IMG/VR virus record: IMGVR_UViG_3300020172_006270
Coordinates: 159,269-223,268 of that record
Direction: 5' to 3' (one strand)
DNA length: 64,000 nt
The translations under genes and the position numbers were made by a program. The notes under the pieces were generated by a model. The model had not been told where the DNA came from. It worked only from the letters and a program-made list of their open reading frames with translations, and did no database searches. Of the stretch, positions 1 through 64,000 are shown one piece after another. The stretch's first letter is position 1. Each line of letters starts with the position of its first letter.

Positions 1-352
1 TAGTCATCGCATTGCGAGTTGTTTGAGTAGCACCTGTAGCACTGAGCTTGCCCCCACCAGCAACTTGTTGGATAATTGTAGTCAATAGAGTAGCGGTTTT
101 GTTCTTATTCAGATTGTGTCTATCTAGCACCTGGAAAAGACGGTGAACTTGACGTTGAATGTCGTTGGTGATGCCTTCCATTTCCGCTGCTGCTTCTGGC
201 GGTGGATCACGGTCTGTCCCCTGACCAGGATTTTGTCCCTCTGGACTTGGACCTGTAGGTGGCATTTGATTAGCAGCCGGGTTCATCTGGTTTTGAGCAG
301 GCGGCATCCCGTCTTCTTCTTTTAAGCAAACAAAATCATGAAAACTTTTCAT
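1..352 (-). CDS. Hypothetical protein with CTS-like N-terminus (partial, runs off window start)
   Basis: Not in ORF track; manual translation MKSFHDFVCLKEEDGMPPAQNQ..., ATG overlaps the TAA of the upstream ORF (TAATG), open to base 1. Confidence 0.8.
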   Translation of the reverse strand, partial: MKSFHDFVCLKEEDGMPPAQNQMNPAANQMPPTGPSPEGQNPGQGTDRDPPPEAAAEMEGITNDIQRQVHRLFQVLDRHNLNKNKTATLLTTIIQQVAGGGKLSATGATQTTRNAMT

Positions 353-732
353 TATCCCCTCGATGCGGCTGGAGTTTGTGGTTCATCTTGAGGCAACATC
401 TGTGGTGGTTGCTGCTGTTGTGGAGTCATGGGCGGTTGTCCGTGGCCCGTTTGAGCCGCTTGTGGGTCCATGCCACCAAAGAACGCTTCCAGCGTCGAGG
501 ACACGATTGCTTGGGCAAACTGATCTCGTACTTCAGGTGGAACATCCCTGAAGGATTTGATCTTTGGATTTCCTTCACTTAATCGAAGCACTATGGCTTC
601 TTGAAGTTTCCCCACCCTGGGTGCAATAAACGCTTTCATGTCAGGGCTTGTAGGGAACTTCATTGACTTGATGTGATCCCACTCAGCATTTTGAGTGTTC
701 TCTTTGATTCGCCAATCTTTAAGTGATTTCAT
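352..732 (-). CDS. Hypothetical protein, CTS-like N-terminus, Q/P-rich tail
   Basis: MKSLKDWRIKE start; translationally coupled to both neighbours. Confidence 0.75.
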   Translation of the reverse strand: MKSLKDWRIKENTQNAEWDHIKSMKFPTSPDMKAFIAPRVGKLQEAIVLRLSEGNPKIKSFRDVPPEVRDQFAQAIVSSTLEAFFGGMDPQAAQTGHGQPPMTPQQQQPPQMLPQDEPQTPAASRG

Positions 733-1070
733 TATTGCACCGGATTCATGACAATAGTATGTGGGTCAGGCTCGTCAGATTGCCCGGTCTTGAGCAACTT
801 GCCGTTATCTTTAGGGTCAGGCGAAGCATCGGCTTGCCTGACCTTATCGAGAACATGCTTTACCTTGTCATGCCAACCAGAAATCTTTGTGGTTGGAATA
901 TCAAGCAATTGTGAAAGACCTTCTGAGTTGTTGATGACCAATAGAAAATCATCCCAAAACTCATCACGAACGCCTATGCCAGTGCGTATAGCGGACATGG
1001 CCCTATCATCTTGGGGCGTCTTTTCTTTCTGAGCTTGGATATTTTCCCACAGTCGTTGAAACGAACTCAT
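732..1070 (-). CDS. Hypothetical protein, weak CTS-like N-terminus
   Basis: MSSFQRLWE; SD AGGTGG upstream; coupled to next ORF. Confidence 0.75.
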   Translation of the reverse strand: MSSFQRLWENIQAQKEKTPQDDRAMSAIRTGIGVRDEFWDDFLLVINNSEGLSQLLDIPTTKISGWHDKVKHVLDKVRQADASPDPKDNGKLLKTGQSDEPDPHTIVMNPVQ

Positions 1071-1103
1071 TTCCCACCCTATTGAATGACAAAGCTATGT
1101 AAA

Positions 1104-1403
1104 TTAGTCTTCTGATACGATTTGAAGAACGTCGTCGGCATTGCCCAACACATATGTCTTCTTCAAATACATAGCTTGCGAATCAGTGGCGGTAAACGTG
1201 TCGCCGTGGTGCAAGTACCCCTTTGGACCAATACCTTGTGTATTAGTGTGTAACAAGCCAGGGATGTAAATGGTGCGAGTAGCACGCATGTTGTCAGCTT
1301 CAGAAACAGTCTCATTGCCTTCCAGCGTCGTGCGGTTTGGCTGCAAGAAACCTTGACGGTTTACTGTTTCAAGATTTACTCTAAATGTAATTGTTTTCAT
1401 CAC
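1104..1403 (-). CDS. Hypothetical protein, paralog of N-terminal half of 62537..63151
   Basis: SD GGAGG; shares FxVxL..QG, RTIY(I/V)xG and LxxGxxFT with the 62.5-kb ORF. Confidence 0.7.
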   Translation of the reverse strand: MMKTITFRVNLETVNRQGFLQPNRTTLEGNETVSEADNMRATRTIYIPGLLHTNTQGIGPKGYLHHGDTFTATDSQAMYLKKTYVLGNADDVLQIVSED

Positions 1404-1641
1404 TTCCTCCAGTATTGGAATTCTTCTCTGTATCTAGTTTAGGGTTACGCTTTTTCGATATTCCAAAGAATAGCTTTTCAGGGTCTATCTCCACTTGACC
1501 TGACTTGTTTTGAGAGACATTTCTGGATTTAGCTCCAGTTCTCCCGAAATCGAGATCGGCATTGGAACGGTTGTCCCATATTTCGCCCCCGCCTTCTGGC
1601 GCAGTCTTAGATAGCCATTCTTTGAAACCTGATAAACTCAT
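1381..1641 (-). CDS. Hypothetical protein, CTS-like N-terminus, probably leaderless
   Basis: MSLSGFKEWLSK; TAAATA 5 nt before ATG. Confidence 0.7.
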   Translation of the reverse strand: MSLSGFKEWLSKTAPEGGGEIWDNRSNADLDFGRTGAKSRNVSQNKSGQVEIDPEKLFFGISKKRNPKLDTEKNSNTGGSDENNYI

Positions 1642-1646
1642 GCGGG

Positions 1647-1652
1647 TATTTA
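1647..1652 (-). promoter_or_regulatory. Putative late promoter box TAAATA
   Basis: Recurring TANATA motif, resembles T4 late promoter TATAAATA; directly after a terminator. Confidence 0.6.
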
Positions 1653-1665
1653 GGGTTGGCGCAAC

Positions 1666-1699
1666 AAAAAAGCGGACCCGAAATAAATCGGGTCCGCTT
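1666..1699 (-). terminator. Intrinsic terminator
   Basis: Stem agcggacccga/tcgggtccgct followed by T-run on - strand. Confidence 0.8.
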
Positions 1700-1725
1700 A
1701 GGGAAGAGGGGGCTTCAGTCGAAGG

Positions 1726-2304
1726 TCACTGTTTTTCAAAACAGGCCCAAGCAACTTCTCCCATTACATTTGACATATGTGGGATAAGATTGCATTCTTT
1801 GATCGTATCTTCAATGTCTTTTTTTCTGATTTCAATCCAATTCCAACCACAAGTGTTTTCTTCATAATCGTGTGCCATTATGAAATCGCCCGGCTTCAGA
1901 TAAGGGGCGAAAACATTGAATTCTCTGGGCTTGTCTCCACCATCACAGATCAACAAAACTTTCTTTTCTTCCAATATCATCCTGACAATATCTTCTTTTC
2001 CTTCAAAAAACACATTCTCTATGTGTTTCGTCGCTCCATCAATTCGATATTTCATCCATTCAGTTACATCAAAAGTGTGGATTTCTGCAAAGGGATTAAG
2101 ATCGACCAACAACATTGTCAAGCCGCCAAAAGCAGTTCCAATTTCAATTATTGTGTCAAATTGTTTATCTTTGAAAAATTCTTTGAAGCAACCAATGATT
2201 TTTGGAGCTTGGCGCATTTCTGATGAGCCGCAATGACCTTTGTATGGGCCACCACCAGAGACATAATTGAATTTCATATTTACTCCAAAAAGCGGTCCCG
2301 ACAT
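1726..2304 (-). CDS. Class I SAM-dependent methyltransferase (CmcI/Methyltransf_24-like)
   Basis: IIEIGTAFGG motif I, LICDGG, IMAHDY. Confidence 0.7.
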   Translation of the reverse strand: MSGPLFGVNMKFNYVSGGGPYKGHCGSSEMRQAPKIIGCFKEFFKDKQFDTIIEIGTAFGGLTMLLVDLNPFAEIHTFDVTEWMKYRIDGATKHIENVFFEGKEDIVRMILEEKKVLLICDGGDKPREFNVFAPYLKPGDFIMAHDYEENTCGWNWIEIRKKDIEDTIKECNLIPHMSNVMGEVAWACFEKQ

Positions 2305-2347
2305 AATCGGAACCGCTCAGTGGGAGAAAATGGGGAGAAGTGGGAGA

Positions 2348-3307
2348 TTACTTCTTCTTGATTCCACGCCGAACTACGTTCTGGACGGGCATGGCTGCTG
2401 CCATCGAGACTGCGGTTGCACCATGATTGCCCGCAAAATCCGCACCAGCTTCGCCAGTCCAGGCAACCTTCATGGAGTTGGCAAACAAAGGTCCACCATT
2501 CCACGTTGGAGACGCCTGAACTTCATACTTCGGCTGACGACTCAAGACGCTGGCGAAGTCAACTTTCGGCAAAGCAGCCACATCTACCAGCACAGGAGCC
2601 GGTGCCGATTCCACAACATCTTCAGTGAAGTCGGCAACACTCAGGCTGTCTGAGGCGTAATTGGCCGCAGCGGTTTGTCCCATAGCTCGTTCGGCGAAAT
2701 ACTTCGCTTGACGATTACGCATATTGGAGAATCCCTTGCCCGCATCGGCTGAGGTCTTGTTAGACCATGATGCCATATTGGAAGCACTGGTTCCAACATT
2801 GTGTGAGAGTTGTTCCATATACTCCTTGGTGCAACCCATATAGGTGAACGTCCACTTCTTGGTGGCTTCGCATCCCTGGGTCAACTCTTTCAGAGCATCC
2901 CAACTGTAATGACGGTCTTGGTTGGTTTGACCATCAGAGATTGTCACGATCAAGTAGGCCGTATTGGGGTCTTCATGATCGGTCGTGTTCAGCAATTTCT
3001 GAACTGTATATCCCACTGCATCTCGCATGGCAGTATTGCCAAGCGGTTGGAATTCTTCGACATTTGCTTCCGACAGTTTTTCTGCTGGAACATTCCACAG
3101 ATGCTCGAACACTTCACCGTTGAAAGTTACCAACGAGCAGTAAATTTCCTGCGTCTTGGAGTCTTCCTTCAATTGTTGAACTTGTTCGTTGAACCCACTG
3201 ATTGCTCCGGCCTTCGTCGCAGCCATTGAGCCGGACTTGTCCAGAATGATGGCAACATACGTCTTGGGCTTTGCGACTGCTACTGCTACTGCTTTCTTCT
3301 TCGCCAT
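2348..3307 (-). CDS. von Willebrand factor A (vWA) domain protein
   Basis: MIDAS motif ILDKSGSM, T(AMRDA), VTISDG. Confidence 0.85.
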   Translation of the reverse strand: MAKKKAVAVAVAKPKTYVAIILDKSGSMAATKAGAISGFNEQVQQLKEDSKTQEIYCSLVTFNGEVFEHLWNVPAEKLSEANVEEFQPLGNTAMRDAVGYTVQKLLNTTDHEDPNTAYLIVTISDGQTNQDRHYSWDALKELTQGCEATKKWTFTYMGCTKEYMEQLSHNVGTSASNMASWSNKTSADAGKGFSNMRNRQAKYFAERAMGQTAAANYASDSLSVADFTEDVVESAPAPVLVDVAALPKVDFASVLSRQPKYEVQASPTWNGGPLFANSMKVAWTGEAGADFAGNHGATAVSMAAAMPVQNVVRRGIKKK

Positions 3308-3341
3308 TATGATGTACCTTATTTGAGATGTGTGCTAAGAG

Positions 3342-3381
3342 AAAATATCCTGCCCACATACGAATGGGCAGGATATATTTT
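3342..3381. terminator. Hairpin between co-oriented genes (terminator or processing stem)
   Basis: atatcctgccca/tgggcaggatat inverted repeat with A/T flanks. Confidence 0.6.
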
Positions 3382-3389
3382 GCGTTTGC

Positions 3390-4394
3390 TTACTTCTTGG
3401 GAGCGATGTTATTGGTGAAGGTTCCACCACCACCGGCCCGGAAGTTACGAGGCGACTGGTTGCTGATGTAAGCATTGGGCAGAGCAGGGCTTTGACCCCA
3501 AACTACTTGCTTACCCCCGGAAAAAGGGCTGGTGCTTTCGCTGCCTCCGTCGAGAGGAATCTTCAGCGTCGGAAGATCGCCGGTCTTAGCAAGTTCATCG
3601 AACTTGATTGCTGCCTTGCGGTAGCGAGAACGGAGTTTCTTCAGAGCGCCAGCTTCCATCACGGCGTCGAGAGTGTCATGGGCGATTTCATGCGTGACTC
3701 GCAGTTCGCCTTCATCCATTGCAACACGGATGAGTTGACGGACAGAAAGATCAACGCCTTCCCAGCTTCTACCAGTCTGATCGCACGTTCCGTCAGGACG
3801 CAACGGACGATCTCGATACAAAGGATTCTCGTCAGCGTAGTTCTCCGGCAATTCGCCGATTCGGTACGTCTTCTTGATGGCCCCGTTTACATCCACATCA
3901 TCACGACCAGGATAGCCGCCCTTGATTTCCGAGAGCAACTTGAACGTGGTGTCCACGTCCACAATTCGTCCATCGGAATAAACGATGAACTTTTCGCCCT
4001 TGGAAATTGTGGCAAGACGGACCCCGACTGCGTTGCTGTAGTCTTCGGGATCGAATGCTTCCACCAATTCACGAGGCGTCATTTTGTCGGCTTTTTTGCC
4101 GGAAACTGGACGCTTTTCGTCGGTCTTGGAAGCAGCAGATTTACTGCGGAAGATGTCGGCGATTTCTTTCGCCAAGACACGGGGCTTGACCCCGGTTGGG
4201 GATGCTGGCATACAGGCCAGTAAATCCTCATGGGACAGAGCAGAGAGTCTTTCCTCGCTGGTCCCGCCAGAAGCCTTTACGCATTGGATGAATTCGTCAG
4301 GGCTAAGATACCCTGCTTTGCCTTCACCACCCACGGCTTCGTTGTGTTCTTTGATTGCTGCGAGCGCAGCCTCGATACGGTCGTTGTACGACAT
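3390..4394 (-). CDS. Hypothetical protein (334 aa)
   Basis: Long ORF, SD AAGGTGA, downstream of sigma70-like promoter; no family recognised. Confidence 0.8.
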   Translation of the reverse strand: MSYNDRIEAALAAIKEHNEAVGGEGKAGYLSPDEFIQCVKASGGTSEERLSALSHEDLLACMPASPTGVKPRVLAKEIADIFRSKSAASKTDEKRPVSGKKADKMTPRELVEAFDPEDYSNAVGVRLATISKGEKFIVYSDGRIVDVDTTFKLLSEIKGGYPGRDDVDVNGAIKKTYRIGELPENYADENPLYRDRPLRPDGTCDQTGRSWEGVDLSVRQLIRVAMDEGELRVTHEIAHDTLDAVMEAGALKKLRSRYRKAAIKFDELAKTGDLPTLKIPLDGGSESTSPFSGGKQVVWGQSPALPNAYISNQSPRNFRAGGGGTFTNNIAPKK

Positions 4395-4477
4395 TGTTCA
4401 CCTTACTTCTATCTAACTTCTTCTAACTTCAGTGGATTTGGGAAACACTCCCGTCGCTCCACAACTGCGACATCTGA

Positions 4478-4505
4478 ATCTTACCTGAGCAGGACACGAA
4501 GTCAA
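4478..4505 (-). promoter_or_regulatory. Sigma70-like (early) promoter TTGACT-N16-TAAGAT
   Basis: Close to consensus; same architecture at 18363 and 23537. Confidence 0.6.
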
Positions 4506-4541
4506 GTCAGGTTTTTGATTCTGATCTAGTTAGCCGGTTGC

Positions 4542-5339
4542 TCAGTAATTTTTCCAAATCACTTCGACCTTTTTCTCTTTCGTCTTCTGTTGCGACGAGT
4601 GATTTGCAATCTTTTTCTTTTCGACATTCCATTCTTTATACAGTCGATTGTATAAAGGCGAAGCGTATCCGCTAATCATCGCTTTGCCCTGAAATGCGTT
4701 CAAAGCATGAGCCAATTCAATATGATCGTCGGTAGTCATTTCCGACGCATATACGGTTTTGGATACTCGTGTTTCGTGCAAATATGGTGGATCACAATAT
4801 ACGAAAGTATTTGGCGAGTTAAATGCCTTCATGACCTCGGTAGCAGGCTTATTGAAGATATAGACTTCTCTTATTCGCTCTGCTAAATCCGGCAAGCCTT
4901 TTACAGCGGTCATCCATGCGTTGACATCTCCAGGTTGACCGCCTCGTAGACGATTGCTCCAAGCAAATGCTTTTTTCAACCCGCCACGGCTCATGCGTCG
5001 AACAATAAATTCGTTAACCGCTTGATCCAGATAATCGTCGTACTGAGTCTTCTTGCTGGCTCTGTCGAATGTTTCTTCGCAATACTTGCAGAGGTTCAGA
5101 CGCCGAATCAACTCTCTCGGCTCATCTCGTAAAGCCTGATAGATTTGAATGACGTTTGGATCGAGATCGTTCATTATCTCGATGGCAGATTTTTCTTTAT
5201 TCAAAAGGACATTCGCACCCCCACAAAAGGGTTCCAAGTACGTCATTTCTTTGTACTGTTCAGGAAAATGCGAAATGATCCATTGTGCCAAATAGAATTT
5301 TCCACCGTGGCACTTAAACACTGGTCTGATGGTTTTCAT
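4542..5339 (-). CDS. DNA adenine methyltransferase (Dam/D12 class)
   Basis: GGK, YLEPFCGG (motif I), NDLD, YCDPPY (motif IV). Confidence 0.9.
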   Translation of the reverse strand: MKTIRPVFKCHGGKFYLAQWIISHFPEQYKEMTYLEPFCGGANVLLNKEKSAIEIMNDLDPNVIQIYQALRDEPRELIRRLNLCKYCEETFDRASKKTQYDDYLDQAVNEFIVRRMSRGGLKKAFAWSNRLRGGQPGDVNAWMTAVKGLPDLAERIREVYIFNKPATEVMKAFNSPNTFVYCDPPYLHETRVSKTVYASEMTTDDHIELAHALNAFQGKAMISGYASPLYNRLYKEWNVEKKKIANHSSQQKTKEKKVEVIWKNY

Positions 5340-5577
5340 TCGTAATCCCTTGCCCTATCTCGTTGTTGGTATTGGACTTAGGGGCGGCGTGTACCACATG
5401 CCCGCATTTATTGCAGACAAATTCAAAAGGTCCGTAACCGAGCCTTGATCCTTCCCAAAACCATCCTAGACCGGGGTATTTCGGATGACACTGTTCACAC
5501 AACACGTTCATCGTTCGTTCTTCTTCGGGGATTGACTCGTCCATCCAAAGATAACAATCTTCTTGCCGCACGTCCAT
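5314..5577 (-). CDS. Small Zn-finger protein (start revised to 5577)
   Basis: CxxCH and CxxCGH pairs; TAGATA 4 nt before ATG 5577. Confidence 0.65.
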   Translation of the reverse strand: MDVRQEDCYLWMDESIPEEERTMNVLCEQCHPKYPGLGWFWEGSRLGYGPFEFVCNKCGHVVHAAPKSNTNNEIGQGITNENHQTSV

Positions 5578-5628
5578 ACTGTATCTACTCCCGCATAAAT
5601 AAGTTGTTCTTAATAGAGGGTAAAATTC

Positions 5629-5973
5629 ATGAATCCATATTTGCAAGCCTGTCTTCCCGACCAAAGATTGTCAAAAGCGACCCTTTTGGCCATGTTGGAC
5701 AGTCATATTGACACATCAAAGGTGATTGTTGTGTCATCTGGTGAGATTATAGACGTGAGCCAACTGGCTCAAACGGAGATAAACCCTCATTTGAATGATG
5801 GGACGTGGGTGTACTACGAAGACCGCCTCCCAAGGAGGCTGTTGTTGACCAACCAGAACTGGAGAATAGTGAGCTTTAATTCGGCGTCACGTCTGGTTTG
5901 TGTACAGATATTTCCCGCATCGGGTATGCGGGTGCTAAATTTTACATTGCCTCAATTGACGGCAAAATTTTAG
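5629..5973 (+). CDS. Hypothetical protein
   Basis: SD GAGGG, TAAATA upstream. Confidence 0.6.
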   Translation: MNPYLQACLPDQRLSKATLLAMLDSHIDTSKVIVVSSGEIIDVSQLAQTEINPHLNDGTWVYYEDRLPRRLLLTNQNWRIVSFNSASRLVCVQIFPASGMRVLNFTLPQLTAKF

Positions 5974-6230
5974 CCCGCCATTCCGTCTCTAATGCCAACT
6001 ATTACTTTGTCATTTTTAACGGAATAGGCAATTTCGCACCAATCTGAATCCTTGGCAGGATTGTATTTGTGCTTCGCTCTAACCGCCTGGAGAGCCGCTT
6101 TTTCGTATTTTTGCACTATTGCGAGTGCCGCACGCAGTTTTTCAGATTCTTCTCTCGTAATCTCAATGGAGACGTTGGTTAATCCCCAAACTACTCCACT
6201 AGGACCACGTTCGACGCTTTCAAGTTTCAT
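5970..6230 (-). CDS. Hypothetical protein
   Basis: ATGA overlap with gdh stop. Confidence 0.65.
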   Translation of the reverse strand: MKLESVERGPSGVVWGLTNVSIEITREESEKLRAALAIVQKYEKAALQAVRAKHKYNPAKDSDWCEIAYSVKNDKVIVGIRDGMAG

Positions 6231-7492
6231 CTCTGGAAATATCCCTTGTTGCCCAAGCAGGCGTTCGCTGCATTGATTCGCTTCAAAGCTAAGACATATG
6301 CTGCTGTCCGAGCAGAAATATCGTGCTTCATATGCAAGGCGATTACTTTCTCGGTTGCATATACCATCATCTCTCGTAAATCATGATCGACCTCTGGCAA
6401 TGTGCGGCTGATCGCAGTTCGGTTTTGAAGCCATTCAAAATAGCTGACTACAACACCACCAGCGTTAGCCAGAATATCGGGAATCACTAACACTCCACGA
6501 TCATTGAGAATTGCATCAGCCTCATTTGTGGTAGGGCCGTTGGCCATTTCCAAGATCACCTTTGCTTTGATCTTGTCTGCATTGTTAATGGTGATGACGT
6601 TCTCAACAGCAGATGGAGCCAATACGTCAATATCGAGGGACCACAATTCTTCATTGGTGATCTTATCGCCGTCGCCCCATTCTTTGCCACCACTCTCATC
6701 GAGGGACTTGCGGCACGCCGATACATTGAGTCCGTGTTCATTATATGAACCACCAAACTCATTGGTCAGGGCCACCACCTTCAATCCAGAACGGAAGCAT
6801 TTCTCGGCCAACCAATATCCTACCTTTCCGAATCCTTGAATTGCAATTCGGATGTCTTCTGGGTTAGACGGGATATTCACTTTGCTGATACTGTTGTTGA
6901 GAACATTTTCCAGAACGTAATATCCACCATATCCGGTGGCAGAACTTCTGCCTTCAATGCCGCCCAGGGCAACTGGTTTTCCAGTGACAATATCCTTTGG
7001 GTGTCCACCTTTGATTCTTTTATATTCGGAGTACATCCACCCCATGATTCGTTCGTCGGTGTACAAGTCAGGCGCAGGCACATCGACATCAGGACCGATA
7101 AAGTCGATCATGGATGCGATATATGCTTTGCTGAGTCGTTCCAATTCACGGTGCGATAATTTTGTCGCATCAACGCAAATACCGCCTTTGGCACCACCAT
7201 ATGGCAATTTTAAGCACGCACATTTGAACGTCATCCACAGGGCAAGAGCCTCGCAGTGGTCAGCATCTACAGATGGATGGTAACGAATGCCGCCCTTTGC
7301 CGGGCCAAGAGTTGTGTCGTATTGGCATCTAAATGCCTGATACATTTTGAGAGTCCCGTCATCATGTCGCATTGGGATTGTGACATTCAGGGTCTTTTGT
7401 GGATATTGAAGTCGCTGCCAGCTTTCATCATCAATTTCAGCAAATTTATAGGCAGCATCAAGTTGTTTTTTGGCTTCTTCTAACATCGACAT
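6227..7492 (-). CDS. gdhA: Glutamate dehydrogenase (Glu/Leu/Phe/Val dehydrogenase family)
   Basis: GPAKGGIRYHP, LPYGGAKGG, DVPAPD, TGKP, QGFGKVG, EMANGP, PDILANAGGVVVSYFEW. Confidence 0.95.
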   Translation of the reverse strand: MSMLEEAKKQLDAAYKFAEIDDESWQRLQYPQKTLNVTIPMRHDDGTLKMYQAFRCQYDTTLGPAKGGIRYHPSVDADHCEALALWMTFKCACLKLPYGGAKGGICVDATKLSHRELERLSKAYIASMIDFIGPDVDVPAPDLYTDERIMGWMYSEYKRIKGGHPKDIVTGKPVALGGIEGRSSATGYGGYYVLENVLNNSISKVNIPSNPEDIRIAIQGFGKVGYWLAEKCFRSGLKVVALTNEFGGSYNEHGLNVSACRKSLDESGGKEWGDGDKITNEELWSLDIDVLAPSAVENVITINNADKIKAKVILEMANGPTTNEADAILNDRGVLVIPDILANAGGVVVSYFEWLQNRTAISRTLPEVDHDLREMMVYATEKVIALHMKHDISARTAAYVLALKRINAANACLGNKGYFQR

Positions 7493-7584
7493 GAAAAAAT
7501 CCCTCGCACGGTCTGGAATAATGAACCTACAATATTCTAGTATGCGAGGGAGCTAATTCGCAACTGCGAATATTACCAAACCCT

Positions 7585-7890
7585 TCACGGATTTCGACGA
7601 TCTCTAAGCCGTCTTTTTAGCTGCCTTTGTTCTGGTTCCGTTTCTGGCTCTAGTTCTTCGGGTATACTAGGTTCCACCTGTGGTTCTTCTTTTGGCTCCA
7701 CATCAATAGGTGGAGGGACAATTTGAGCAGAGTCGTCCTTCAAAGGACCAGCTTCTTCTTGCCAAGGCTCCACTGTTGGTTTGTCGCCCACGATTTCAGA
7801 AAAGAAATTGGGGTTGTTCTTTTGAACATAAACGCCGCATAGCGCTATAGCTAAGAATGTAGCTATTCCATAAAGGAAATTCCTATCCAT
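7585..7890 (-). CDS. Membrane-anchored Pro/Glu-rich protein
   Basis: N-terminal hydrophobic helix; SD AGGAGG. Confidence 0.7.
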   Translation of the reverse strand: MDRNFLYGIATFLAIALCGVYVQKNNPNFFSEIVGDKPTVEPWQEEAGPLKDDSAQIVPPPIDVEPKEEPQVEPSIPEELEPETEPEQRQLKRRLRDRRNP

Positions 7891-7918
7891 TTGATTGTCC
7901 TCCTATAACAAGGAATAT

Positions 7919-8743
7919 ATGCACAAAATATTGTTCAGCATCGTGCTAACCCTTTGTACTTTTTCCACTCTTGTATTTAGTGAAGAAAGAGACAAAACTC
8001 CAAGGAAGAGACAGGGAACCAATGCAGTTGATAAAAAACTGCACAAACAGTGTATTTACCCAACTGTGAAAATCACAGATGGAGACGAGTCTGGCGGTAG
8101 CGGCGTCGTTGTAAGATCAACCCAAGTCGGGGATAAATGGCACAATACTGTCGTTCTCGCAGCCCATGTTGTTGAAGATGAAGATGTCCTTGAAGTCCAT
8201 GTGGCTGAATACCAGAATTGGTCTGAAATCAAAGACTACAAAAAGCATCGCATGGTGAGCTATGCGATAGACCCAGCCAGAGATTTGGCTGTTGGTTACT
8301 TCGTAAGTGACCAGAAAATGCCAGTGGCAAAACTATGTTTTGAATCAAAACTTTACATAAACACTAAGGTATTCCATTGCGGATATGCCTTATTGGACGA
8401 TGTTAGAATTGACTATGGGCAAGTCACACAGCCTAAAACTCTTCTCCCTAAAGGGTTTCAGGGCTTGATTCGAGCCAATTGCTTTGCCTTTATGGGTGAT
8501 TCAGGCGGTCCATTGTTTTTGGAGGACAATTACCAAGTAATTGGAATTTGTGTCGGCATCCGTTCTCACAGGCACACATTGCTTTCTAATGTGTCTTATT
8601 ATCGTCCTATCTCGGACCTCAAAACTTGGGACGCAGAGCTAAATAATGCTCTTGAATCGGTATATACGGAGTCGGCGGCGTTGCCTTTACTTCCCTTTGT
8701 GAAGTTAAAACTGAAAGAATACGAATACCAGTTGCCAGAATAG
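7919..8743 (+). CDS. Secreted trypsin-like (S1) serine protease (start revised to 7919)
   Basis: Signal-peptide-like N-terminus; triad motifs LAAHVV, RDLA, GDSGGPL. Confidence 0.85.
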   Translation: MHKILFSIVLTLCTFSTLVFSEERDKTPRKRQGTNAVDKKLHKQCIYPTVKITDGDESGGSGVVVRSTQVGDKWHNTVVLAAHVVEDEDVLEVHVAEYQNWSEIKDYKKHRMVSYAIDPARDLAVGYFVSDQKMPVAKLCFESKLYINTKVFHCGYALLDDVRIDYGQVTQPKTLLPKGFQGLIRANCFAFMGDSGGPLFLEDNYQVIGICVGIRSHRHTLLSNVSYYRPISDLKTWDAELNNALESVYTESAALPLLPFVKLKLKEYEYQLPE

Positions 8744-8756
8744 TATGAGGAACTAA

Positions 8757-10298
8757 ATGAGAACATTTACTGAAAGCCTACAAGTCACCACCAATCTCAG
8801 AATGGCCAAAGAATCATTCATTCTGATGTCCGAGCGTGGAGTTGACCCTAATGATTTTGTCGAGTGGTACACAACCGATGGAATCGGCATACAAGACCAG
8901 GGCTTGCTTGTAGAAGCATCCGAAGAATGGTTAGAAGGCCAAATCGCCAACTGGTTTAGAGACTATGCTGGTCAAAAGGGATTAGGCAAAGCTACCAATG
9001 CACTCGCCACAGGAATTGGTGGTGCTGCTGGTGCTGGCTTAGAAACGGCTAAAGGACTCGGTGGTGCCGCAGTTGATAATGCAACTGCTGCTGCCAATAG
9101 AGTTGGTGGGGCATTCAAGGCTGTAACAGGTTGGGGCAATAATCCCGCTCCTGCTTCTCCCGCAGGAGGCTCTGGCACTCCTGGTGGCAATCCCGGTGCT
9201 GCTCAACCACAAGCACAAGCACAAGCACAAGCACAAGCACAACCTCAAGCTCCTGAGCCTGCTTATGCACAACATGCCAAGAATGCGGCGACCGCAGTTG
9301 ACGCACTTTCTAAGCGTATGTCTAAGTCTAAATCGTTGATGGAAAAACTTGGCGGTCCATCTTTCCAAGCGGTAGTTGTTAATTTACTGAATATGCTCAA
9401 GAATCCATCTAATATGGTTCAAGCTGCTCCACAAGCAACTCCACAAGCACCAGCAAGTTCTAGTGCTGACACACCATCTTTTGAGTCAACTGGCTTCGGC
9501 AATTTCACTCGCAAGATTAGACTTCATAATGAAATCAAGACTGGTCTGCGAACTCTTCAACAACATAACATTGATCCTGTCAAGTTTGTTGATTGGTATA
9601 TCGAAGAAGGACAATACCTCAATGAAGGTATGTTTGATGGGGTAAAAGACTGGTTTGGTCGTCAATGGGCTAATGCTAAGGGTGCGTGGGGTCAATGGGG
9701 CAAGGCTGGTGACGAATATCAGGCCCAGAAAGATCAGGGTCGTGATAACGACGCTATTCAGCAAGCAATGCACGCCTTGGGCGAACTTGAAAAGGGAATG
9801 GGAGGCAGTCAGCCAGCAGAAGATTTTGCTGCTGTATTGAAGCAAGTTCAAGCAGGCTTGAATCAAGCATCACAGGCTCCGGCTGCTCCTGAATCACCAG
9901 CCGCCACTCCTGAAGCTGCTCCTGAAGCTGCTCCTGAAGCTGCTCCTGAATCACCAGCCGCCACTCCTGAAACACCTGCTCCATTTGATCCACTACAGTC
10001 ATACATGAAAGAATTGTTGAATGTCTCTAGTGCTGATCCTAAGACCATTCAATCCGAAGTACCAAAGATTATGGACTTTGCCAAGAAAGCAGGAGTCGAT
10101 CAAAACCAATTGTTGTCTCAACTGAAGGCACAGGGAATTGATCTCAAGAAATTGGGATTACCAGAACCAACTTACACTCCACCTTCAGAAGAAGAGTGGA
10201 TGAATGCAGTTCACGGTGGCGCAAACACACCGAGCTTTGAGAATAGAGTTCGTAGTGGAATGCCATTGTTCTTTGAGTATCTTAAACGGCGTGCTTAA
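8757..10298 (+). CDS. Large Ala/Pro/Gln-rich protein with internal duplication, putative internal head protein
   Basis: Repeated (V/I)DPxxFV(E/D)WY module; LVE/LNE/FE sites; QA and PEAA repeats. Confidence 0.7.
   Translation: MRTFTESLQVTTNLRMAKESFILMSERGVDPNDFVEWYTTDGIGIQDQGLLVEASEEWLEGQIANWFRDYAGQKGLGKATNALATGIGGAAGAGLETAKGLGGAAVDNATAAANRVGGAFKAVTGWGNNPAPASPAGGSGTPGGNPGAAQPQAQAQAQAQAQPQAPEPAYAQHAKNAATAVDALSKRMSKSKSLMEKLGGPSFQAVVVNLLNMLKNPSNMVQAAPQATPQAPASSSADTPSFESTGFGNFTRKIRLHNEIKTGLRTLQQHNIDPVKFVDWYIEEGQYLNEGMFDGVKDWFGRQWANAKGAWGQWGKAGDEYQAQKDQGRDNDAIQQAMHALGELEKGMGGSQPAEDFAAVLKQVQAGLNQASQAPAAPESPAATPEAAPEAAPEAAPESPAATPETPAPFDPLQSYMKELLNVSSADPKTIQSEVPKIMDFAKKAGVDQNQLLSQLKAQGIDLKKLGLPEPTYTPPSEEEWMNAVHGGANTPSFENRVRSGMPLFFEYLKRRA
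9209..9242 (+). repeat. (CAAGCA)n microsatellite encoding QAQAQA
   Basis: Tandem hexamer visible in sequence. Confidence 0.85.
9887..9972 (+). repeat. Direct repeats encoding PESPAAT / PEAA
   Basis: gaatcaccagccgccactcctgaa twice, flanking repeated gctgctcctgaa. Confidence 0.85.
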
Positions 10299-11541
10299 TG
10301 ATTTCGATGGCCTCGTCTACGTCGGCCATTGAGAATATCAAATGTGGTCTTAATCGAATTGACCGTTCTCCGCAAGGCAGGACGGTCATTCTTTTTAGTA
10401 GGTTATCTAAGACCGCATTGCGTGCTTCAGGCGTCTCTAAGTCAAACGCCAGCATCAATCCCTTGCCACGAACATTAGTGATGCGTGGAACCGTGAGAAG
10501 CTGCTTCAAGAAGTAGTCGCCTACTATGGCGACCCGATTCAGAATGTCGTCTTCCTTCATGATCTGAGCTATGTGCGTGAATCGGATCATGTCAATAATG
10601 TTGCCGCCCCACGTCGAGTTGATACGACTGGACTGCTTGAATACATTATCGGGAACTTCATCAATACGGGTGGTAGAAGCGAAACCACAGACCTGCGCTT
10701 TCTTCCCGAACGCTATCATATCTGGCCGCAGCCCGGCATGATGTTCGTAGGCCCATGTTGTCCCGGTCAAACCTACGCCGGTTTGAACTTCATCAAGTAT
10801 GAGCATAGCTTCATACTCAAAGGCCATTTTACGCAGGGCTGCAAAGTATTCGGAAGAAAAGTGGTTATCACCCCCTTCGCCTTGAATGGTTTCCAGAATA
10901 ATTGCGGCCACACGGTTTGTCTTGAGAGCGTCTTCTGCTTGTCGCAGCGAGAGTTCTTCGACCACCGTGGTTTCGCTTTCCACCAACGGGAAGTGTATCT
11001 TTGGATTCTTTATTCTGCTCCAATTGAATTTGGGGAACAAGGCAGTCTTATTTGCGAATGTATTGGTTAAAGAGAGTGTGTATCCGCTACGACCGTGGAA
11101 TGCTTGTTCCAGGTGTACGACATCTAGCGAATTAGCGTCGGCTTCGCTGAGGCCGAGTTTCTTCATCTTCCAATCAAATGCTGCTTTCAGGGCATTCTCT
11201 ACGCCCAGGGTGCCGCCTTCGACAAAGAAGAAATGATTGAAGTCTGGTGCAATACCTGCAAACGTATGGACGAACTCAGCCAATGGAACGCTGTAGTAGT
11301 CTGAGTTGGCAATTTTGTGGACAGCATACAGATTGATGCTTTCCATTTTTTCTTTTAGTTTGGGATGGTTCCATCCCAGGGGCATACTTGCGAATTGCGA
11401 GGAGCAATCAAGAAAAGGTTGTCCGGTTTTGGCGTCAACCAAGTGGGTGCCGAAACTTTTTTCAAAATCAATGACAATAGGCTCACCATCGCCGATGGTG
11501 TGTCTTTTCATGACATCATGTACTTGGTCCGGTCTAAACAT
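10282..11541 (-). CDS. lat: L-lysine 6-aminotransferase (class III PLP aminotransferase)
   Basis: VENALKAAFDWK, AFHGRSGYTLSLTNT, ETIQGEGGDNHF, DEVQTG, FGKK, RINSTWGG. Confidence 0.9.
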   Translation of the reverse strand: MFRPDQVHDVMKRHTIGDGEPIVIDFEKSFGTHLVDAKTGQPFLDCSSQFASMPLGWNHPKLKEKMESINLYAVHKIANSDYYSVPLAEFVHTFAGIAPDFNHFFFVEGGTLGVENALKAAFDWKMKKLGLSEADANSLDVVHLEQAFHGRSGYTLSLTNTFANKTALFPKFNWSRIKNPKIHFPLVESETTVVEELSLRQAEDALKTNRVAAIILETIQGEGGDNHFSSEYFAALRKMAFEYEAMLILDEVQTGVGLTGTTWAYEHHAGLRPDMIAFGKKAQVCGFASTTRIDEVPDNVFKQSSRINSTWGGNIIDMIRFTHIAQIMKEDDILNRVAIVGDYFLKQLLTVPRITNVRGKGLMLAFDLETPEARNAVLDNLLKRMTVLPCGERSIRLRPHLIFSMADVDEAIEIIKHAV

Positions 11542-11911
11542 TGAAGAACATCCTCGCCGTGGTCATCAGACAGAGTTGATGAATAAGCTGGTCTAGTCCG
11601 ACTACCACGAAAAATTTATGTACGTCCTGCTTTGCCCAAAAATACTTCGTGAATTGACTGGTGGTAATATCAGTCAGCCAATGTAAAACAAAGTTCACGC
11701 CGATGAACCAGAGGAGAGCTTCGCCGGTTACTTTATCGGCAAATGTAAGCCACGGGTTCAATAGGCCAACAAAGAGGACTAGACTGTATGTAGTGACGTG
11801 TAGGGTTAATGCCCAAGGGTTCTTGCTTTTGTTGTTTGCCATCCATCTGGTTTGGCAAACGAAATCCCCTAACCAATGGTTGAGAAACAAGACCCCTAGC
11901 ATTTCGTACAT
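11534..11911 (-). CDS. DUF3307-like membrane protein
   Basis: HWLGDFVCQT, H..TY, HWLTD, GLDQLIH. Confidence 0.8.
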   Translation of the reverse strand: MYEMLGVLFLNHWLGDFVCQTRWMANNKSKNPWALTLHVTTYSLVLFVGLLNPWLTFADKVTGEALLWFIGVNFVLHWLTDITTSQFTKYFWAKQDVHKFFVVVGLDQLIHQLCLMTTARMFFNV

Positions 11912-11924
11912 GGTCTACACCTTC

Positions 11925-12221
11925 TTAAATCCATCCATCTTTGATCGCCACCTTGATCTCTTCCATTGTAACCTTTCGGCTCAAGGTTTCGGATACCGCC
12001 TCGATAAAATGTTCCTCAATGCTTCGCTGAATCTCTCGGCGATACATTGGTCCCATTTTCATGGCGTCCAAATATGAGTTCATGTCAATTTGCCAATCCA
12101 GAAGCTCACCGTCAATGAAGATGGCTTTTTCAATACCACCGCCTTTGGCTGGCCGCATCTTAACTTCAAATCGTTTTTTTCCCTCTGGAGGCGTCGGGAA
12201 TTGGAGTATTTCTTCGCTCAT
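11925..12221 (-). CDS. Hypothetical protein (start revised to 12221)
   Basis: MSEEILQF..., ACTCTATTAT 4 nt before ATG; avoids overlap with divergent gene. Confidence 0.65.
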   Translation of the reverse strand: MSEEILQFPTPPEGKKRFEVKMRPAKGGGIEKAIFIDGELLDWQIDMNSYLDAMKMGPMYRREIQRSIEEHFIEAVSETLSRKVTMEEIKVAIKDGWI

Positions 12222-12254
12222 GACAATAATAGAGTTCGACTGCGTAAATATTGT

Positions 12255-12791
12255 ATGCGTTTTCACAATTGGCTAGTTTTGCAGGAATCTAACCTACAAG
12301 ACCTCTATACAAGTACGGTTCAAGCCTTCCCCCGGACGACCAAAAGACAACATGCCACCGATTTAGTTCGGATCATCGAGTTGAATTGGACGCCCTTCTT
12401 GGGGGTCAAAACCCTATTCATAAAGGGTATTGCGCATAGCGAAGAAAGCGGAAAAGAATATTCCCCAATGGTATTGTTCAAAGGTGTGAATTATCACAAC
12501 GCCAAGGACAACCAGAATTGGATCGAGATTGTAGCGAATGATGGTCGTCACTACGTCTTTGAAAGACTCAGTAACGATAACGATGTGTTAGTTCGGTGTG
12601 ATTGTAATGATTTCAAATGGCGTTTCAACTACACAGATCACATAGATACATCGTTGTATGGGAGAGTCAGAAAGAAGTACGAAGCGAATGTGAATCCTGG
12701 CTCGGCGAATCCGCTCGAAATGCCGGGAATGTGCAAGCACTTAATCAAACTCGTGCAATCTCTCGATCACGCTGGAATCTTGGAGGATTAA
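12255..12791 (+). CDS. SWIM Zn-finger protein with CTS-like N-terminus (start revised to 12255)
   Basis: CDCNDF...MCKHL; MRFHNWLVLQE; TAAATA 4 nt before ATG. Confidence 0.75.
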   Translation: MRFHNWLVLQESNLQDLYTSTVQAFPRTTKRQHATDLVRIIELNWTPFLGVKTLFIKGIAHSEESGKEYSPMVLFKGVNYHNAKDNQNWIEIVANDGRHYVFERLSNDNDVLVRCDCNDFKWRFNYTDHIDTSLYGRVRKKYEANVNPGSANPLEMPGMCKHLIKLVQSLDHAGILED

Positions 12792-12795
12792 CCAT

Positions 12796-13359
12796 ATGGA
12801 AAAGGAATTTGAATTGTTGATTGAGGCACTGAAAAAGTTCGATGGTTTTACACTGATCGACACCAGTGCTGAAGCAACCTGGATACATTTTAAGCTAACA
12901 GAAGAAACAAGTTTGGTGAACATATCAAACCAAGTTTCGGATATTAAAGAACAACACCCTTGCAGTCTCTTGGTATTGGCCAATCAGGACAATCCAGATG
13001 ACTTCTCGTACCAACTCATCATTGAAGCAGATGATCGGTTGATGGCAATGAAAGTATTGACAAAGAAGTTGAACACCATCCTAGAAGCTGGTGGTGATGC
13101 TATGCGGGCCAAGCATAAAGAATTGGGCCTGCCTGATCTTTCCCTTGTGACCATCCGTCAAATGGCAATGGAATTGAAGCAGCGTCACAACTTGACGTTT
13201 GCTCTGGTTTGGATTGAGAACAATGAGCGAGACAATATCGCTATTGAAGGAAGTGGCAATCCAACGCAGCTTGTGGGCCTCTTGGCAAGAGGATCACACA
13301 TGGCAATCGAATGGGCCGACAAGAACATTAAGTTCTATCGTCCACGAGATGAAGAATAA
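12796..13359 (+). CDS. Hypothetical protein
   Basis: SD GGAGG; followed by terminator. Confidence 0.75.
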   Translation: MEKEFELLIEALKKFDGFTLIDTSAEATWIHFKLTEETSLVNISNQVSDIKEQHPCSLLVLANQDNPDDFSYQLIIEADDRLMAMKVLTKKLNTILEAGGDAMRAKHKELGLPDLSLVTIRQMAMELKQRHNLTFALVWIENNERDNIAIEGSGNPTQLVGLLARGSHMAIEWADKNIKFYRPRDEE

Positions 13360-13372
13360 TCTCTGTAGAAAC

Positions 13373-13408
13373 AAAAACAGGTCCGGTGTATCGACACCGG
13401 ACCTGCTT
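13373..13408. terminator. Intrinsic terminator between convergent genes
   Basis: caggtccggtgt/acaccggacctg stem. Confidence 0.75.
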
Positions 13409-13513
13409 CTGCTTAATTAGAAAGGCTAATAAGGATGAGTTTTGCCTTTTTCCAAAAAGAAATGCTGCCGGGCATTTCAATTTGCTTCATTCAATTCTTT
13501 CGTGTTCAGTTAA

Positions 13514-13852
13514 TTAGCTGCCGATCTTAACGACGGCCCAATTGACTACTGCACCGGAACCACCTGTTGCTGTGAAGCCCCACTGATCGGTGTCTGAAAT
13601 CGCTGCCAAAGCAGTCGATACATAAACGTGTGCGCTTGTGTTGGCCGACAGGATAACGACATAATCGCTAACTGCACCAACCAAAGCTGGAAATTCTACG
13701 ACGCCAGTTGTGCCGGTCAAAGTAATCTTACCAGCAGCAGAAACCTTCGGACCAATCAACTTGGCTACGCCAAGAGACATATGCTCCGAACCCTTCTGAA
13801 TGCCAGCTACACTTCCTGGACCGCTAACGCCTGTTACGCTTGTTGCTCCCAT
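13514..13852 (-). CDS. Small beta-rich putative virion protein, paralog of 25581..25943
   Basis: MGATSVTGVSGPG N-terminus; G/S/T/V-rich; SD AAGGAG. Confidence 0.7.
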   Translation of the reverse strand: MGATSVTGVSGPGSVAGIQKGSEHMSLGVAKLIGPKVSAAGKITLTGTTGVVEFPALVGAVSDYVVILSANTSAHVYVSTALAAISDTDQWGFTATGGSGAVVNWAVVKIGS

Positions 13853-13988
13853 AGTATTTTATCTCCTTTAATACGAGTGAACTTTTTGTTCACAATAGCT
13901 ATGCAGGCCATATTTTTATTCCGATTTCGTCTACATATCTTCGGGAAAAATATTGCGAAACGTATATAGGGTATACAAGGAGACAATT

Positions 13989-14561
13989 ATGACTTATCAG
14001 TGCGGACCAACATTAAAAGACAGCCAGCGACAAGTATTGTACGGGACCATCCTTGGAGGTTCCTCGATCATTCACCCTGAGCGTGGCAAGAACTGCTACC
14101 TCGCCATGCGTGACCACGACAATATGTGGTTGTCCTATAAGATCGAGGTCTTGAAAGATTTTTTCAAGATCGACCAGAATACCATCAAAAAGGACAAGAA
14201 CACTTACAGGTGTTACAGTGTGGCGTTCCCGATTTTCAATGAAGCGTATGAAATGTACTACAAAGACGGGGCCAAGACGGTCACTCGTGAAATGCTGGAG
14301 ATTTTGACAGACGAAGCCTGGATGGTTTGGTTCGTTGATGCCGGTCGGAAAAGTAAAAGAAAAGCCTATCTGCGAACTCACAAGTTTGGAGAAGAAGGCA
14401 CCAAGATCATAGCGGAATACTTTAATTCCCTAGATTGCTTCTGTGATGTGCATCAATGCCGAGGCAGATACGAAATTGTGTTTACCAACAAGGGAGCTTT
14501 TGAATTGCTTTCAATTATCGCTCCCAAGTTGCCTTCGTTCTTGATTGAGAAGTACGAGTGA
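13989..14561 (+). CDS. LAGLIDADG_2-family protein with degenerate catalytic motifs (start revised to 13989)
   Basis: GTILGGSSI and WFVDAG in place of GxLLGDG / WxMDDG; LRTHKF; SD AAGGAG. Confidence 0.7.
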   Translation: MTYQCGPTLKDSQRQVLYGTILGGSSIIHPERGKNCYLAMRDHDNMWLSYKIEVLKDFFKIDQNTIKKDKNTYRCYSVAFPIFNEAYEMYYKDGAKTVTREMLEILTDEAWMVWFVDAGRKSKRKAYLRTHKFGEEGTKIIAEYFNSLDCFCDVHQCRGRYEIVFTNKGAFELLSIIAPKLPSFLIEKYE

Positions 14562-14590
14562 TACATAAGGCAAACCATTGAGGAATTGCC

Positions 14591-15310
14591 ATGTATGATG
14601 CGGTCATTATTTCTGATTTACACCTTGGCAGCACGATTTGTCAAGCAAAGCAAATTTTGAAGTTTTTGCATCTGATAGAAGAGGATCAGAGCTTCACACA
14701 GAGATTGATCCTCAATGGTGACGTTTTTGATTCATGGGACTTCCGGCGATTATGCAAGAATCAATGGAAGGTATTGTCAAAGCTAAGAAAACTTTCCGAT
14801 GAAATTCAAATCATTTGGATCAACGGCAATCACGATGGTCCAGCGGAGATTATTTCTCAGCTTTTAGGCATTGAGGTTGTTGAAGAACTTATATTTGAAA
14901 GTGGAGACAAAAAAGTATTGGCCTTGCATGGTCATATTTTTGATGACTTCATTAGTGATTACCCTGTGCTTACTTGTTTGGCCGATCAGATTTATCGCTG
15001 GCTTCAAAAGATTCATATCTATTGGGCCAGAAGTGCAAAGAAGTGCAGCAAGACATTTCTTCGTTGCTCCGATAAGATTGAACGAGATGCAAAGAAATAT
15101 GCTATTGCAAAAAAATGTCAAATAGTGTGTTGTGGTCATACGCATTTAGAAATAGAGCATCCAGGTGAAATAGGTTATTTCAATAGTGGATGCTGGACAG
15201 AACTGCCTTGTACTTATTTGATCGTTTCCAATGGAGATGTGTTTGTACACAAATTTTATGATGAGCAAGCAAATAATCATAGCGACGGATGCGTGGGAGC
15301 CGCAGCTTAA
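14591..15310 (+). CDS. Metallophosphoesterase, LpxH2/PlcP-like
   Basis: ISDLHLG, LNGDVFD, GNHD, LHGH, CGHTH, NSGCW. Confidence 0.85.
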   Translation: MYDAVIISDLHLGSTICQAKQILKFLHLIEEDQSFTQRLILNGDVFDSWDFRRLCKNQWKVLSKLRKLSDEIQIIWINGNHDGPAEIISQLLGIEVVEELIFESGDKKVLALHGHIFDDFISDYPVLTCLADQIYRWLQKIHIYWARSAKKCSKTFLRCSDKIERDAKKYAIAKKCQIVCCGHTHLEIEHPGEIGYFNSGCWTELPCTYLIVSNGDVFVHKFYDEQANNHSDGCVGAAA

Positions 15311-16274
15311 CGGCGTTGCCCGCACACTCAAACAAACTGCATACTGTCTCTCACAGATGGGACACACAGTCCAGGTTATTCAACCTGGACTCTTTCGTTC
15401 CGTTCCATGTCCATTCTCTTCTGACGTTAGATTGGCATACGGGATTAAGTCCAAGTATTTAGCAGATGTGATTCAGCGACCTTGTGCGGTTCACATCTCG
15501 ACAGAAGGGCCGATAGGCTTGGCTGTTCGTAGACATTGCATTAAAAACAAAATACCTTTCACCACTGCTTACCACACCAAGTTTCCTGAGTATTTGAAAA
15601 AATATACTCACGTTCCGCTTTGGATGACAAGAAGTTACTTGAGATGGTTTCACGGACCTTCTGAAGCAATCATGGCGACCACGCCGAGCTTGATGTCTTC
15701 TGTTAAAGGCATAAAGATTAAGTCTGATGTGAAACTTTGGACTCGTGGAGTTGATTTTGGTTTGTTTCATCCTCGGCCAAAAACCATTGCGATGGATAAG
15801 CCAGTTGGAATATACGTTGGAAGAATATCAAAAGAAAAAAGCATCGAAGACTTCTTGTCCCTGGATTTGGACATTGAAAAAATCGTGGTCGGCGATGGGC
15901 CTATTCTGAATAATCTTAAACGAAAATATCCACAAGCAATATTTACTGGTCCTTTAAGGGGCGAAGCATTAGCTCAGATGTATTGCAACGCAGATGTGTT
16001 TGTTTTCCCAAGTAAAACTGACACTTTCGGATTGGTCGTATTGGAATCAATTGCGTGTGGCGTGCCTGTGGCCTGCTATCCAGTCGAAGGTCCAGGCGAG
16101 ATCATTGGAGATGGACAAAATCCGGGTATAGGCAAAGCCTCGTGGGATTTGAAAGAGGCAGTAGAACACTGCCTAAAAATAAAATCCGTGCAAGCCTGTT
16201 TGACGTTTGCAAAAAAGCATTCGTGGGAGGCTTGCACGGATCAGTTTTTCAATAACTTAACTTTTGCGGATTAA
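15258..16274 (+). CDS. GT4 glycosyltransferase, Agt-like
   Basis: TDAWEPQLNGVARTL, HISTEGPIG, YHTKFPEY, YVGRISKEK, FPSKTDTFGLVVLE. Confidence 0.9.
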   Translation: MMSKQIIIATDAWEPQLNGVARTLKQTAYCLSQMGHTVQVIQPGLFRSVPCPFSSDVRLAYGIKSKYLADVIQRPCAVHISTEGPIGLAVRRHCIKNKIPFTTAYHTKFPEYLKKYTHVPLWMTRSYLRWFHGPSEAIMATTPSLMSSVKGIKIKSDVKLWTRGVDFGLFHPRPKTIAMDKPVGIYVGRISKEKSIEDFLSLDLDIEKIVVGDGPILNNLKRKYPQAIFTGPLRGEALAQMYCNADVFVFPSKTDTFGLVVLESIACGVPVACYPVEGPGEIIGDGQNPGIGKASWDLKEAVEHCLKIKSVQACLTFAKKHSWEACTDQFFNNLTFAD

Positions 16275-16475
16275 CGATCAGAATAACTCCTGGGGACATA
16301 AGCATCCCATTCCCATTTATCTGACCAGCTTTGCCATTCTACATTTCTGTATCGCTTGTTTGGCTTTTGTTTGATTTCAATATTTGAGGCCCGAATATCA
16401 ACATGATAGACGGGCTTTTCAAATACAAAAAAATTACAATAGTCCACAAAATTGAAAGACGTGAAAAGCCTTTCA

Positions 16476-16934
16476 CTATCTGATGTTTAAGCTAAAGCCT
16501 GGAACTCTCAGCGAGAACCCTGGTGGGCAATGCTGCTCGTGATAGTATGGACGATTGCAGCCACGATCATGAACTCCGATCTGGTAGCCCTGAACATATT
16601 CTGGGCAGTTCTGACGCATTCCTAGACCACTCCATCCATCTGAATATCCCTGCCAGAATTCGTTTCTGTTGTGATATTGTGGATAGGCTTGTGGGTATGG
16701 ACGACCAATGATGATCTGTTGTGCTGGTGGCGTCACGATGATTTGTGGCGCAGGTTGCTGTTGTGCTGGTCTTTCTCTTGGGAAATTGCCCTTGAAGTGC
16801 GGAGTGCTTATTTCGATCCGATCTCGGTGATCGCAATGCTCATCTTCGTCAAGAAGCCATTTTCCTGTAATGACAATCGCTACGAATCCTAACAGACCCA
16901 CAACGATAACAGCGACAGAGTTGTTGTTGCTCAT
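16476..16934 (-). CDS. Membrane-anchored protein with GYxDG motif domain (start revised to 16934)
   Basis: TM helix, Q/P linker, FWQGYSDGW...YVQGYQIGVHDR; paralog of 22501..22872. Confidence 0.7.
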   Translation of the reverse strand: MSNNNSVAVIVVGLLGFVAIVITGKWLLDEDEHCDHRDRIEISTPHFKGNFPRERPAQQQPAPQIIVTPPAQQIIIGRPYPQAYPQYHNRNEFWQGYSDGWSGLGMRQNCPEYVQGYQIGVHDRGCNRPYYHEQHCPPGFSLRVPGFSLNIR

Positions 16935-17041
16935 ATCTTCCTCCATGTTGATTGATGATTTCTCTATCAAATGTATTTATGTCTTTCTAAGGGCTTTTTT
17001 GAATAATCAAAGTTGCTTATAATGCACTCAGGAGAAAATAC

Positions 17042-17539
17042 ATGGGTCAGAAGTTTATTTGGTCTGCGGAATGGAGAGACGATAAGACATGGCAGCTTAT
17101 CGCACCGCCTGCTCCTGTACAAATTGGCACACGTCCACATTTGACCATAGAAGAAATAGCCGTGCAGCATGGCAATAATACTGCGTGGATACCCGGCAAG
17201 GCATCCTGGAATGAAACAAAGATCACCTATAACGACGTAGAAAATGAAGAAGGTGGTGCGTTGTTTATGCGATGGGTGTCTGAGCAATATCGTGCCTTAG
17301 ACACAACAGAAAGCCGTGGCTGGCAATCAGAACGAGCGACAGTTATTTTGAGGCTACATGGTGGAAATGGTGAAGTTTTAGAAGTGTGGTACTTGGAAGA
17401 TTCTTTTATCACCGCTCTGGATTTTGGCTGTCCAGGCTACACTAGCTCCTTAGATTACGAGCTAAATGTTGCTGTTAGATATTCCGATGTCAGCTATTCG
17501 ACACCTGATCCTAAAACATGGCTGAAGCCACTTACTTGA
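17042..17539 (+). CDS. T4 gp19-like tail tube family protein (orphan paralog)
   Basis: RPxLTIEE, PGKASW, ITYxD, NGEVLEVWxL, LDFG, VRY pattern of gp19 family. Confidence 0.7.
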   Translation: MGQKFIWSAEWRDDKTWQLIAPPAPVQIGTRPHLTIEEIAVQHGNNTAWIPGKASWNETKITYNDVENEEGGALFMRWVSEQYRALDTTESRGWQSERATVILRLHGGNGEVLEVWYLEDSFITALDFGCPGYTSSLDYELNVAVRYSDVSYSTPDPKTWLKPLT

Positions 17540-17732
17540 CGGGAACTGCTGTTGCACCACCTGCTCCTTTGCAAGCTCCACCTGGGCCGGGACCACCACC
17601 CATGCCACACAATTTTAGATCGTGTGGTTTTGGAGTTGTATCTTTTGGGCCGGGCTTAAACAAAGAGTCTTGAGCCTTCCCTTTGCTGATCCAACCGCCT
17701 TCGTTCAATGATAGCCAATGTTTGAAATCCAT
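17532..17732 (-). CDS. Small protein with CTS-like N-terminus
   Basis: MDFKHWLSLNE; TACATA 4 nt before ATG. Confidence 0.7.
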   Translation of the reverse strand: MDFKHWLSLNEGGWISKGKAQDSLFKPGPKDTTPKPHDLKLCGMGGGPGPGGACKGAGGATAVPVK

Positions 17733-17754
17733 GAAGTATGTACGCTCGGCGCAT

Positions 17755-17786
17755 AAAAAAAGGACGGCATGAAAGCCGTCCTTTAT
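17755..17786 (-). terminator. Intrinsic terminator
   Basis: aaaggacggc/gccgtccttt stem + T7 on - strand. Confidence 0.8.
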
Positions 17787-17804
17787 CCTTCCCGCAATTG
17801 GGTA

Positions 17805-18290
17805 CTACTTCTTCAACTGATACAACCCACGTCCCGACCGTTCGATGTAGCCACGTTTGACCATCCGACTCAGTTCGACACTAGGATTGGTGGAGTTTCC
17901 GTGCTTCTCCAGGAAGTCTTTGATTTGCTTCGTGTCCAACGGCCTTCCGTTCTTGCGAAGACATTCTGTAATCAAAGTTCCCGTCGCATCAGACGGTTCA
18001 CGAGTTCGACTTTCAGACCTTGGAGGCTGACTCAGGGTTTGACTCATCAATGGGCCGACATGCTTCCTCAACGAGTCTCGTAAATCGTTGATTTGATTCT
18101 CGTGGCCTTTGATGTCCTGTTTCCGTTCCTCGATCTGTTCTTCGTGCCATTTGATCTTCTCCAAGACCTTTCCAATGGCATTGTGAAGTCCAAGAATCTC
18201 TTGTTCGTCCGTGTCGGCAATGACCGGGGCGACAATCTTTTCCGGTTCTTCTGTTGCGGTGGCGTCCATGCCCTCTTGCGTTGTAGTCAT
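17805..18290 (-). CDS. Coiled-coil + C-terminal winged-HTH protein
   Basis: Heptad region then PLDTKQI...LSRMVKRGYIERSGRGLYQL. Confidence 0.7.
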   Translation of the reverse strand: MTTTQEGMDATATEEPEKIVAPVIADTDEQEILGLHNAIGKVLEKIKWHEEQIEERKQDIKGHENQINDLRDSLRKHVGPLMSQTLSQPPRSESRTREPSDATGTLITECLRKNGRPLDTKQIKDFLEKHGNSTNPSVELSRMVKRGYIERSGRGLYQLKK

Positions 18291-18362
18291 AGTTTGACTC
18301 CGTGAGGGGTTGACCAGCAGAAATGTAATTGGACGGCACGCTGATCTGTACTGCCAAGTTTT

Positions 18363-18390
18363 ATTTTACTTGGTGGACAACCGAATGCAA
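18363..18390 (-). promoter_or_regulatory. Sigma70-like promoter TTGCAT-N16-TAAAAT
   Basis: Same spacing as 4478 and 23537 promoters. Confidence 0.55.
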
Positions 18391-18398
18391 GCAGAATC

Positions 18399-18710
18399 TT
18401 ATCCGTCGAATTGAGAAACTTCCCAAGGATCGGTGATGCTTCTGTGGACTTTTGTTGGCTTTACAACCCCATAATCAACAAAAGCCTCATCAATTAGTTT
18501 CTTTCCATAACGTGTCAAAATGTCCTTGGTTGGAATGAACACATTTGGATCAAGGACAACTGGCGTTTGCGTGATGGGAATATATGGTGCGTAGAAATAT
18601 CCGCTGTCCATATAGGAACTTCCTTTGAATCCCATGAGATTTCCCCCGCCCGAAAAAAGAGGGTCTTTATAGGTTTTGAGTCGTATTTCTTTTGGTTCTC
18701 GGTCGATCAT
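18399..18710 (-). CDS. Stand-alone copy of major capsid protein C-terminal segment (mini-gp23)
   Basis: 45/62 aa identical by manual alignment to MCP segment YKDPLF...RYGKKLLRE. Confidence 0.85.
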   Translation of the reverse strand: MIDREPKEIRLKTYKDPLFSGGGNLMGFKGSSYMDSGYFYAPYIPITQTPVVLDPNVFIPTKDILTRYGKKLIDEAFVDYGVVKPTKVHRSITDPWEVSQFDG

Positions 18711-18762
18711 ATTTCATTATATTCACTTTCAAAGAATATGTACATCGGGAGATAAATAAGCT

Positions 18763-19494
18763 ATGAACTTTTCAGAATGGTTATCAACTAATGAAGCTCG
18801 CTGGCGAGGCCCCGTAGGTGGAGCCTTTGGCCGTGATTCTCGTCGTATGCAACAACAACAAAAGCCGGTGACACCTGTGGCAAAACCAGAAGAAGAATCG
18901 CCCAAGCCAGATTTAGGACATGCTCCCAACCCTGCTGAACGTACTCCACCGCCTCAAATGCGTATGGGCAATAGGTTCCAGAATATTGACCAGAGAGTTC
19001 AATATGGAAAGAGCATTGAAAAGCAAATATTTGATAGCTTGGTTCGATGTGGGATGAAGCTCCGTGAACCGTCCAGCCAAGAAGATATGTACGACAAGAT
19101 TGACGGCTGGTGGGAAACGCCGAGTGGTGAGAAGCCTATTCAGATCAAATATCGTGACACCGGAGATGATATTCTCTTCGAGGTAATGAAGGATTATCGA
19201 CGTGGCGTGCCAGGAAGAGACATGGTTGGTAAAGCTGAGTTTTATGCCGTGCTAACTCGTGCCGGAGGCAAAATCGTATTAGTGAGCGTTGCAGAAGCCA
19301 AAAAGCTCATAGAAGAGATGCGTACCAGAGCCGAAGATGAAGGGTTTGACCAGCGTGGCAACTTCCGCATGGGTGGTGCAATATTGCGAGTTCGACCTGA
19401 TCCACGATCACAACAAGATAAACTCATGGCGTATATTCCGGTTTCAATGCTCAAGCAAATCACGCCGCCATGTTCTGCCCAAGTAAAATTCTAA
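18763..19494 (+). CDS. Putative PD-(D/E)XK nuclease with CTS-like N-terminus
   Basis: E...DMYDKIDGW...IQIKYR; MNFSEWLSTNE; TAAATA 4 nt before ATG. Confidence 0.6.
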   Translation: MNFSEWLSTNEARWRGPVGGAFGRDSRRMQQQQKPVTPVAKPEEESPKPDLGHAPNPAERTPPPQMRMGNRFQNIDQRVQYGKSIEKQIFDSLVRCGMKLREPSSQEDMYDKIDGWWETPSGEKPIQIKYRDTGDDILFEVMKDYRRGVPGRDMVGKAEFYAVLTRAGGKIVLVSVAEAKKLIEEMRTRAEDEGFDQRGNFRMGGAILRVRPDPRSQQDKLMAYIPVSMLKQITPPCSAQVKF

Positions 19495-19501
19495 GGGCTA
19501 T

Positions 19502-20122
19502 ATGCTTAAAATTTTAAGGTCAAATGTGCCATCAACTCGTTTGGAATTGATTTCACATCTAATCCAAGAACTTGATTATAAAACTTACTTGGAAATTGGT
19601 GTGGGTGTATTCGATACCTTTAATCACATTGAATGCCCACATAAAGTCTGTGTAGACCCGGCTAATGTCGAGGCCACATATCACATGACTTCAGATCAGT
19701 TCTTTGCCATCAATACGCAAAAGTTCGATTTGATCTTTATTGATGGACTGCATCAGTCAGATCAAGTCGATAAAGACATCCTTAATTCTTTGAAGTGCAT
19801 CAATGAAGGCGGCACTATTGTCGTGCATGATTGCAACCCTTTTCTGGAAGAACACCAAACATATTTTCAAACCACTATTGCATGGACTGGTGATGTTTGG
19901 AAGTCCTTTGTGAAGTTCCGTAATTCATGGAACCTGCCTGCATATGTGGTGAATATTGATTGGGGGTGTGGCGTGATTGAATGCGACATCCCTGCAACTC
20001 AAATCCATAATTTCAACAGAAGCATCAGTTGGAATGAGTTTGCTATTGAAAAGGACAAATTGTTGGGGCTAATTCATCCAAATGAACTTATGGAAAAAGT
20101 GAAGTCTCGCCAGAAAGGATAA
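19502..20122 (+). CDS. Class I SAM-dependent methyltransferase (Methyltransf_24-like)
   Basis: YLEIGV, FDLIFIDGLH, IVVHDCNP, WTGDVWK. Confidence 0.85.
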   Translation: MLKILRSNVPSTRLELISHLIQELDYKTYLEIGVGVFDTFNHIECPHKVCVDPANVEATYHMTSDQFFAINTQKFDLIFIDGLHQSDQVDKDILNSLKCINEGGTIVVHDCNPFLEEHQTYFQTTIAWTGDVWKSFVKFRNSWNLPAYVVNIDWGCGVIECDIPATQIHNFNRSISWNEFAIEKDKLLGLIHPNELMEKVKSRQKG

Positions 20123-20154
20123 ATACATTCGGTTCCTTTGGCATAGGAGGCTGT

Positions 20155-20271
20155 ATGAACCGAATATGGAAATTCATCAAGGAGATTTTTCACGACGATG
20201 GATCGTGGGGAAAAATCGAAGCAGCACACATCAGAAGACTCATTTTGTTGTATTATCGGCGTCGGGATTAG
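20155..20271 (+). CDS. Putative 38-aa small protein
   Basis: Below track cutoff; TAAATA box, SD AGGAGG, MNRIWKFIKEIF... Confidence 0.45.
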   Translation: MNRIWKFIKEIFHDDGSWGKIEAAHIRRLILLYYRRRD

Positions 20272-20617
20272 GCATTTGATGATAGTTTTTTCCTTTACCT
20301 AAACAAGCCTGCTCGATAAGCGCAATGTAGTAATCATCAAGATTGTCGATGCCGAGTTCTTGCTCGCCGAATCCGTTTTTGCGAAGCAAGTTTCTCATAC
20401 TCATGCCCCAACCAAAATGGTGCGTCACCCACCATCTGGTTGGGCTTTCTTGTATCATATCTGATACAACTTCAATCAAAGGCCGCTCAGGGTCTTTGTC
20501 TTCTTCTTTGCCTGTCTGTTGGGATAGCCAGTTATTCAAAAAAATAATGGCACCATCCAATGTCTTAGGCGGTGAGTCTTTGCTTACTTCCCAAGGGTCG
20601 GTGATTTTGCGTGTCAT
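20240..20617 (-). CDS. Hypothetical protein starting with ITDPWEVS motif (start revised to 20617)
   Basis: ATGA overlap with hydrolase stop; HHFGWGMSMRNLLR. Confidence 0.7.
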   Translation of the reverse strand: MTRKITDPWEVSKDSPPKTLDGAIIFLNNWLSQQTGKEEDKDPERPLIEVVSDMIQESPTRWWVTHHFGWGMSMRNLLRKNGFGEQELGIDNLDDYYIALIEQACLGKGKNYHQMPNPDADNTTK

Positions 20618-21492
20618 CTTCCATCCAATAAATGCGACCAAAGTAAATCGTAATCAATATCAGCCAGGATATAATCCCCTTCGGGATTAGGCTTCGTGGT
20701 CCAACCACTTTCTTCTTTCACGGCATTGCCACGAATCCATTTGCCGATCTCAGGATGCAGATGGCAAGCAGCGGCAGTAGGGTCGTGAAACTTTTTGGAA
20801 TCATGTCGTTCCAAATACATCAATGCTGCCTTCTCAAAGAGATTGTGTGCAGCGACGTTTTTAACGACAACTTGATTGTCTCTCTTTTCCCAGGCTTCTT
20901 TGTTGAATAGAACCGTGTGACAAATGTTCTTGCCGACCATTCGTCGCTCACCAATATTGCCTGAAAGGAATGTAACGCCAGCAGGCCGGTCCCCATTCAG
21001 GTTGAACGTCGGCATCCAGTTCTTTCCCTCGAAATCAAGGTGTGGTTGCTTGGGGCCATAGAGAGAATAAGGCAGGAAGCCGCCCTGCATTGTGGCCCTT
21101 TTGAAATGAGTCTCAGGGTGTTTGCTCATGTATTTGCCAACACTCGAAACCGGGCCGATGATAAACAACTCACTCTCCGGGTAAGCGGCGACAACATCTT
21201 GAATGATGTCTACGCCTAACCCGTCAGCTTTCTGCTCAAGAGGGTAGTTATACTCCTTGAGCAGTTGATGATGAATCGAACCTGAAGACAGCTTGGTTCT
21301 ATCAGTCTTGCTCGTACCGATAGGGATTTTTAGCCCGGTTTCCTCACATAGAAATCTGGCAATGGCTATCTGATCGGGGTCGCCCGGAGAAATGAGTATG
21401 GCTCGAAGATTGACCCCGGCTGCGATCAGATAAGAGATCGCAAAGAAATCATCAGGGTCATGACCAATATCTGTTTCTACAATTAAATCCAT
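20614..21492 (-). CDS. Nucleoside hydrolase (IU-NH family)
   Basis: ETDIGHDPDD, IGP, MQGG, FN, FHDP. Confidence 0.8.
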   Translation of the reverse strand: MDLIVETDIGHDPDDFFAISYLIAAGVNLRAILISPGDPDQIAIARFLCEETGLKIPIGTSKTDRTKLSSGSIHHQLLKEYNYPLEQKADGLGVDIIQDVVAAYPESELFIIGPVSSVGKYMSKHPETHFKRATMQGGFLPYSLYGPKQPHLDFEGKNWMPTFNLNGDRPAGVTFLSGNIGERRMVGKNICHTVLFNKEAWEKRDNQVVVKNVAAHNLFEKAALMYLERHDSKKFHDPTAAACHLHPEIGKWIRGNAVKEESGWTTKPNPEGDYILADIDYDLLWSHLLDGR

Positions 21493-21499
21493 GTTGACA

Positions 21500-22450
21500 T
21501 TATACCTTCTTCCTGTTCGGGGAGAAGCCATTCATTAAAACGTGCAGGGAGTCTAGTCTGGTGTATTCTTCAAATGTCATCCACTCGCTGCCAGTCAACA
21601 ACAGTCTTGCTATTTCTCTTTTACTTTCTTTTTGAGCCTTGGTCCAGTCCAAGTGATGGATGTGCTTCCATAGTCCAACCGTGTAATATACAGCAACAAC
21701 GAGCAGCACGTCCACATATGGCAGTTTCTTTTGTATTTCATGCAACCGTTCTTTGGTGGCATACAGATAAACGTCTGGATACATGCGGTGCATACTTTCT
21801 GGGCCTCTCACATGCAGAGCTTTGACTTCGTGTTCTATTTGAGTCTTCTCAACCAAGGCACAATACAGACCAAATTCATCAAAGGTGTCTGGGTTCTGAT
21901 ACATCGACATGGTGATATGACCACCGAATTCTTCGTCATATTTCTTTTGGTTTTTGGTCAAGAACGTATTGCGAACAAAAGAGAAGTCGATGCCGAACTC
22001 GATTGCATTTTGGACAATGCTGCTGTGAATCGCCTGAGCGCCTTCCCAAATCCTGTTGTGCATAATTTGGTCGTTCAACATGATGTTGCGATATGACCCA
22101 CGAGGCAGAAATCCACGAATCATTTTGGGATCATCTTGAATGGGCGGCTTTGCGAAGAACCAAATATCCTCTTCCATAAACAAAAACCATTCAGGATATA
22201 TTTGGTACTCTTTTATGATTCTGGGAAAATGTTTCCAAAAGTTGATGAATCCGTTTTCCGTCACATTCTGGGCAATGAAGGGAATGTAGGTAACTTGATT
22301 GTCGTTCTTCAGGCCGAAAGACTCAATAAAAGCTGGCAATGTAATGATGAAAATGTGATCGTCTTCCGACAACGCCCACTTCAAGTTTCGTACATGAATG
22401 TCAATTCCATCAGGAAATTGGCCGACCATCGTGATAGATGCAACTCGCAT
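21500..22450 (-). CDS. Putative GT-A glycosyltransferase-like protein
   Basis: FLFMEEDIW (ExD) after a beta-alpha N-terminal region. Confidence 0.45.
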   Translation of the reverse strand: MRVASITMVGQFPDGIDIHVRNLKWALSEDDHIFIITLPAFIESFGLKNDNQVTYIPFIAQNVTENGFINFWKHFPRIIKEYQIYPEWFLFMEEDIWFFAKPPIQDDPKMIRGFLPRGSYRNIMLNDQIMHNRIWEGAQAIHSSIVQNAIEFGIDFSFVRNTFLTKNQKKYDEEFGGHITMSMYQNPDTFDEFGLYCALVEKTQIEHEVKALHVRGPESMHRMYPDVYLYATKERLHEIQKKLPYVDVLLVVAVYYTVGLWKHIHHLDWTKAQKESKREIARLLLTGSEWMTFEEYTRLDSLHVLMNGFSPNRKKV

Positions 22451-22500
22451 TTAACCCCCGAATTTTTCTGGTGTGCAGTATATACGGTAAAGGAGGACTT

Positions 22501-22872
22501 ATGAAAAAGAGTTTCTTTGCCGTACTAATGTTGGCGATCCTTGCCACTCCTATTGTGGTCTTGAGTATCATCGGCATTATGCGAGTCAAGCCGGAGGTCC
22601 ATCAGCCTATAAATGAAGTTCCTGTAGAAGTGAAGCCAGTTCAGCCTGCAACACCATCAGAAACACCAGTCGCACCAGTTACACCAGCAACCGGAGTGCC
22701 GACTCAGCCAGTCAGCCCAACAGCTACTTTTATGAGTGGATATTGGGATGGTTGGCATGGAAAGTGGCTCGGTCCAATTCGTTGGACATTGAGTGATGAT
22801 TATCGTCAGGGTCATATGCTTGGGTCTTATGACCGGAGAAACGGCATTGACCGTTATCCAGCACCTAAGTAA
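22501..22872 (+). CDS. Membrane-anchored protein with GYxDG motif domain
   Basis: SD AAGGAGG; TM helix, P/T/V linker, FMSGYWDGW...YRQGHMLGSYDR. Confidence 0.75.
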   Translation: MKKSFFAVLMLAILATPIVVLSIIGIMRVKPEVHQPINEVPVEVKPVQPATPSETPVAPVTPATGVPTQPVSPTATFMSGYWDGWHGKWLGPIRWTLSDDYRQGHMLGSYDRRNGIDRYPAPK

Positions 22873-22877
22873 ACGAC

Positions 22878-22907
22878 AAAAGCCAGGGGAAAAATCCCCT
22901 GGCTTTT
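22878..22907. terminator. Bidirectional intrinsic terminator
   Basis: aaaagccagggg/cccctggctttt. Confidence 0.85.
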
Positions 22908-22932
22908 GCCTTTTCACGCATTCGCAGAAAAA

Positions 22933-23478
22933 TTACTTAGAGTAACTTCCGTATGCCATGTTGCCCGTCAACCGGGAATACGTTCCATCGGAAATCTTGG
23001 CGTAACTGCCATTTGGCAGTCTTCCATAAGACTCGCCGTCGATCTGAATGCCAGCACCACCAGGGAAACCTTCTTGGTGAGGGTTCGGCGGCTGAATCTT
23101 CTTTGGCGGCAAAGGAAGTTCTTCCGGCTGAGTGGTCTTCTTTGGAGCCGGAGCAGGGAACTCACGGTACTCGCCCTTATACGGCAGATAGTTCGGCTCA
23201 GGCATCACGGCCTTCTTGCCTTCAGTGTATTGAGGCTGAGGTTGAGGCTGACCAACAATCACATATCCACCGCTCGAAGAACAACCGCTGTTGTAGCTAT
23301 AGACGGGAGCAGAGTGGTAAAAAGGTGCCGAGTGGAACACTCGCCCACCAAAGACATGGCCAGAGCCACACTGGTTTCCACCAAAGAAACGCCCGCCCGT
23401 GTTGCACTGAGCCGATGCGGTGTCGCTCCAAGCGACGAGGACTGCGATTGCAGCCACGATTACAAGAAACTTCTTCAC
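22933..23478 (-). CDS. Secreted low-complexity Gly/Pro/Tyr-rich protein
   Basis: Signal peptide ending ASA-Q; SD AAGGAG; GTG start. Confidence 0.75.
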   Translation of the reverse strand: MKKFLVIVAAIAVLVAWSDTASAQCNTGGRFFGGNQCGSGHVFGGRVFHSAPFYHSAPVYSYNSGCSSSGGYVIVGQPQPQPQYTEGKKAVMPEPNYLPYKGEYREFPAPAPKKTTQPEELPLPPKKIQPPNPHQEGFPGGAGIQIDGESYGRLPNGSYAKISDGTYSRLTGNMAYGSYSK

Positions 23479-23536
23479 TGCAAGACTCCTTCAGAGAATC
23501 GGAAATTCCAGTCGGTCGTTCCAACTGATCCCCCAC

Positions 23537-23564
23537 AGTTTACTCGATCTCGGTCGGAAGTCAA
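23537..23564 (-). promoter_or_regulatory. Sigma70-like promoter TTGACT-N16-TAAACT
   Basis: Same spacing as 4478 and 18363 promoters. Confidence 0.55.
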
Positions 23565-23568
23565 CCCG

Positions 23569-23811
23569 TCATTTCTTCTGCACCAACTTGGTGAACTCGC
23601 TGTCGGAAAGGTAGGTTTTCGGGTTGCGAAGAATCTTTTCCATCAGTTCTTTCCCCCGTGGGCTGTTGAGATGCTCCCAGATGAAACGTCGGGTGGATAT
23701 ATCGTACTGATCGAGTGCGGTTTTCAGAGCAGATACGAGGGTCGATATAGCCTGGACTTTATTGTTGCCCCGGTCTTTGCCTTCGTTGATGTATTCCTTG
23801 AATGATTCCAT
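23569..23811 (-). CDS. Small protein with CTS-like N-terminus
   Basis: MESFKEYINE; TAGATA 4 nt before ATG. Confidence 0.75.
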   Translation of the reverse strand: MESFKEYINEGKDRGNNKVQAISTLVSALKTALDQYDISTRRFIWEHLNSPRGKELMEKILRNPKTYLSDSEFTKLVQKK

Positions 23812-23898
23812 GCTTTATCTAGGGTATTGGCTAAAGTTATTGTCGGCACTGCCGATATAACTTGTAACTTCCAACTACTTTCAACAACTAGGTGAACT

Positions 23899-24351
23899 AT
23901 GAAAAAGATCAACAAAACCGACCCCGCACGAATCAAAGCTGGCGACCTGATGGCAATCGTGCATTATGTCAAAGTTAAGAGTGCCATTCCAAGCAACTAC
24001 GAACTCTTCACATCCGACGTAGACTTAGACAACCACACCATGCGAGTTCAAGGAAAAGAACTTCTGGAATGTGCCTTCTCTGCCGATCAATACTCCGAAG
24101 AAATCAAAGTCTCGAAGACACAAGCAGCGGAACTGTTGATTCATTCTCCCAACCGCCCATTCACGGTCAGCTTCAATAAGACTGATGGCTCGGAACGCAC
24201 ACTGAGAGGCCGTCTGATCTCTCCAGAGCCACTATTGGGTCGGTCAATGGTAGAAGACCTGGATGAAACCAGCGACCATAAATTGCGACAAGTGGATCAC
24301 AGAACGATCAATTGGTTGATCGTCGAAGGCACGAAGTATATCGTGAAGTAA
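23899..24351 (+). CDS. Protein with C-terminal SH3/WYL_2-like beta-barrel
   Basis: FTVSFNKTDGSERTLRGRL; SD AGGTGA. Confidence 0.6.
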   Translation: MKKINKTDPARIKAGDLMAIVHYVKVKSAIPSNYELFTSDVDLDNHTMRVQGKELLECAFSADQYSEEIKVSKTQAAELLIHSPNRPFTVSFNKTDGSERTLRGRLISPEPLLGRSMVEDLDETSDHKLRQVDHRTINWLIVEGTKYIVK

Positions 24352-24352
24352 T

Positions 24353-24631
24353 TCAGCACCATACGACTTGGTTTTCTCTAATGAAGTAATGCGTCCTACA
24401 GGGCAATTGAAAGTTGCCGATAGAAGGACTTAGGGAAACCTTCCCATTGTCGTTTGTAAGCGTCCAACCGTTGTGTGGTGGGTTTGGATCAATAGGGGTG
24501 CATACTTGGTGTCCACAGCCACAGCAGCACTTGTGAATGGCAGTAGTGTACTCCAGAGAGATGTAGAGTACGCCTTCTTTCATGTCTTCTGGGATGTAGT
24601 GAACGAATTCGGGCGTTATGTTTGTTAGCAT
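24353..24631 (-). CDS. DUF6527-like Cys/His protein (start revised to 24631)
   Basis: GVLYIS, HKCCCGCG, W.L, SLSPSIGN, CRTHYFI; TAGATA 4 nt before ATG. Confidence 0.75.
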   Translation of the reverse strand: MLTNITPEFVHYIPEDMKEGVLYISLEYTTAIHKCCCGCGHQVCTPIDPNPPHNGWTLTNDNGKVSLSPSIGNFQLPCRTHYFIRENQVVWC

Positions 24632-24705
24632 GGTGTATCTATTGTCTCGCCACAATTTGTTTTGATGGCTTGCTGGCTAAATACATTAGCCACAAAGGAG
24701 ATGAT

Positions 24706-25164
24706 ATGGCACCACAAGAAAATGAACAGAATCCAATGTCTCTTGAAAACCTACCTGCTTACTTGAAGTCTCTTAAAGAGAAAGGAAGCACAGGTGATTG
24801 TCTTGTTGATATGGGAAGGATTGAGGAACCAAAGAAAATGCCTAATAAATGGTTATGGACTCAGCGAATCTTGTTTACGCTTGCTATCTGCATGATCGCT
24901 GGCACAACCGGGTTAATTACTTATGATTTAGCGTCACGACAAGAGCTTACTGTCGTGGTGAATCTCAACAAAGACGCCAACCCAGCCCAGGCAATTCCAG
25001 AAATGGTTTCTGACAGTGGCGGCACTGTTATAGCAGTCAAACAACATGACAGCACTTCAGCTTATGAAGTCAAGGTGTCTACCCGCAAGAGCCGGAAAGC
25101 GCTTTTGGAATGGCTCAACAAGAACAAGAACGTCAAAGAAGTGAAGCTAAAAGAAGACAAATGA
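24706..25164 (+). CDS. Single-pass membrane protein
   Basis: SD AAGGAG; central TM helix. Confidence 0.7.
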   Translation: MAPQENEQNPMSLENLPAYLKSLKEKGSTGDCLVDMGRIEEPKKMPNKWLWTQRILFTLAICMIAGTTGLITYDLASRQELTVVVNLNKDANPAQAIPEMVSDSGGTVIAVKQHDSTSAYEVKVSTRKSRKALLEWLNKNKNVKEVKLKEDK

Positions 25165-25577
25165 TAATTGAATTCAAACAATGGTTGGAGAATAGCTTTC
25201 CAGAAGCAGCCTGGGGTCCATCTTCTTTAGTTGGAAGCAATGGAACTTCGCTCAGAGTCAATGGTGGATACATCGACATTCAACCTGTTACTAAATGGTC
25301 GCCCAGAAGCCAATCTGTAATCGACTTTTACGTTGATGAAGCCAAAAGGAATCAAGGAATTGGAGATTGGCTAGTCAAACAAGCTAAATTGAAATTCAAA
25401 GATTTGGGAGCGCAAGTATCATCAATTCCTTCGATGAAAGTTTTCTTCAATAATGGATTTAGAAATCCAAATATGGCAAATCAATCATTTGAAGATCATG
25501 TGAAAGAATTTCAAAACAATGGCTCATCACTCTTCCTAGCCATGAATGACGACCAAGGAAAGCCTTACTTTAATTGA
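25161..25577 (+). CDS. GNAT acetyltransferase with CTS-like N-terminus
   Basis: FYVDEAKRNQGIG (AcCoA motif A), FFNNGF; MIIEFKQWLE. Confidence 0.75.
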   Translation: MIIEFKQWLENSFPEAAWGPSSLVGSNGTSLRVNGGYIDIQPVTKWSPRSQSVIDFYVDEAKRNQGIGDWLVKQAKLKFKDLGAQVSSIPSMKVFFNNGFRNPNMANQSFEDHVKEFQNNGSSLFLAMNDDQGKPYFN

Positions 25578-25580
25578 CGT

Positions 25581-25943
25581 TTATTCAACAGGAATAGCAG
25601 CTTGACCTTGGCTTATGACAGCGTAGGAAATTGATTTGTTGATTCCACTAACGCCACCCATGAAAGTCAGGTTGACTAAATAGCCATCACTTTCAGCACC
25701 ACCTACACTTACAGCAAACTGATCGACTCCCAGAGCAGTACAGATATAGGAATAACTATAGAATCCTCCTGGCAATGGATCGGGGAATTCTAGTGTGTAG
25801 CCACCCCCGCCGTTTAGCGTAGCTATGCCAGCCACGATGATTCGTGGTCCTGCTAATGGCACATATGTATCACGATTATTGTGTGGACCTTTACTTGTTG
25901 CTGCGCCTGGTCCTGATACGCCTGTTACTGATGATGCTCCCAT
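25581..25943 (-). CDS. Small beta-rich putative capsid decoration/fibre protein (start revised to 25943)
   Basis: MGASSVTGVSGPG; directly downstream of MCP; TACATA 4 nt before ATG. Confidence 0.65.
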   Translation of the reverse strand: MGASSVTGVSGPGAATSKGPHNNRDTYVPLAGPRIIVAGIATLNGGGGYTLEFPDPLPGGFYSYSYICTALGVDQFAVSVGGAESDGYLVNLTFMGGVSGINKSISYAVISQGQAAIPVE

Positions 25944-25965
25944 ACTGTATGTATTACAGCGCAAC

Positions 25966-26003
25966 AAAAAACCCACTGGCTTTCACCAGTGGGTCTTGTT
26001 TTT
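25966..26003. terminator. Intrinsic terminator after MCP
   Basis: acccactgg/ccagtgggt with T-runs on both strands. Confidence 0.85.
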
Positions 26004-26027
26004 TCTTTTCTACTGACCTGTCATTGA

Positions 26028-27464
26028 TTAGATGACGAAGTTAGCGATGCTCATACGAGCATAGAACTTGGCACCTTCACGCAGCAATTTCTTGCCGTAG
26101 CGTGTCAGAATACCCTTGCGTGGGCAGAAGGATTCTGGGTCGAGGACCACAGGTGTCTGTGTCAGTGGAACGTATGGGCAGTAGAAGTAACCACTGTCCA
26201 TGTAGCTGTCGCCCTTGTAACCCATCAAAATCTGGTTGGATGGGAAGAGAGGGTCTTTGTACAGTCTCCAACGGTTGTTAACAGTACCAACATACTGGAT
26301 GCCCAGGCTGCTAGTGAATGTTTCGCTTGGGGCTGGAGCAAAACCTGCGGTTGCTGTCTCGAAGATCGAGGCAACTTCAGGGCTGGTTACGAGCCAGTTA
26401 GCTCCACCACGAAGCGTCTTACGGTGGATGACGTTAGAAACTTCAACAACCTTGACATACAACGACTCATACTTTTCCTTGATGGTTTCACCAAGAGCAG
26501 TATTGAAGTCCCAAGCGGTTACTGTACCGCTGTTGTTGCGAAGGTCGGTTAGAACTTCACGGTCGATTTCGAGGTTGATTTCCTGGGCCAATACAGCGGT
26601 CAGTTCGGCTTCTGCGTCCAGGTTGTGCTGGCTGCGGAGGTCTTGCTGTGCTTCATAGGACCATACAGCCTTCAACTTACGGGTCTTGGCGGCAATTTCT
26701 TCCGACTCGATCACGAGGTTGATTTCTGGGAGGTCTTGCTGGCACTCCATGTTGTACTCATAGCTGATGACAGCGTGGTTAGCGCCAGGAGCCGAGTTCC
26801 ATGTGAGGGCGAGTTCGCCAGTGTTGTTGTTCAAGCTACCTGCTGTAACCTTAACGCTAGGAGCGCCAATGTCAGTGAAGGTGAAGCTACCACCGGACGA
26901 AACGATGAATGTCTGGACAGCAGTGCTGCCATCATAAATCGTACCAGTTACAGTACCGGCCAAAACTGGTGTGTGTTCCAAAGGAGTGAACACAGCAGCG
27001 GTGTCAGTACCAGCGTCAGTCGAGGTCGTCTCGTTCTGAATGAACTGGTGGGTGTAGAAGATGTCCAGGTTGGCAGTACCGTCAGCGGTCTGCATCAACG
27101 AGTTGGCGTCATCACCAGGGAAACCACCGTTGTTAGAAGCGCCACGGGTTGCACCCTTGTTGCTGCTATAACGGAAGCGTAGGTAATACACCAGACCTGT
27201 TGGGCCTAGCAATGGCTGAACGCTAACAATCTTGTTGGCGATCAACTGTGGGTAAATACGACGGACAAGCGGAATCGAGATTCGCTTGAACTGAGCGATG
27301 TCGCCAGTGTCGGTTGAGACTTCATTCATGAGTCTCTGGTTTTCGAGTAGAACTGCTGTGGCAGAGCGAACGTAACGGTCCTGAATACCTTCGAGGAGTC
27401 CGGTCTTGCCCCAACGAGATTCTAGCTCCTTAGCCTCATTCAAAAATCGAGAATTTGCGTTCAT
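26028..27464 (-). CDS. gp23: Major capsid protein, T4 gp23-like
   Basis: LLENQ, PLVRR, VQPLxGPTGLV, AKTRKLKAVW, QDLRSQH.LDAEAEL, EINLEIDRE, YCPYVPL, TRYG. Confidence 0.97.
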   Translation of the reverse strand: MNANSRFLNEAKELESRWGKTGLLEGIQDRYVRSATAVLLENQRLMNEVSTDTGDIAQFKRISIPLVRRIYPQLIANKIVSVQPLLGPTGLVYYLRFRYSSNKGATRGASNNGGFPGDDANSLMQTADGTANLDIFYTHQFIQNETTSTDAGTDTAAVFTPLEHTPVLAGTVTGTIYDGSTAVQTFIVSSGGSFTFTDIGAPSVKVTAGSLNNNTGELALTWNSAPGANHAVISYEYNMECQQDLPEINLVIESEEIAAKTRKLKAVWSYEAQQDLRSQHNLDAEAELTAVLAQEINLEIDREVLTDLRNNSGTVTAWDFNTALGETIKEKYESLYVKVVEVSNVIHRKTLRGGANWLVTSPEVASIFETATAGFAPAPSETFTSSLGIQYVGTVNNRWRLYKDPLFPSNQILMGYKGDSYMDSGYFYCPYVPLTQTPVVLDPESFCPRKGILTRYGKKLLREGAKFYARMSIANFVI

Positions 27465-27508
27465 ATTAGAGTTATCCTCTGGTTATGTGTTGCTTGGAGT
27501 TAAAAGCC

Positions 27509-28405
27509 TTATTGAGCTTGTTTCAAACCCGACAGGATCAACAGTTGATCCACGTCATTGTTTGTGGGTGCAGCGTATTCCGAAATCACTACACCATCAT
27601 CGGATGTCTTACCTCTCCCCGTTACATTCGTTGCATTCGTTGTTCTTTCTTTCTGCTCGTTGACAACCTCGGTCTTCTTCACAGACTTGATGGCCTTACG
27701 GCTCTCTGTGATAAGTTCCTGAGACTGACGCACGGCTTCGTTCAACTTGGTGTTTTCTGTGGAGAGACGGATGTTGCGTGCTTCCATAATGCGAAGCTGG
27801 CCCTTCATCTCTTCTACACTCTTGTTGACTTCTTCCAGCTTGCTGGAAGAAACTGATGCGAAATCATCGTCCGACAAGTAGTTGCTGGTCAGATCAATGA
27901 TCTTGTCCAGAGTAACCTTGTGTTCGGCCATACGAGGATCGTTTAATACGTCCCGCTTGGCTTGTTCATAGATTTCCTGGCCCTTGAATTGCAAGAACTG
28001 GTCAACCTTATCGACAATGTATTCCTTCATCTCAGCCAGTTTCTTGTCGTACTCTTCGTACATCTCGACTTCTAGCTGCTGATTCTTGTCTCGCTCGCCC
28101 TTGAGCATCTGGTATGCTTCTTCATACCCTTCCTCAAGTGCTGCCTTGTACTCTTCACCCTGAAGCTCAAGACGGTTACGAAGATCGCCAATAATAGCGT
28201 ATGCTTCTTCGTAGCCTTTCTCTGCTGTCTTTTCAGCGTTCGCCAACTCGCTAGTAAGCTCGGCGTAGGCTTCTTCAAGTTTCTGATTGTACTCAGTTTC
28301 GAGATTTACCTTAGCCTGCTCTAGCATGTCCTTGACGGCGGCTGCGACTTCGTTAATCTCAGATTCAGGTAGGAGCTTCTTCAGTGCTTCTGTAATCTTA
28401 TCCAT
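27509..28405 (-). CDS. Prohead scaffold/core protein, gp22-like
   Basis: Acidic coiled coil between protease and MCP. Confidence 0.75.
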   Translation of the reverse strand: MDKITEALKKLLPESEINEVAAAVKDMLEQAKVNLETEYNQKLEEAYAELTSELANAEKTAEKGYEEAYAIIGDLRNRLELQGEEYKAALEEGYEEAYQMLKGERDKNQQLEVEMYEEYDKKLAEMKEYIVDKVDQFLQFKGQEIYEQAKRDVLNDPRMAEHKVTLDKIIDLTSNYLSDDDFASVSSSKLEEVNKSVEEMKGQLRIMEARNIRLSTENTKLNEAVRQSQELITESRKAIKSVKKTEVVNEQKERTTNATNVTGRGKTSDDGVVISEYAAPTNNDVDQLLILSGLKQAQ

Positions 28406-29088
28406 TAGCCTAACCTCGCTTTGATATTGCTAGTTTGTTGTTCAATGATCCCGCCCAAGCAAGCAATAAGTGCTTCTTTATTTACATTATGTATGCGGCT
28501 ACATTCATTTTTCGCCACATTTTTGTGAATTTCAGAACTTGGTGCTGGTGTGTAACTTTCTTTCTTGCCAACGACCTTCTCCTGAAAGGCGTTGTAGGTG
28601 CTAGGATCAGCAACAGCATCGAAAGTAATTAGCTTGTAGCTTTCGCCAATAACTAAAATTCCATTCTCATCACTGCGACCGTTGCCAACGCCTCGGCTGC
28701 TGATTCCAACTCTCACCCCGTCAGACAAAAGACTTCGTAGTATTCTGCCGTGCGGTGTATTAAGAATCTCTCCTTCACCCATGAGGTTGTTTCCCTCCCA
28801 CCACAATTTAGTGATGACGTGAGAACATTTCTCAAAGTGAATGATCGAATCTGTAGGGTGATCTAACTCTCCCACCAGCCCACGGGCTTCTACGATGGGA
28901 ATCAATTTCTTGACGTTCTCATCGAGAACACCATAGGGGTAAATTCTTTTGTTTTTGTTAACTGCCTCGGCCTCTTGGAACTTGCCCTTGAACTTAGTCA
29001 GCCCCTTATCGGTAGCTGACTCGTTCAAATTCAAGACAAACCCGCCATTGTCACAGCAGTCAACGAATAGACTTAATCTTTCATCCAT
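28405..29088 (-). CDS. gp21: Prohead protease, T4 gp21-like
   Basis: NKNKRIYP, GELDHP, SHVI, TPHG, GISSRGVG, FDAVADPS. Confidence 0.95.
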   Translation of the reverse strand: MDERLSLFVDCCDNGGFVLNLNESATDKGLTKFKGKFQEAEAVNKNKRIYPYGVLDENVKKLIPIVEARGLVGELDHPTDSIIHFEKCSHVITKLWWEGNNLMGEGEILNTPHGRILRSLLSDGVRVGISSRGVGNGRSDENGILVIGESYKLITFDAVADPSTYNAFQEKVVGKKESYTPAPSSEIHKNVAKNECSRIHNVNKEALIACLGGIIEQQTSNIKARLG

Positions 29089-29111
29089 TGACGCACTCCT
29101 TTTTGTGTGTG

Positions 29112-31016
29112 TTAGACCTTGGTTTCGCCTTTATCGACAACTAGGTTGTCGGACTTCATCTTGTACTTGCTCTTGTCCCAAGGGGAGTCAGGCACATACG
29201 GGTTCTTCAAGTTCGGCCATGTATCGCCAGACTGCCAACGGCTCCAATCGCTTTCGCCGTCATCAACTGCCGACTTCTCTTTCATCTTGTAGTCACCGAA
29301 AGGCTTCGGTACATATGGGTTCTTCATGTCCGGCCAAGTGTCTGCACCGCCAATGTTGCTCCATGAACGATTTCGCATTTCATCTGCTAGTCCGTTCTTG
29401 TAGCTCTTGCCGTCAGATACCGGAGCTTCGTCGCCCCAATCGCCGGTGTACTTGGATGGAACTGCATCATGCTGTTTAGCGTTCCAAGACATTTTTGGGT
29501 GATCGCCATTAACAGTGTGGTGTACATCACTGTTTGAAACGTCCCATGTGCTTTCAGCACCGGAAACATTCGCCTCAACTAGATCGTGCAGGTAATTGGC
29601 AATAGCCTCTGCAAGATTCAGGTCAACTTGAACTTCACGGTTCAGAACAGCAGCACATTCCTGCATGTAGTTCTCAACTTCAGCCTTGGTTGCTTCGTCG
29701 CCAGTTTCAGCAGCAACACGGTGGACTTCGTGGAGAGCCTTGAACAAGTCAGCAAACACTCGCAGATCAGCCGAGTCAGACTCGTCTAGCTGGGTGTAGA
29801 ACTTGTCAGCAACAGTCTTGAATTCCTTGTAGGAATCTTCACAAGTCTTGCATTCAGCGGTCAGGTCAGCAGTGCTACCGGCCAGGGAGCCGATCTTACG
29901 AACTCGATCTGTGAAGGCGTTGTGAGCAGTACGGAGAATTGCTTCTGCCATGAAAGAACACATATTGTCGTCATAATTGGTGACATTAGCTGTCTCCAAT
30001 GCTGTCGAAATCTGCTCTGCCAATTCACCTTCGGTGATGTACAGAACGTCCGGCCAACGGCTGACAATAGCTTCTAGGGTTTCTTCGAGTGAAGAATTGT
30101 CCGAAATATTGTTGTATCGCTTCAGATCGGTCATCGCCTTGATGAAAGTCTGGTCTTCTGAGAGCTTCTTGACGTTTCCACGGAGAACCTTGATCTCATG
30201 ATCCATAGTCTTCCAGTTGAAGGTCAAAATCTTGCCCTCGTTACGCTTCTGGATTGTTGGCATAGCCACACCAGTTACGTTGCCTCTGTCGTCTGTCTGA
30301 ATCATGGATTCGGACATTACAGGGCCAAATTCTTTGTAGTCCAAATAGCTCATGACGTTCTCGCACATCATCGACCATTCCTTAATGGTGGTCGGCTTGA
30401 CTTTACGAGCGTATGTACGCCAACGTGGGTTGGAAGAACCACCTAACTGCTTAGAAGCAGATGATCGCTTGCGACCGAGTTGTTCTTTCTGGCTCTTGGA
30501 TACACGGGAGAGGGTTTTGTTGCGTGAACGAGTACGCTTGGCGACCAAAGAACGGCTCTGCTTCTTGCCCCGCAGCGGAGAGTTGCTGCCAGTAGGCTTG
30601 GAAACAGTGACCTTAAATGCTTCGCTGACGAGCAATTCACGTCGAACGAACGGCATAGAAAGATAAGCCTCAAACTGCTGGCTTGCCTTAGCGTCGTTGC
30701 TCTCAAGTAGTGAATCTACCATATTGACTAGGATTTGGCGGGCGTTTTTCTTCTCGCTTTCCTCTTCAATAACCAATTGTTCAAGGTTCTCAAGAACCAA
30801 CTGGTCCTTGTCTAACTTGTAGCTGGCGTGTACGAAACTTCCGTCCGGTGCTTGGTATGTGACATCGGATTCCCCGAAGGTGAATAACTTTAAGTCATCT
30901 ACACCCAAGGTTTTTGCCAGCACTTCTTCTGCCCCGATTAACTCTTCCTGGGCGTTTGTAAGTGATGCTTCTTCGATTTTCTTAAACGCATCGAAGCTGA
31001 TTAGTTTTCTTTTCAT
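29112..31016 (-). CDS. Large head-core/assembly-like protein (start revised to 31016)
   Basis: First gene of head operon, SD GGGAG; MKRKLISFDAFKKIEE; basic central segment; C-terminal tandem repeat. Confidence 0.7.
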   Translation of the reverse strand: MKRKLISFDAFKKIEEASLTNAQEELIGAEEVLAKTLGVDDLKLFTFGESDVTYQAPDGSFVHASYKLDKDQLVLENLEQLVIEEESEKKNARQILVNMVDSLLESNDAKASQQFEAYLSMPFVRRELLVSEAFKVTVSKPTGSNSPLRGKKQSRSLVAKRTRSRNKTLSRVSKSQKEQLGRKRSSASKQLGGSSNPRWRTYARKVKPTTIKEWSMMCENVMSYLDYKEFGPVMSESMIQTDDRGNVTGVAMPTIQKRNEGKILTFNWKTMDHEIKVLRGNVKKLSEDQTFIKAMTDLKRYNNISDNSSLEETLEAIVSRWPDVLYITEGELAEQISTALETANVTNYDDNMCSFMAEAILRTAHNAFTDRVRKIGSLAGSTADLTAECKTCEDSYKEFKTVADKFYTQLDESDSADLRVFADLFKALHEVHRVAAETGDEATKAEVENYMQECAAVLNREVQVDLNLAEAIANYLHDLVEANVSGAESTWDVSNSDVHHTVNGDHPKMSWNAKQHDAVPSKYTGDWGDEAPVSDGKSYKNGLADEMRNRSWSNIGGADTWPDMKNPYVPKPFGDYKMKEKSAVDDGESDWSRWQSGDTWPNLKNPYVPDSPWDKSKYKMKSDNLVVDKGETKV

Positions 31017-31185
31017 AATCAATTGACTCCCTGTGCTGTTGTTGGATTCCTCATGCGCAACTGCTTCACTGCTGCTTGTGATGAGGGTATGTATTAACTC
31101 TATCTCAAATTTTACACCGTAATTCGTAAAATCCCTCACCGCCTAGTACATAGGTATGCAGAGAACATCAAAAACGGGATTCAAA

Positions 31186-31587
31186 ATGAAAACATTTCAA
31201 GACTATGTGAGCTTAAAAGAGTTAGCAGCATACGATGTTGGCACTAATGTACTTGGCAATTCCAGCCTGGATGCCAATTCGGAAAAGGCTCTGACTGCCG
31301 CTATGCAGGCGTTCGAGGTCATAATGTCCAAGAACAGCCAAGCTGCCGCACAGTTCCTCAACCGTATGTCCGAAGTAATGCCCGAAATTAAAGCAATACT
31401 TCAGCAACATGGATTAGATAGTTTCAAAGACGGTAATTTCAAAACAGATATGCGAAAAGGAGCTTCAAAAGGCCGCAGGGTAATTTCAAAAGGTCTGGCC
31501 GATGTGTCTCCCGAAGATGTAAAAAATCATGGGACCGATGTATTGGCTACAAATTCCGCAGATTCTTTCCACAACCCAATTGGTTAA
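31186..31587 (+). CDS. Hypothetical protein with strong CTS-like N-terminus
   Basis: MKTFQDYVSLKE; alternative ATG at 31156. Confidence 0.7.
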   Translation: MKTFQDYVSLKELAAYDVGTNVLGNSSLDANSEKALTAAMQAFEVIMSKNSQAAAQFLNRMSEVMPEIKAILQQHGLDSFKDGNFKTDMRKGASKGRRVISKGLADVSPEDVKNHGTDVLATNSADSFHNPIG

Positions 31588-31669
31588 CAAAACCACGTCA
31601 GATAATTGTTGATCTTTTTGAATACATATGGATGCCTAATGTCCCGTTGTAACAAGGAGGAGCTTCAAT

Positions 31670-32587
31670 ATGGACGAACTTTGTGTTATCACCGTTTTTT
31701 TCAACCCTGCTGGCTTTACATCCCTATTAAGTAATTACTTCATCTTTGCCGAACAACTCAAGCGGCAAGGGGTGAGGTTAATCACCGTTGAATGTGCTTT
31801 TAATGGTGGTCCGTTCTATATTCCTGATGGCCCGGATGTCCATCGCTTGCGTAGCAATAGTATTATGTGGCAGAAGGAACGCCTAATAAACTATGGCGTT
31901 ACGAAATTGCCAGACGATTGCAAGTATTACGCTTGGATCGACTGCGACGTGCTTTTCCACTCAGAAGATTGGGCGCAGCAAGCCTGCGACAAACTCAAAA
32001 CGGCTGATGTCATTCAGCTATTCAAGAAGGTTTACTACATGCCTAAAGGCATGTTGAAGTACGACGGCAGCAAAATTCCAAACCTTCAAAGCGTTGCATG
32101 GCAATGGAAGATTCACAAGAATTGGCTACACCGTCGCCGCCAGCGTGAATTAAACTTTTCGGTCCCTGGATTTGCCTGGGCCGCTCGTCGTGATACTTTC
32201 AAAGAATTGGGTGGTCTTTATGACCGCAACATCGTTGGAAGTGGCGACACATTTTTCGTTGATTGCTACTTGGATTCGTGGGACATCCACGGATTTGCTA
32301 GTAAATTCAACGATCACATGAAAATAGACTTAATGAAATGGTGTGACGGATTACGAGCCAATAAGCCAGTGCTGGATTATATCCCCGTGGATATTTCTCA
32401 CTTGTGGCACGGCTCTTTGAAGAATCGTAAGTACATGGACCGCCATGACATTATTTTGAATTACGACTACAATCCAAGCACTGACATCACATTAGTCAAT
32501 GATGTTTACGAATGGTCTTCGGACAAGCCTGGGATGCACGATGACATCCGACAATACTTCTTCAACAGACAAGAAGACCAAGACTAA
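31670..32587 (+). CDS. GT-A fold glycosyltransferase-like protein
   Basis: WQKERLIN, AWIDCD (DxD), GSGD, HLWHG; SD AAGGAGG. Confidence 0.7.
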   Translation: MDELCVITVFFNPAGFTSLLSNYFIFAEQLKRQGVRLITVECAFNGGPFYIPDGPDVHRLRSNSIMWQKERLINYGVTKLPDDCKYYAWIDCDVLFHSEDWAQQACDKLKTADVIQLFKKVYYMPKGMLKYDGSKIPNLQSVAWQWKIHKNWLHRRRQRELNFSVPGFAWAARRDTFKELGGLYDRNIVGSGDTFFVDCYLDSWDIHGFASKFNDHMKIDLMKWCDGLRANKPVLDYIPVDISHLWHGSLKNRKYMDRHDIILNYDYNPSTDITLVNDVYEWSSDKPGMHDDIRQYFFNRQEDQD

Positions 32588-32835
32588 CGCTTGGCGTACC
32601 AAAATTGATGAGCTTTCTTGAGGATGTCCTCGGAAAGCTCAAAGCCGCACATATCGCCAACAACTGAATCCACGCCGCATAGCGGACAGATCACAGTTTT
32701 GTCATTGTCGGTATAGTCTTTAATTTCCGTCACGTTGAAAATCTTCAAACAGTGAAAACAACCGGCGTTAGTGGATTGCTCCACTAACTGCCGGTTTTTC
32801 ATTGCTAACGTGGGGAATTGTGTGATTCCTGTCAT
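32584..32835 (-). CDS. Small Zn-ribbon protein
   Basis: GCFHCLKIF...TVICPLCGVDSV. Confidence 0.8.
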   Translation of the reverse strand: MTGITQFPTLAMKNRQLVEQSTNAGCFHCLKIFNVTEIKDYTDNDKTVICPLCGVDSVVGDMCGFELSEDILKKAHQFWYAKR

Positions 32836-35378
32836 TAACCCTCGTCGCCTACGCTATAGTCGATGTCTTCTCGGTCCTGCTCGGCTTCGTAGTCTTGAAT
32901 CTCAAGATCATACTTCTTGATGTCCTCTCCATCTGGCTCTGGAATATTCGCACCTTCAGGTGCCTTCGAGCCTGGATCAGCATCGGGCGTTTCATCTGCC
33001 CCAGAAGCCGTCGCCGTTGGTGGAGGAGGAGCGCCTGCCCCACCGCCTGCTGCCGCCATTGGATCACCGCCTGCCATCGGATCAGGCGACATGCCCGGTC
33101 CACCCGGTTCGGTTCCAAGTTCTCCCTGACCACCGCCTGCATCAGCCCCAGGAATGCCCACGCCCAATAGCTGTGGATTTTGTGCCAATACTTGCAGTTT
33201 GAGGTCTTCCAGCTTTTGCAACTTCAGACGTGCCAACATTTCGTCAGCTTCGTCTTCAGAAAACTTCAATATCTTTGTGACAATATCATAGTCAGCCATA
33301 AGCTGACCACTCTTTAACGTGCCAGCATTAGTATAGCGGGCCGTAACCACTTCCGCACGGGACAGTTCCCGCCAATCCGAAGGAGCCGTCATCTTGATCT
33401 TCAAGTCTTGATAGCTTTCTTCAGGATACCCTCTTAAATGCAAGTGGTGTTCTGCCATTTCCAGGATTCCATCCTCGAAGTGACTTTGCAGCCGCTCAAT
33501 CATGCGAGCGAATTTAACGTCTTGAGCAGACAAAGTAATTCTTGTCGCTCCTGGGTCTTCATTATTGAAATAGTTCTTCGGGAAATTCAAGCTGGTCAAC
33601 AACTTGTTTCTGAAGTAAACGGCGTCATCAATTTCACCCAGGTTTTCTGCACCCGGCAAAGTATCAATACGAGTGTTGCTATTTGGTCGAATTGGTAGCC
33701 AATAGTCCTCGTCCTGAGCAGGTGGTTGCCAGCGTTCTTCTACAGAATTCGCCCCAGGTGTTCCACGACCACTTGTAACCTTACGCTTGCGGAATTGATC
33801 CTTTAGTCGATCAATAAATGCTTCAGCCTTGAATGGAGGAAGCTGTCCAACGTCAATATAGAATACACGACGTTCTGGCGCACGGGTGAGTCGATAGACC
33901 ACCATTGCGTCTTCCATCAATCTCAAGCTGTGTGCCGGTCCACGGGCCGGTTCGATCAAGCTCTGGCCATACGGATAGAATGTCTTGCGATCATCGCCGA
34001 TTCGGAAGTGAACGATCTGACTCGGAGCGAACCGAATGGCTGTCGTCTGATTCAATTCCATTTCATTCTGGCCGGTGACTGGTCCCCGCACGATGGCCTG
34101 ATAATCGGGGCCTTCTTTACTTTGTTGGTACTCGATCATCTTGCCCTTCACCGTCTCAATGCGATACATCGTTTCGGGAGGCAATGGCATAGCCCGATAA
34201 ATGCCCTCTTTGGGATTGTCCGGGTTGATTACCATTTCAACGAACCAGTCTCCAGCAATGCACAGGTTCTTAAACCATGTCCAACCCTGTCGGTTCATAT
34301 TGAGCATCTTGCGATGCAACAACAGGAATTCTACTTCTTCACGGATTTCATCGTTGGCCGTAAGCACCTTGAAGATATTGCCATCTTCATCTTTTTGACA
34401 ATTGTGCAGGATCACAGAATCCGTGGCGAAGCATTTGTGTCCTTCAACTGAGATGTCGTAAACATCTTGCTCTGGTCCTTCCTCAACGCCTATGACTCTA
34501 CGGCGATCTTCATGCTTGTACAGAGTTCTAATCTCTGCTGGCGTGAAACCTTCTTTCTTGACCCAGCCATCTATTGATGACCAATCAAAATCCAGTTTTT
34601 TGGCAATTTGACGGGTGGTTAGTCCACCACCAATCATGCGAATCACCCTATTCACTTTTTCATATGCAGGGTTGCTTTTGCCAGTTTTCCAGTCGTCAAC
34701 AAATTGACGTTCGCTGATCCAGCCCTTCGTGAAGGTGAATAGGCGAGGAAATTGTTTATGTTTGAGTTCAGATGCCGCTGACAACCGATAGAATGGCATC
34801 AATTCGTCACCGAACCGAAGTTCTCCAGTTTCTACCCATGTTCCATCTTTCTTCAGAACACGATGATCTGAAGTAGCGGTGAACTTTGTCCCATTGTCCA
34901 TGACAATAGTTGTAGTTTTAGCTCGTTTGACGAGTCGTGGGGCGAAAGCCCAACCCAGGTTGTAGTCTTTTTTCTGGGCGTCATAACAGTAAACCAAAAA
35001 TCGTTCTTCGGCTCTCTTCTCTGCTAACTCTTTTATGGTAGTGAACCCGAACGGCGTAGCGATCTTAGTGTCACCGGCAACGCAGGCTTCGTCAGCAAAG
35101 ACCGTCATTGCCATTTCGATTTCCGGGACATTACGCAGACGCTCATACTCTTTATACCGCATGGAGCGGTTGGATAGAGTCGTCGTGTCGATCATGTCGT
35201 TGGTTTGACGGTAGCTTGTTTGGCCACCCGGTCCACCACCGCTTTGAAAATCCGTCCCTAGAGCTTCTGGTTGCGCAATACCAGCAGTCCCGAAGTTCTT
35301 AGGGTCTTTACGAGCCGACAGAGGGTCTTTCTCTGTGGCGTATGCGAACAATTTGAAAAAGTCTGACCAAAGTGGCAT
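32835..35378 (-). CDS. gp20: Portal protein, T4 gp20-like, intein-containing
   Basis: LRLMEDAMVVYRLTRAPERRVFYIDVG, EDYWLP, IDTLPG, LGEIDD. Confidence 0.95.
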   Translation of the reverse strand: MPLWSDFFKLFAYATEKDPLSARKDPKNFGTAGIAQPEALGTDFQSGGGPGGQTSYRQTNDMIDTTTLSNRSMRYKEYERLRNVPEIEMAMTVFADEACVAGDTKIATPFGFTTIKELAEKRAEERFLVYCYDAQKKDYNLGWAFAPRLVKRAKTTTIVMDNGTKFTATSDHRVLKKDGTWVETGELRFGDELMPFYRLSAASELKHKQFPRLFTFTKGWISERQFVDDWKTGKSNPAYEKVNRVIRMIGGGLTTRQIAKKLDFDWSSIDGWVKKEGFTPAEIRTLYKHEDRRRVIGVEEGPEQDVYDISVEGHKCFATDSVILHNCQKDEDGNIFKVLTANDEIREEVEFLLLHRKMLNMNRQGWTWFKNLCIAGDWFVEMVINPDNPKEGIYRAMPLPPETMYRIETVKGKMIEYQQSKEGPDYQAIVRGPVTGQNEMELNQTTAIRFAPSQIVHFRIGDDRKTFYPYGQSLIEPARGPAHSLRLMEDAMVVYRLTRAPERRVFYIDVGQLPPFKAEAFIDRLKDQFRKRKVTSGRGTPGANSVEERWQPPAQDEDYWLPIRPNSNTRIDTLPGAENLGEIDDAVYFRNKLLTSLNFPKNYFNNEDPGATRITLSAQDVKFARMIERLQSHFEDGILEMAEHHLHLRGYPEESYQDLKIKMTAPSDWRELSRAEVVTARYTNAGTLKSGQLMADYDIVTKILKFSEDEADEMLARLKLQKLEDLKLQVLAQNPQLLGVGIPGADAGGGQGELGTEPGGPGMSPDPMAGGDPMAAAGGGAGAPPPPTATASGADETPDADPGSKAPEGANIPEPDGEDIKKYDLEIQDYEAEQDREDIDYSVGDEG
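34401..35084 (-). mobile_element. Intein (228 aa) in portal protein
   Basis: Block A CVAGDTKI, block B ATSDHRVL, block F VYDISVEGHKCF, block G ILHN followed by Cys+1. Confidence 0.92.
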
Positions 35379-35465
35379 AATTTATCCCTCTCTAATTAAG
35401 TAAAGTACCGGCAGGTACAATGCTAGTTATTAAGGTGAATGTGTTTTTTCTACCAAAGGACCGTA

Positions 35466-36077
35466 ATGAAGAAAATACTTTTCGTTTGCAGCCATCTACA
35501 TTCGGGTTCTTCTGCGTTATGTGACGCATTAAATCACCATCCTCGGATTCAGGGTTACAACTTAGCGGCTCGCAGTCCGTATGTTGGACCACCGAATCTA
35601 TTGACACTCACAGAGCAGCATCATAAGTTAGATAATCGGTCGGCAATTTACATGGATGAATTGCTTCATAATCATCACCTTTCAACGAAGGCAGCTTATA
35701 AAGAGTGTAAGTTCATCTATGTTGTGAGAGAACCTGCTGCTGTTTTGAATTTATTGATCGGTAATGAAAAAATGAAACCGTCCTTCGCCGTTAGGTATTA
35801 CACCTATCGACTCAGACGGTTGTGCGAGATGGCCAAGCGAACGCCTGGGGCTGTATTGTTGACTTGGGACGATTTAGTGGAGAATCGAGGAATTCCGCTG
35901 ATTGAAGATTACTTGAATCTCCGTCAGCCTATTTCCTACGACCCTACATCTTTGGCTCCCTTCAAAAGAACTTATTCTACCGATCTTGTCGGCTTGCAGT
36001 TACGCTCGAAAGTGGAAGATACCTACCAACGATACCTGTATTACCTGAAAAATCAAAATCTTCATTATTGGTCTTAA
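35466..36077 (+). CDS. Sulfotransferase-like P-loop protein
   Basis: HSGSSALCDALNHHP, FIYVVREP, LLTWDDL. Confidence 0.6.
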   Translation: MKKILFVCSHLHSGSSALCDALNHHPRIQGYNLAARSPYVGPPNLLTLTEQHHKLDNRSAIYMDELLHNHHLSTKAAYKECKFIYVVREPAAVLNLLIGNEKMKPSFAVRYYTYRLRRLCEMAKRTPGAVLLTWDDLVENRGIPLIEDYLNLRQPISYDPTSLAPFKRTYSTDLVGLQLRSKVEDTYQRYLYYLKNQNLHYWS

Positions 36078-37044
36078 TTGGCAATACTGGAGCTTCCTTG
36101 ATAAACCACAATACACCAGTCCAAGTTCGAGAGTATTCGCTCACGATTTCCTCTCGTGTAGGGTTTCTTTGGTGTGTTCCAAATTCCATAACAACTGCAA
36201 ATGCACCATTGCGATAATACCAGTCTACTTCGCTGCCATGAATGGGTCGGCCATACATATTGCAGGCACGATCCATTCTGTAGTCACACATCTTTCCCAT
36301 TTGTCCAACGATACGCTGGTAGTCAGCCTCGTTAGGACATTTTTGATTCGTGTCTCCGAACGGAGTTAAAAAGATGCGACCGAAAGTGTGTCCTGAAATG
36401 ACAGCGTTGGGTTTAATCTTTAAGAAGAAATCCTGTAGAGCTTGAATGCTAGGCGTCGATTTGTAAGTGGGACGGGACGGACCAGGGAAGTCACGATTAG
36501 GGTCAACTCCATCAACGTGGCGGCTGTGTGGATAACTGTCAGGAGAAACAACTGGAATGATGTAAATGTCTCTGGACTCAATCAAATCGGTAATTTCTTT
36601 GTTCTTCCCATAGCCAGCCAGGAGATTACCTGCGTAAGCCATGACGCAACCTGTGGACCAAGGTTCATTTCCGTGAATACAACCAGTGATAAGAACTCGT
36701 GGGCGATCTTTTACTTCAATTTTGTTGCATATTCTGATGTAACAAATATCAACGCCTCTTTTTGTTTTGCCATAGAATCCAACATCTGTTAGATCAGGCG
36801 CTTCTTCTTGCCATTTTTGAACTTGGTTTATAACTTCTGAATAGCTTAAATGCGGCGGTACTTGAACAGTAATGTTCGGCAAGCGTGGAGTTTTGGGTGG
36901 CTCAGGAATAACTTCAACAGGCGGTTGAACCTGAGTGATTGGTTGTGTCTGCAATTCACGATTATTGCGTGTTTTGACGTTGAATGCGACAAATAGGGCT
37001 AATGTGAGAACTCCTACGGCCCAACCTAAATTGAATCCTTTCAT
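35977..37044 (-). CDS. Membrane-anchored M14 zinc carboxypeptidase
   Basis: IHGNE, PVVSPD, DPNRDFP, ISGHTF, MEFG; N-terminal TM. Confidence 0.88.
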   Translation of the reverse strand: MKGFNLGWAVGVLTLALFVAFNVKTRNNRELQTQPITQVQPPVEVIPEPPKTPRLPNITVQVPPHLSYSEVINQVQKWQEEAPDLTDVGFYGKTKRGVDICYIRICNKIEVKDRPRVLITGCIHGNEPWSTGCVMAYAGNLLAGYGKNKEITDLIESRDIYIIPVVSPDSYPHSRHVDGVDPNRDFPGPSRPTYKSTPSIQALQDFFLKIKPNAVISGHTFGRIFLTPFGDTNQKCPNEADYQRIVGQMGKMCDYRMDRACNMYGRPIHGSEVDWYYRNGAFAVVMEFGTHQRNPTREEIVSEYSRTWTGVLWFIKEAPVLPIKTNNEDFDFSGNTGIVGRYLPLSSVTASRQDR

Positions 37045-37121
37045 GTGCCTCCCTTGGCTTCAAATACTTCCGTGTACTCTATATATGGCACACGGTATTT
37101 ATTTGCGAAGGGCGTGACTCA

Positions 37122-37358
37122 ATGATTGGATTTACAAACTGGTTGAACAGACGAGACGAGAGTTTTGGTGGATCGGCTGGCGATCCATCAGGGGCCGGTT
37201 TGGATCAACCTGAGAATGGGGAAAGAGAAGTCGCTATTGAACCTAACTCTTCGCTTGATGGAAGTGATCGACCGCCTACTGCTAAAAACCGCAGCAAGAG
37301 AATTGTGGGTCGTGCTGGCGGTGTGATCTTCAGCAAGAAGAAATGTAACTGCAAATGA
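37122..37358 (+). CDS. Small protein with CTS-like N-terminus
   Basis: MIGFTNWLNRRDE; ends at terminator. Confidence 0.6.
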   Translation: MIGFTNWLNRRDESFGGSAGDPSGAGLDQPENGEREVAIEPNSSLDGSDRPPTAKNRSKRIVGRAGGVIFSKKKCNCK

Positions 37359-37387
37359 AAAAAGCCCGGCAAATTGCCGGGCTTTCT
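37358..37387. terminator. Bidirectional intrinsic terminator
   Basis: aaagcccggcaa/ttgccgggcttt. Confidence 0.85.
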
Positions 37388-37389
37388 CG

Positions 37390-38118
37390 TTACTTACTTG
37401 GTTGGAGTATGTAATCTTTTGGATAGACCCCTTGTGGGCCATTTCTATCTACAATTGGAATCTCCGGTACTATTGGTCGGTATTTTTGTGGCACAATGTC
37501 GTTGTCGGCATACACCACACAAATCCACCCATCCCAACGACGGTTAAATTCTTCCATAGTCCAAGTGCGAATCTTGAGCGAACTATCGCTGTTGTTGATG
37601 TACTTGACTATTCCCTTTTGTTCGTCGTAATGCACCAAGGTCATTGCGTGACCTGGGACTGCGAACAAACAACCACGTCTTTCTTGGACAACTGACTTGA
37701 TGATTAAACTACGATCAGACCTACTTGTTGTCTGTTCGTATCTCACCCGTAGTTGTTTTAGTTTAGTGGCGGCACTGCTTGGACTAGCATAGCTTTTGCA
37801 ATCTGCTAAGTCAGTCATGTTGATTAGTTTTGGTTCTTCAGCGTATCGTCCGCAAGTTTCAAGCGAACACCATACACACTGAATTCCCGTCTTGTTGAAG
37901 ACACGATCCTTCATTGGGATCGGCACCATTACATCGGTGAGGTCTTCGTCCGCTTCTCCTTCATACTCAGCTACAGGATTCTGTACTGGAATGCCAGGAT
38001 TTGGATTTGGATATTGATGATTGGTAGTTTGTCCACGCAAAGTGTGTTTTGGAAGCGTGATTGCAACGCTGCTCAAAGCCACAACTGCGCAGGCTAAAAC
38101 CGCAAGCAACTTCTTCAT
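37390..38118 (-). CDS. Secreted papain-fold (C39-like) cysteine peptidase
   Basis: Signal peptide; QCVWCS, GHAMTLV, YINNS; SD AGGAGG. Confidence 0.65.
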   Translation of the reverse strand: MKKLLAVLACAVVALSSVAITLPKHTLRGQTTNHQYPNPNPGIPVQNPVAEYEGEADEDLTDVMVPIPMKDRVFNKTGIQCVWCSLETCGRYAEEPKLINMTDLADCKSYASPSSAATKLKQLRVRYEQTTSRSDRSLIIKSVVQERRGCLFAVPGHAMTLVHYDEQKGIVKYINNSDSSLKIRTWTMEEFNRRWDGWICVVYADNDIVPQKYRPIVPEIPIVDRNGPQGVYPKDYILQPSK

Positions 38119-38136
38119 GAGCCTCCTGCTCGTGCG

Positions 38137-38769
38137 TTAGTTGTTTACGTTCAGATACTCCTTATAAAAGACAAGTTCTCCAGGGGCCAGCAGCAAATAC
38201 TTTCGCCACATTAGCCAGAACTTCCATTGTCTTTTCATATACTTACAAATGAGATCACGTTGCTCATCTGCAAGGCTCGCCTCCGAACGATATACTGAAG
38301 ATATATAGCCCTGGCAGGACGATAAATGCGGGGTATAGATGCGAACGAACTGCTTCCAGAGCCAGTTTATCCGCCTTTTGGTGTGAAGTGTGCTTTCTGT
38401 CGTGTTTTCGTAGTAGTAACCATACAACTCAGGAGACATCGGTTGTCTAAATGAGTTGTGGTGTGAACTGATGGATTCTTGGTGATATGAAAGCAGCGAA
38501 TGGTTTGGCAATATAGTTGCCGGGTGATTGAAGACTCTATTCTTCTCTATTCGACATTCAGTCATGAATGGTAGCGCTTGCTCCTCCGAACACTGACTTA
38601 GATGCCAGTGCTTTATTGAGTAGTGATCGCTTGGCTTAAATTCCTCACAAATGGTGACGACTACCTTTTGGTAGTCGTCACCATTTGTATAGAGGAACAA
38701 AGAAGACGGAACGACTAGCCACTCTTTAATGAGATCGGTGCGGATTAAGTATTCAAGCGCAGGAGTCAT
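38137..38769 (-). CDS. Hypothetical protein
   Basis: 210-aa ORF filling the gap in a co-oriented run. Confidence 0.6.
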   Translation of the reverse strand: MTPALEYLIRTDLIKEWLVVPSSLFLYTNGDDYQKVVVTICEEFKPSDHYSIKHWHLSQCSEEQALPFMTECRIEKNRVFNHPATILPNHSLLSYHQESISSHHNSFRQPMSPELYGYYYENTTESTLHTKRRINWLWKQFVRIYTPHLSSCQGYISSVYRSEASLADEQRDLICKYMKRQWKFWLMWRKYLLLAPGELVFYKEYLNVNN

Positions 38770-38776
38770 TCATTAG

Positions 38777-39136
38777 TTACTCGTCATCGTCGTCATCATC
38801 GTCATCGTCGAAGTCATCATCATCGTCGTCATCGTCGTCGTCCCAATCGTCATCGTCGTAGTCGTCGTCTTCATCATCGTCGTCATCGAGATCATCCTCG
38901 TCGTCGTCATCTTCATCTTCATCCCAATCGTCATCGAGGTCGTCATCGTCCTCGTCGTCATCGAGATCGTCATCGTCTAAATCATCATCGTCGTCGTCCT
39001 CGTCGTCGTCATCGTCGTCTTCGAGGTCGTCATCTTCCCAATCTTCGTCATCATCGAGGTCGTCCTGGGCAAAGACAATACGATCCTCTTCAATATCGAA
39101 ATCGAGTTCACAATCGCTATAGTACAGGCCGCTCAT
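38777..39136 (-). CDS. Poly-aspartate acidic protein (119 aa; start revised to 39136)
   Basis: SD AAGGAG; about 95 C-terminal residues are D/E with sparse L/W/Y/F. Confidence 0.8.
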   Translation of the reverse strand: MSGLYYSDCELDFDIEEDRIVFAQDDLDDDEDWEDDDLEDDDDDDEDDDDDDLDDDDLDDDEDDDDLDDDWDEDEDDDDEDDLDDDDDEDDDYDDDDWDDDDDDDDDDFDDDDDDDDDE

Positions 39137-39188
39137 GGGTATTCTCCTTTTTTGATGGTGACGGCAATACATATCATAGGAGGAGCCT

Positions 39189-39620
39189 ATGAAAAAACTA
39201 CTGCTTTTTGCGTCTTTATGTTTACCAATTTTTGCAGGTTGCACCGCAGCCCCATTGCTTATCAGCCCAATTGTGACGGGTGTAATCATGTGGAAAGACG
39301 GTGAAGCTCACAAATATTATAACGAGGAAGCCCATACTCTGTATCGGGCTACGAAAACATCTTTGAAAGAATTGGATCATCCAATTATCAAAGAGGAACC
39401 CTACAGGGACGGCGGCTACTATATCGTTGCTGGTGAAGGTGATAAATTCAAGATCACCATCCGACAAGTAAAGCCGCACATCACTGAGGTCAAAATTCGC
39501 ATAAACTTCATGGGCGACAAGCCTTATGCGGAGTTGGTGTATCGCCAAATTGACTCAAACACCAACACCATCGACTTTGATGACCAAGGTAAACCAACAA
39601 AACGTAAACAAAGACGGTAA
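39189..39620 (+). CDS. Lipoprotein, DUF3568-like
   Basis: Lipobox FAGC; TEVKIRI..GD; SD AGGAGG. Confidence 0.7.
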   Translation: MKKLLLFASLCLPIFAGCTAAPLLISPIVTGVIMWKDGEAHKYYNEEAHTLYRATKTSLKELDHPIIKEEPYRDGGYYIVAGEGDKFKITIRQVKPHITEVKIRINFMGDKPYAELVYRQIDSNTNTIDFDDQGKPTKRKQRR

Positions 39621-39636
39621 GTCGGTCAATGGGTCT

Positions 39637-41373
39637 TTAGCAGACTTTTCTTGACGCACTGCTGCCATATTTATACGTTGTTCTTCCTCCGGCCCTGACA
39701 GTGGTATAACAGCCAACTTTCGGGGCCGGAGTCGTTGGTACAGGGTCACAATCGCATGATCTAGGCTTGCAATTGGCATTGTGGCAGGCAACACAGCCGG
39801 AATTATTGGCTGGCTTCCACGGTTTGCCATATTCTGGGGCATTCGGATCACAATAGTTGGGCTTACCACAGGTGCAAACAATTTGCTTACGCATGAGCTT
39901 GCCATGACGGTTCTCGAACAGAGCGGAATCATGTTCGCCGACCAAGCCGCCATCATTCAATATACGCAGGCAGTTATATGCTGCGTCCAGAATTTCTCCC
40001 TCATGGGATTCCGATACGCCCACCAATTTATCATTGTCGAAATAATATGCCGTTTGATCTGGCACGGTAATTTCCAAGTCGAACAATGGATTCGCATCCA
40101 AAGCCGTCACTGGTCCGAGTTTATCTGACAACTTCATTGTCTTGGTCGTAAGCGTGCGGACAATTTTCATGTCGCCATACGTTTGAACTTCGTGCGGCTT
40201 TTTGATGTCTTTCAAAACGGACTCGACATCGGCATCTTCCAGCATCATTACACGTTGACGTAATATTCCTCTCTGAGAAAATACCTCACGCATAATAGTT
40301 TGATATTTCCCGCCCTCGGCGTGGTCAATTGCCAACATCTGTTGTGCAATGGCGTCGAACAAGCGAACCGTAGTCGGTGCCTGCACAACAGCCTTCAGCA
40401 AATAATTTGCAACAATGTCTCTGGACAATTTCATTCCATCACGAAGAACGTGGCCCTGGTTAATGTGAGCTACGCCAATTCGCACAACGATTTCCCAGAA
40501 GGCTCCAGTGAACACACGGCTAAAGCTGTGCGATTCGCCTAACAGTTGATCGTCTCGACCTTCGCTTGGCAATTTTTCTGGTTCTGTGTAGTTGAATACC
40601 TGGGTCATATCTCGCAAGCAATTTGGCAACTCGCCATTTTTGCCTTCTGTCAGGTGGTGCAATCCCGTTCCCATCTCTGCCGCAAGACGAGTTATGATAT
40701 TTGACTTCATTAAGTCGCCATTGGTTTCAATGATGGCGTGGTCAATTAACTGATCGTACTGTAAAGAAATCAACGCAGCCGTCATGTCGCCGAAGGCTTC
40801 ATGGAAAGCCCAAACCTCGGCAGCTTGAGTGTCCCACCAATCTGGTCGCAGGATGTCTAGGAACGCATGACCGAACTCATGAACAACGACCGGGCGTGCG
40901 TCACAAGCAAAGATGTTTTTGTTTATCTTTGGATCGCCAAAAAAGAAGAATCGTAGTGATCCACGATCATAATAAGCGTTAAGGTCTTTTCCAGCACGAG
41001 GCATCAGGATCAACGATTGTACCGCTGCCCAATTTCTGATTTGCTTTGGAGATTTGCTTGCCATATACACGAGAGCATCGTGTACCATAATCTTTAACGC
41101 CAGAGCTTGCTGCTGAAGACTTCCCAACGGATAGCCGCCACCCATTTCACCAATGGATCGCATGGCCAACATTGTGTCTGCTGGCTCCAGCACATTGACG
41201 ATCATGTTTGGGTAGGTTGGATCACTCAGGTAAACTTTAGTATTCGGGTCTGTTGGACGAGCCACTGGCACAGGACGTGGTTTTCTGTTGACAATAATTG
41301 CCTGAGCCGTCACTTCGTCTGATGTTTTTCCTAGACTTTTGATCCAGTTGATTATTCCTTTAAGCATCTTCAT
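39637..41373 (-). CDS. Gluzincin metalloprotease (M4/M36-like) with Cys-rich tail
   Basis: NAYY, VVHEFGH, AFHEAFGD, ESHSFS. Confidence 0.82.
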   Translation of the reverse strand: MKMLKGIINWIKSLGKTSDEVTAQAIIVNRKPRPVPVARPTDPNTKVYLSDPTYPNMIVNVLEPADTMLAMRSIGEMGGGYPLGSLQQQALALKIMVHDALVYMASKSPKQIRNWAAVQSLILMPRAGKDLNAYYDRGSLRFFFFGDPKINKNIFACDARPVVVHEFGHAFLDILRPDWWDTQAAEVWAFHEAFGDMTAALISLQYDQLIDHAIIETNGDLMKSNIITRLAAEMGTGLHHLTEGKNGELPNCLRDMTQVFNYTEPEKLPSEGRDDQLLGESHSFSRVFTGAFWEIVVRIGVAHINQGHVLRDGMKLSRDIVANYLLKAVVQAPTTVRLFDAIAQQMLAIDHAEGGKYQTIMREVFSQRGILRQRVMMLEDADVESVLKDIKKPHEVQTYGDMKIVRTLTTKTMKLSDKLGPVTALDANPLFDLEITVPDQTAYYFDNDKLVGVSESHEGEILDAAYNCLRILNDGGLVGEHDSALFENRHGKLMRKQIVCTCGKPNYCDPNAPEYGKPWKPANNSGCVACHNANCKPRSCDCDPVPTTPAPKVGCYTTVRAGGRTTYKYGSSASRKVC

Positions 41374-41421
41374 CTCCTTTTGTGTCAAAGACACTGGTAT
41401 ATATTCAGCGGAGGATGAATC

Positions 41422-41940
41422 ATGAGCAGAGAACAACAGATAAAAGAAGCCCGAACCATAGAAGCCATGAAAAAAGGTTACATGGGGTTAGAAGGCAAAT
41501 TTTGCAGCATTACCAAGTACATCGGCCAGCCGATATTCCATCAAGGAAGTCGTGTGTTTGAGCAGACATTTCTTGATGATCCTTATGAAATTCCTGAAGC
41601 TGACGATATTCCCATGATGGAAGAAGACCAAAATTCCTACGAAGTTGGTCAACAGTTTGATGGGTTGACTCGTGGAATGAATCTGACCATTTCAGTCGCT
41701 TATCATTTGCGTGAGATCACTTGCCGGTATGAAGGAAGAATTGTTTATAAGGAAATTGCTGGAGAACTCGAAGGGTATGCGCCTGAACCCGCCTGGGAAG
41801 ATAAAATAGAGATATTGGCTGCACTCGCCAGGAAGCTCGAACGGCAGGATCGACCAATTGAACGTCGTAAGCTAATCGAGTCAAATCAAAAGAAAAGAAC
41901 CGAAATACTTGAATACTTGAAGTTAAAATGGGGACTCTGA
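41422..41940 (+). CDS. Hypothetical protein
   Basis: TATATA box and SD GGAGG. Confidence 0.75.
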   Translation: MSREQQIKEARTIEAMKKGYMGLEGKFCSITKYIGQPIFHQGSRVFEQTFLDDPYEIPEADDIPMMEEDQNSYEVGQQFDGLTRGMNLTISVAYHLREITCRYEGRIVYKEIAGELEGYAPEPAWEDKIEILAALARKLERQDRPIERRKLIESNQKKRTEILEYLKLKWGL

Positions 41941-41986
41941 TGAAAGAGAAATTTGAAATGAGTATATATCGAAAAGGAGTGATCCT

Positions 41987-42346
41987 ATGAACGACATCCT
42001 GCGTGATCTATTGTTGAACGGGTTCATGATTTACCCGAACAATGGCAAATTTATCGTCAAAAAAGAAGCCGTCCCGTCAAACCTAATTGTCCTCAAAGAA
42101 ACTGAGTACGACAGTTACGAGCTTGCCGTTGAAGCTGCTGGAGCCATGCTTAATGCCCCTCAAATGGTGGATTGGGTAGTTATTGCCCGATACAACCGTG
42201 GGTTAGGGATTGAGTATAAAAACCTCCCGGATGTTCGGGCTGCAAACAAAGAACAGGCAAAAGCTCTTGCTGAGTGTATGGCAGGAGAACTATTAGGCGG
42301 TTCTACCGTGGTAATATCCGAAGTTAAAGTGCGTCTAAAAATTTGA
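41987..42346 (+). CDS. Hypothetical protein
   Basis: TATATA box and SD AAGGAG. Confidence 0.75.
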   Translation: MNDILRDLLLNGFMIYPNNGKFIVKKEAVPSNLIVLKETEYDSYELAVEAAGAMLNAPQMVDWVVIARYNRGLGIEYKNLPDVRAANKEQAKALAECMAGELLGGSTVVISEVKVRLKI

Positions 42347-42402
42347 CCTGACGAGGATACATAACTGAAGACCGTCTCTTCATTAAAAGAGGGAGAAAAA
42401 TT

Positions 42403-43020
42403 ATGGATGACTTCAAAACTGAGAAATGGACGCTGGATGATGGCCGTCGAGCCGAGCGTCGGGTCACGGAAAATACATCTGAAAATGGGCAGTCCGAACG
42501 AGTAGTCGAATTGCACGTCGAAGACGAGCGACCCCTAAGACTCCAGCAGCGTGTAGTGGAAAAGAGCAAGCCTATCGTTTATGAGCGTAAGGTTGAAACT
42601 CTTGACCCAAAGACAGGTAGTGTTGTAGAGCAGCGGGTTGAATCTATTGAACCCAAAGTGCAAATGCAGTTGGTGGAACATATCGCTTCTGCAAGCACCG
42701 TCGCCGCACAATCTATCCAAGATGACTGTGATTGCCACGTCACCAAAGATGAAATGATTGAAACCATTGTTGCCGCTATTAAGGCAACTCGTGAAACAGC
42801 CCCGGTTCGAGAAGTGGTCCGTGAGGCACCAGTTCAAACGGTTCGTGCGCAGTCTGCACCAAGTTCAGGCAGCTTTACAAGTGGCTTGAATAGTCTTGGT
42901 TTGGCTGATGAGATCGCAGGACGTGTCGATCCAAATGGGATGTCGATGATGGATAAAGTATTGCTAGGAGTCATTGCGGCTCAGATTGTGGGTCTTGGAT
43001 ACATAATTTTCTTTATGTAA
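42403..43020 (+). CDS. Tail-anchored membrane protein
   Basis: C-terminal hydrophobic helix; TACATA box, SD GGGAG. Confidence 0.75.
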   Translation: MDDFKTEKWTLDDGRRAERRVTENTSENGQSERVVELHVEDERPLRLQQRVVEKSKPIVYERKVETLDPKTGSVVEQRVESIEPKVQMQLVEHIASASTVAAQSIQDDCDCHVTKDEMIETIVAAIKATRETAPVREVVREAPVQTVRAQSAPSSGSFTSGLNSLGLADEIAGRVDPNGMSMMDKVLLGVIAAQIVGLGYIIFFM

Positions 43021-43233
43021 GCTAGGATATAACCATGCCGAATGAAGGCTGGCGGTCATTACTAGAGTCAACAACATGGGGAGGTTGTGCTATTACTTTG
43101 CATAACCTCCCCTTTGGGTATACTGAGATTGTTGTTGCATTGGCCAAGCCAGCATCTACTGTAATCGTTTCTCATTCTCGCTCATCGCTATATGAGCTTC
43201 AGAAATCTGCTGCCTCCTGGGACTTCCCAGATT

Positions 43234-44265
43234 TTAAGGCGTCACCAAGTCACTAGCCGTTAAAACATACGGCAATTCAATTGCAGTGCTGGGCGTTGTG
43301 TTGGCACCAGAATAAGTGTTGACGATCTTCTTTGCCAATTGTCCAGCCTTTGCTCCAGCTTGCCAAACAATCTGAGTCGTAATGCGACCCGATCCGTCGA
43401 GCGTGTTCTTTGTGAACATATAACTGCTGGTGCGGCCTCGCAGATGCGCCCAATCTCCCAACATGGTGCTGTAATCCAGACCATAATCTGTAACCATCTC
43501 ATACTCAGCAGCACTCAACCATTCGCCTGTTGTTCCAGCCGTTGTGACGTTGACTGGTACTGTGAAGGTGTTTGGTCCAGTCACAGTCACTACTCTGGAG
43601 CCATTCAGAGTGGGTGTGCTATTGGAGTCCACAAAGTAAACCACATCATTGTTGGAGAGTCCGTGAGCGACAGACGTGACGACTGATGGGTTGGCAGCAG
43701 TATTGCCCGTAATTGCGTGACTCAAACGAACAAGTCGCCCATTTGACTCTGGCGTAGCAAAACGATTTGCAATGGTGTCCTTCTCAAAATAAGAAGGAAT
43801 GTCAGCGACACCAGCAAACTTATTGAACTTGAGCTTTAGTTCTGCGCCCGTATTGGAAACATATGTGCGGAAAGCTGTATTTGATTTCTTTTGACGGATG
43901 AATAAACGGAATGGACCTCCTGCACCGCCCCGTGTTCCGTTGTCAATTCCTGCCGTGAACCAGTCAGAGAACCCAGCAGTAGAATTCAGGATGTCTCTGA
44001 TTTCAGATGCCAGTGTTGCCCCAGGTGTTGCCCCGGCCACATTTACAGTCAATGAAGCGAAGTTCTTGAATTCTGGATCGTAGGCGAAATTGATCGTAAG
44101 GTTCCCACTGGCCGAAAGGTCATAGGGTTCCATGTTCCAGGCGATAAATGCTTCGCCTTTGTTTTTGTTTGCTGGCACTTTGAAGGTAAGTGAATACCCT
44201 TTGTAATCGCCTAGCGTCCAGTAGCCTTCGTATTCGGCATCAAATAGATTTTGGAAGAATGACAT
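43234..44265 (-). CDS. Putative virion structural protein
   Basis: T/G/S-rich; ANPSVVTSVAHGLSNNDVV...LNG...VTGPNTFTV module typical of phage tail proteins. Confidence 0.65.
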   Translation of the reverse strand: MSFFQNLFDAEYEGYWTLGDYKGYSLTFKVPANKNKGEAFIAWNMEPYDLSASGNLTINFAYDPEFKNFASLTVNVAGATPGATLASEIRDILNSTAGFSDWFTAGIDNGTRGGAGGPFRLFIRQKKSNTAFRTYVSNTGAELKLKFNKFAGVADIPSYFEKDTIANRFATPESNGRLVRLSHAITGNTAANPSVVTSVAHGLSNNDVVYFVDSNSTPTLNGSRVVTVTGPNTFTVPVNVTTAGTTGEWLSAAEYEMVTDYGLDYSTMLGDWAHLRGRTSSYMFTKNTLDGSGRITTQIVWQAGAKAGQLAKKIVNTYSGANTTPSTAIELPYVLTASDLVTP

Positions 44266-44286
44266 TGTTACCTTTCAGTTCAAAAG

Positions 44287-44335
44287 AAAATACCCGTCTA
44301 GCTCGATGTATTTAGAGCGTGACGGGTATTTTTTT
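44287..44335. terminator. Long hairpin with TAAATA box in its loop
   Basis: aaaatacccgtc/gacgggtatttt stem. Confidence 0.65.
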
Positions 44336-44356
44336 GAGAAACTTACTGAGTAAGGT

Positions 44357-44659
44357 TTAAGCTCCTGATTCGATAATATCGAGAAGGGGCTTCCTGACCA
44401 GTGTGCTTTTGTTGGGGTTTAGCTTCCGAATGGGACTATCTGTTCGGAGCGAAACGCCCTTGGCAATACGATCACGCCTGTAGGTCTTCACTGGAGCTTT
44501 TCCAGCAGTTCTGATGGTTCTTCCTTCTCGCAGTTCATAACCACGGATAAATTCCTTGGTTTGTTCCACGACAAGCACTGTTCGACGCACTGGATGGGTA
44601 TGTGTACCCTTGTACCAGAAACGGGCAACCGGCATATTTTTGACTATTTCGTACTTCAT
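44357..44659 (-). CDS. Basic WYL-like protein (start revised to 44659)
   Basis: FWY...RTV...IRGYEL...KTYRRDRI. Confidence 0.5.
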   Translation of the reverse strand: MKYEIVKNMPVARFWYKGTHTHPVRRTVLVVEQTKEFIRGYELREGRTIRTAGKAPVKTYRRDRIAKGVSLRTDSPIRKLNPNKSTLVRKPLLDIIESGA

Positions 44660-44669
44660 CGTCGTTTCC

Positions 44670-45203
44670 TCACTTCCTGAGAATCTCATTGAGCAATTCT
44701 GCCGCATATTTGGCATTGCTCAATAGTTTATTTGAAAAGCGATTGTCGGTCAACGGAACCTTGAACAACATATTTCTTTTCACAATATCCGGGATAGTAT
44801 CCGGTTCCATCTGATCTTCAGGCAGTTCCACTTCGGCGACCGCCATATACGTTTGATTTTTGTAGTCTTTGAAAAAGTCCAGTTCCCAGGTATTTTTCCC
44901 GTGCTTGACAATATACCGAACCTTTTCCAACTGGTTCAAGGCCAACAACCAAAGATCATTGAAGTCTCTTTGATCGAGTTTGGTTTCCACTTCAACGCAC
45001 CGCCCAGCGGTATTGACCTTGAGCGTGAAGTAGTAGGATTCTGAACCATTGGATTTTTTAACTGACTTTCGGATGCGTGTGGTGATTCCTCGTGTGGCAA
45101 TGAGGTATCCCTGAGAGATCGAATACTGCTCAGAAGAAAGCTCATTGACGGCCATCTCGCACTCGGTCTTCAACACATACTTCCGCTCGTTTTCGGTCGG
45201 CAT
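44670..45203 (-). CDS. CYTH-domain (triphosphate tunnel) protein
   Basis: ENERKY, ISQGYL, RIR, TLK, EVE, KVRY, WELDFF, AEVEL. Confidence 0.9.
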   Translation of the reverse strand: MPTENERKYVLKTECEMAVNELSSEQYSISQGYLIATRGITTRIRKSVKKSNGSESYYFTLKVNTAGRCVEVETKLDQRDFNDLWLLALNQLEKVRYIVKHGKNTWELDFFKDYKNQTYMAVAEVELPEDQMEPDTIPDIVKRNMLFKVPLTDNRFSNKLLSNAKYAAELLNEILRK

Positions 45204-45215
45204 TATTTTCCCTTT

Positions 45216-45647
45216 TTAGAGTCCACGCACGATTTGTTTGAAATGATCCAAGTCTTCACGGCTGGCTTGCACCTGTCCTTCGAGGAAGATTTCAAGCCAT
45301 GTTCCATCAACGCCGCCCAAGTCGTCGGCGTCTTTCATCCGTTGCACATAGTTATTGACGACTTCTTCTTCCATTGCAACAGCATATTCCATGATGTCTT
45401 TAGGGTCGGTGTATTTTCCGAAATCATTTGACTCAAAAGTGGCAACGCCACCCAAACCAATGATAACGTCTGAAAACTGCGACACATGCAGCATTTCTGA
45501 AGCTGCCTCTTTGAGAAACAACTCCTTGTATTCAGCACAATGCAGGCCAGTCACAGCGCTCGCATGATACAAGTAAAAACGTAAATGCTTCCATTCATTT
45601 TTGAGGTCGTCATTCAACATCTGAATCATCTTGTCTTTGTTCATCAT
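45216..45647 (-). CDS. Ferritin-like / bacterioferritin-family protein
   Basis: LNDDLKNE...Y, EMLH, LGG, EEEVVNNY, EDLDH. Confidence 0.85.
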   Translation of the reverse strand: MMNKDKMIQMLNDDLKNEWKHLRFYLYHASAVTGLHCAEYKELFLKEAASEMLHVSQFSDVIIGLGGVATFESNDFGKYTDPKDIMEYAVAMEEEVVNNYVQRMKDADDLGGVDGTWLEIFLEGQVQASREDLDHFKQIVRGL

Positions 45648-46775
45648 TTAATCCTTGTGAAAATGTACATCTTTGTGTCCGTGATCGTGCGTGTATTCCA
45701 TCTCCCGGAATCCACCATAATTGAACGATGGCTTGGTATCTGAATTGACGACTTTCCACGTCAATTCAAATCCATACTTTGCTACCTTCTCAATGCCAGA
45801 GAAATTGATTTTATCTGCTGTATCTCTCGGCGTGTGATAATTGTCGTGCATTCCAGTGTGCAAGAACGCAATTGGAACCTTCTTATTGTAGAAGCAAGCG
45901 TGATCGCTGCCACCACTGCTACGGCCTGTAATGCTCTTAGCAAATGAGTATTTTCCACTCAATTCCCCAATGATGCTCGACACGTCAGGAGAGCTTTCCC
46001 CTTCGTTGAAGGCAACGGCAGTGCGAGCTTTGCCCAAATATCCAACCATATCCATATTGAGCATGAATATATGCTTGCGAATATTGGGGTCGCCTTTCGG
46101 GAAAATAGGGTTGTCGCAATAATATCGTGACCCAATTAACCCCATTTCCTCGGCACTAAAAGACATAAAGACCACGGTTCTTTTGTTCTGACCACGCAGA
46201 GACGCAAAGGTTTTGGCTATTTGAAGCAAAGCCACCGTCCCTGAAGCGTTATCGTCAGCCCCAGGGTGAATTTTCCCGCCACCCGACCGGCTCATGGCTG
46301 GTCCCCAGCCAATGTGGTCCATGTGTGCGCCAACAACTACGATCTCATCTTTTAATTCGGTGCCTTCAATCCAGGCAATGATATTCTGCGTGAAATCATC
46401 ACCAGTTTCATTGTTCGGCCCAGGATTCATTCTTTTGATATTGAACTTTTGATATGCCGTATCGAGGCCGAAACTTTCATATATCTTTTTCAGATAATCG
46501 GCAGCGACAACATTTCCTTTTTTGCCCGACATTCGACCTTCAAGCTCGGCAGAACACAAATATTCTAAATGTTTTTGCAATTCGCTTTCAGATATATCTG
46601 CGATGGCTTCATCATAAGTCTTTTTGCGTGGCGGGTCCACGTCAGGTGGCGGCAAAGGCTCGACCGGAGGAACGAATTCTTCTTGAACAATGGGCGGCGG
46701 GACATCACGTTTGCTGATATACACAGCAAGCAAAATGATTCCCAGCGACAGTACAACGAGAGGGAGCTTACGCAT
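45648..46775 (-). CDS. Membrane-anchored M28 peptidase (start revised to 46775)
   Basis: GAHMDH, GADDNASG, AEEMGLIGS, NMDM, SDH, YHTPRD. Confidence 0.92.
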   Translation of the reverse strand: MRKLPLVVLSLGIILLAVYISKRDVPPPIVQEEFVPPVEPLPPPDVDPPRKKTYDEAIADISESELQKHLEYLCSAELEGRMSGKKGNVVAADYLKKIYESFGLDTAYQKFNIKRMNPGPNNETGDDFTQNIIAWIEGTELKDEIVVVGAHMDHIGWGPAMSRSGGGKIHPGADDNASGTVALLQIAKTFASLRGQNKRTVVFMSFSAEEMGLIGSRYYCDNPIFPKGDPNIRKHIFMLNMDMVGYLGKARTAVAFNEGESSPDVSSIIGELSGKYSFAKSITGRSSGGSDHACFYNKKVPIAFLHTGMHDNYHTPRDTADKINFSGIEKVAKYGFELTWKVVNSDTKPSFNYGGFREMEYTHDHGHKDVHFHKD

Positions 46776-46869
46776 GGCAAACCCTGTTTTATTAGTGTGT
46801 TGGCTATATATTCTGTCCAAACAACCTACAAGGAAGCGAGGACTCCAACTTAATTAGAAAAGGAATATA

Positions 46870-48741
46870 ATGGATCAAGCCGTATTTTTCAAGAGCAAAC
46901 GTGACTCTGTTTGGCGGGGCAAACACAAAACCCTGGAAGAATTCTATAAGAGTGGTGGGAAGATACTTAAACGAGGGGAGGGCAAAAAGAGTCGTCTCCA
47001 ATATGATCCCGACTATTACACTCTCGACAAGTATGAACTTGAAATTGATCCCGATGAGCCGCTGGAAAACTTCGATACTTACGATTCGGCCCGTCGTCAA
47101 AAAGAGATCATCAAGTGCTGCAACAGCTTCGCTTATTTCTGCCACAAATATGTGAAGATTCTTCACCCGATGGATGGTTTGATTCCTTTCGTATTATACA
47201 ACTATCAGCGAAAGGTTATCCAAGAATACGAAAACCACCGATTTAACATCATCAGTAAGTTTCGTCAAGGGGGACTGACGACAGTAACTTTGCTGTGGGG
47301 CATGTGGCGCTGCATGTTCCAACTCGACCAACAGATCATGATCTTGGGTCGAACTGACCGTGACGCCACAGATATTGGCATGATGGTGGATCGTTCCATT
47401 GAGAACTTCCCAGATTGGTTGAAGCCAATAAAAGATGGTAAGTGGAATGACCACATGAAGATGTTCACGGACACCGGGTCGGCCTTAAAATTTCACTCTC
47501 CTGAAGCTGCTCGTGGTAAGTCCGTTACATTCTTGATTGTGGACGAAGCTGCGTTCATTGATGACATGGACAAGCACTGGAAAGCTATGTGGCCTATCCT
47601 TTCGACGGGTGGTGGTTGCACCCTTGTATCCACGGTTAATGGTCTGGGCAACTGGTATGAACAAACCTACCACGAAGCACAAGAAAAGCAAAACCGATTC
47701 AATATCATCGACTTGGATTATTGGGAACATCCCGACTACAACGACGATGAATGGGTTAAAGAACAAAAGGCACAACTCGGCGAGAAAGGCTTCTTGCAGG
47801 AAGTGTTGCGTGAGTTCCTTGGCTCCGGTGACACTTACTTCTCTGCTAAGGTCATCACACAACTCACAGAGCAAACCAGAAACAATTACCCTAGCCGCAA
47901 GTTATTCCCGAAATGGGTCAACAAGGCAGGCCGTATTGCTGTGTTGGAAAGTGAAGACCACAACAAGGGTGCTATGTGGGTCTGGAAAGAACCAATTGAT
48001 GGCCATGAATATATCATTGGCGCTGACGCCTCTGAAGGCCAAGGCAACAATAACGACAATTGCTGTTTTCAGGTAATTGATACAGCAACTTTGGAACAAG
48101 TGGCCGAGTTTTACTCCAATATCATTGTGCCTCACGAATTCGCTCAGGTGCTTAATGAAGTGGGCATTTATTACAACAATGCTCTGATTGTTGTCGAAAA
48201 CATGGGTCCAGGCGGGGCTGTTCTAAGCAACCTGCAATTCACCTTGTTTTACGAGAACCTTTATTACGAAAGCCTTAAATCGGCCAACGTAAAACCGGGC
48301 ATCAAAATTGGTCAAGTAAACCGATCTCTATATTTGGAATCTCTCCAAAATCGGCTATTGAACCAAACTGTGCGTATTAACAGTATGCGATTTGTTATGG
48401 AACTTCAGACTTTTGAGTACAACCCTGTCACTCGCAAGGCTGAAGCCCAAAAAGGCAAGCACGACGACGCTATTATGTCTATGTGTATGGCCCTTTATGT
48501 TCGTGATTCCATGTTGCGAGACATACCTATGGGGGCAGAGATTCCGAAAGAAGTAACGGCCACGCTAAAAGCTCAGGTATATGAAGAAATCAAACGTGAA
48601 TTGATGGAAGGAAGACCAGAAGATTTCCTTATGGATGATGAAATAGACCTTTTAGCGCCCGACAAAGATACTGTCATGCCCGGTGTTATTTTCAACATTG
48701 AGCGTCGGAACGATAGACTGCTTAAAGAATTTGGGTGGTAA
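46870..48741 (+). CDS. gp17: Terminase large subunit, T4 gp17-like
   Basis: LYNYQ, KFRQGGLTT, IVDEAAF, VSTVNG, GADASEG, VENMGPG, HDDAIM. Confidence 0.95.
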   Translation: MDQAVFFKSKRDSVWRGKHKTLEEFYKSGGKILKRGEGKKSRLQYDPDYYTLDKYELEIDPDEPLENFDTYDSARRQKEIIKCCNSFAYFCHKYVKILHPMDGLIPFVLYNYQRKVIQEYENHRFNIISKFRQGGLTTVTLLWGMWRCMFQLDQQIMILGRTDRDATDIGMMVDRSIENFPDWLKPIKDGKWNDHMKMFTDTGSALKFHSPEAARGKSVTFLIVDEAAFIDDMDKHWKAMWPILSTGGGCTLVSTVNGLGNWYEQTYHEAQEKQNRFNIIDLDYWEHPDYNDDEWVKEQKAQLGEKGFLQEVLREFLGSGDTYFSAKVITQLTEQTRNNYPSRKLFPKWVNKAGRIAVLESEDHNKGAMWVWKEPIDGHEYIIGADASEGQGNNNDNCCFQVIDTATLEQVAEFYSNIIVPHEFAQVLNEVGIYYNNALIVVENMGPGGAVLSNLQFTLFYENLYYESLKSANVKPGIKIGQVNRSLYLESLQNRLLNQTVRINSMRFVMELQTFEYNPVTRKAEAQKGKHDDAIMSMCMALYVRDSMLRDIPMGAEIPKEVTATLKAQVYEEIKRELMEGRPEDFLMDDEIDLLAPDKDTVMPGVIFNIERRNDRLLKEFGW

Positions 48742-48745
48742 ACGA

Positions 48746-49708
48746 ATGTCGTTCATGAAATACCTTGAAAATAAAGCTCGACCAAGCATCCTTGTCGTCA
48801 TGGACGAATACAAGGAAAAGCTGCACGCTGATATGGCGAGCCTTATGCTCAAACCAGACAAACAACTTATCGAAGCTCGTAAAAACATCGTCAACATCAA
48901 AGAGGTCGCCAGAACACTATCAGAACTGGCGTATCCGTTATCTGACGAGTTCAAGATGGCAATACGCACAGGTGATCCTAAAAGAGTAAATCACGCCCAC
49001 ATGACCTTCCGTCGCTGGGTGGATTATCACAACGCAGATCGTGCCTTGTCTGACAAGATTGAGACAGCAATGTTTCAATATCAGACCAAGTTGTATGGAA
49101 AAGAATTTGGTCCAGAAGAAGCTGATGCGGTTGCCAAATCTTCTTTATCTGAATCAACGGCTATTCTCGACCAGATGGCCCACAATATAAATTTGGCAAT
49201 ATCCAAAATCCCTACATGGCATAATCATAAAATTGTCATAGAGGCCATTTGCCCAGAAGTGGGATGGGTGGTTTCAGAAGCCAAAATCACCGTAGGCGAA
49301 GCGTTCCATGCAGTTTTCTTGTACGAACACACGTCAACGGGATTTAAGGCGAAATTGCTCACAGAAGAGGACATGCCTGCAAGTCTTAAAGTTGACATGC
49401 AAGATTTGCTGGCAAAGCTAAGAACCAACCCTAAATACAACAAGATATTGACTTTGTATATGACAAGGCCAATATCCGAACGTCGATATTTTGAAATTGC
49501 AAAAAGAGATTTGTCACTTGGAATTGAAGCGGTTTTGCCGAGCCACATCACCTTGGCGACAAGTCCTTTGCCTGGAGATTCCGATGTATGGAAAGTCCGG
49601 GTTGAAGAAAAATATCTCAAAGAATATCTCCATGAGGGAGATGTAAAAGAATATCAAGTCATCGGGGAAGAAGCCCCAATGCGCTGGATTGAAAGGATGA
49701 GTAAATGA
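48746..49708 (+). CDS. Hypothetical protein with CTS-like N-terminus (start revised to 48746)
   Basis: MSFMKYLENK just after terminase stop. Confidence 0.7.
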   Translation: MSFMKYLENKARPSILVVMDEYKEKLHADMASLMLKPDKQLIEARKNIVNIKEVARTLSELAYPLSDEFKMAIRTGDPKRVNHAHMTFRRWVDYHNADRALSDKIETAMFQYQTKLYGKEFGPEEADAVAKSSLSESTAILDQMAHNINLAISKIPTWHNHKIVIEAICPEVGWVVSEAKITVGEAFHAVFLYEHTSTGFKAKLLTEEDMPASLKVDMQDLLAKLRTNPKYNKILTLYMTRPISERRYFEIAKRDLSLGIEAVLPSHITLATSPLPGDSDVWKVRVEEKYLKEYLHEGDVKEYQVIGEEAPMRWIERMSK

Positions 49709-50043
49709 AAACAAACACAAACGAGACAAAAGCGGCTTTGCAGAAAGCATTAGCGCAAGTACCGCAAGACCATGCTTTGTCAGAAGTACGTTATCACATA
49801 CGGGCCGCTCTAGGAAAGCTGGAGACTGTTGAGAAGAAACGGGATCGTCGTGAGGTTAACTCGGAACGTCGTGAATTGGCACGGGGCCAAGGCAATGCGT
49901 ATTCGTATGATCCATTCCGGGCAATTCAGGCTATTGACGAAGAAATCGCCAAAGAAAAAGCCAAGATTGAAAATATTCAACGCCGCCGTACACAAGATGA
50001 CGAGAAAGATGACGGCGATGAGCTTCAAACAGTTCTTGGTTAA
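49705..50043 (+). CDS. Small coiled-coil protein
   Basis: Overlaps upstream stop by 4 nt; charged helical composition. Confidence 0.7.
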   Translation: MKTNTNETKAALQKALAQVPQDHALSEVRYHIRAALGKLETVEKKRDRREVNSERRELARGQGNAYSYDPFRAIQAIDEEIAKEKAKIENIQRRRTQDDEKDDGDELQTVLG

Positions 50044-50575
50044 TGAAGGACGTAGAAACAAATACGACTACTCTTCATTATTGGTCGAACCGCCAGAAGA
50101 AATTGCAGACAATGTAATTTCTTGGGGGTGGGATCATGTACCTAATGAATCCGTGTTTCTTGATCCTAAAGACCCCAGCTTTGGTCGAGAAGATGACCCT
50201 CACATTACTTTAATCTATGGCATTCACACAGACATCTTAAAAGAAGTGTCTGATCTGTTTGTTGACGAGAAAGAGTTTGAGTGTAAGTTGGGCAAGATTG
50301 ATATGTTTACGAAAAGCGATAAATTCGATGTGCTAATCGTAAGCGTGGAATGCGAAGAGTTACACAGGCTAAATCGTAAGATGCGAAGAAATTTAGAAGC
50401 CACTGAAAGCTATCCTGTTTATGTGCCTCACGTTACAATTTGCTACCTGAAAAAAGGTCAAGGCAAACAATACATTGGCAATGACGTTTTTGTAGATGAA
50501 AAGTTTACGATCAACAAGATTTTCTTTTCTTCAAAGACTGGCGAAAAAACTCCAATAAAGTTAGGTGCAAAATGA
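50018..50575 (+). CDS. 2H phosphoesterase, Acb1/T4 gp57B-like (start revised to 50018)
   Basis: Two HxT motifs PHITLIYG and YVPHVTICY; MSFKQFLVNE. Confidence 0.8.
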   Translation: MSFKQFLVNEGRRNKYDYSSLLVEPPEEIADNVISWGWDHVPNESVFLDPKDPSFGREDDPHITLIYGIHTDILKEVSDLFVDEKEFECKLGKIDMFTKSDKFDVLIVSVECEELHRLNRKMRRNLEATESYPVYVPHVTICYLKKGQGKQYIGNDVFVDEKFTINKIFFSSKTGEKTPIKLGAK

Positions 50576-51087
50576 AAAAAGATTGGCATGGCTTAGTTAA
50601 GATTCTCGAAATCCAACACGTCCGAGATGGCAAGGTGATCTGGGAAGAGAAAAATCTACTCAACACTTTGCATATTGGTGGAGAAATGTTTATGTTGACC
50701 TGTGCATTTGACAGCAGCCCAGGAACATACCCACCAGCAAACTATTACTTCGGACTCGATAATCGAGGGGCAATCACCGTTGATGATCTCATGACGGATA
50801 TTGCCGATGAGCCATCTGGCAATGGATATTTGCGGCAGGCTGTAAGCTCGTCAAATCAATTTACAATTGACATTGTAAGTGGCGTTTACCGAGCCACCAG
50901 CCAGATCGTTACCTTTAGTGCAACAGGCGCAGGCTGGGGTCCAGTATCCAATTTGTTCATGGCGACTAGCGCAGATGGGTCCGGCATTTTATTGGCCAGT
51001 AATCCACTATCAAATTCAATTACATTGACAAATGGCGATGCCATCAATATGCGCATGGCCCTAGCCCTCAGAGATGTGCCAGCTTAA
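50572..51087 (+). CDS. Putative tail/baseplate structural protein
   Basis: NGYLRQAV, VTFSATGAGWGPV, ITLTNGD pattern. Confidence 0.65.
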   Translation: MKKDWHGLVKILEIQHVRDGKVIWEEKNLLNTLHIGGEMFMLTCAFDSSPGTYPPANYYFGLDNRGAITVDDLMTDIADEPSGNGYLRQAVSSSNQFTIDIVSGVYRATSQIVTFSATGAGWGPVSNLFMATSADGSGILLASNPLSNSITLTNGDAINMRMALALRDVPA

Positions 51088-51533
51088 CTCATGGTGTCTT
51101 GAAGCAATTCGTCAGGCTTAATTTCAACAAAATGCACCACATTAAATTTGTGAATGCCTTGTTGAACTTTATTGTATTGCCTGAACTCCAACCATTCAGA
51201 ACCGCCGTCTTTCACATCCAACAGTCTTTCCGATGTGCCTAGCTGAACTGCTACAACATCCTGGACTTCTTCAGGCACATTGTCGCCACCAAGCTCCAAT
51301 TTCTGCGGCAGATTGATGTTGTAGCCTTCTTCCATAGGCATGATTGCCTTGTTGATAGCTTCGTTCGTCAATTTGTACTTACAGAACATTTCTTTAGCAG
51401 GCTCGGAAGTGGTGCCACGATGGAACCATACCGGCACACTCACGCCCATAACTTCAAGAGATTCGCCAGAATGCAGCTTATAGCGTTGCTCTCGGTTCAA
51501 ATAGATGTAATGCGAAATAGTCAATGTTGCCAT
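51084..51533 (-). CDS. Hypothetical protein
   Basis: SD GAGG; TATATA box. Confidence 0.7.
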   Translation of the reverse strand: MATLTISHYIYLNREQRYKLHSGESLEVMGVSVPVWFHRGTTSEPAKEMFCKYKLTNEAINKAIMPMEEGYNINLPQKLELGGDNVPEEVQDVVAVQLGTSERLLDVKDGGSEWLEFRQYNKVQQGIHKFNVVHFVEIKPDELLQDTMS

Positions 51534-51589
51534 TCTTTGTTCCTCACGAATATATAGATGGTAGGAGTCTTCATGCTAAGGAGTAGCAA

Positions 51590-52489
51590 ATGTTCAAATT
51601 ATCTTCTATTCTTGTCTTGTTGGTTAGTTTCCTGGCCCCGATTGCCAGCGCCGAAACGCCCTCTGTGTATTCATATGATCCATTAGACAATATGCCGATT
51701 ATGGAGCGTCGGCCTACTGGCTTTGCAGGCATGGCTCCAATCGAGCAACGTGGTCCAGAGTTCCGTAAGTTTCTCGCTGCATCTGTCAAAATCAGCGTGG
51801 GCGGCGGTTCTGGTTCTGGAACCATTGTTTATTACGATGCAGCTAAAAATCTCGCTTACGTCGCATCTTGCGGGCATATGTGGAGTCAAGGAACCATGTC
51901 CGTAGAAGAAGGCAAGCGTCGAAATATGACTTGCAAAGTAATCACTTGGTATCATAACGAAAAGAAGCTGGACTCTCCCAAGAGTTACAATGCCAATGTA
52001 ATATTCTATAGCTATATCAGCGGTCAGGATACGTCACTTGTGACTTTTACTCCAGATTGGCAACCTGAGTATTTCCCCATTGCTCCTGTGAACTACGAGT
52101 ACAAGGCTGGTCGCCATGCTCACTCATTGGGATGTGATGGCGGCAATGAGGTCGCACACTATGACATTGAAATAATTGGACTTGGTGGCGGTGATTTGGT
52201 TACGAATCAAAACAGCCCACGCCCAGGACGTTCTGGTGGTGGGCTGATGGATGACGACGGATATTACATCGCAACTTGCTGGGGAACTCAATATCGTGAT
52301 GGAAGCGGCAAGGGATATTTTACGCCTCTATCTGCCATTCATGGATATTGGAACAAGCAAAGTGGATATGAGTTCTTGTTGAACCAGAAGCCGGGCGGCA
52401 CAGCAGCACGCCAGATTCCGGTCAAAGACCGCAGTGGTCCTCAAGGCACATATAAGCCAGAATATATTTTGCTTCCAGGTGGACGTTAA
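51590..52489 (+). CDS. Secreted trypsin-like (S1) serine protease
   Basis: Signal peptide ending ASA; GSGT, SCGH, DTSL, PGRSGGGL. Confidence 0.85.
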   Translation: MFKLSSILVLLVSFLAPIASAETPSVYSYDPLDNMPIMERRPTGFAGMAPIEQRGPEFRKFLAASVKISVGGGSGSGTIVYYDAAKNLAYVASCGHMWSQGTMSVEEGKRRNMTCKVITWYHNEKKLDSPKSYNANVIFYSYISGQDTSLVTFTPDWQPEYFPIAPVNYEYKAGRHAHSLGCDGGNEVAHYDIEIIGLGGGDLVTNQNSPRPGRSGGGLMDDDGYYIATCWGTQYRDGSGKGYFTPLSAIHGYWNKQSGYEFLLNQKPGGTAARQIPVKDRSGPQGTYKPEYILLPGGR

Positions 52490-53133
52490 TGTTGAAAGTT
52501 GAAAAAAGACATCATTATATCCAATTTGGACTTGGAGATCGGTGGGCTTCTGTTTCTTTTCTTCTCAGAAAATCAGAAGAAAAAGGCCGTCCAATCTTTG
52601 TTGATGGTGACTTCGACCCAGAACATCTTTACGAGTTAGCCAGTTGTTTTGATACAACTGGCAAACTCATTTATGAGAAGGGTCATCCAATATTGCCAAT
52701 GAATTACCATGATGCTTTTTCAACAAAATATCTTCCAACCAAAAAGACTTGGAGAGATACAAATAGCAACGTGGTGGCATACCAATTCGATGGCATTTCT
52801 TCATTCTGGAATAAAAATCCACCAGACGAAGAAATAGCTGAATTTTTGAGCTATCTTTCTCGCCGTGGATTTACGCCAGTAGATTTAGGACACATGAAGC
52901 CATTGCCTTATATCATCGAAACATTAGCCACATGCAAATTCTTCGTTGGATGCGCAAGTGGTATAGGCCACATCAGTATGAGCGTCAATACGCCTATGTA
53001 CATTATTTTGCACAATCTGCAAGAAGGCACTGGCCCACCATACAGTGTTGAATATCAACAAACAGTTTACAGCAGCAAGCCAGATGTTCAATTCTTCAAA
53101 TATCTGAAGGACTTGATGAACCATTTAGGTTAA
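52489..53133 (+). CDS. GT9-like (GT-B) glycosyltransferase-related protein
   Basis: GLGD, FFVGCASGIGHI...NTP. Confidence 0.55.
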   Translation: MLKVEKRHHYIQFGLGDRWASVSFLLRKSEEKGRPIFVDGDFDPEHLYELASCFDTTGKLIYEKGHPILPMNYHDAFSTKYLPTKKTWRDTNSNVVAYQFDGISSFWNKNPPDEEIAEFLSYLSRRGFTPVDLGHMKPLPYIIETLATCKFFVGCASGIGHISMSVNTPMYIILHNLQEGTGPPYSVEYQQTVYSSKPDVQFFKYLKDLMNHLG

Positions 53134-53901
53134 GCTGTAAAATGGACAAATCTTCCGGTAATCACATCGTCGGCACTGGTCATTCACACGACCGTAGACA
53201 TCATCAGGATGGGTGCCGATAATTTCGTTATATGCGTCGTGCAATTCCTGCTCGGCAGAAATCAGCGATTCTTCACTGAACTTGGTGGCGATTAAATCCC
53301 CGCCTTCCAGGTAATATAACGCAGCCCGAATATTCTCGGCCTTTGCCCCGAATTCTTTTTGCACAACCCGTGCGTAACAACGAAGCTGAATATCGTTGCG
53401 GATCGTATTTGCAGTCTTCCGGTAAAATCCCTTTTTCGTCGTCTTGTAATCCAAGATGAAATATTTGTCGCCACGGATAATCAATCGGTCGATAAATCCC
53501 GTGATGAAATGCTTTTCGGGCGGCTGGAGATCGTAATGGAATTGCCATTCCAAATGGCCGTCAAATCCAATGCGGTCGCTTAATTGCTTGAGATTCCGAA
53601 TGTGTTCTGGTAACTTCTTTTTATAGCTCGCATCCAGAACTGGTGGCCCTTGCCCCTTCTCGACTTCGATAATTCCGTGCAGGCAGTCGTGGGCAATATC
53701 TTCAATTGCACGTTGGCCTTGTTCTTGGACGTATACTTCGGCTATCTTATGAACCAGTTTCCCGTACACGAAGTACGGCTGGACCGGACCTTCAACCGGA
53801 ACCTTCAGGTGGTATCGGAATTTGTATTTGGCTTGGCATTCATTCCAGGTTTGCTTACGAGAAACGCTGATGTGTTCACAGATCAAATGGTCTTGGCTCA
53901 T
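53125..53901 (-). CDS. PD-(D/E)XK Cas4/RecB-like nuclease
   Basis: C..KY, GKLVH, GFIDRL, LDYKT, QLRCY, CRRCDYRKIC (4-Cys staple). Confidence 0.88.
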   Translation of the reverse strand: MSQDHLICEHISVSRKQTWNECQAKYKFRYHLKVPVEGPVQPYFVYGKLVHKIAEVYVQEQGQRAIEDIAHDCLHGIIEVEKGQGPPVLDASYKKKLPEHIRNLKQLSDRIGFDGHLEWQFHYDLQPPEKHFITGFIDRLIIRGDKYFILDYKTTKKGFYRKTANTIRNDIQLRCYARVVQKEFGAKAENIRAALYYLEGGDLIATKFSEESLISAEQELHDAYNEIIGTHPDDVYGRVNDQCRRCDYRKICPFYSLT

Positions 53902-53964
53902 AATGACTCCACCAAAGGGTAAGTATATTGTAAAGTATATGGATCAGTCGAACTAGAGGGAAAT

Positions 53965-55014
53965 ATGTCTGTTGACTTCAACAAATTTGTGAAATGGGCA
54001 ACCGCCCGCTTTGGCGAGGACAATATTCTCGTCAAGGGTAAAGAAGTACGCATCAACAGCATATTCGACAAAGGCGACGACGATTATCACCTTTGGTGTT
54101 CGCCCACAGGCGGCAAGAAGAAGCGAAAGTTTGGTGTATATCACTGCTTTAAGACTGACCAGAAAGGCAGTCTGGTAAAGCTGGTTCAGATCGTTGACAG
54201 TTGCGACAGAGAAGACGCACTGACAACACTTGATGGCCGCACCAGCATTCGGGACTTAGAGAAACAGCTTGAGGCCATGTTCGCCGATCCGGTCGAACAG
54301 GAGCCAATAGTCCCCAAGCCAGACTTGCAATTGCCATTAGGATGCGAGTTGATTTCTGCCCTCGGCACCAATAATTGGTGGCGAAAGAAGGCAGAAGAAT
54401 ACCTTACAAATCGGCATCTTCCAATTGATGGTCTGTATATCTGCACAGAAGACAGATACAAAGCCAGAATCATCATTCCCTATTACGACCGCAATAAAAA
54501 GCTCGTCTATTGGAATGGTCGCCATATTGGAAAGTCTAAATGCAAGTATCTCGGTCCACCTAAAGAGGTTGGCGTCGGCAAAGAAGATGTCGTTTTCATG
54601 GCAGGCCCCTGGCCGAGTGCAGGTGCGACTCTCTATCTTTGTGAAGGCGAATTCAACGCAATCAGCCTGTCTCTCTGTGACTTAAATGCCGCTGCCTGCG
54701 GTGGCAAAAACATGAGCGAAAAGCAAGCTCTAATGCTCACGGACTACAAAATCGTATTGTGTCTTGACCGAGACAAAGCCGGTAAACAAGGCACTACGAA
54801 GATGACTTCCATGATTTCTTCGGTGGAAACCGTCAAGGGAAATGAAAAACTAAAATTCGTGATCCCACCGCCAGGATATAATGATTGGAACGAAATGTTG
54901 GTCAAATTAGGGCCAGCAGTTCTGCATCACTATATTCAAAAAAATCAGCGGCCACTTGACTATTCTTGGCCTCACGGAACTCATGCAAGTTATGTCAAGG
55001 ATTTACTCGGTTAA
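53965..55014 (+). CDS. DNA primase (TOPRIM), gp61-like
   Basis: YHCFK, YLTNR, RIIIP, WNGR, KYL, CEGEFNA, CLDRDKAG, DWNE. Confidence 0.85.
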   Translation: MSVDFNKFVKWATARFGEDNILVKGKEVRINSIFDKGDDDYHLWCSPTGGKKKRKFGVYHCFKTDQKGSLVKLVQIVDSCDREDALTTLDGRTSIRDLEKQLEAMFADPVEQEPIVPKPDLQLPLGCELISALGTNNWWRKKAEEYLTNRHLPIDGLYICTEDRYKARIIIPYYDRNKKLVYWNGRHIGKSKCKYLGPPKEVGVGKEDVVFMAGPWPSAGATLYLCEGEFNAISLSLCDLNAAACGGKNMSEKQALMLTDYKIVLCLDRDKAGKQGTTKMTSMISSVETVKGNEKLKFVIPPPGYNDWNEMLVKLGPAVLHHYIQKNQRPLDYSWPHGTHASYVKDLLG

Positions 55015-55017
55015 GGC

Positions 55018-55431
55018 ATGAAAGCACTTACAGTTAAAAAACTCCAGGAAGCATTTGTGGGCAAGGTATGCACCATACTCACTTCTACCGTTGCCAAGAC
55101 GGACTTCCAGGACCAGCAATTCTCTGACTTCTTTACGGCAATTGTCGAGTCTTTGGATGAAGATGGCATCTTCGCCAAGCACCACATGACAGGATGCCGG
55201 AACTATTACACTTGGCCACACATCATAGGCGTTCTTGAAGAACAAGTGATTCAACAAGATGACCCTAAGTATGAAGAAATCATGCAGGAGATCAAAAAGG
55301 CACCTGTTGAGCGTCAACAGAATATTGTGCCTGTTGATCCTAATGCTTCCCTTTTTGTAGACCCCGAAATGATGGCATCCCTGGCACGACAAGCTAAGGA
55401 GGCCCAAGGAAAAATGTTGAGGAAACAATAA
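55018..55431 (+). CDS. Hypothetical protein
   Basis: Coupled between primase and glpX. Confidence 0.75.
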   Translation: MKALTVKKLQEAFVGKVCTILTSTVAKTDFQDQQFSDFFTAIVESLDEDGIFAKHHMTGCRNYYTWPHIIGVLEEQVIQQDDPKYEEIMQEIKKAPVERQQNIVPVDPNASLFVDPEMMASLARQAKEAQGKMLRKQ

Positions 55432-56372
55432 TGCGTAACAATATGGATTTGATCCGTGTAACTGAAGCTGCTGCAATCGCTGCCGCAGCCTGGGTGGGCA
55501 GTGGCAAGAAACTAGAAGCTGATTTGGCCGCTACTAACGCCATGCGTGACAGACTTGATCGCATGGATGTTGCAGGAACAGTCCAGATTGGAGAAGGCAA
55601 AAAGGACCAAAGCTATGGTCTTTTCAAAGGCGATCTCGTTGGACGTGGCTGGCACCATAATGAAGATGGCGAAATCATTATGTGGGATCGAAATACAAAT
55701 GAAGTGGACATCGCTCTTGATCCCATTGATGGAACAACGCCCACGGTAACGTCAGGGCCAGAAGCCATGAGTGTTATTGCTATGGCCGACAAAGGGGCCA
55801 TGTATGACACAGATGAGCATTACATGCTTAAACTAGCTGTCAGTGGCGATGTAGCCCGCAGAACCAATCTGTACCTTAGCACGCCATTGCCTGCATTGTG
55901 CAAGCAAGTTGCCGACGTATTGAATAAGCCTGTAGATAAATTGATGGTTTGTATTCTTAACCGTCCACGTCACGAAGAATACATTGCCCAAATGAGAGAG
56001 CTAGGAGTCAGAATCAAACTGATCCAGGACTGTGACATCTCTGGTGCAATCGCTGCTGCCGATGGTGGAAATATTGATATGCAGTTTGGCGTAGGTGGCG
56101 CACCTGAAGCTGTAGTCACTGCTGCTGCGGTCAAGTGCCTGAGAGGATTCTTCTTAGCCCAAGTTTGGGACAAAGATGTGGGTCTAAAGGGAGACACCTT
56201 CTCCCATGATGACTTGGTGAGAAGTCACTGTTGTTTTGCTGCCACCGGAATTACTGATGGCAGTCTATTGAAGGGAGTTTCTGTGAACTCTCGTGGTCCT
56301 ACAACTCACAGTGTCATTATGCGATCTGAAAGTGGCACAGTCCGCTGGGTTCAAACCAGACACGGCAATTAG
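55431..56372 (+). CDS. glpX: Fructose-1,6-bisphosphatase class II
   Basis: RVTEAAAIAA, IGEG, DIALDPIDGT, YMLKL, RPRH, GVGGAPE, ATGITDG. Confidence 0.93.
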   Translation: MRNNMDLIRVTEAAAIAAAAWVGSGKKLEADLAATNAMRDRLDRMDVAGTVQIGEGKKDQSYGLFKGDLVGRGWHHNEDGEIIMWDRNTNEVDIALDPIDGTTPTVTSGPEAMSVIAMADKGAMYDTDEHYMLKLAVSGDVARRTNLYLSTPLPALCKQVADVLNKPVDKLMVCILNRPRHEEYIAQMRELGVRIKLIQDCDISGAIAAADGGNIDMQFGVGGAPEAVVTAAAVKCLRGFFLAQVWDKDVGLKGDTFSHDDLVRSHCCFAATGITDGSLLKGVSVNSRGPTTHSVIMRSESGTVRWVQTRHGN

Positions 56373-56767
56373 TTTTTGGACTTCAGATTGAAGCTGCCAA
56401 TGTAACGACTACCATCAAAGGTTCCCTTGAATACGCCAGGGGATTCTTTGCTCATTTCGCCCTTCCATTCATAATCAGCACCGTCAATTTTGGCGGTGCC
56501 TGTTAGTTTATCGGGAGGACCACTGAACTTCACTTCGTAGTCGAATTTAACGCCCATCCAGATTCCATAGAAGCGACCTTTCCATTTGTCGCCTCCCAGG
56601 TCTGTAACTTCGGCAGTCATAATGCCGTCGAGTTTTCTATTGGTCGTAATCCACTCCCCTTCATAAACGAACTGAGCCGCTTCATTAGCGGCTACAGTCG
56701 GATGGATTGTGGATGTCGTTGTTGCCAATACTGTCATTAGCAACAAAGCTGCAAATGCACTTTTCAT
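56369..56767 (-). CDS. Secreted beta-barrel-like protein
   Basis: Signal peptide; G/W/F-rich strands. Confidence 0.75.
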   Translation of the reverse strand: MKSAFAALLLMTVLATTTSTIHPTVAANEAAQFVYEGEWITTNRKLDGIMTAEVTDLGGDKWKGRFYGIWMGVKFDYEVKFSGPPDKLTGTAKIDGADYEWKGEMSKESPGVFKGTFDGSRYIGSFNLKSKN

Positions 56768-56770
56768 CTA

Positions 56771-58672
56771 TCACCTTTTTTGAAGTTGTTCTTTGAAATA
56801 TTGCGTTCTCTCTGTGAACGAAAGCATTTCAATCTTCTTTTGTTCTACTAAAGGCTGTGGCACGCCTTTACGTTCATGAAGACGCTGTTTGTAAAAGTTC
56901 TTCACATCTGTTGCATTCCACTCTATTTCCATATTGGCAAGTTCGTGAACTCCCAACTCGCTTTCGAGTTCAGCAAGGTCTGCTCGGTCTTTCATATTCT
57001 TCAAATGCAATAGCAATTGACGTTTTGTATCTTCGTCCGACAACGCTTTAATGCGAACCCTCAAATCATCTTTGATTTGTCTGACAGACTTTTCTTTTGG
57101 TTCTTCTTTCGGCGTCGGATTTGGAATGGCCTCGGCACCATCCATGCCCGCAACTCTGGTCTTTGGATCAGGCGGTGCATCTGTAGGAGTGTCGTCGCCC
57201 TTGTGCATAGGCTCGCTCAATCCAGAGCCGTCTCCAGTGAACTTTTTCACTTCAGGGACTTCATCGCCAATACTTCCAACACGGTCCCTCAAAGAAGGCT
57301 TGGCTGGCTCAGGGGTTGGCATTGTAGGGGCTGGATCAGGCATAGGCGCAGTCTTTGGCACTTCAGTCTCATCGCCGCCCATTGCTGCATCACGAGCCGC
57401 ATCAACGTCCGAAGGGGCCGTTGAACGAGGCATCTTTCTACGAGCCTCTTCAGTCGTTGCTTTTGCTTTTTCTACTCTGGACTGAAAGTCCATTGCATTT
57501 TTGATTGGATCGCCATCTTGTTCCCAACGACCCAGACGGTGCAAGAAGTCAAACCAGTGTGAACCAACTTTCTTGTTGCCGCACTTTTTGCTGTCTGGCA
57601 ACTTGCCTTCTTTTTGAGCGGCAAGAATGTTTCTTCGTGGATCGCCAATACGCATAATCCAAGGCATCTTGAAAATACCGTGGTCGTTTAAGCAGCCATC
57701 AACCTTGGTTCCAGAACCATGTGATGCTCCACCACCATAGATGTCCCATTTGGCTTTCTCATCAGGATTAAGTTCATCCCAACGCTTACCACTGGACGGT
57801 GGCGTAAACAATGCTCCCTTTTCAGAAGCAGCAGACGCAGGACTAGCACTTGGGCCAGCGGGACTTGGAGAAGCACTTGCTTTGGCCTCAAGACCATTTT
57901 TGACACTAATGAACTCATCTTCAGCAATTTTTCTAATTGATGCTTTTTTGCTTTTAAGCCTGTCGATTAAATCTTGTGCTTTTTTTGCATCCAATTTTCC
58001 AGTTTTGCCCCAATCGGCGATTATGCCGATGACTTGATCCATGCCTTTATCCATCTTGGAATCAGGCTCCTCTTCAACAGGATTTGGAGATACAGCAGGC
58101 TCAGATACAGCAGGCACTTCAGGTTCTTCTTTTGTTCCCATTGAAGCAGCGGCAGACATAGGAGAACTGTCTTCTGCACCGCCAATAATAGACATGAGCT
58201 TTTGCTTGAGTTCTTGAGCTTTGGTGTCGATCATGCCTACCAGACGTAGGTTCTCAGCACCAGCAGGAACATCTTCGTTGAGTTGTTCTTCTAGTGATTC
58301 GCAGATGTCTCGAAGAGACTTATAATCGGCCAAAGAGAGATTGTTGGGATTGAAAGATTCCTGAGTAGAACCCAGGTCGTCGCCGAGCTTGTTTTGCCAG
58401 AAATATGGGTTGGTTTGGTTGTAACGACCGTGCCACATATTGGACATAGTGTTCTTAAAGCGGTCCCATAGACCCCGACGTTGCGCAAGGGGCGTCATCG
58501 GGTTCATAAGGGTCCGTTTCAGATCAGAAACCCAAGCATCAACGATTTGATTGACTTGTTTTTGGATATTTGCAGCCTTCTCGTGTTTTAGCACGTCTTC
58601 AGGCTGGACTCCAGTTTCAACGTCAGGTGCGGCTTCTGTAAGCCTATTGCGATATTCTTTGAATCCCAGCAT
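56771..58672 (-). CDS. Large Pro/Ala-rich protein with CTS-like N-terminus, putative internal head protein
   Basis: MLGFKEYRNRLTE; internal LNE/LVE sites; TATATA box and SD AAGGAG. Confidence 0.7.
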   Translation of the reverse strand: MLGFKEYRNRLTEAAPDVETGVQPEDVLKHEKAANIQKQVNQIVDAWVSDLKRTLMNPMTPLAQRRGLWDRFKNTMSNMWHGRYNQTNPYFWQNKLGDDLGSTQESFNPNNLSLADYKSLRDICESLEEQLNEDVPAGAENLRLVGMIDTKAQELKQKLMSIIGGAEDSSPMSAAASMGTKEEPEVPAVSEPAVSPNPVEEEPDSKMDKGMDQVIGIIADWGKTGKLDAKKAQDLIDRLKSKKASIRKIAEDEFISVKNGLEAKASASPSPAGPSASPASAASEKGALFTPPSSGKRWDELNPDEKAKWDIYGGGASHGSGTKVDGCLNDHGIFKMPWIMRIGDPRRNILAAQKEGKLPDSKKCGNKKVGSHWFDFLHRLGRWEQDGDPIKNAMDFQSRVEKAKATTEEARRKMPRSTAPSDVDAARDAAMGGDETEVPKTAPMPDPAPTMPTPEPAKPSLRDRVGSIGDEVPEVKKFTGDGSGLSEPMHKGDDTPTDAPPDPKTRVAGMDGAEAIPNPTPKEEPKEKSVRQIKDDLRVRIKALSDEDTKRQLLLHLKNMKDRADLAELESELGVHELANMEIEWNATDVKNFYKQRLHERKGVPQPLVEQKKIEMLSFTERTQYFKEQLQKR

Positions 58673-58705
58673 GATTTCTCCTTGCTTTATATATCTCTGC
58701 TGAGA

Positions 58706-59164
58706 TTAGTTATGATCGCTAACGTATTCACCAATCTTTTTTAGGGACATTAGGCAAGAATCGAATCGGTGATAGTCGCTAGAAATATAATCCAGGGCTA
58801 TTTCATCAAATTTGTCCGAAATCTCATCGTCTACTTCAAAGTAGATTGCTTTGCCTTTCTTCCCGACAACCTTGTACTTGTGCATGAGAATATAAGCGGC
58901 AGCACCCAAGTCCGTTACGAAGCGGTGATTCCTCGTCTCGAAGTTGTATTCGCCGATCTTCTTCAGCGACATGATGCAGGCATCAAATCGGTGAAACTCA
59001 CTTGATAAGTAATCAAGGGTCAATTGGTCAAACTTCTCAGCAGTATGGTCTTCAGTGAGCAAGAAGTAAATATCCTTGCCTCGGCGACCAATAACCTTGA
59101 TGTCGTGCATCAACAAGTATGCTGCGGCTCCAAGGTCGCTAACACTCTTCTGATTCTTTTTCAT
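58706..59164 (-). CDS. Two-repeat protein (DUF5659-like; start revised to 59164)
   Basis: Duplicated DLGAAAY.LMH...IYF...LDY.SS..HRFD.C.MSLKKIGEY. Confidence 0.7.
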   Translation of the reverse strand: MKKNQKSVSDLGAAAYLLMHDIKVIGRRGKDIYFLLTEDHTAEKFDQLTLDYLSSEFHRFDACIMSLKKIGEYNFETRNHRFVTDLGAAAYILMHKYKVVGKKGKAIYFEVDDEISDKFDEIALDYISSDYHRFDSCLMSLKKIGEYVSDHN

Positions 59165-59228
59165 TTCTAGCCTTTCTCTTTCTGTAAATCCCGCATCCAA
59201 ATTGAATGCGGGATGGGGTTGCATCTTC

Positions 59229-60179
59229 TTAGAACACTTTCTTCAACTGGCCTGCGACCAGCTTTCCTACGGTCCTCTCTGCGATCTTAGCAGAAACCAG
59301 ACCTTTCAAACCACTGTATGCAGCCTGAACTTCACTGTATGTGATTTTAGTCTGCGCACCATTGACGCAAAGGACATCGTTTTCCCACTGCAAACATAGA
59401 TGAGGAACATTCAAACGAATTGCTTTGATAATTCCATCTGGGTCTGCAATCTTGTTGGCTCCGAAAACCTTATCAATAGCCGCCATACATTTGGTAGCGT
59501 TATTCATCAAGTCGTTCCCGGTGTCCTTTACCAAGCCTTCACTGATGTCGCTCTTGTGTTCAAAAATCTGTCGCTTCTTCTTGCGACAGGTCCACAAGTT
59601 ATTGTGGCTAAAACCAGTGCTGCGAGCTTCGTGATAAGCTGTCCCGTCGTATTCCGATTCAGTAAGTCCCGAAAGAGTTAGGTTCTCCTTCAAGCCATCA
59701 TCTAAAACCTCAAGTGGCTTTACATTCTTCTCAGAGGCCATCTTGCGAATATCACACAGGTCAATAATGCCATCCTCAGCAGCGACATTCCAATCCAAAT
59801 TGTCCTCTCTTGGAGTGAAGCCACCAACGGCAGCTTCGTGCATTAGGCCAACTGCAATGGGAATGAAATACTTTTCATCGACCCATACTGTTTCTTCTTT
59901 ATCGTTAATGGTCTTGAAGCCATAGCTTGGCTTGCCCCGAACGTATTCATGCCTTTTTTCAATCACCGGATACTTTTTACCAAGTGTGAAACTCAAGTGC
60001 TTGATGTTATTGTTTTGCAAAAAATGCAAAGGTTCTGGTGCATATTCCATCATCGAGTATTCTTTAGGTTTCTCGAAGCTGGTATTCGTCTTCTCTTCGT
60101 GTTCTCTTCGCTCGCTACCCGACATTTCTCCGAGTGGCTTGTAAAAGCGATCTGTATCCTCTGTTGTAACTTCGTTCAT
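59229..60179 (-). CDS. Hypothetical protein
   Basis: 316-aa ORF in co-oriented run. Confidence 0.75.
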   Translation of the reverse strand: MNEVTTEDTDRFYKPLGEMSGSERREHEEKTNTSFEKPKEYSMMEYAPEPLHFLQNNNIKHLSFTLGKKYPVIEKRHEYVRGKPSYGFKTINDKEETVWVDEKYFIPIAVGLMHEAAVGGFTPREDNLDWNVAAEDGIIDLCDIRKMASEKNVKPLEVLDDGLKENLTLSGLTESEYDGTAYHEARSTGFSHNNLWTCRKKKRQIFEHKSDISEGLVKDTGNDLMNNATKCMAAIDKVFGANKIADPDGIIKAIRLNVPHLCLQWENDVLCVNGAQTKITYSEVQAAYSGLKGLVSAKIAERTVGKLVAGQLKKVF

Positions 60180-60202
60180 TGGTTCTCATCCTTTTTTCTA
60201 AC

Positions 60203-61207
60203 TTACTTTGCTGCTTCCGCTGCCAGCAGACAGCCACGAGCAACACTGTATAACGGATCACTTGGCTTAATGATCTCGCCGATTTGAATAGGCAAATCAG
60301 CCTGCTGAATCGTTTCCTTAAAGATGGTAGCAAAACCATAAGGAGAAGAAGTTCCACCAGCAATTACCACGTCAACCGGAGCGTCGGCACGAACCGATTT
60401 GGTAATGTCTGCAAAACCCTTCTTGATACCCTGTACGGTATGTTCTATCATCAGCCTGTATTGAGTATGAATGGCTCGTTCCACCAACGAGGCAGGAGCC
60501 TTAGTCAAGTCAATCTTCGTCTTTTCTCTATTGATGAAAGAAATTGACTCGCCCGTGGCCTTAGCAGCCTGACGGTCGATCCAATCTCCTGAGTTGACAA
60601 TCGAAAAAGCGAAAACAGGATTGCCATACATCGCATAGCATAGGTTAACCATGCCAGCACCAAAGCTCACGCCAATACCAGTGAAAGCCTTCTTGCCAAG
60701 TTCTGCATAGACCAGAGCTAGGGCTTCATTGATTGGGTGTGCATCTACCTTTCGACCCGTCTCATCCTTGTATGCCTTGAAGATGGCTTCAAGGATTCTC
60801 TGGTGATAATCGGCGTCTGTATCTTCATTGATGGCGTTGGCTGGTACGCAGTAGTACAACACTTCGCCGTCTTTTGTAAGGCCGTCAATCAATGAGTGCA
60901 TCATGATCGACATAATCTGGAATGCGTCTTTTTCTTTTGGATTAACGCATCCGTGAATCATGGGCCGCTTCAGTTCAAGCTGGCTCATTGTGTAAGTCAT
61001 ATTGCAAGCCGCCTCGCCCAATGCGTAGGCTACCTTGTCCCGTTCAATCAACGGGACGCCTGCCGTCTTCATCATGTTAAAGACGAAACGATTGTCTAAC
61101 GGGAGTTCCAAGAAAGCATTGACTTCTCTCTTGTATACAAAATCTCCCTTGTCGTCTCTGTGGCAGCAGACGAGATTGTATGTTCCGCAGTCAAATCCAA
61201 TTGGCAT
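60203..61207 (-). CDS. Actin-fold ATPase (MreB/ParM/FtsA superfamily)
   Basis: Phosphate-1 IGFDCGT, connect-1 INEALA, phosphate-2 VSFGAG, adenosine IAGGTS, connect-2 VARG. Confidence 0.85.
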   Translation of the reverse strand: MPIGFDCGTYNLVCCHRDDKGDFVYKREVNAFLELPLDNRFVFNMMKTAGVPLIERDKVAYALGEAACNMTYTMSQLELKRPMIHGCVNPKEKDAFQIMSIMMHSLIDGLTKDGEVLYYCVPANAINEDTDADYHQRILEAIFKAYKDETGRKVDAHPINEALALVYAELGKKAFTGIGVSFGAGMVNLCYAMYGNPVFAFSIVNSGDWIDRQAAKATGESISFINREKTKIDLTKAPASLVERAIHTQYRLMIEHTVQGIKKGFADITKSVRADAPVDVVIAGGTSSPYGFATIFKETIQQADLPIQIGEIIKPSDPLYSVARGCLLAAEAAK

Positions 61208-61210
61208 AAT

Positions 61211-61441
61211 TTACTCCCGTTTTCCAAAATCAATTTTAGGTGAAGACCCAAAGTCAGGAATCATAAACTCACTATCTTTAGGTGATTCCATTTTCTTTTC
61301 AGTTCTTTGTTCCACTGCTTGTGCAGAAACCTTAACACCATCGGTGTTTAAGTTTATGGTTAGCTCCAAGGCAATTGATACCTGGATTTCACCATCTTGG
61401 GTCAATATTTTGACCGATCCTGGTTTGATTAGCTGTGGCAT
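61211..61441 (-). CDS. Small hypothetical protein upstream of actin-like gene
   Basis: Tightly coupled ORF. Confidence 0.7.
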   Translation of the reverse strand: MPQLIKPGSVKILTQDGEIQVSIALELTINLNTDGVKVSAQAVEQRTEKKMESPKDSEFMIPDFGSSPKIDFGKRE

Positions 61442-61476
61442 ATCCTATTTACCTTCCCTGCTATTTTTTTCCCAAA

Positions 61477-62463
61477 TTAAGCTAGTGATATGCGATTTTT
61501 TCCATATGGCCATCGTTCAAACATTATCCTGATCCCGGTCTGTAATTCCTCTCGACTTAGCTCGGTCAAGCAGGGTTTTTGAGCTTTATTGCACTTGGGA
61601 CAATCACCGAATTTGAAGCACGGTCCACAATCCCAATTACCATTATCACGGTGTTTCTGAACTAATACGAAGTTAAAATGCTTCCCATAAGCCTTTCCAT
61701 CTGCAAATGTAAAGATGCCTACGAGCGGCTTTTTGAGTCCTCCGGCCATGTGAAAGGTTGCAGTATCAACAGATATGACATAATCTGCCACTGCTATGTA
61801 CGCCATCCACTCTTTGATAGTAGCCCCATATATCCCTGGGACGCCCAGGCGTGTAAGGTCTGCTATCTCTTTGTTATGTAGTCCAACCAAATTGCAATCT
61901 TTTGTGGCCTCAACGACAGCCTCAATTTGAGATGGCATCAAAGTCTTCACGGCCATTTTTGAGACTGGTGCAAATAACACGGTCGGCTTGCTCGCATCTG
62001 GAGCAATGACTCTTAACTTCTTGCGACAGTATTCCAGAAACGCTGGGTTGAATCGAAACTGCATTTCATGTTTGTTTAACGTGACGCCACAGTATTTAGC
62101 CCATATATCCGCTCTGTGTTCCAGGCACATTGGAGCGTTTAGGTTTTCATATCTATCTGCAATTGAGACGCAGGTATTGTAATGATTGATGTAGTCGTTG
62201 ATGTTGACTGTCCTGGAATCAACTACTTCACTAAGACAGGGATGATCTTTGGCGGCGTCCATGTATTCTGGCAAGCAAGCAAAAATCAAATCGACTTCTG
62301 GACATATGGCTTTGAAGTCGGCGAATAGCATTCGTTGCATTAAAACATCGCCCAATCCTCCTTTGTCGTGCCATATGAGGATGCGATTTCGTTTGATGTG
62401 GAAGTCCCTAAGACTCAGTGGTTTAGGCTTAGAAACGGCGGCTGGTTTACGAAGATGTCCCAT
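61477..62463 (-). CDS. GT9-family glycosyltransferase (heptosyltransferase-like)
   Basis: GGLGDVL, VISVDTATFHMAGGLKKPLVGIF, Cys-rich C-terminus. Confidence 0.82.
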   Translation of the reverse strand: MGHLRKPAAVSKPKPLSLRDFHIKRNRILIWHDKGGLGDVLMQRMLFADFKAICPEVDLIFACLPEYMDAAKDHPCLSEVVDSRTVNINDYINHYNTCVSIADRYENLNAPMCLEHRADIWAKYCGVTLNKHEMQFRFNPAFLEYCRKKLRVIAPDASKPTVLFAPVSKMAVKTLMPSQIEAVVEATKDCNLVGLHNKEIADLTRLGVPGIYGATIKEWMAYIAVADYVISVDTATFHMAGGLKKPLVGIFTFADGKAYGKHFNFVLVQKHRDNGNWDCGPCFKFGDCPKCNKAQKPCLTELSREELQTGIRIMFERWPYGKNRISLA

Positions 62464-62484
62464 GCCATGATAGAGTGTGTCAAT

Positions 62485-62520
62485 AAAAAAACCCCGGTAG
62501 GAGATTCCTACCGGGGCCTG
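62485..62520 (-). terminator. Intrinsic terminator
   Basis: ccccggtagg/cctaccgggg + T-run on - strand. Confidence 0.8.
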
Positions 62521-62536
62521 AAATTCAAAGAATCAA

Positions 62537-63151
62537 TTAGCTATTGCAGACGCTCTTGACCGAGACAAGAACTTGAACTGCTGTGGTGCTACCACCAGAA
62601 ACAGTGTTTGCAAACTCCAACTTCGTGACCGAGAGATCGCCGTGGTTGAAGACCTGGGTTTCGCCAGCGCCAAGATCGAAGATTGCATTTGCTGTGCCGT
62701 TCAGACGAACCTTGACAGCAGTGCCGCCCTGGTTAGCAATCTGTACGAACACTGCGAAGCCGCCTGTGTCGCCAAGGATGTCCACGACGTTAGCCGTGTA
62801 GGTCGATCCATTGGTAACAGACAGGTCGTAAACCTTCGGAAATACGTTTTCGTCGGAAACGTCGCTGTATACAGAGCCGTCATCGGTAACGACTTCAATG
62901 AAGGCGTCGGCCAATGCGCACTGAGGATAAGCAAAACGCTTCCAGTAGTTGCAGTCGGTGAACTGTTCGCCGTCCTTCAACTTACGATATGTGTGATTTG
63001 GGCCAGCAACGTAGATTGTACGTTGAATCGAAGGACTCATTTCAGCACCCAATTGGCTATGATTCAAAGCCGAAATGGATGTTGCTGTTGCTGGGTTCAG
63101 GTCCATATATCCCTGAGCAATGCTGTTCAAAGCTACCTTAAATACGCTCAT
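62537..63151 (-). CDS. Putative structural protein (start revised to 63151)
   Basis: SD AGGAG; beta-rich C-terminal half; N-half resembles 1104..1403. Confidence 0.65.
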   Translation of the reverse strand: MSVFKVALNSIAQGYMDLNPATATSISALNHSQLGAEMSPSIQRTIYVAGPNHTYRKLKDGEQFTDCNYWKRFAYPQCALADAFIEVVTDDGSVYSDVSDENVFPKVYDLSVTNGSTYTANVVDILGDTGGFAVFVQIANQGGTAVKVRLNGTANAIFDLGAGETQVFNHGDLSVTKLEFANTVSGGSTTAVQVLVSVKSVCNS

Positions 63152-63204
63152 GTTTTCTCCTAAGAGTGTATCAGAGTTGTGTGATTCCCCTAACTTCACA
63201 TTAG

Positions 63205-63822
63205 CTATGCAGGTAACATGAGGATTTGTCCGCTTGGGAAGAGTTTCTTGAATAGATTCTCACCAAATCCCGTTGGAATCAACGTCACGGCCCTGCCAGC
63301 GGCGGCAGCTTGATAGAATTCCTCATTTTCAACACCCACAACCCAGCCTGCATCTTCAGTGCTTCCGTTGATCTCCGGCTGGTATCCTTTACTTTGAATG
63401 TGAGATATTGCCAGTTTGATTTGATTGCCTGTAAGTGTTTTTACAGGAGCGATGGCATTTGTAAGGAGAACGCACTTTTTGTTTCTCAACGGTTGGTCGG
63501 CCCGAATTGGACCAAAAGGGATTTCAGATTCATTCATGAATTCCTCTATTGGATTTGATTGCATGTCACAAAGCAATTCACGAACGTAGCCAAATAAATG
63601 CTTGTTCTCTTTTAATTCTTCTCTTGTGATTATTCTCTCTTCACCTTTGAGTAAATAAGCTGAGTCTTCTCGACACGCCAAGTAAACCTTGACTCCAGGG
63701 AAAGCGGACTCCATATAGGGTCTGAGCAACTTTAGTTGAACGATGTGTTCTTTGTTATTGCCGAAGTAAGCAATACAATAGTTGTCTTTGACTTTGGCGT
63801 ACTGAGGTAAAGGTATTGGCAT
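63205..63822 (-). CDS. Hypothetical protein, possibly degenerate GT-B fold
   Basis: WVVGVE..FY.AAAAG..V resembles GT9 C-terminal motif. Confidence 0.5.
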   Translation of the reverse strand: MPIPLPQYAKVKDNYCIAYFGNNKEHIVQLKLLRPYMESAFPGVKVYLACREDSAYLLKGEERIITREELKENKHLFGYVRELLCDMQSNPIEEFMNESEIPFGPIRADQPLRNKKCVLLTNAIAPVKTLTGNQIKLAISHIQSKGYQPEINGSTEDAGWVVGVENEEFYQAAAAGRAVTLIPTGFGENLFKKLFPSGQILMLPA

Positions 63823-64000
63823 GAATAAAAACCATAATGAAGCTATTGCTGGAACAAGTGCGTTTCAGGCTTTTGCAAAAGAGTTTGGCCCGGACGACGT
63901 TTACAATAGAATTATAGTAGAAGAAATCCTGAAGGCATTATTGGGCATCAAAGATAAAGAAGATGCCGAGGAGAAGAAAGATGGCAATAAAATCAACTGA

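Follow-up and report, generated by a model that had tools for sequence, protein, structure and literature searches.

Introduction

Bacteriophages antagonize nucleotide-based defences with small phosphodiesterases of the 2H superfamily, which are defined by two H-x-T/S motifs. One of these is Acb1 (T4 gp57B; Erwinia phage FBB1, PDB 7T26/7T27), a compact protein of ~150 aa that degrades CBASS cyclic nucleotides, is characterized by the base-stacking aromatics Y12, W74, F107 and W147 and by E141, and has a short flexible C-terminal lid (residues 145-152) (PMC9117128). PDE-9 of Burkholderia phage BCSR5 (PDB 9Q2G/9Q2Y) is an Acb1-group enzyme whose N-terminal 15 residues serve as an active-site lid, whereas the LigT/ThpR enzymes (E. 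coli LigT, 5LDM; T. thermophilus, 1IUH; P. horikoshii, 1VDX) are RNA 2',3'-cyclic phosphodiesterases. 2H domains are also embedded in the polyvalent proteins of phages and plasmids, for which delivery with the DNA and either degradation of defence nucleotides or RNase action were predicted (Iyer et al., 2017; PMC5512222). Known enzymes that destroy CBASS, Pycsar or CRISPR signalling nucleotides are thought to act after being expressed in the infected cell. A separate route for proteins to reach a new host is provided in T4 by the internal proteins IPI, IPII and IPIII, which are diverse, fast-evolving and mostly ORFans. They carry an N-terminal capsid targeting sequence (CTS) of ~10 residues, and IPI is itself an anti-defence cargo. 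In T4, residues 4 and 7 of this sequence direct targeting, residues 8 and 10 direct cleavage, and the prohead protease gp21 cuts after L/I-x-E (PMC9026906). Here we examine a gene of a huge freshwater phage that could join these two themes.

Results

We analysed a window of 64,000 nucleotides (positions 159,269 to 223,268 of IMG/VR record IMGVR_UViG_3300020172_006270). A sequence-only reading of this stretch had proposed that positions 50018-50575 encode an Acb1-like phosphodiesterase with two HxT motifs and a capsid-targeting-like start, located in the terminase operon. That observation was confirmed. The open reading frame runs on the + strand from an ATG at 50018 to a TGA stop at 50573-50575 and encodes 185 aa, and the C-terminal string singled out in the reading, ATESYPVYVPHVTICY, corresponds to residues 128-143. 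The start overlaps the upstream ORF and the stop overlaps the next gene, forming with the large terminase gene a tight same-strand string. The features of the locus are:

46870-48741 (+), large terminase subunit (TerL, T4 type; Pfam Terminase_6N/6C, PHROG 2), first gene of the string
48746-49708 (+), 320-aa lineage-specific protein that also starts with the tag (MSFMKYLENK)
49705-50043 (+), 112-aa charged protein without a Pfam or PHROG hit, overlapping the start of the target gene and syntenic in a relative (L015)
50018-50575 (+), 185-aa predicted 2H phosphodiesterase of an Acb1-related phage clade (PHROG 755)
50018-50047 (+), N-terminal tag MSFKQFLVNE, a proposed capsid-targeting propeptide cut after E10
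50201-50209 (+), first catalytic motif, H62-I-T64, preceded by the invariant G-R57-E
50429-50437 (+), second catalytic motif, H138-V-T140, within YPVYVPHVTICY
50572-51087 (+), 171-aa Gp80-like fibre protein (PF23140, 35 bits), overlapping the stop of the target gene

The gene is conserved, with 47 close homologues and 4,695 cluster representatives at E<=1e-3, and residues R57, H62, T64, H138 and T140 are invariant in an alignment of 66 sequences. In-frame ATGs also lie at 50009 (MTAMSF...) and 49997, and a 95%-identical homologue was called from the MTAM start, but most orthologues start exactly at MSFKQF and either start keeps the tag pattern. The order TerL-x-x-2H is conserved in relatives at 64% and at 41% identity, in the latter next to a T4-type portal. 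The 320-aa neighbour is syntenic in relatives and its N-terminus is conserved in 31 homologues; it had no Pfam or PHROG hit, its Atlas leads scored under 0.6, and its good AF2 model (pLDDT 82) matched no PDB fold. A megablast of the operon against 50,697 phage records found nothing, and the phage is known only from metagenomes. A search of sequencing runs for the locus listed only DNA metagenomes (freshwater, sediment, aquaculture) and no proteome data or RNA run that could bear on late timing or leaderless starts. A scan of the operon for sigma-70 promoters and terminators returned no more sites than shuffled sequences, and PADLOC gave no hit.

Sequence and fold comparisons place the protein in the 2H superfamily. 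Pfam Acb1 (PF23474) scored 34.9 bits and the sister model 2_5_RNA_ligase2 scored higher, at 38.8 bits, both above the cut-off of 27. The AF2 model (pLDDT 91) has the bilobed 2H fold with a disordered N-terminus (residues 1-13), and all of its fold matches are 2H proteins. The closest neighbours of the model by global fold are LigT/ThpR. By contrast, the sequence profile of the clade is closest to the Acb1 group. A single-sequence search of the PDB gave only marginal hits, but the family profile retrieved the 'Acb1' chain 9q2g (PDE-9) at E 4.9e-8 and FBB1 Acb1 (7t26) at 3.4e-4, ahead of or equal to LigT-like chains; E. coli LigT and T. thermophilus 1iuh were not among its hits. The score against the ThpR equivalog model (TIGR02258) was 38.6 bits, far below its cut-off of 65.7, which ruled out assignment to that equivalog. 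Alignment to T4 Acb1 with hhalign (E 4.6e-5) aligned both HxT motifs, the first with H44-S-T46 and the second with YxPHITLSY, together with the RE...H and YxPHxT[LI]xY contexts (R57-E58 with R40-E41). In this alignment F97 falls at the base-stacking W74, and by residue count, rather than by a reading of the alignment, Y132 lies 6 residues before H138, as F107 does before H113 in Acb1. Y16/Y18 may stand for Y12, but no counterpart of W147 or E141 could be placed, nor could the C-terminal lid be mapped. The Acb1 core (1-137) aligns to model residues 17-174, and the remaining residues 175-185 are predicted as a strand with pLDDT 83-93 in a protein about 30 aa longer than Acb1. The closest homologue from a cultured phage (32% identity, E 9e-19) is 2H PDE-11 (Maribacter phage Colly_1 gp180, YP_010357429.1), which was included in an 18-nucleotide cleavage panel (Doherty et al., 2025; bioRxiv 10.1101/2025.08.21.671373). 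It is 161 aa long, untagged, and lies among small early-type genes.

The same clade occurs within giant proteins. Residues 14-184 match at 37-49% identity inside proteins of 1,000-5,600 aa that carry hallmark polyvalent domains: lysozyme + 2H + ddrB-ParB + Kinase-PolyVal (homologue P0071), SLT + 2H + Sbno helicase (P0083) and 2H + ddrB-ParB (P0062). These are the polyvalent proteins proposed to be delivered with DNA, and their 2H domains were predicted to counter nucleotide signalling (PMC5512222). Another homologue, P0075, is a fusion of a prohead protease, a 2H domain and a coiled coil whose protease part is 36% identical to the window's own protease (E 3e-25), and P0068 fuses a 2H domain to the Thoeris inhibitor Tad3. 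The embedded domains start at about residue 14 and lack the tag. Here, by contrast, the domain is a free-standing protein whose proposed route into the virion is a T4-type N-terminal propeptide rather than covalent fusion to a large injected protein.

The N-terminal tag is far more frequent than expected by chance. The pattern M-x(0-3)-[FYW]-x-x-[FYW]-[LIVM]...[LIV]-x-E occurs at 13 of 311 first-ATG N-termini, against 0.14% of internal positions (expected 0.45; about 29-fold enrichment; binomial P = 2e-15), and all 18 strict-pattern hits among 2,531 candidate Met positions in six frames lie at plausible gene starts. In the 223-kb record, which represents a roughly half-complete genome, at least 21 genes carry such a tag, with the consensus F-[KR]-x-[FW]-L...[LIV]-N-E. 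The 21 carriers share no similarity beyond residue 16, which ruled out a tag shared by paralogy, and, like the T4 internal proteins, are diverse, fast-evolving and mostly ORFans. Because embedded domains begin at about residue 14 and the tag is disordered in the model, we also rejected the possibility that it is part of the fold. The tag resembles the start of T4 IPII and IPIII (MKTYQEFIAE, read from the T4 genome), with two aromatics three residues apart (F3 and F6 in MSFKQFLVNE), an aliphatic residue and a terminal x-E. The target ends in V-N-E, with Val rather than Leu/Ile at P3 of the proposed cleavage site, whereas many sister tags end in L-N-E, I-N-E, L-K-E or L-Q-E. The tag is conserved in orthologues and is carried by 48 of 109 solo homologues, one as MKTYREFVED, ending 1-5 residues before the domain boundary. 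The homologue with the most T4-like tag (P0129) lies on a contig of only 1 kb, and the orthologue in huge phage LR756511 has no clear tag. Many of the other tagged genes are preceded by a TATAAATA-like element, which the target lacks.

The window also encodes a T4-like head module in T4 order, together with further tagged genes (the position of the proposed cut is given as a slash):

32835-35378 (-), portal protein (PHROG 213, E 1.6e-74)
28405-29088 (-), prohead (head-maturation) serine protease of the T4 gp21 family (Peptidase_S77; PF03420, 91.7 bits; PHROG 207, E 3.6e-48), proposed to cut the tags
27509-28405 (-), acidic coiled-coil protein with 12 L/I-x-E sites, likely the scaffold core protein, an assignment inferred from its position between protease and major head protein and from its composition
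26028-27464 (-), major head protein (PHROG 138, E 1e-84), whose N-terminus MNANSRFLNE/A ends like the tags
1-352 (-), N-terminal part of a tagged ORFan, MKSFHDFVCLKE/E, which runs off the left end of the window (genome 159219-159620)
12255-12791 (+), tagged ORFan, MRFHNWLVLQE/S
17532-17732 (-), tagged ORFan, MDFKHWLSLNE/G
18763-19494 (+), tagged ORFan, MNFSEWLSTNE/A
23569-23811 (-), tagged ORFan, MESFKEYINE/G, with the same spacing as T4 YQEFIAE
25161-25577 (+), tagged protein, MIIEFKQWLE..., with a weak GNAT acetyltransferase signal
31186-31587 (+), tagged ORFan, MKTFQDYVSLKE/L, beside the head module
37122-37358 (+), tagged ORFan, MIGFTNWLNRRDE/S

The protease gene lies between a 675-aa ORF without an assigned function, with the portal gene further on, and the scaffold-like protein, which is followed by the major head protein. 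Co-folding of the prohead protease with the target returned a score of 0.00, which is not evidence either way.

Discussion

[quoted passage not shown] The gp21-family protease would then remove the propeptide at V-N-E/G, leaving the enzyme to start a few residues before its folded domain. The trimmed enzyme would travel in the capsid, enter the next host with the DNA and hydrolyse the nucleotide second messengers of signalling defences (CBASS-type cyclic oligonucleotides, possibly type III CRISPR cOA or 2'-5'-linked signals) before phage genes are expressed. Our analyses demonstrate the gene, its predicted fold and catalytic motifs, the operon, the generic tag, the T4-like head module with its protease and the presence of the domain in polyvalent proteins and in a protease fusion. 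Late timing, packaging, the cleavage site, injection and the substrate are, on the other hand, inferences from comparative evidence, in the absence of biochemical or proteomic data for this protein or any close relative. Thus, the interpretation offered by the sequence-only reading, anti-CBASS activity synthesized late and pre-loaded for the next infection, was only partly supported: kinship with Acb1, the tag, the late/structural operon and a link to the capsid interior are each backed by independent evidence, but the substrate, packaging and cleavage of the tag are inferences only. T4 Acb1 is not known to be virion cargo, and the phage G Acb1 homologue was not found in particle proteomics. 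Furthermore, an enzyme locked in proheads cannot act on cytoplasmic signals of the current infection. Also against the model are the Val at P3 of the proposed cleavage site, the lack of the TATAAATA-like element, the orthologue without a clear tag in LR756511 and the Acb1 features without a mapped counterpart (Y12, W147 and the C-terminal lid), and, given the N-terminal lid of PDE-9, the N-terminus could have an enzymatic role.

A serious, though less likely, alternative is that the enzyme acts late in the cytoplasm against signalling defences, with packaging incidental or absent. CBASS CD-NTases are switched on by the T4 prohead protease gp21 from about 14 min after infection onwards (PMC12991175), and this phage has a gp21-family protease. 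Late co-expression with the head genes, consistent with the position of the gene in the terminase operon, could therefore serve the current infection, and T4 Acb1 acts in infected-cell lysates (PMC9117128). However, this reading does not explain why the same tag sits on about 21 unrelated proteins, why tagged and untagged versions of the domain alternate, or why the domain is fused to a prohead protease and built into polyvalent proteins. The two readings are not exclusive, because unpackaged copies could act late.

About as likely in our view as late cytoplasmic action is a role as an RNA-end healing enzyme or RNase of the LigT/ThpR or Usb1 type, which would open 2',3'-cyclic phosphates on tRNA or mRNA cut by host ribonuclease defences (perhaps for the phage RNA ligase to reseal) or trim host RNAs. 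The global fold is closest to this group, but the equivalog score and the family profile argue against it. In addition, the only RNA ligase in the record lies 174 kb away and is not in synteny; the neighbours are terminase and structural genes, also in relatives. Iyer et al. (PMC5512222) never saw this 2H group associated with RNA ligases, and the Tad3 fusion points to signalling defences. Least likely is that the resemblance of the N-terminus to a capsid-targeting sequence is coincidental and that it is only an enzyme-specific active-site lid as in PDE-9, the best profile match among solved chains, whose N-terminal lid is likewise poorly predicted by AlphaFold, and although hhalign aligns MSFKQF with T4 Acb1 MMEFKDF, the same motif heads about 20 proteins that are not 2H enzymes, is missing from embedded copies and many solo homologues, and ends in the protease motif x-x-E close to the domain boundary.

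Both 2H phosphodiesterases and T4-type capsid targeting are known; what differs here is the much larger repertoire of tagged genes and the inclusion among them of a recognisable enzyme. It is possible, although on present evidence less likely than not, that a lineage of huge (over 400 kb) freshwater phages with T4-like heads has expanded the T4 system into a general cargo-loading code, in which a short N-terminal tag, often paired with its own TATAAATA-like element abutting the start codon, sends dozens of unrelated proteins into the prohead, one of them an Acb1-related phosphodiesterase. On this reading, nucleotide-signal-degrading activity is delivered as pre-made virion cargo and is present in the host before any phage gene is expressed. 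A phosphodiesterase loaded into the capsid by a portable 10-residue tag would show that phages can arrive already armed against signalling defences, and would supply the free-standing counterpart of the 2H domains long predicted to ride in injected polyvalent proteins. The tag would also be a practical handle for loading foreign proteins into non-T4 capsids. Furthermore, tag plus protease site would give a simple sequence rule for predicting the injected proteome of uncultured huge phages, in which most of the candidate cargo proteins are ORFans and, therefore, candidate new anti-defence proteins.

A predicted 2H phosphodiesterase gene in a terminase-headed gene string

The gene under study is an ATG-to-TGA open reading frame (ORF) of 185 codons, which starts MSFKQFLVNE and carries the motifs H62-I-T64 and H138-V-T140. 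The sequence-only reading had called it an Acb1-like phosphodiesterase with two HxT motifs and a capsid-targeting-like tag in the terminase operon, and what it observed in the sequence held; the string it singled out near the C-terminus is residues 128-143. Two further in-frame ATGs (50009 and 49997) could be the true start, although most orthologues begin at MSFKQF. The start of the ORF lies inside the end of the preceding ORF and its stop overlaps the next start (50572), so that the following genes form one tight same-strand string headed by TerL:

46870-48741 (+), large terminase (TerL)
48746-49708 (+), 320-aa ORF
49705-50043 (+), preceding ORF
50018-50575 (+), predicted 2H phosphodiesterase

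The window is the last 64 kb of a 223,268-bp IMG/VR record rated 46% complete. The nearest database phages are uncultured huge phages of 484-642 kb, relatives of the neighbouring gene sit on contigs of up to 428 kb, and the locus is found in freshwater and sediment metagenomes. IMG/VR labels the record "provirus", yet the window is wall-to-wall phage genes, and a free huge phage fragment seems more likely. The window also holds a head module in T4 order:

32835-35378, portal
28405-29088, prohead protease of the Peptidase_S77/gp21 family (91.7 bits)
an acidic coiled-coil, scaffold-like protein
26028-27464 (-), major head protein

Relationship to Acb1 and LigT

Family scans of the protein with Pfam returned 2_5_RNA_ligase2 (38.8 bits) and Acb1 (34.9 bits), both above their cut-off of 27, and PHROGs assigned it to family 755, "RNA ligase". 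By contrast, the NCBIfam model TIGR02258 (ThpR) scored 38.6, far under its cut-off of 65.7. An AlphaFold2 model built on 66 homologues has a mean pLDDT of 91, with only residues 1-13 unconfident. Whereas the fold ranking is LigT-like, sequence profiles rank differently: the family profile finds PDE-9 (9q2g, deposited as "Anti-CBASS protein Acb1") at E 4.9e-8 and FBB1 Acb1 at 3.4e-4, two LigT-like chains score about 6e-4, and E. coli LigT is not found at all. An hhalign comparison with T4 Acb1, read from the T4 genome, gave E 4.6e-5 and aligned both HxT motifs, R57-E58 with R40-E41, and F97 with W74. By residue count, rather than by alignment, Y132 sits where F107 does relative to the second His. 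W74 and F107 are base-stacking residues in the Acb1-cGAMP structure (PMC9117128). We read these results as indicating a 2H phosphodiesterase, predicted to be active, of a separate phage clade that is sister to Acb1 by sequence but has a larger, LigT-sized core. Thus, "Acb1-like" is a fair description, but the evidence does not show that the protein is an Acb1.

Domain architectures of the family

An exhaustive search identified 4,695 cluster representatives. Residues about 14-184 recur as one domain inside proteins of up to 5,614 aa. Those that we scanned carry the hallmarks of "polyvalent proteins", namely, phage lysozyme or SLT at the N-terminus, ddrB-ParB, Kinase-PolyVal and a Strawberry-notch helicase. 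The authors who described the 2H domain of these proteins noted that it never accompanies RNA ligases and proposed either RNase action or the degradation of defence nucleotides (PMC5512222). Three kinds of fusion are telling:

P0068 (homologue), Tad3 + 2H; Tad3 is a Thoeris inhibitor that binds ThsB
P0075 (homologue), prohead protease + 2H + a long coiled-coil tail; its protease part is 36% identical to the protease of the window (E 3e-25), which would place the domain inside a prohead
P0078 and P0103 (homologues), a weak nucleoside 2-deoxyribosyltransferase-like region (about 24 bits, under that model's cut-off of 30) ahead of the 2H domain

A T4-like N-terminal tag on unrelated proteins

The claim of a capsid-targeting-like tag also stands up, and the tag is the feature of the protein that most merits attention. 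The 223-kb record has about 21 genes that begin with M-x(0-4)-[FYW]-x-x-[FYW]-[LIVM], usually followed within a few residues by [LIVM]-x-E, as in MNFREWLLNE, MRFKQFLLNE, MDFKHWLSLNE, MESFKEYINE and MKTFQDYVSLKE. Ten of the 21 lie in the window, interleaved with the head module. A strict form of the pattern matches 18 of 2,531 Met positions in six frames, all of them at plausible gene starts. At first-ATG N-termini the pattern occurs 13 times in 311, against 0.45 expected from its internal frequency (P 2e-15). The carriers have no detectable similarity to one another after residue 16 and, apart from the 2H protein and one weak signal, they have no Pfam family. The weak signal is to GNAT acetyltransferases (window 25161-25577 (+); E 3e-4, below the cut-off), making this tagged protein a possible second enzymatic cargo. 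The tag also occurs on large proteins in other huge phages, as a 1,076-aa protein of a 595-kb phage (LR756511, 34616-37846 (+)) starts MEFREWFRSAE, although the 2H orthologue of that phage has no clear tag.

In T4, the internal proteins IPII and IPIII begin MKTYQEFIAE and IPI begins MKTFKEF. These 10 residues suffice for packaging in T4, with positions 4 and 7 governing targeting and positions 8 and 10 governing processing, and gp21 cuts after L/I-x-E (PMC9026906). The tags described here have the same aromatic spacing and the same x-x-E end. The major head protein of this phage itself starts MNANSRFLNE|A, a tag-like end only 10 residues from the N-terminus that suggests a very short propeptide compared with T4 gp23. 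Furthermore, T4 Acb1 (gp57B) starts MMEFKDF, which resembles the start of its neighbour IPI (the two genes lie at T4 NC_000866, 13953-14411 (-) and 13592-13879 (-)) and is aligned by hhalign with the tag of the window protein, leaving room for a vestigial or non-cleaved targeting signal in T4 Acb1. Within the 2H family the tag is modular: 48 of 109 free-standing homologues carry it, one as MKTYREFVED, others start directly at the domain, and none of the 86 multi-domain homologues has it. In the tagged proteins the E is followed by only 1-5 residues before the first conserved residues of the fold.

Gene order and shared upstream elements

The order TerL-~320 aa (tagged)-~113 aa-2H is conserved in a relative at 64% identity. 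A relative at 41% identity (L016) has M28 peptidase/TerL-x-x-2H, with a T4-type portal a few genes downstream; the portal gene (L016, 7914-10469 (+)) carries an intein (Pfam Intein_splicing). The gene is therefore a stable member of the packaging/head cluster. In the window, an M28-family metallopeptidase (45648-46820 (-); 138 bits) is divergently placed next to TerL, a position conserved in L016, next to a ferritin-like gene. Downstream of the 2H gene, a 299-aa protein (51590-52489 (+)) with a signal-peptide-like N-terminus and a weak trypsin-like peptidase match is conserved in the relative L015.

Two elements recur upstream of these genes. A CTTAATTAGA element occurs only three times in the record, each copy 13-22 nt upstream of a start codon:

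46849-46858 (+), before TerL
35391-35400 (-), before the portal gene
13412-13421 (+), before a small gene starting at about 13434

Many tagged genes other than the 2H gene have a TATAAATA-like element ([CGA]TA-N-ATA[AT][AGT]) 1-3 nt before the ATG, with copies in the window at 12244-12257 (+), 18752-18765 (+) and 23809-23822 (-). There are 16 such sites in the 223-kb record and 10 of the 12 that precede an ORF of at least 45 aa are tagged genes (Fisher P 1e-9). The element recalls the T4 late promoter and suggests a co-regulated cargo regulon; it may be a late promoter giving near-leaderless mRNAs or a translational signal. The 2H gene lacks its own copy, however. A search for transcript data found none, so that late expression remains an inference.

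Proposed role and alternatives

The interpretation in the sequence-only reading, of an anti-CBASS enzyme made late and packaged for the next infection, is partly supported. The best supported model, which we hold only tentatively as a whole, is that the enzyme is made with the structural proteins, taken into the prohead by the tag, trimmed after E10 by the S77 protease and then injected to hydrolyze nucleotide immune signals. The gene and its motifs, the predicted fold, the gene order, the enrichment of the tag and the head module come from the analysis itself; catalysis, substrate, late timing, packaging, trimming and injection are inferred.

Two alternatives are less likely, and about equally so. 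The first is late action in the cytoplasm. A 2026 preprint shows that CBASS cyclases are activated by gp21-type prohead protease from the time of prohead assembly (PMC12991175), and a phosphodiesterase made with the head genes would therefore be well timed even without packaging. The second is RNA-end healing or RNase action, which is supported by the LigT-like fold ranking and by an RNA ligase (PF09414, 90 bits) encoded outside the window at 35002-35478 (+) of the record, 174 kb from the 2H gene; no RtcB was found in the record. This reading is weakened by synteny, by the profile ranking and by the Tad3 fusion. Very unlikely is that the N-terminus is an active-site lid, as are the N-terminal 15 residues of PDE-9; this reading cannot explain the tag on non-2H proteins.

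The separate elements of this model are known or predicted: 2H phosphodiesterases as viral immune-evasion enzymes, including many from huge phages; 2H domains in injected polyvalent proteins (PMC5512222); T4 capsid-targeting sequences (PMC9026906); and a virion ejection protein that blocks CBASS. We found no paper that joins them, and the only one containing both "capsid targeting sequence" and "Acb1" is the preprint on the protease trigger (PMC12991175). What differs here is that an Acb1-related enzyme is free-standing and carries a putative T4-type targeting propeptide, and that the tag has expanded to about 20 or more putative cargo genes in a huge phage, which gives a directly testable prediction.

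What the first reader, a model, noticed from the sequence alone, without database searches (positions are those of the whole stretch)
60203..61441. Phage-encoded actin-fold ATPase with a small coupled upstream ORF
All five actin-superfamily motifs are recognisable in a 334-aa protein (phosphate-2 is SxGAG rather than DxG), with no Hsp70 substrate domain. Established: several jumbo phages position DNA or capsids with the tubulin PhuZ, and plasmid actins work with small adaptors. Inference: an actin-based cytomotive system organising infection, with 61211..61441 as candidate adaptor.
Basis: partly seen in the sequence, partly recalled or inferred. Interest (0 to 1): 0.7.

Follow-up and report, generated by a model that had tools for sequence, protein, structure and literature searches.

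The report
Huge-phage actin with small partners
A giant freshwater/sediment bacteriophage carries a highly conserved gene for an actin-like protein of the recently named "volactin" family, flanked by two small phage-only partner genes; it probably builds filaments inside the infected cell, something well documented for phage tubulins but barely studied for phage actins.

Summary
Window 60203-61207(-) encodes a 334-aa actin-fold ATPase with no extra domains. The 76-aa ORF at 61211-61441(-) ends 3 nt before its ATG, and the actin's GGGAG ribosome-binding site lies inside the small ORF's 3' end. The window is a T4-like huge phage (Gp23 capsid, Gp20 portal, T4-type terminase).

The protein is not an orphan. 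It matches Pfam PF25216 "Volactin" over its full length (234 bits; cut-off 35). The AlphaFold2 model (pLDDT 93) best matches filament-forming actins (MamK, MreB, BeeR, F-actin), not kinases or chaperones. Ser in place of Asp at phosphate-2 marks the whole bacterial and phage branch of the family.

The gene is a conserved core gene of a large clade of huge phages. Two complete relatives lack tubulin. It sits in a conserved three-gene module: small ORF, actin, then a ~70-aa DUF5659-like domain protein. Some cellular relatives fuse the actin domain to HU or ParB-HTH DNA-binding domains.

Filament formation is likely. A role in positioning DNA or particles, and the adaptor roles of the two small proteins, remain inference. 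The complex prediction gave no answer, and no centromere-like repeats were found.

The parts
60203..61207 (-). Actin-fold ATPase, 334 aa, Pfam Volactin family (bacterial/phage branch). It has no N- or C-terminal extension.
   Evidence: ORF. PF25216 E 4.3e-69, 233.9 bits, covering 1-321 of 321 profile positions. AF2 model pLDDT 93.3, pTM 0.90. Best folds are MamK filament at TM 0.74/0.76, then MreB, BeeR and actin.
61181..61192 (-). Phosphate-1 motif D6-C-G8-T9
   Evidence: Read directly from the sequence. D6 and T9 are at least 90% conserved and G8 is invariant in 47 family members.
60725..60727 (-). Glu161 of the P-I-N-E-A motif. It corresponds to the catalytic Glu of MreB/ParM; that equivalence rests on established knowledge of those families.
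   Evidence: At least 90% conserved in the family. It aligns with the S-E-P motif of MamK (alignment).
60644..60667 (-). Phosphate-2 motif S181-F-G-A-G-M186-V-N. Ser and Met stand where H. volcanii volactin, MreB, ParM and actin have Asp and Thr. In relatives this loop is the intein insertion site.
   Evidence: H. volcanii motif from PMC10869688 Supplementary Fig. 8b. Intein in P0121.
60341..60358 (-). Adenosine motif G284-G-T-S-S-P289, identical to the GGTSSP of H. volcanii volactin
61211..61441 (-). Conserved 76-aa protein with no known relatives; candidate filament regulator or adaptor. It has three parts: an N-terminal beta-type block (residues 1-32, 61346-61441), a variable charged linker (residues 33-57), and a C-terminal peptide M-x-I61-P-D-F64-x5-K-x-x-F72-G-K74 (61214-61270).
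   Evidence: Alignments. dN/dS 0.09-0.28. Found in 39 of 41 loci. No family, fold or Atlas relative. The motif is unique in the genome.
61214..61218 (-). GGGAG ribosome-binding site of the actin gene, embedded in the last codons of the small ORF (6 nt before the ATG)
   Evidence: Read directly. The same GGAG/GGGAG-stop-ATG layout recurs in most relatives.
58706..59224 (-). p172: a tandem pair of a ~70-aa domain, DUF5659-like by shape. It is the second and better conserved partner candidate. More distant phages have a single copy.
   Evidence: About 80% identical where the actin is 78-85% identical. Single and tandem forms. Found in 42 of 44 loci. AF2 pLDDT 86.5. Atlas match to DUF5659 at TM 0.73 and to viral clusters. 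No PDB fold match.
59229..60179 (-). p316: a protein of unknown function inserted between the actin gene and p172. It is clearly present only in the window's closest relatives, with weak 24-28% matches at the same position in three others. It is not part of the conserved core.
   Evidence: absent from most loci, where p172 follows the actin gene directly; no Pfam hit.
61477..62463 (-). GT9-like glycosyltransferase, the first gene of the co-directional unit. It is linked to the module in most relatives.
   Evidence: PF01075 E 4.7e-8, 33.1 bits. Synteny. A GT9-like gene also lies upstream of the module in L048 at 41% actin identity.
62489..62519 (-). Terminator-like hairpin (14-bp stem, 8 G-C pairs, T-run) between p220 and the GT9-like gene; a likely upstream boundary of the transcription unit
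   Evidence: a consensus scan only
56771..58672 (-). p633: a long Pro/Ala/Ser/Glu/Lys-rich, low-complexity protein downstream of p172. Only parts of it are conserved.
62537..63822 (-). p220 (62537-63199) and p205 (63205-63822): conserved upstream neighbours of unknown function

Best explanation
The gene encodes a minimal, single-domain member of the Volactin family of prokaryotic actins. It is a core gene of a large clade of T4-like huge phages from freshwater and sediment. The most likely mechanism is as follows. During infection the protein binds ATP in a conserved actin-type pocket (D6/G8/T9, E161, S181-G185, G284-T286) and polymerises into filaments. Because it has no membrane-targeting or cargo-binding extension of its own, it is coupled to its target by the two small phage-specific proteins encoded on either side. 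The upstream 76-aa protein has the layout of a folded head joined by a flexible tether to a short docking peptide. The downstream protein is a dimer-like DUF5659-type domain. The filaments would organise the infected cell by positioning phage DNA, a replication factory or assembling particles. This would do for these tubulin-less phages what PhuZ does for phiKZ-like phages and AlpC/AlpA does for prophage CGP3. Shown here: gene reality, family membership, fold, conservation of the nucleotide-binding residues, module conservation, phage origin and absence of tubulin. Inferred: polymerisation (by homology), the cargo, and which small protein does what. The Ser/Met replacement at phosphate-2 suggests slower hydrolysis and more stable filaments than in H. 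volcanii volactin; this too is inference.
For: Family and fold. PF25216 scores 233.9 bits over its full length. The AF2 model has pLDDT 93.3. The top structural matches are all filament formers: MamK filament 5LJV at TM 0.74/0.76, then MreB, BeeR filament and F-actin. The profile search against PDB ranks MamK, then BeeR, MreB, FtsA, and far behind PilM, DnaK and EutJ. In the tree the family separates from MreB/MamK-like and PilM outgroups with support 98-100. The founding member forms dynamic filaments in vivo (PMC10869688).

Selection. There are 1792 homologues, the best 120 at 74-100% identity, on contigs up to 673 kb. The nucleotide-binding motifs are invariant in 29 phage orthologues. In relatives an intein sits inside the phosphate-2 loop; from general knowledge, inteins tend to lodge in functionally critical sites.

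Module. A small-ORF homologue lies upstream in 39 of 41 loci and the p172 domain downstream in 42 of 44. The layout is still recognisable at 41% actin identity. The accessory genes are absent from the cellular loci. The small ORF has dN/dS of 0.09-0.28, with conserved ends and a variable linker.

Link to DNA elsewhere in the family. HU-Volactin fusions occur in Acidobacteriota chromosomes, and P0181 is a ParB-HTH-Volactin fusion.

No competing cytoskeleton. There is no tubulin in this record or in five relatives, two of them complete.

Precedent. In AlpAC the adaptor gene lies upstream of the actin gene and is co-transcribed with it (PMC4446434).
Against: No member of the bacterial and phage branch has been tested. 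The only experimental data concern H. volcanii volactin, which keeps the canonical Asp and Thr at phosphate-2. This branch has Ser and Met at those positions. In ParM, MreB and Hsp70, mutating the equivalent residues impairs hydrolysis (my own knowledge, not tested here). The controlled complex prediction of actin plus small protein gave no answer. No centromere-like repeat array lies within 8 kb, and no notable tandem array lies elsewhere in the window. Neither small protein has a recognisable DNA-binding domain. The neighbourhood is mixed, with glycosyltransferases, a primase, a nuclease and metabolic genes, so it does not point to one process. The RNA evidence is weak: short contigs of relatives in RNA-labelled libraries, where DNA carry-over is not excluded.
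Confidence: 0.55

Rival explanations
1. A scaffold for the host envelope or cell shape. The phage actin acts like MreB or volactin on cell morphology, or organises the neighbouring GT9-like glycosyltransferases. For example, it might remodel the envelope, enlarge the cell or block division so that very large virions can be produced. In this reading it does not move phage DNA or particles.
For: The only characterised family member is a cell-shape determinant. GT9-like glycosyltransferase genes stay linked to the module in most relatives, and they flank it even at 41% actin identity. A further GT9-like gene lies at 52489-53133. The structure resembles MreB about as well as it resembles MamK.
Against: The protein has no amphipathic helix or other membrane-binding extension; it runs from phosphate-1 to the last core helix. 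GT9 is missing from several loci that keep the small-ORF, actin and p172 trio (L008, L031-L033, L036, L037, L042). Fusions elsewhere in the family are to DNA-binding domains, not to envelope domains.
Confidence: 0.17
2. A ParMRC- or AlpAC-type partition system that maintains the huge phage genome as a plasmid-like prophage or carrier-state episome. One small protein would act as a centromere-binding adaptor.
For: IMG/VR labels this record and several relatives 'provirus'. The family includes HU and ParB-HTH fusions. The small-gene-then-actin order matches alpA-alpC.
Against: The phage has T4-like structural genes. No tyrosine integrase is found in this record or in two complete relatives, and ParB_N gives only a marginal hit in one of them. 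There is no iteron or centromere-like repeat array near the operon. The actin is not of the ParM/StbA family; ParM is not found even at E<=1 in the profile search. Neither small protein has a ribbon-helix-helix or HTH signature.
Confidence: 0.1
3. A non-polymerising actin-fold ATPase. It would work as an assembly factor or chaperone-like adaptor in the manner of PilM, FtsA-type anchors, EutJ or the Hsp70 nucleotide-binding domain. The small proteins would be clients or co-factors, and the Ser/Met phosphate-2 would reflect a regulatory nucleotide switch rather than a polymerisation engine.
For: The phosphate-2 motif departs from the canonical Asp and Thr. Weaker profile hits to FtsA, PilM, DnaK and EutJ exist. 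In BFVD the nearest viral structures are Hsp70-like or generic actin folds.
Against: Those matches are 6 to 12 orders of magnitude weaker than MamK and MreB. EutJ ranks only 32nd in the fold search, behind dozens of filament structures. Pfam assigns the protein to Volactin, whose founder polymerises. The very high sequence conservation across the whole surface (75-90% identity over hundreds of phages) is typical of polymer-forming proteins; this last point is inference.
Confidence: 0.12

Closest known systems
Volactin (VolA, HVO_2015) of Haloferax volcanii, founder of Pfam PF25216
   Same: The same Pfam family, with a full-length match at 234 bits. The motif contexts are nearly identical: phage AFTGIGV-S-FGAG against Hv NFTG-LGV-D-FGAG, and GGTSSP in both. 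The actin fold is predicted with high confidence. The closest AlphaFold DB clusters (TM 0.83-0.84, 20-25% identity) are long proteins of 775 and 937 aa with this fold at the N-terminus; their organisms are not given.
   Different: The phage protein has Ser181/Met186 where Hv volactin has Asp/Thr at phosphate-2, and D-x-G-T rather than Q-D-G-S at phosphate-1. It is virus-encoded, and it sits in a module with two phage-only small proteins that cellular loci lack. Volactin's known role is the archaeal rod-to-disk shape transition, which cannot be carried over to a bacteriophage.
AlpC/AlpA of Corynebacterium glutamicum prophage CGP3 (PMC4446434)
   Same: A phage-encoded actin-like protein co-transcribed with a small gene directly upstream. 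AlpA tethers phage DNA to AlpC filaments, and both are needed for efficient phage DNA replication. This is the best functional analogy.
   Different: The actin family is different; no AlpC or ParM-type match was found. The 76-aa protein has no detectable similarity to any known family. No alpS-like repeats lie upstream. The host phage is a T4-like huge phage without an integrase, not a cryptic prophage. There is also a third conserved partner, p172.
MamK (magnetosome actin; PDB 5JYG, 5LJV)
   Same: It is the best solved-structure relative by both sequence profile (E 6.6e-16) and fold (TM 0.74/0.76). It is of similar size (347 aa) and, like this protein, is an extension-free actin that relies on partner proteins.
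   Different: Only about 17% identical in the structural alignment. Pfam does not assign the phage protein to MreB_Mbl or Actin. MamK-like genes fall outside the Volactin clade in the tree. MamK keeps the Asp at phosphate-2 (alignment).
ParM/ParR/parC (type II plasmid partition)
   Same: The concept is the same: a minimal actin plus a small adaptor that docks through a short C-terminal segment. That feature of ParR is from my own knowledge.
   Different: ParM is not detected even at E<=1 with the family profile. The gene order is reversed: in ParMRC the motor gene lies upstream of the adaptor gene (Discussion of PMC4446434). No centromere repeats are present, and no ribbon-helix-helix signature is found.
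PhuZ / phage TubZ tubulin spindles of phiKZ-like jumbo phages
   Same: A phage-encoded cytoskeletal NTPase in very large phages. The proposed role, positioning phage DNA or particles, is analogous.
   Different: A different superfamily (tubulin/FtsZ). PF00091 is absent from this record and from five relatives, two of them complete. These phages have T4-like rather than phiKZ-like structural genes.

Membership tests
Volactin family (Pfam PF25216) | Scores above the curated gathering threshold of the family HMM over its full length | tested here: met
   233.9 bits against a 35-bit cut-off, covering profile positions 1-321 of 321; 233.4 bits in the genome scan.
Volactin family (Pfam PF25216) | Nucleotide-binding motifs like those of the founder (Hv volactin phosphate-2 G-V-D-F-G-A-G-T; adenosine G-G-T-S-S-P) | tested here: inconclusive
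   The adenosine motif is identical, and the phosphate-2 context F-T-G-x-G-V-x-F-G-A-G is identical. The Asp and Thr are replaced by Ser181 and Met186. The same replacement is found in the cellular Acidobacteriota members, so it marks a sub-branch and does not exclude membership.
Volactin family (Pfam PF25216) | Forms a clade apart from MreB/MamK, PilM/FtsA and similar families | tested here: met
   Quick maximum-likelihood tree of 73 sequences. The family is separated from MreB/MamK-like and PilM outgroups by branches with SH-aLRT 98-100. Outgroup identities were confirmed by Pfam.
Volactin family (Pfam PF25216) | [quoted passage not shown] | not testable with these tools
   Shown only for H. 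volcanii VolA-msfGFP (PMC10869688).
ParMRC type II partition system | The actin is of the ParM/StbA family | tested here: not met
   No ParM/StbA Pfam hit. ParM is absent from 114 PDB profile hits at E<=1 (the best 60 are listed, none of them ParM).
ParMRC type II partition system | A centromere of direct repeats adjacent to the operon | tested here: not met
   Repeat searches over 56000-64000 found only chance-level short repeats and the internal duplication of p172. No tandem array lies near the locus.
ParMRC type II partition system | A small DNA-binding (ribbon-helix-helix) adaptor encoded downstream of the actin gene | tested here: inconclusive
   The downstream p172 has no known DNA-binding fold. 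The upstream 76-aa protein has no detectable family. DNA binding itself was not testable.
AlpAC-type phage actin system | A phage-encoded actin co-transcribed with a small adaptor gene upstream | tested here: met
   The gene order and the 3-nt coupling match. Co-transcription is inferred only from the spacing and from the absence of an intervening terminator.
AlpAC-type phage actin system | The adaptor binds repeats on phage DNA and the actin filament | not testable with these tools
   The complex prediction gave no answer. No repeats were found.
MreB/Mbl (PF06723) | Scores above the MreB_Mbl gathering threshold; has a membrane-binding helix or loop | tested here: not met
   PF06723 is not reported for the window protein at E<=1. 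A few relatives carry a precomputed PF06723 hit alongside PF25216. There is no terminal extension for membrane binding.
Hsp70 / sugar-kinase branches of the ASKHA superfamily | Best sequence and structure matches lie in those branches; a substrate-binding domain or sugar-binding lobe is present | tested here: not met
   DnaK scores E 4e-3 against MamK at 7e-16. No kinase appears among the top 50 folds, and EutJ ranks 32nd. The 334 aa hold the core fold and nothing else.
PhuZ/chimallin-type nucleus-forming jumbo phage | Encodes a tubulin (PF00091) | tested here: not met
   Absent from this record and from five relatives, including genomes estimated 100% and 98% complete. Chimallin itself was not searched, because I had no family accession for it.

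The most novel reading that the evidence does not exclude
A large, globally distributed clade of T4-like huge phages (about 370-670 kb) runs its own actin cytoskeleton in place of the tubulin spindle of phiKZ-like phages. In this reading a Ser/Met phosphate-2 volactin forms filaments that are steered by two phage-invented small proteins. One is a tethered-peptide regulator or adaptor, and the other is a dimeric DUF5659-type cargo connector. The wider bacterial branch of the family, with its HU and ParB-HTH fusions, would then be a previously unrecognised class of DNA-positioning actins.
Probability: 0.3. Interest if true: 0.8.

Novelty: new variant of a known kind. Interest (0 to 1): 0.55.

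Why it matters
Phage-built cytoskeletons are known almost entirely from the tubulin PhuZ in nucleus-forming jumbo phages. For actins there is essentially one studied case, AlpC of a cryptic prophage. Here an actin of a different, recently named family is a highly conserved core gene in hundreds of uncultured huge phages that lack tubulin. It always travels with two small partner genes that have no known relatives. If it polymerises, it would show that the largest phages have evolved intracellular organisation at least twice, once with tubulin and once with actin. It would also give volactin-type actins a function outside archaeal cell shape. Finally, it would provide a compact three-protein system of 334, 76 and about 70-172 aa that can be reconstituted in vitro even though the phage is uncultured. 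The natural Ser/Met phosphate-2 variant and the HU and ParB fusions in cellular relatives offer ready-made hypotheses about filament dynamics and DNA coupling.

Tried and rejected
1. Single-sequence searches gave nothing: no real PDB hit and no PHROG. Only profiles reached MamK and MreB.
2. The complex prediction for actin plus small ORF, each supplied with an alignment, returned 'no answer'. The score was 0.25 against a threshold of 0.32, and the partner's pLDDT was 32-46. I do not use it either way.
The substitute was a degenerate DNA pattern for F-G-[A/S]-G-M, 20 residues, then G-D-W-x-D. It returned one locus, L046, which turned out to be a chance match full of stop codons. This was a narrow probe. 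Cellular members exist with a slightly different motif: 9 of 301 sampled Acidobacteriota genomes.
4. Cluster-member names for 10 distant representatives were uninformative; all were unnamed metagenomic proteins.
5. I searched for T4 late promoters (TATAAATA) to time expression. There was one match, which is the number expected by chance, and it is not near the operon. The sigma-70-like scan found fewer sites than in shuffled sequence.
6. No centromere or iteron repeats were found.
7. I tested whether the C-terminal IPDF...FGK peptide is a tag shared by several phage proteins. The full motif is unique to the small ORF, and bare IPDF occurs 4 times against 2.7 expected.
8. The fold of p172 has no PDB match. 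Its partial Pfam match to LidA_Long_CC, seen in 14 of 17 orthologues, does not fit the predicted beta-alpha fold, so I treat it as unexplained.
9. For transcription, RNA-labelled runs hold only short contigs from relatives about 95-97% identical, and DNA carry-over is not excluded.
10. The careful tree did not finish in time, so the quick tree is reported.
11. I looked for a temperate lifestyle. There is no tyrosine integrase and only a marginal ParB_N hit in one relative.
12. I did not search for chimallin, because I had no family accession for it.
Full report
OBSERVATION. The two ORFs exist exactly as described. The first, 60203-61207 on the minus strand, encodes 334 aa. The second, 61211-61441 on the minus strand, encodes 76 aa. 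The small ORF's TAA stop (61213-61211) is followed by three bases and then the actin ATG. The actin's GGGAG ribosome-binding site (61218-61214) lies within the last codons of the small ORF. The window is viral. It carries a Gp23-type major capsid protein (26028-27464), a Gp20-type portal with an intein (32835-35378) and a T4-type large terminase (46870-48741). It forms the last 64 kb of a 223-kb IMG/VR record that CheckV rates 46% complete. The DNA recurs in freshwater and sediment metagenomes.

WHAT THE PROTEIN IS. Pfam places it in PF25216 'Volactin' at E 4.3e-69 and 233.9 bits against a 35-bit cut-off, covering the entire 321-position model. No PHROG matches it, and no single-sequence PDB hit exists. 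I built a profile from 47 diverse family members (A1) and searched the PDB with it. It reaches MamK (5JYG/5LJV, E 6.6e-16), the BeeR filament protein (3e-10), MreB (3e-9) and FtsA (4e-6). PilM, DnaK and EutJ score only 1e-3 to 4e-3, and ParM does not appear at all. An AlphaFold2 model built from that alignment is confident (pLDDT 93.3, pTM 0.90). Its best structural matches are the MamK filament (TM 0.74/0.76), many MreB structures, BeeR and eukaryotic F-actin. EutJ appears only at rank 32, and no sugar kinase is in the top 50. I also built a quick maximum-likelihood tree of 73 sequences. Its outgroups were fetched from Acidobacteriota genomes and verified by Pfam as MreB/MamK-like and PilM. 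The tree separates the Volactin family from both outgroups with support of 98-100.

MOTIFS. Phosphate-1 (D6-x-G8-T9), the P-I-N-E161-A motif, phosphate-2 (S181-F-G-A-G-M186-V-N), G207-D-W-I-D211 and the adenosine motif (G284-G-T-S-S-P) are invariant or nearly so in 29 distinct phage orthologues. They are also strongly conserved across the 47-member family alignment. Supplementary Fig. 8b of the volactin paper gives the H. volcanii motifs: phosphate-2 N-F-T-G-L-G-V-D-F-G-A-G-T and adenosine V-P-V-V-V-T-G-G-T-S-S-P. The phage protein reads A-F-T-G-I-G-V-S-F-G-A-G-M and V-D-V-V-I-A-G-G-T-S-S-P. The kinship is plain, but the canonical Asp and Thr are replaced by Ser and Met. The same replacement (G-I-S-C-G-G-G-M) occurs in chromosomal Acidobacteriota members. 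In ParM, MreB and Hsp70 the equivalent Asp and Thr support hydrolysis (my own knowledge). I infer altered hydrolysis, probably slower, and more stable filaments. This was not tested.

DISTRIBUTION. The word-indexed search found 1792 homologues. The best 120 are 74-100% identical and lie on contigs of up to 673 kb. The exhaustive search of 50%-identity representatives found 937 clusters at E<=1e-3 and 262 at E<=1e-30. Among deposited phage genomes only two match, both uncultured huge phages: LR756511.1 (595 kb, 66% identity) and LR745208.1 (485 kb, 34% identity). BFVD holds no close relative; Bacillus phage G Gp506 is only a generic actin-fold match at TM 0.58. ESM Atlas clusters named 'Volactin domain-containing protein' are 92-100% viral (Uroviricota) or mostly Acidobacteriota. 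One cluster is an HU-Volactin fusion, and one viral cluster carries an intein with a LAGLIDADG domain. I confirmed cellular members directly. Nine of 301 sampled Acidobacteriota genomes have a strong full-length match (234-275 bits), one of them about 1.0 Mb into contig 1 of an 8.8-Mb genome. Two of these carry an N-terminal PF00216 HU/IHF domain. A metagenomic member, P0181, carries a ParB-type HTH. In the tree the window belongs to a fully supported clade of 24 sequences: 17 from known phage loci, including the 41%-identity L048, and 7 unlabelled representatives. The Acidobacteriota genes form a separate, fully supported clade, and LR745208.1 falls elsewhere.

THE MODULE. I fetched 44 related IMG/VR loci. 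Their recurring gene order is p205, p220, (GT9-like), small ORF, actin, (p316), p172, p633. I then searched with profile HMMs built from the phage orthologues. A small-ORF homologue lies within 1 kb upstream of the actin gene in 39 of 41 loci that have enough sequence. A p172-type domain lies within 1.5 kb downstream in 42 of 44. The exceptions are the distant LR745208.1 locus, one short locus, and L048. In L048 the small ORF is recognisable by eye (K-D-G-E-I-T-I-N-L-N-L-N-I, then Y-I-P-D-E) but falls below the HMM threshold. None of the cellular loci has either accessory gene.

The 76-aa protein has three parts. There is a conserved N-terminal block (x-L-I-K-P-x-x-V-K-V-x-T-x-D-G-E-x-x-V-x-I-x-L-E-L-x-I-N-L-N), a variable charged linker, and a conserved C-terminal peptide (W/F/M-x-I-P-D-F-x5-K-x-x-F-G-K). 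E18, F64, F72, G73 and K74 are invariant. Mean column conservation is 0.66, 0.35 and 0.64 for the three parts, and dN/dS is 0.09-0.28. This layout of a head, a tether and a docking peptide is what makes it a plausible filament-binding factor. That is an inference.

It consists of one ~70-aa domain in the more distant phages and two in this clade, which suggests a functional dimer. Its AF2 model (pLDDT 86.5) has no PDB counterpart. By shape it matches viral 'hypothetical' clusters and DUF5659 (TM 0.73 over 68 residues).

Tight gene spacing is not specific to the small-ORF and actin pair. The whole run from 63822 down to 56369 is co-directional with gaps of 3-73 nt. A strong terminator-like hairpin at 62519-62489 suggests that the transcription unit starts with the GT9-like gene.

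Tubulin (PF00091) is absent from this record and from five relatives, including genomes rated 100% (533 kb) and 98% (373 kb) complete. The controlled complex prediction for actin plus small protein returned 'no answer', with a median score of 0.25 against a threshold of 0.32. It counts neither for nor against binding. No centromere-like repeats lie within 56000-64000, and no relevant tandem arrays lie elsewhere in the window. The C-terminal peptide motif is unique in the 223-kb genome. Neither small protein has a recognisable DNA-binding domain. There is no tyrosine integrase in this record or in two complete relatives, and only a marginal ParB_N hit in one of them. This argues against a role in prophage partition. 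RNA-labelled libraries contain short contigs from close relatives that cover the actin gene, but DNA carry-over cannot be excluded.

INTERPRETATION. The best-supported reading (confidence about 0.55) is that this is a filament-forming phage actin of the Volactin family. It would work with two phage-specific small partners to organise the infected cell. This would be functionally analogous to AlpC/AlpA of prophage CGP3, where the upstream co-transcribed AlpA links phage DNA to AlpC filaments (PMC4446434), and to PhuZ in phiKZ-like phages. Family membership, fold, conservation and module structure are shown. Polymerisation rests on homology to H. volcanii volactin, which forms dynamic filaments in vivo (PMC10869688). 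The cargo and the roles of the partners are inferred. The HU and ParB-HTH fusions in cellular relatives are the only hint that points towards DNA as the cargo.

There are three rivals. The first is a scaffold for the envelope or cell shape, linked to the persistently neighbouring GT9-like glycosyltransferases (0.17). The second is a non-polymerising ATPase or adaptor (0.12). The third is an episome partition system (0.10).

NOVELTY. The protein is a member of a named Pfam family, and automatic resources already label viral clusters as 'Volactin domain-containing'. I found no paper that links volactin with phages. The huge-phage survey of Al-Shayeb et al. mentions tubulin homologues but no actin. 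A jumbo-phage cell-biology review that I searched has no passage on phage-encoded actins. The Ser/Met phosphate-2 sub-branch, the phage-only three-gene module and its near-universal presence in a clade of tubulin-less T4-like huge phages appear to be undescribed. I rate it a new variant of a known kind (prokaryotic and phage actin systems with small adaptors), with interest 0.55. A phage cell biologist would want to test it. The three proteins are small enough for in vitro reconstitution, although the phage is uncultured and no mechanism has yet been demonstrated.

Noticed in passing
window 32835-35378 (-): The T4-type portal gene (Gp20 family) is interrupted by an intein (PF14890 Intein_splicing, residues 113-326 of the 847-aa product).
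   Followed up: no
L043:5995-8112 and L044:5995-8112; protein P0121: In some relatives the actin gene carries an intein with a LAGLIDADG homing endonuclease. It is inserted in the phosphate-2 loop, after about residue 182 in window numbering. The ESM Atlas has a viral cluster of 57 such proteins.
   Followed up: partly
L007:5213-5994 (between the small ORF and the actin gene); remnant in L008/L009 at about 5954-5994: A 782-nt insertion separates the small ORF from the actin gene. It encodes an ORF beginning MIGIYGIKNKVNGKIYIGQS, which looks like a GIY-YIG homing endonuclease. L008 and L009 keep a short remnant (MIGIYSIKK). Mobile endonucleases therefore target this junction without disrupting either gene.
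   Followed up: no
window 49829-50575 (+): A 248-aa 2H-phosphoesterase that matches Pfam Acb1 (anti-CBASS; 33.9 bits against a cut-off of 27) and 2_5_RNA_ligase2. It is a candidate counter-defence enzyme that degrades cyclic-nucleotide signals.
   Followed up: no
window 6227-7492 (-), 10282-11541 (-), 55431-56372 (+), 45648-46820 (-), 35977-37044 (-): Host-like metabolic and peptidase genes: glutamate/leucine-type dehydrogenase, class-III aminotransferase, GlpX fructose-1,6-bisphosphatase, M28 peptidase and M14 carboxypeptidase.
   Followed up: no
window 61477-62463 (-), 52489-53133 (+); L048:2725-4788 and L048:8040-9836: Several GT9-like (heptosyltransferase-family) glycosyltransferase genes. 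One stays directly upstream of the actin module in most relatives, and two flank it in a phage whose actin is only 41% identical. The reason for this linkage is unexplained.
   Followed up: partly
L055:1048-2478 (+), L056:1129-2478 (+); protein P0181: Chromosomal Acidobacteriota members of the family are fused to an N-terminal HU/IHF DNA-binding domain (PF00216). A metagenomic member is fused to a ParB-type HTH (PF17762). Nine of 301 sampled Acidobacteriota genomes carry a strong family member.
   Followed up: partly
window 58706-59224 (-): In 14 of 17 orthologues, p172 gives a partial but above-threshold match to Pfam LidA_Long_CC (positions about 66-139 of 177). Its predicted fold, however, is a repeated beta-alpha-beta-beta-alpha-alpha unit that resembles DUF5659. 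The meaning of the Pfam match is unclear.
   Followed up: partly
window 38781-39031: A long imperfect trinucleotide repeat, (TCG)n, of about 84 copies inside the ORF at 38777-39289 (-). It implies a homopolymer-like low-complexity protein segment.
   Followed up: no
whole record G000 and relatives G001, G002: IMG/VR labels these T4-like huge-phage records 'provirus', yet no tyrosine integrase is detectable in this record or in two relatives rated 98-100% complete. The label may come from the records' host-like genes rather than from integration.
   Followed up: partly
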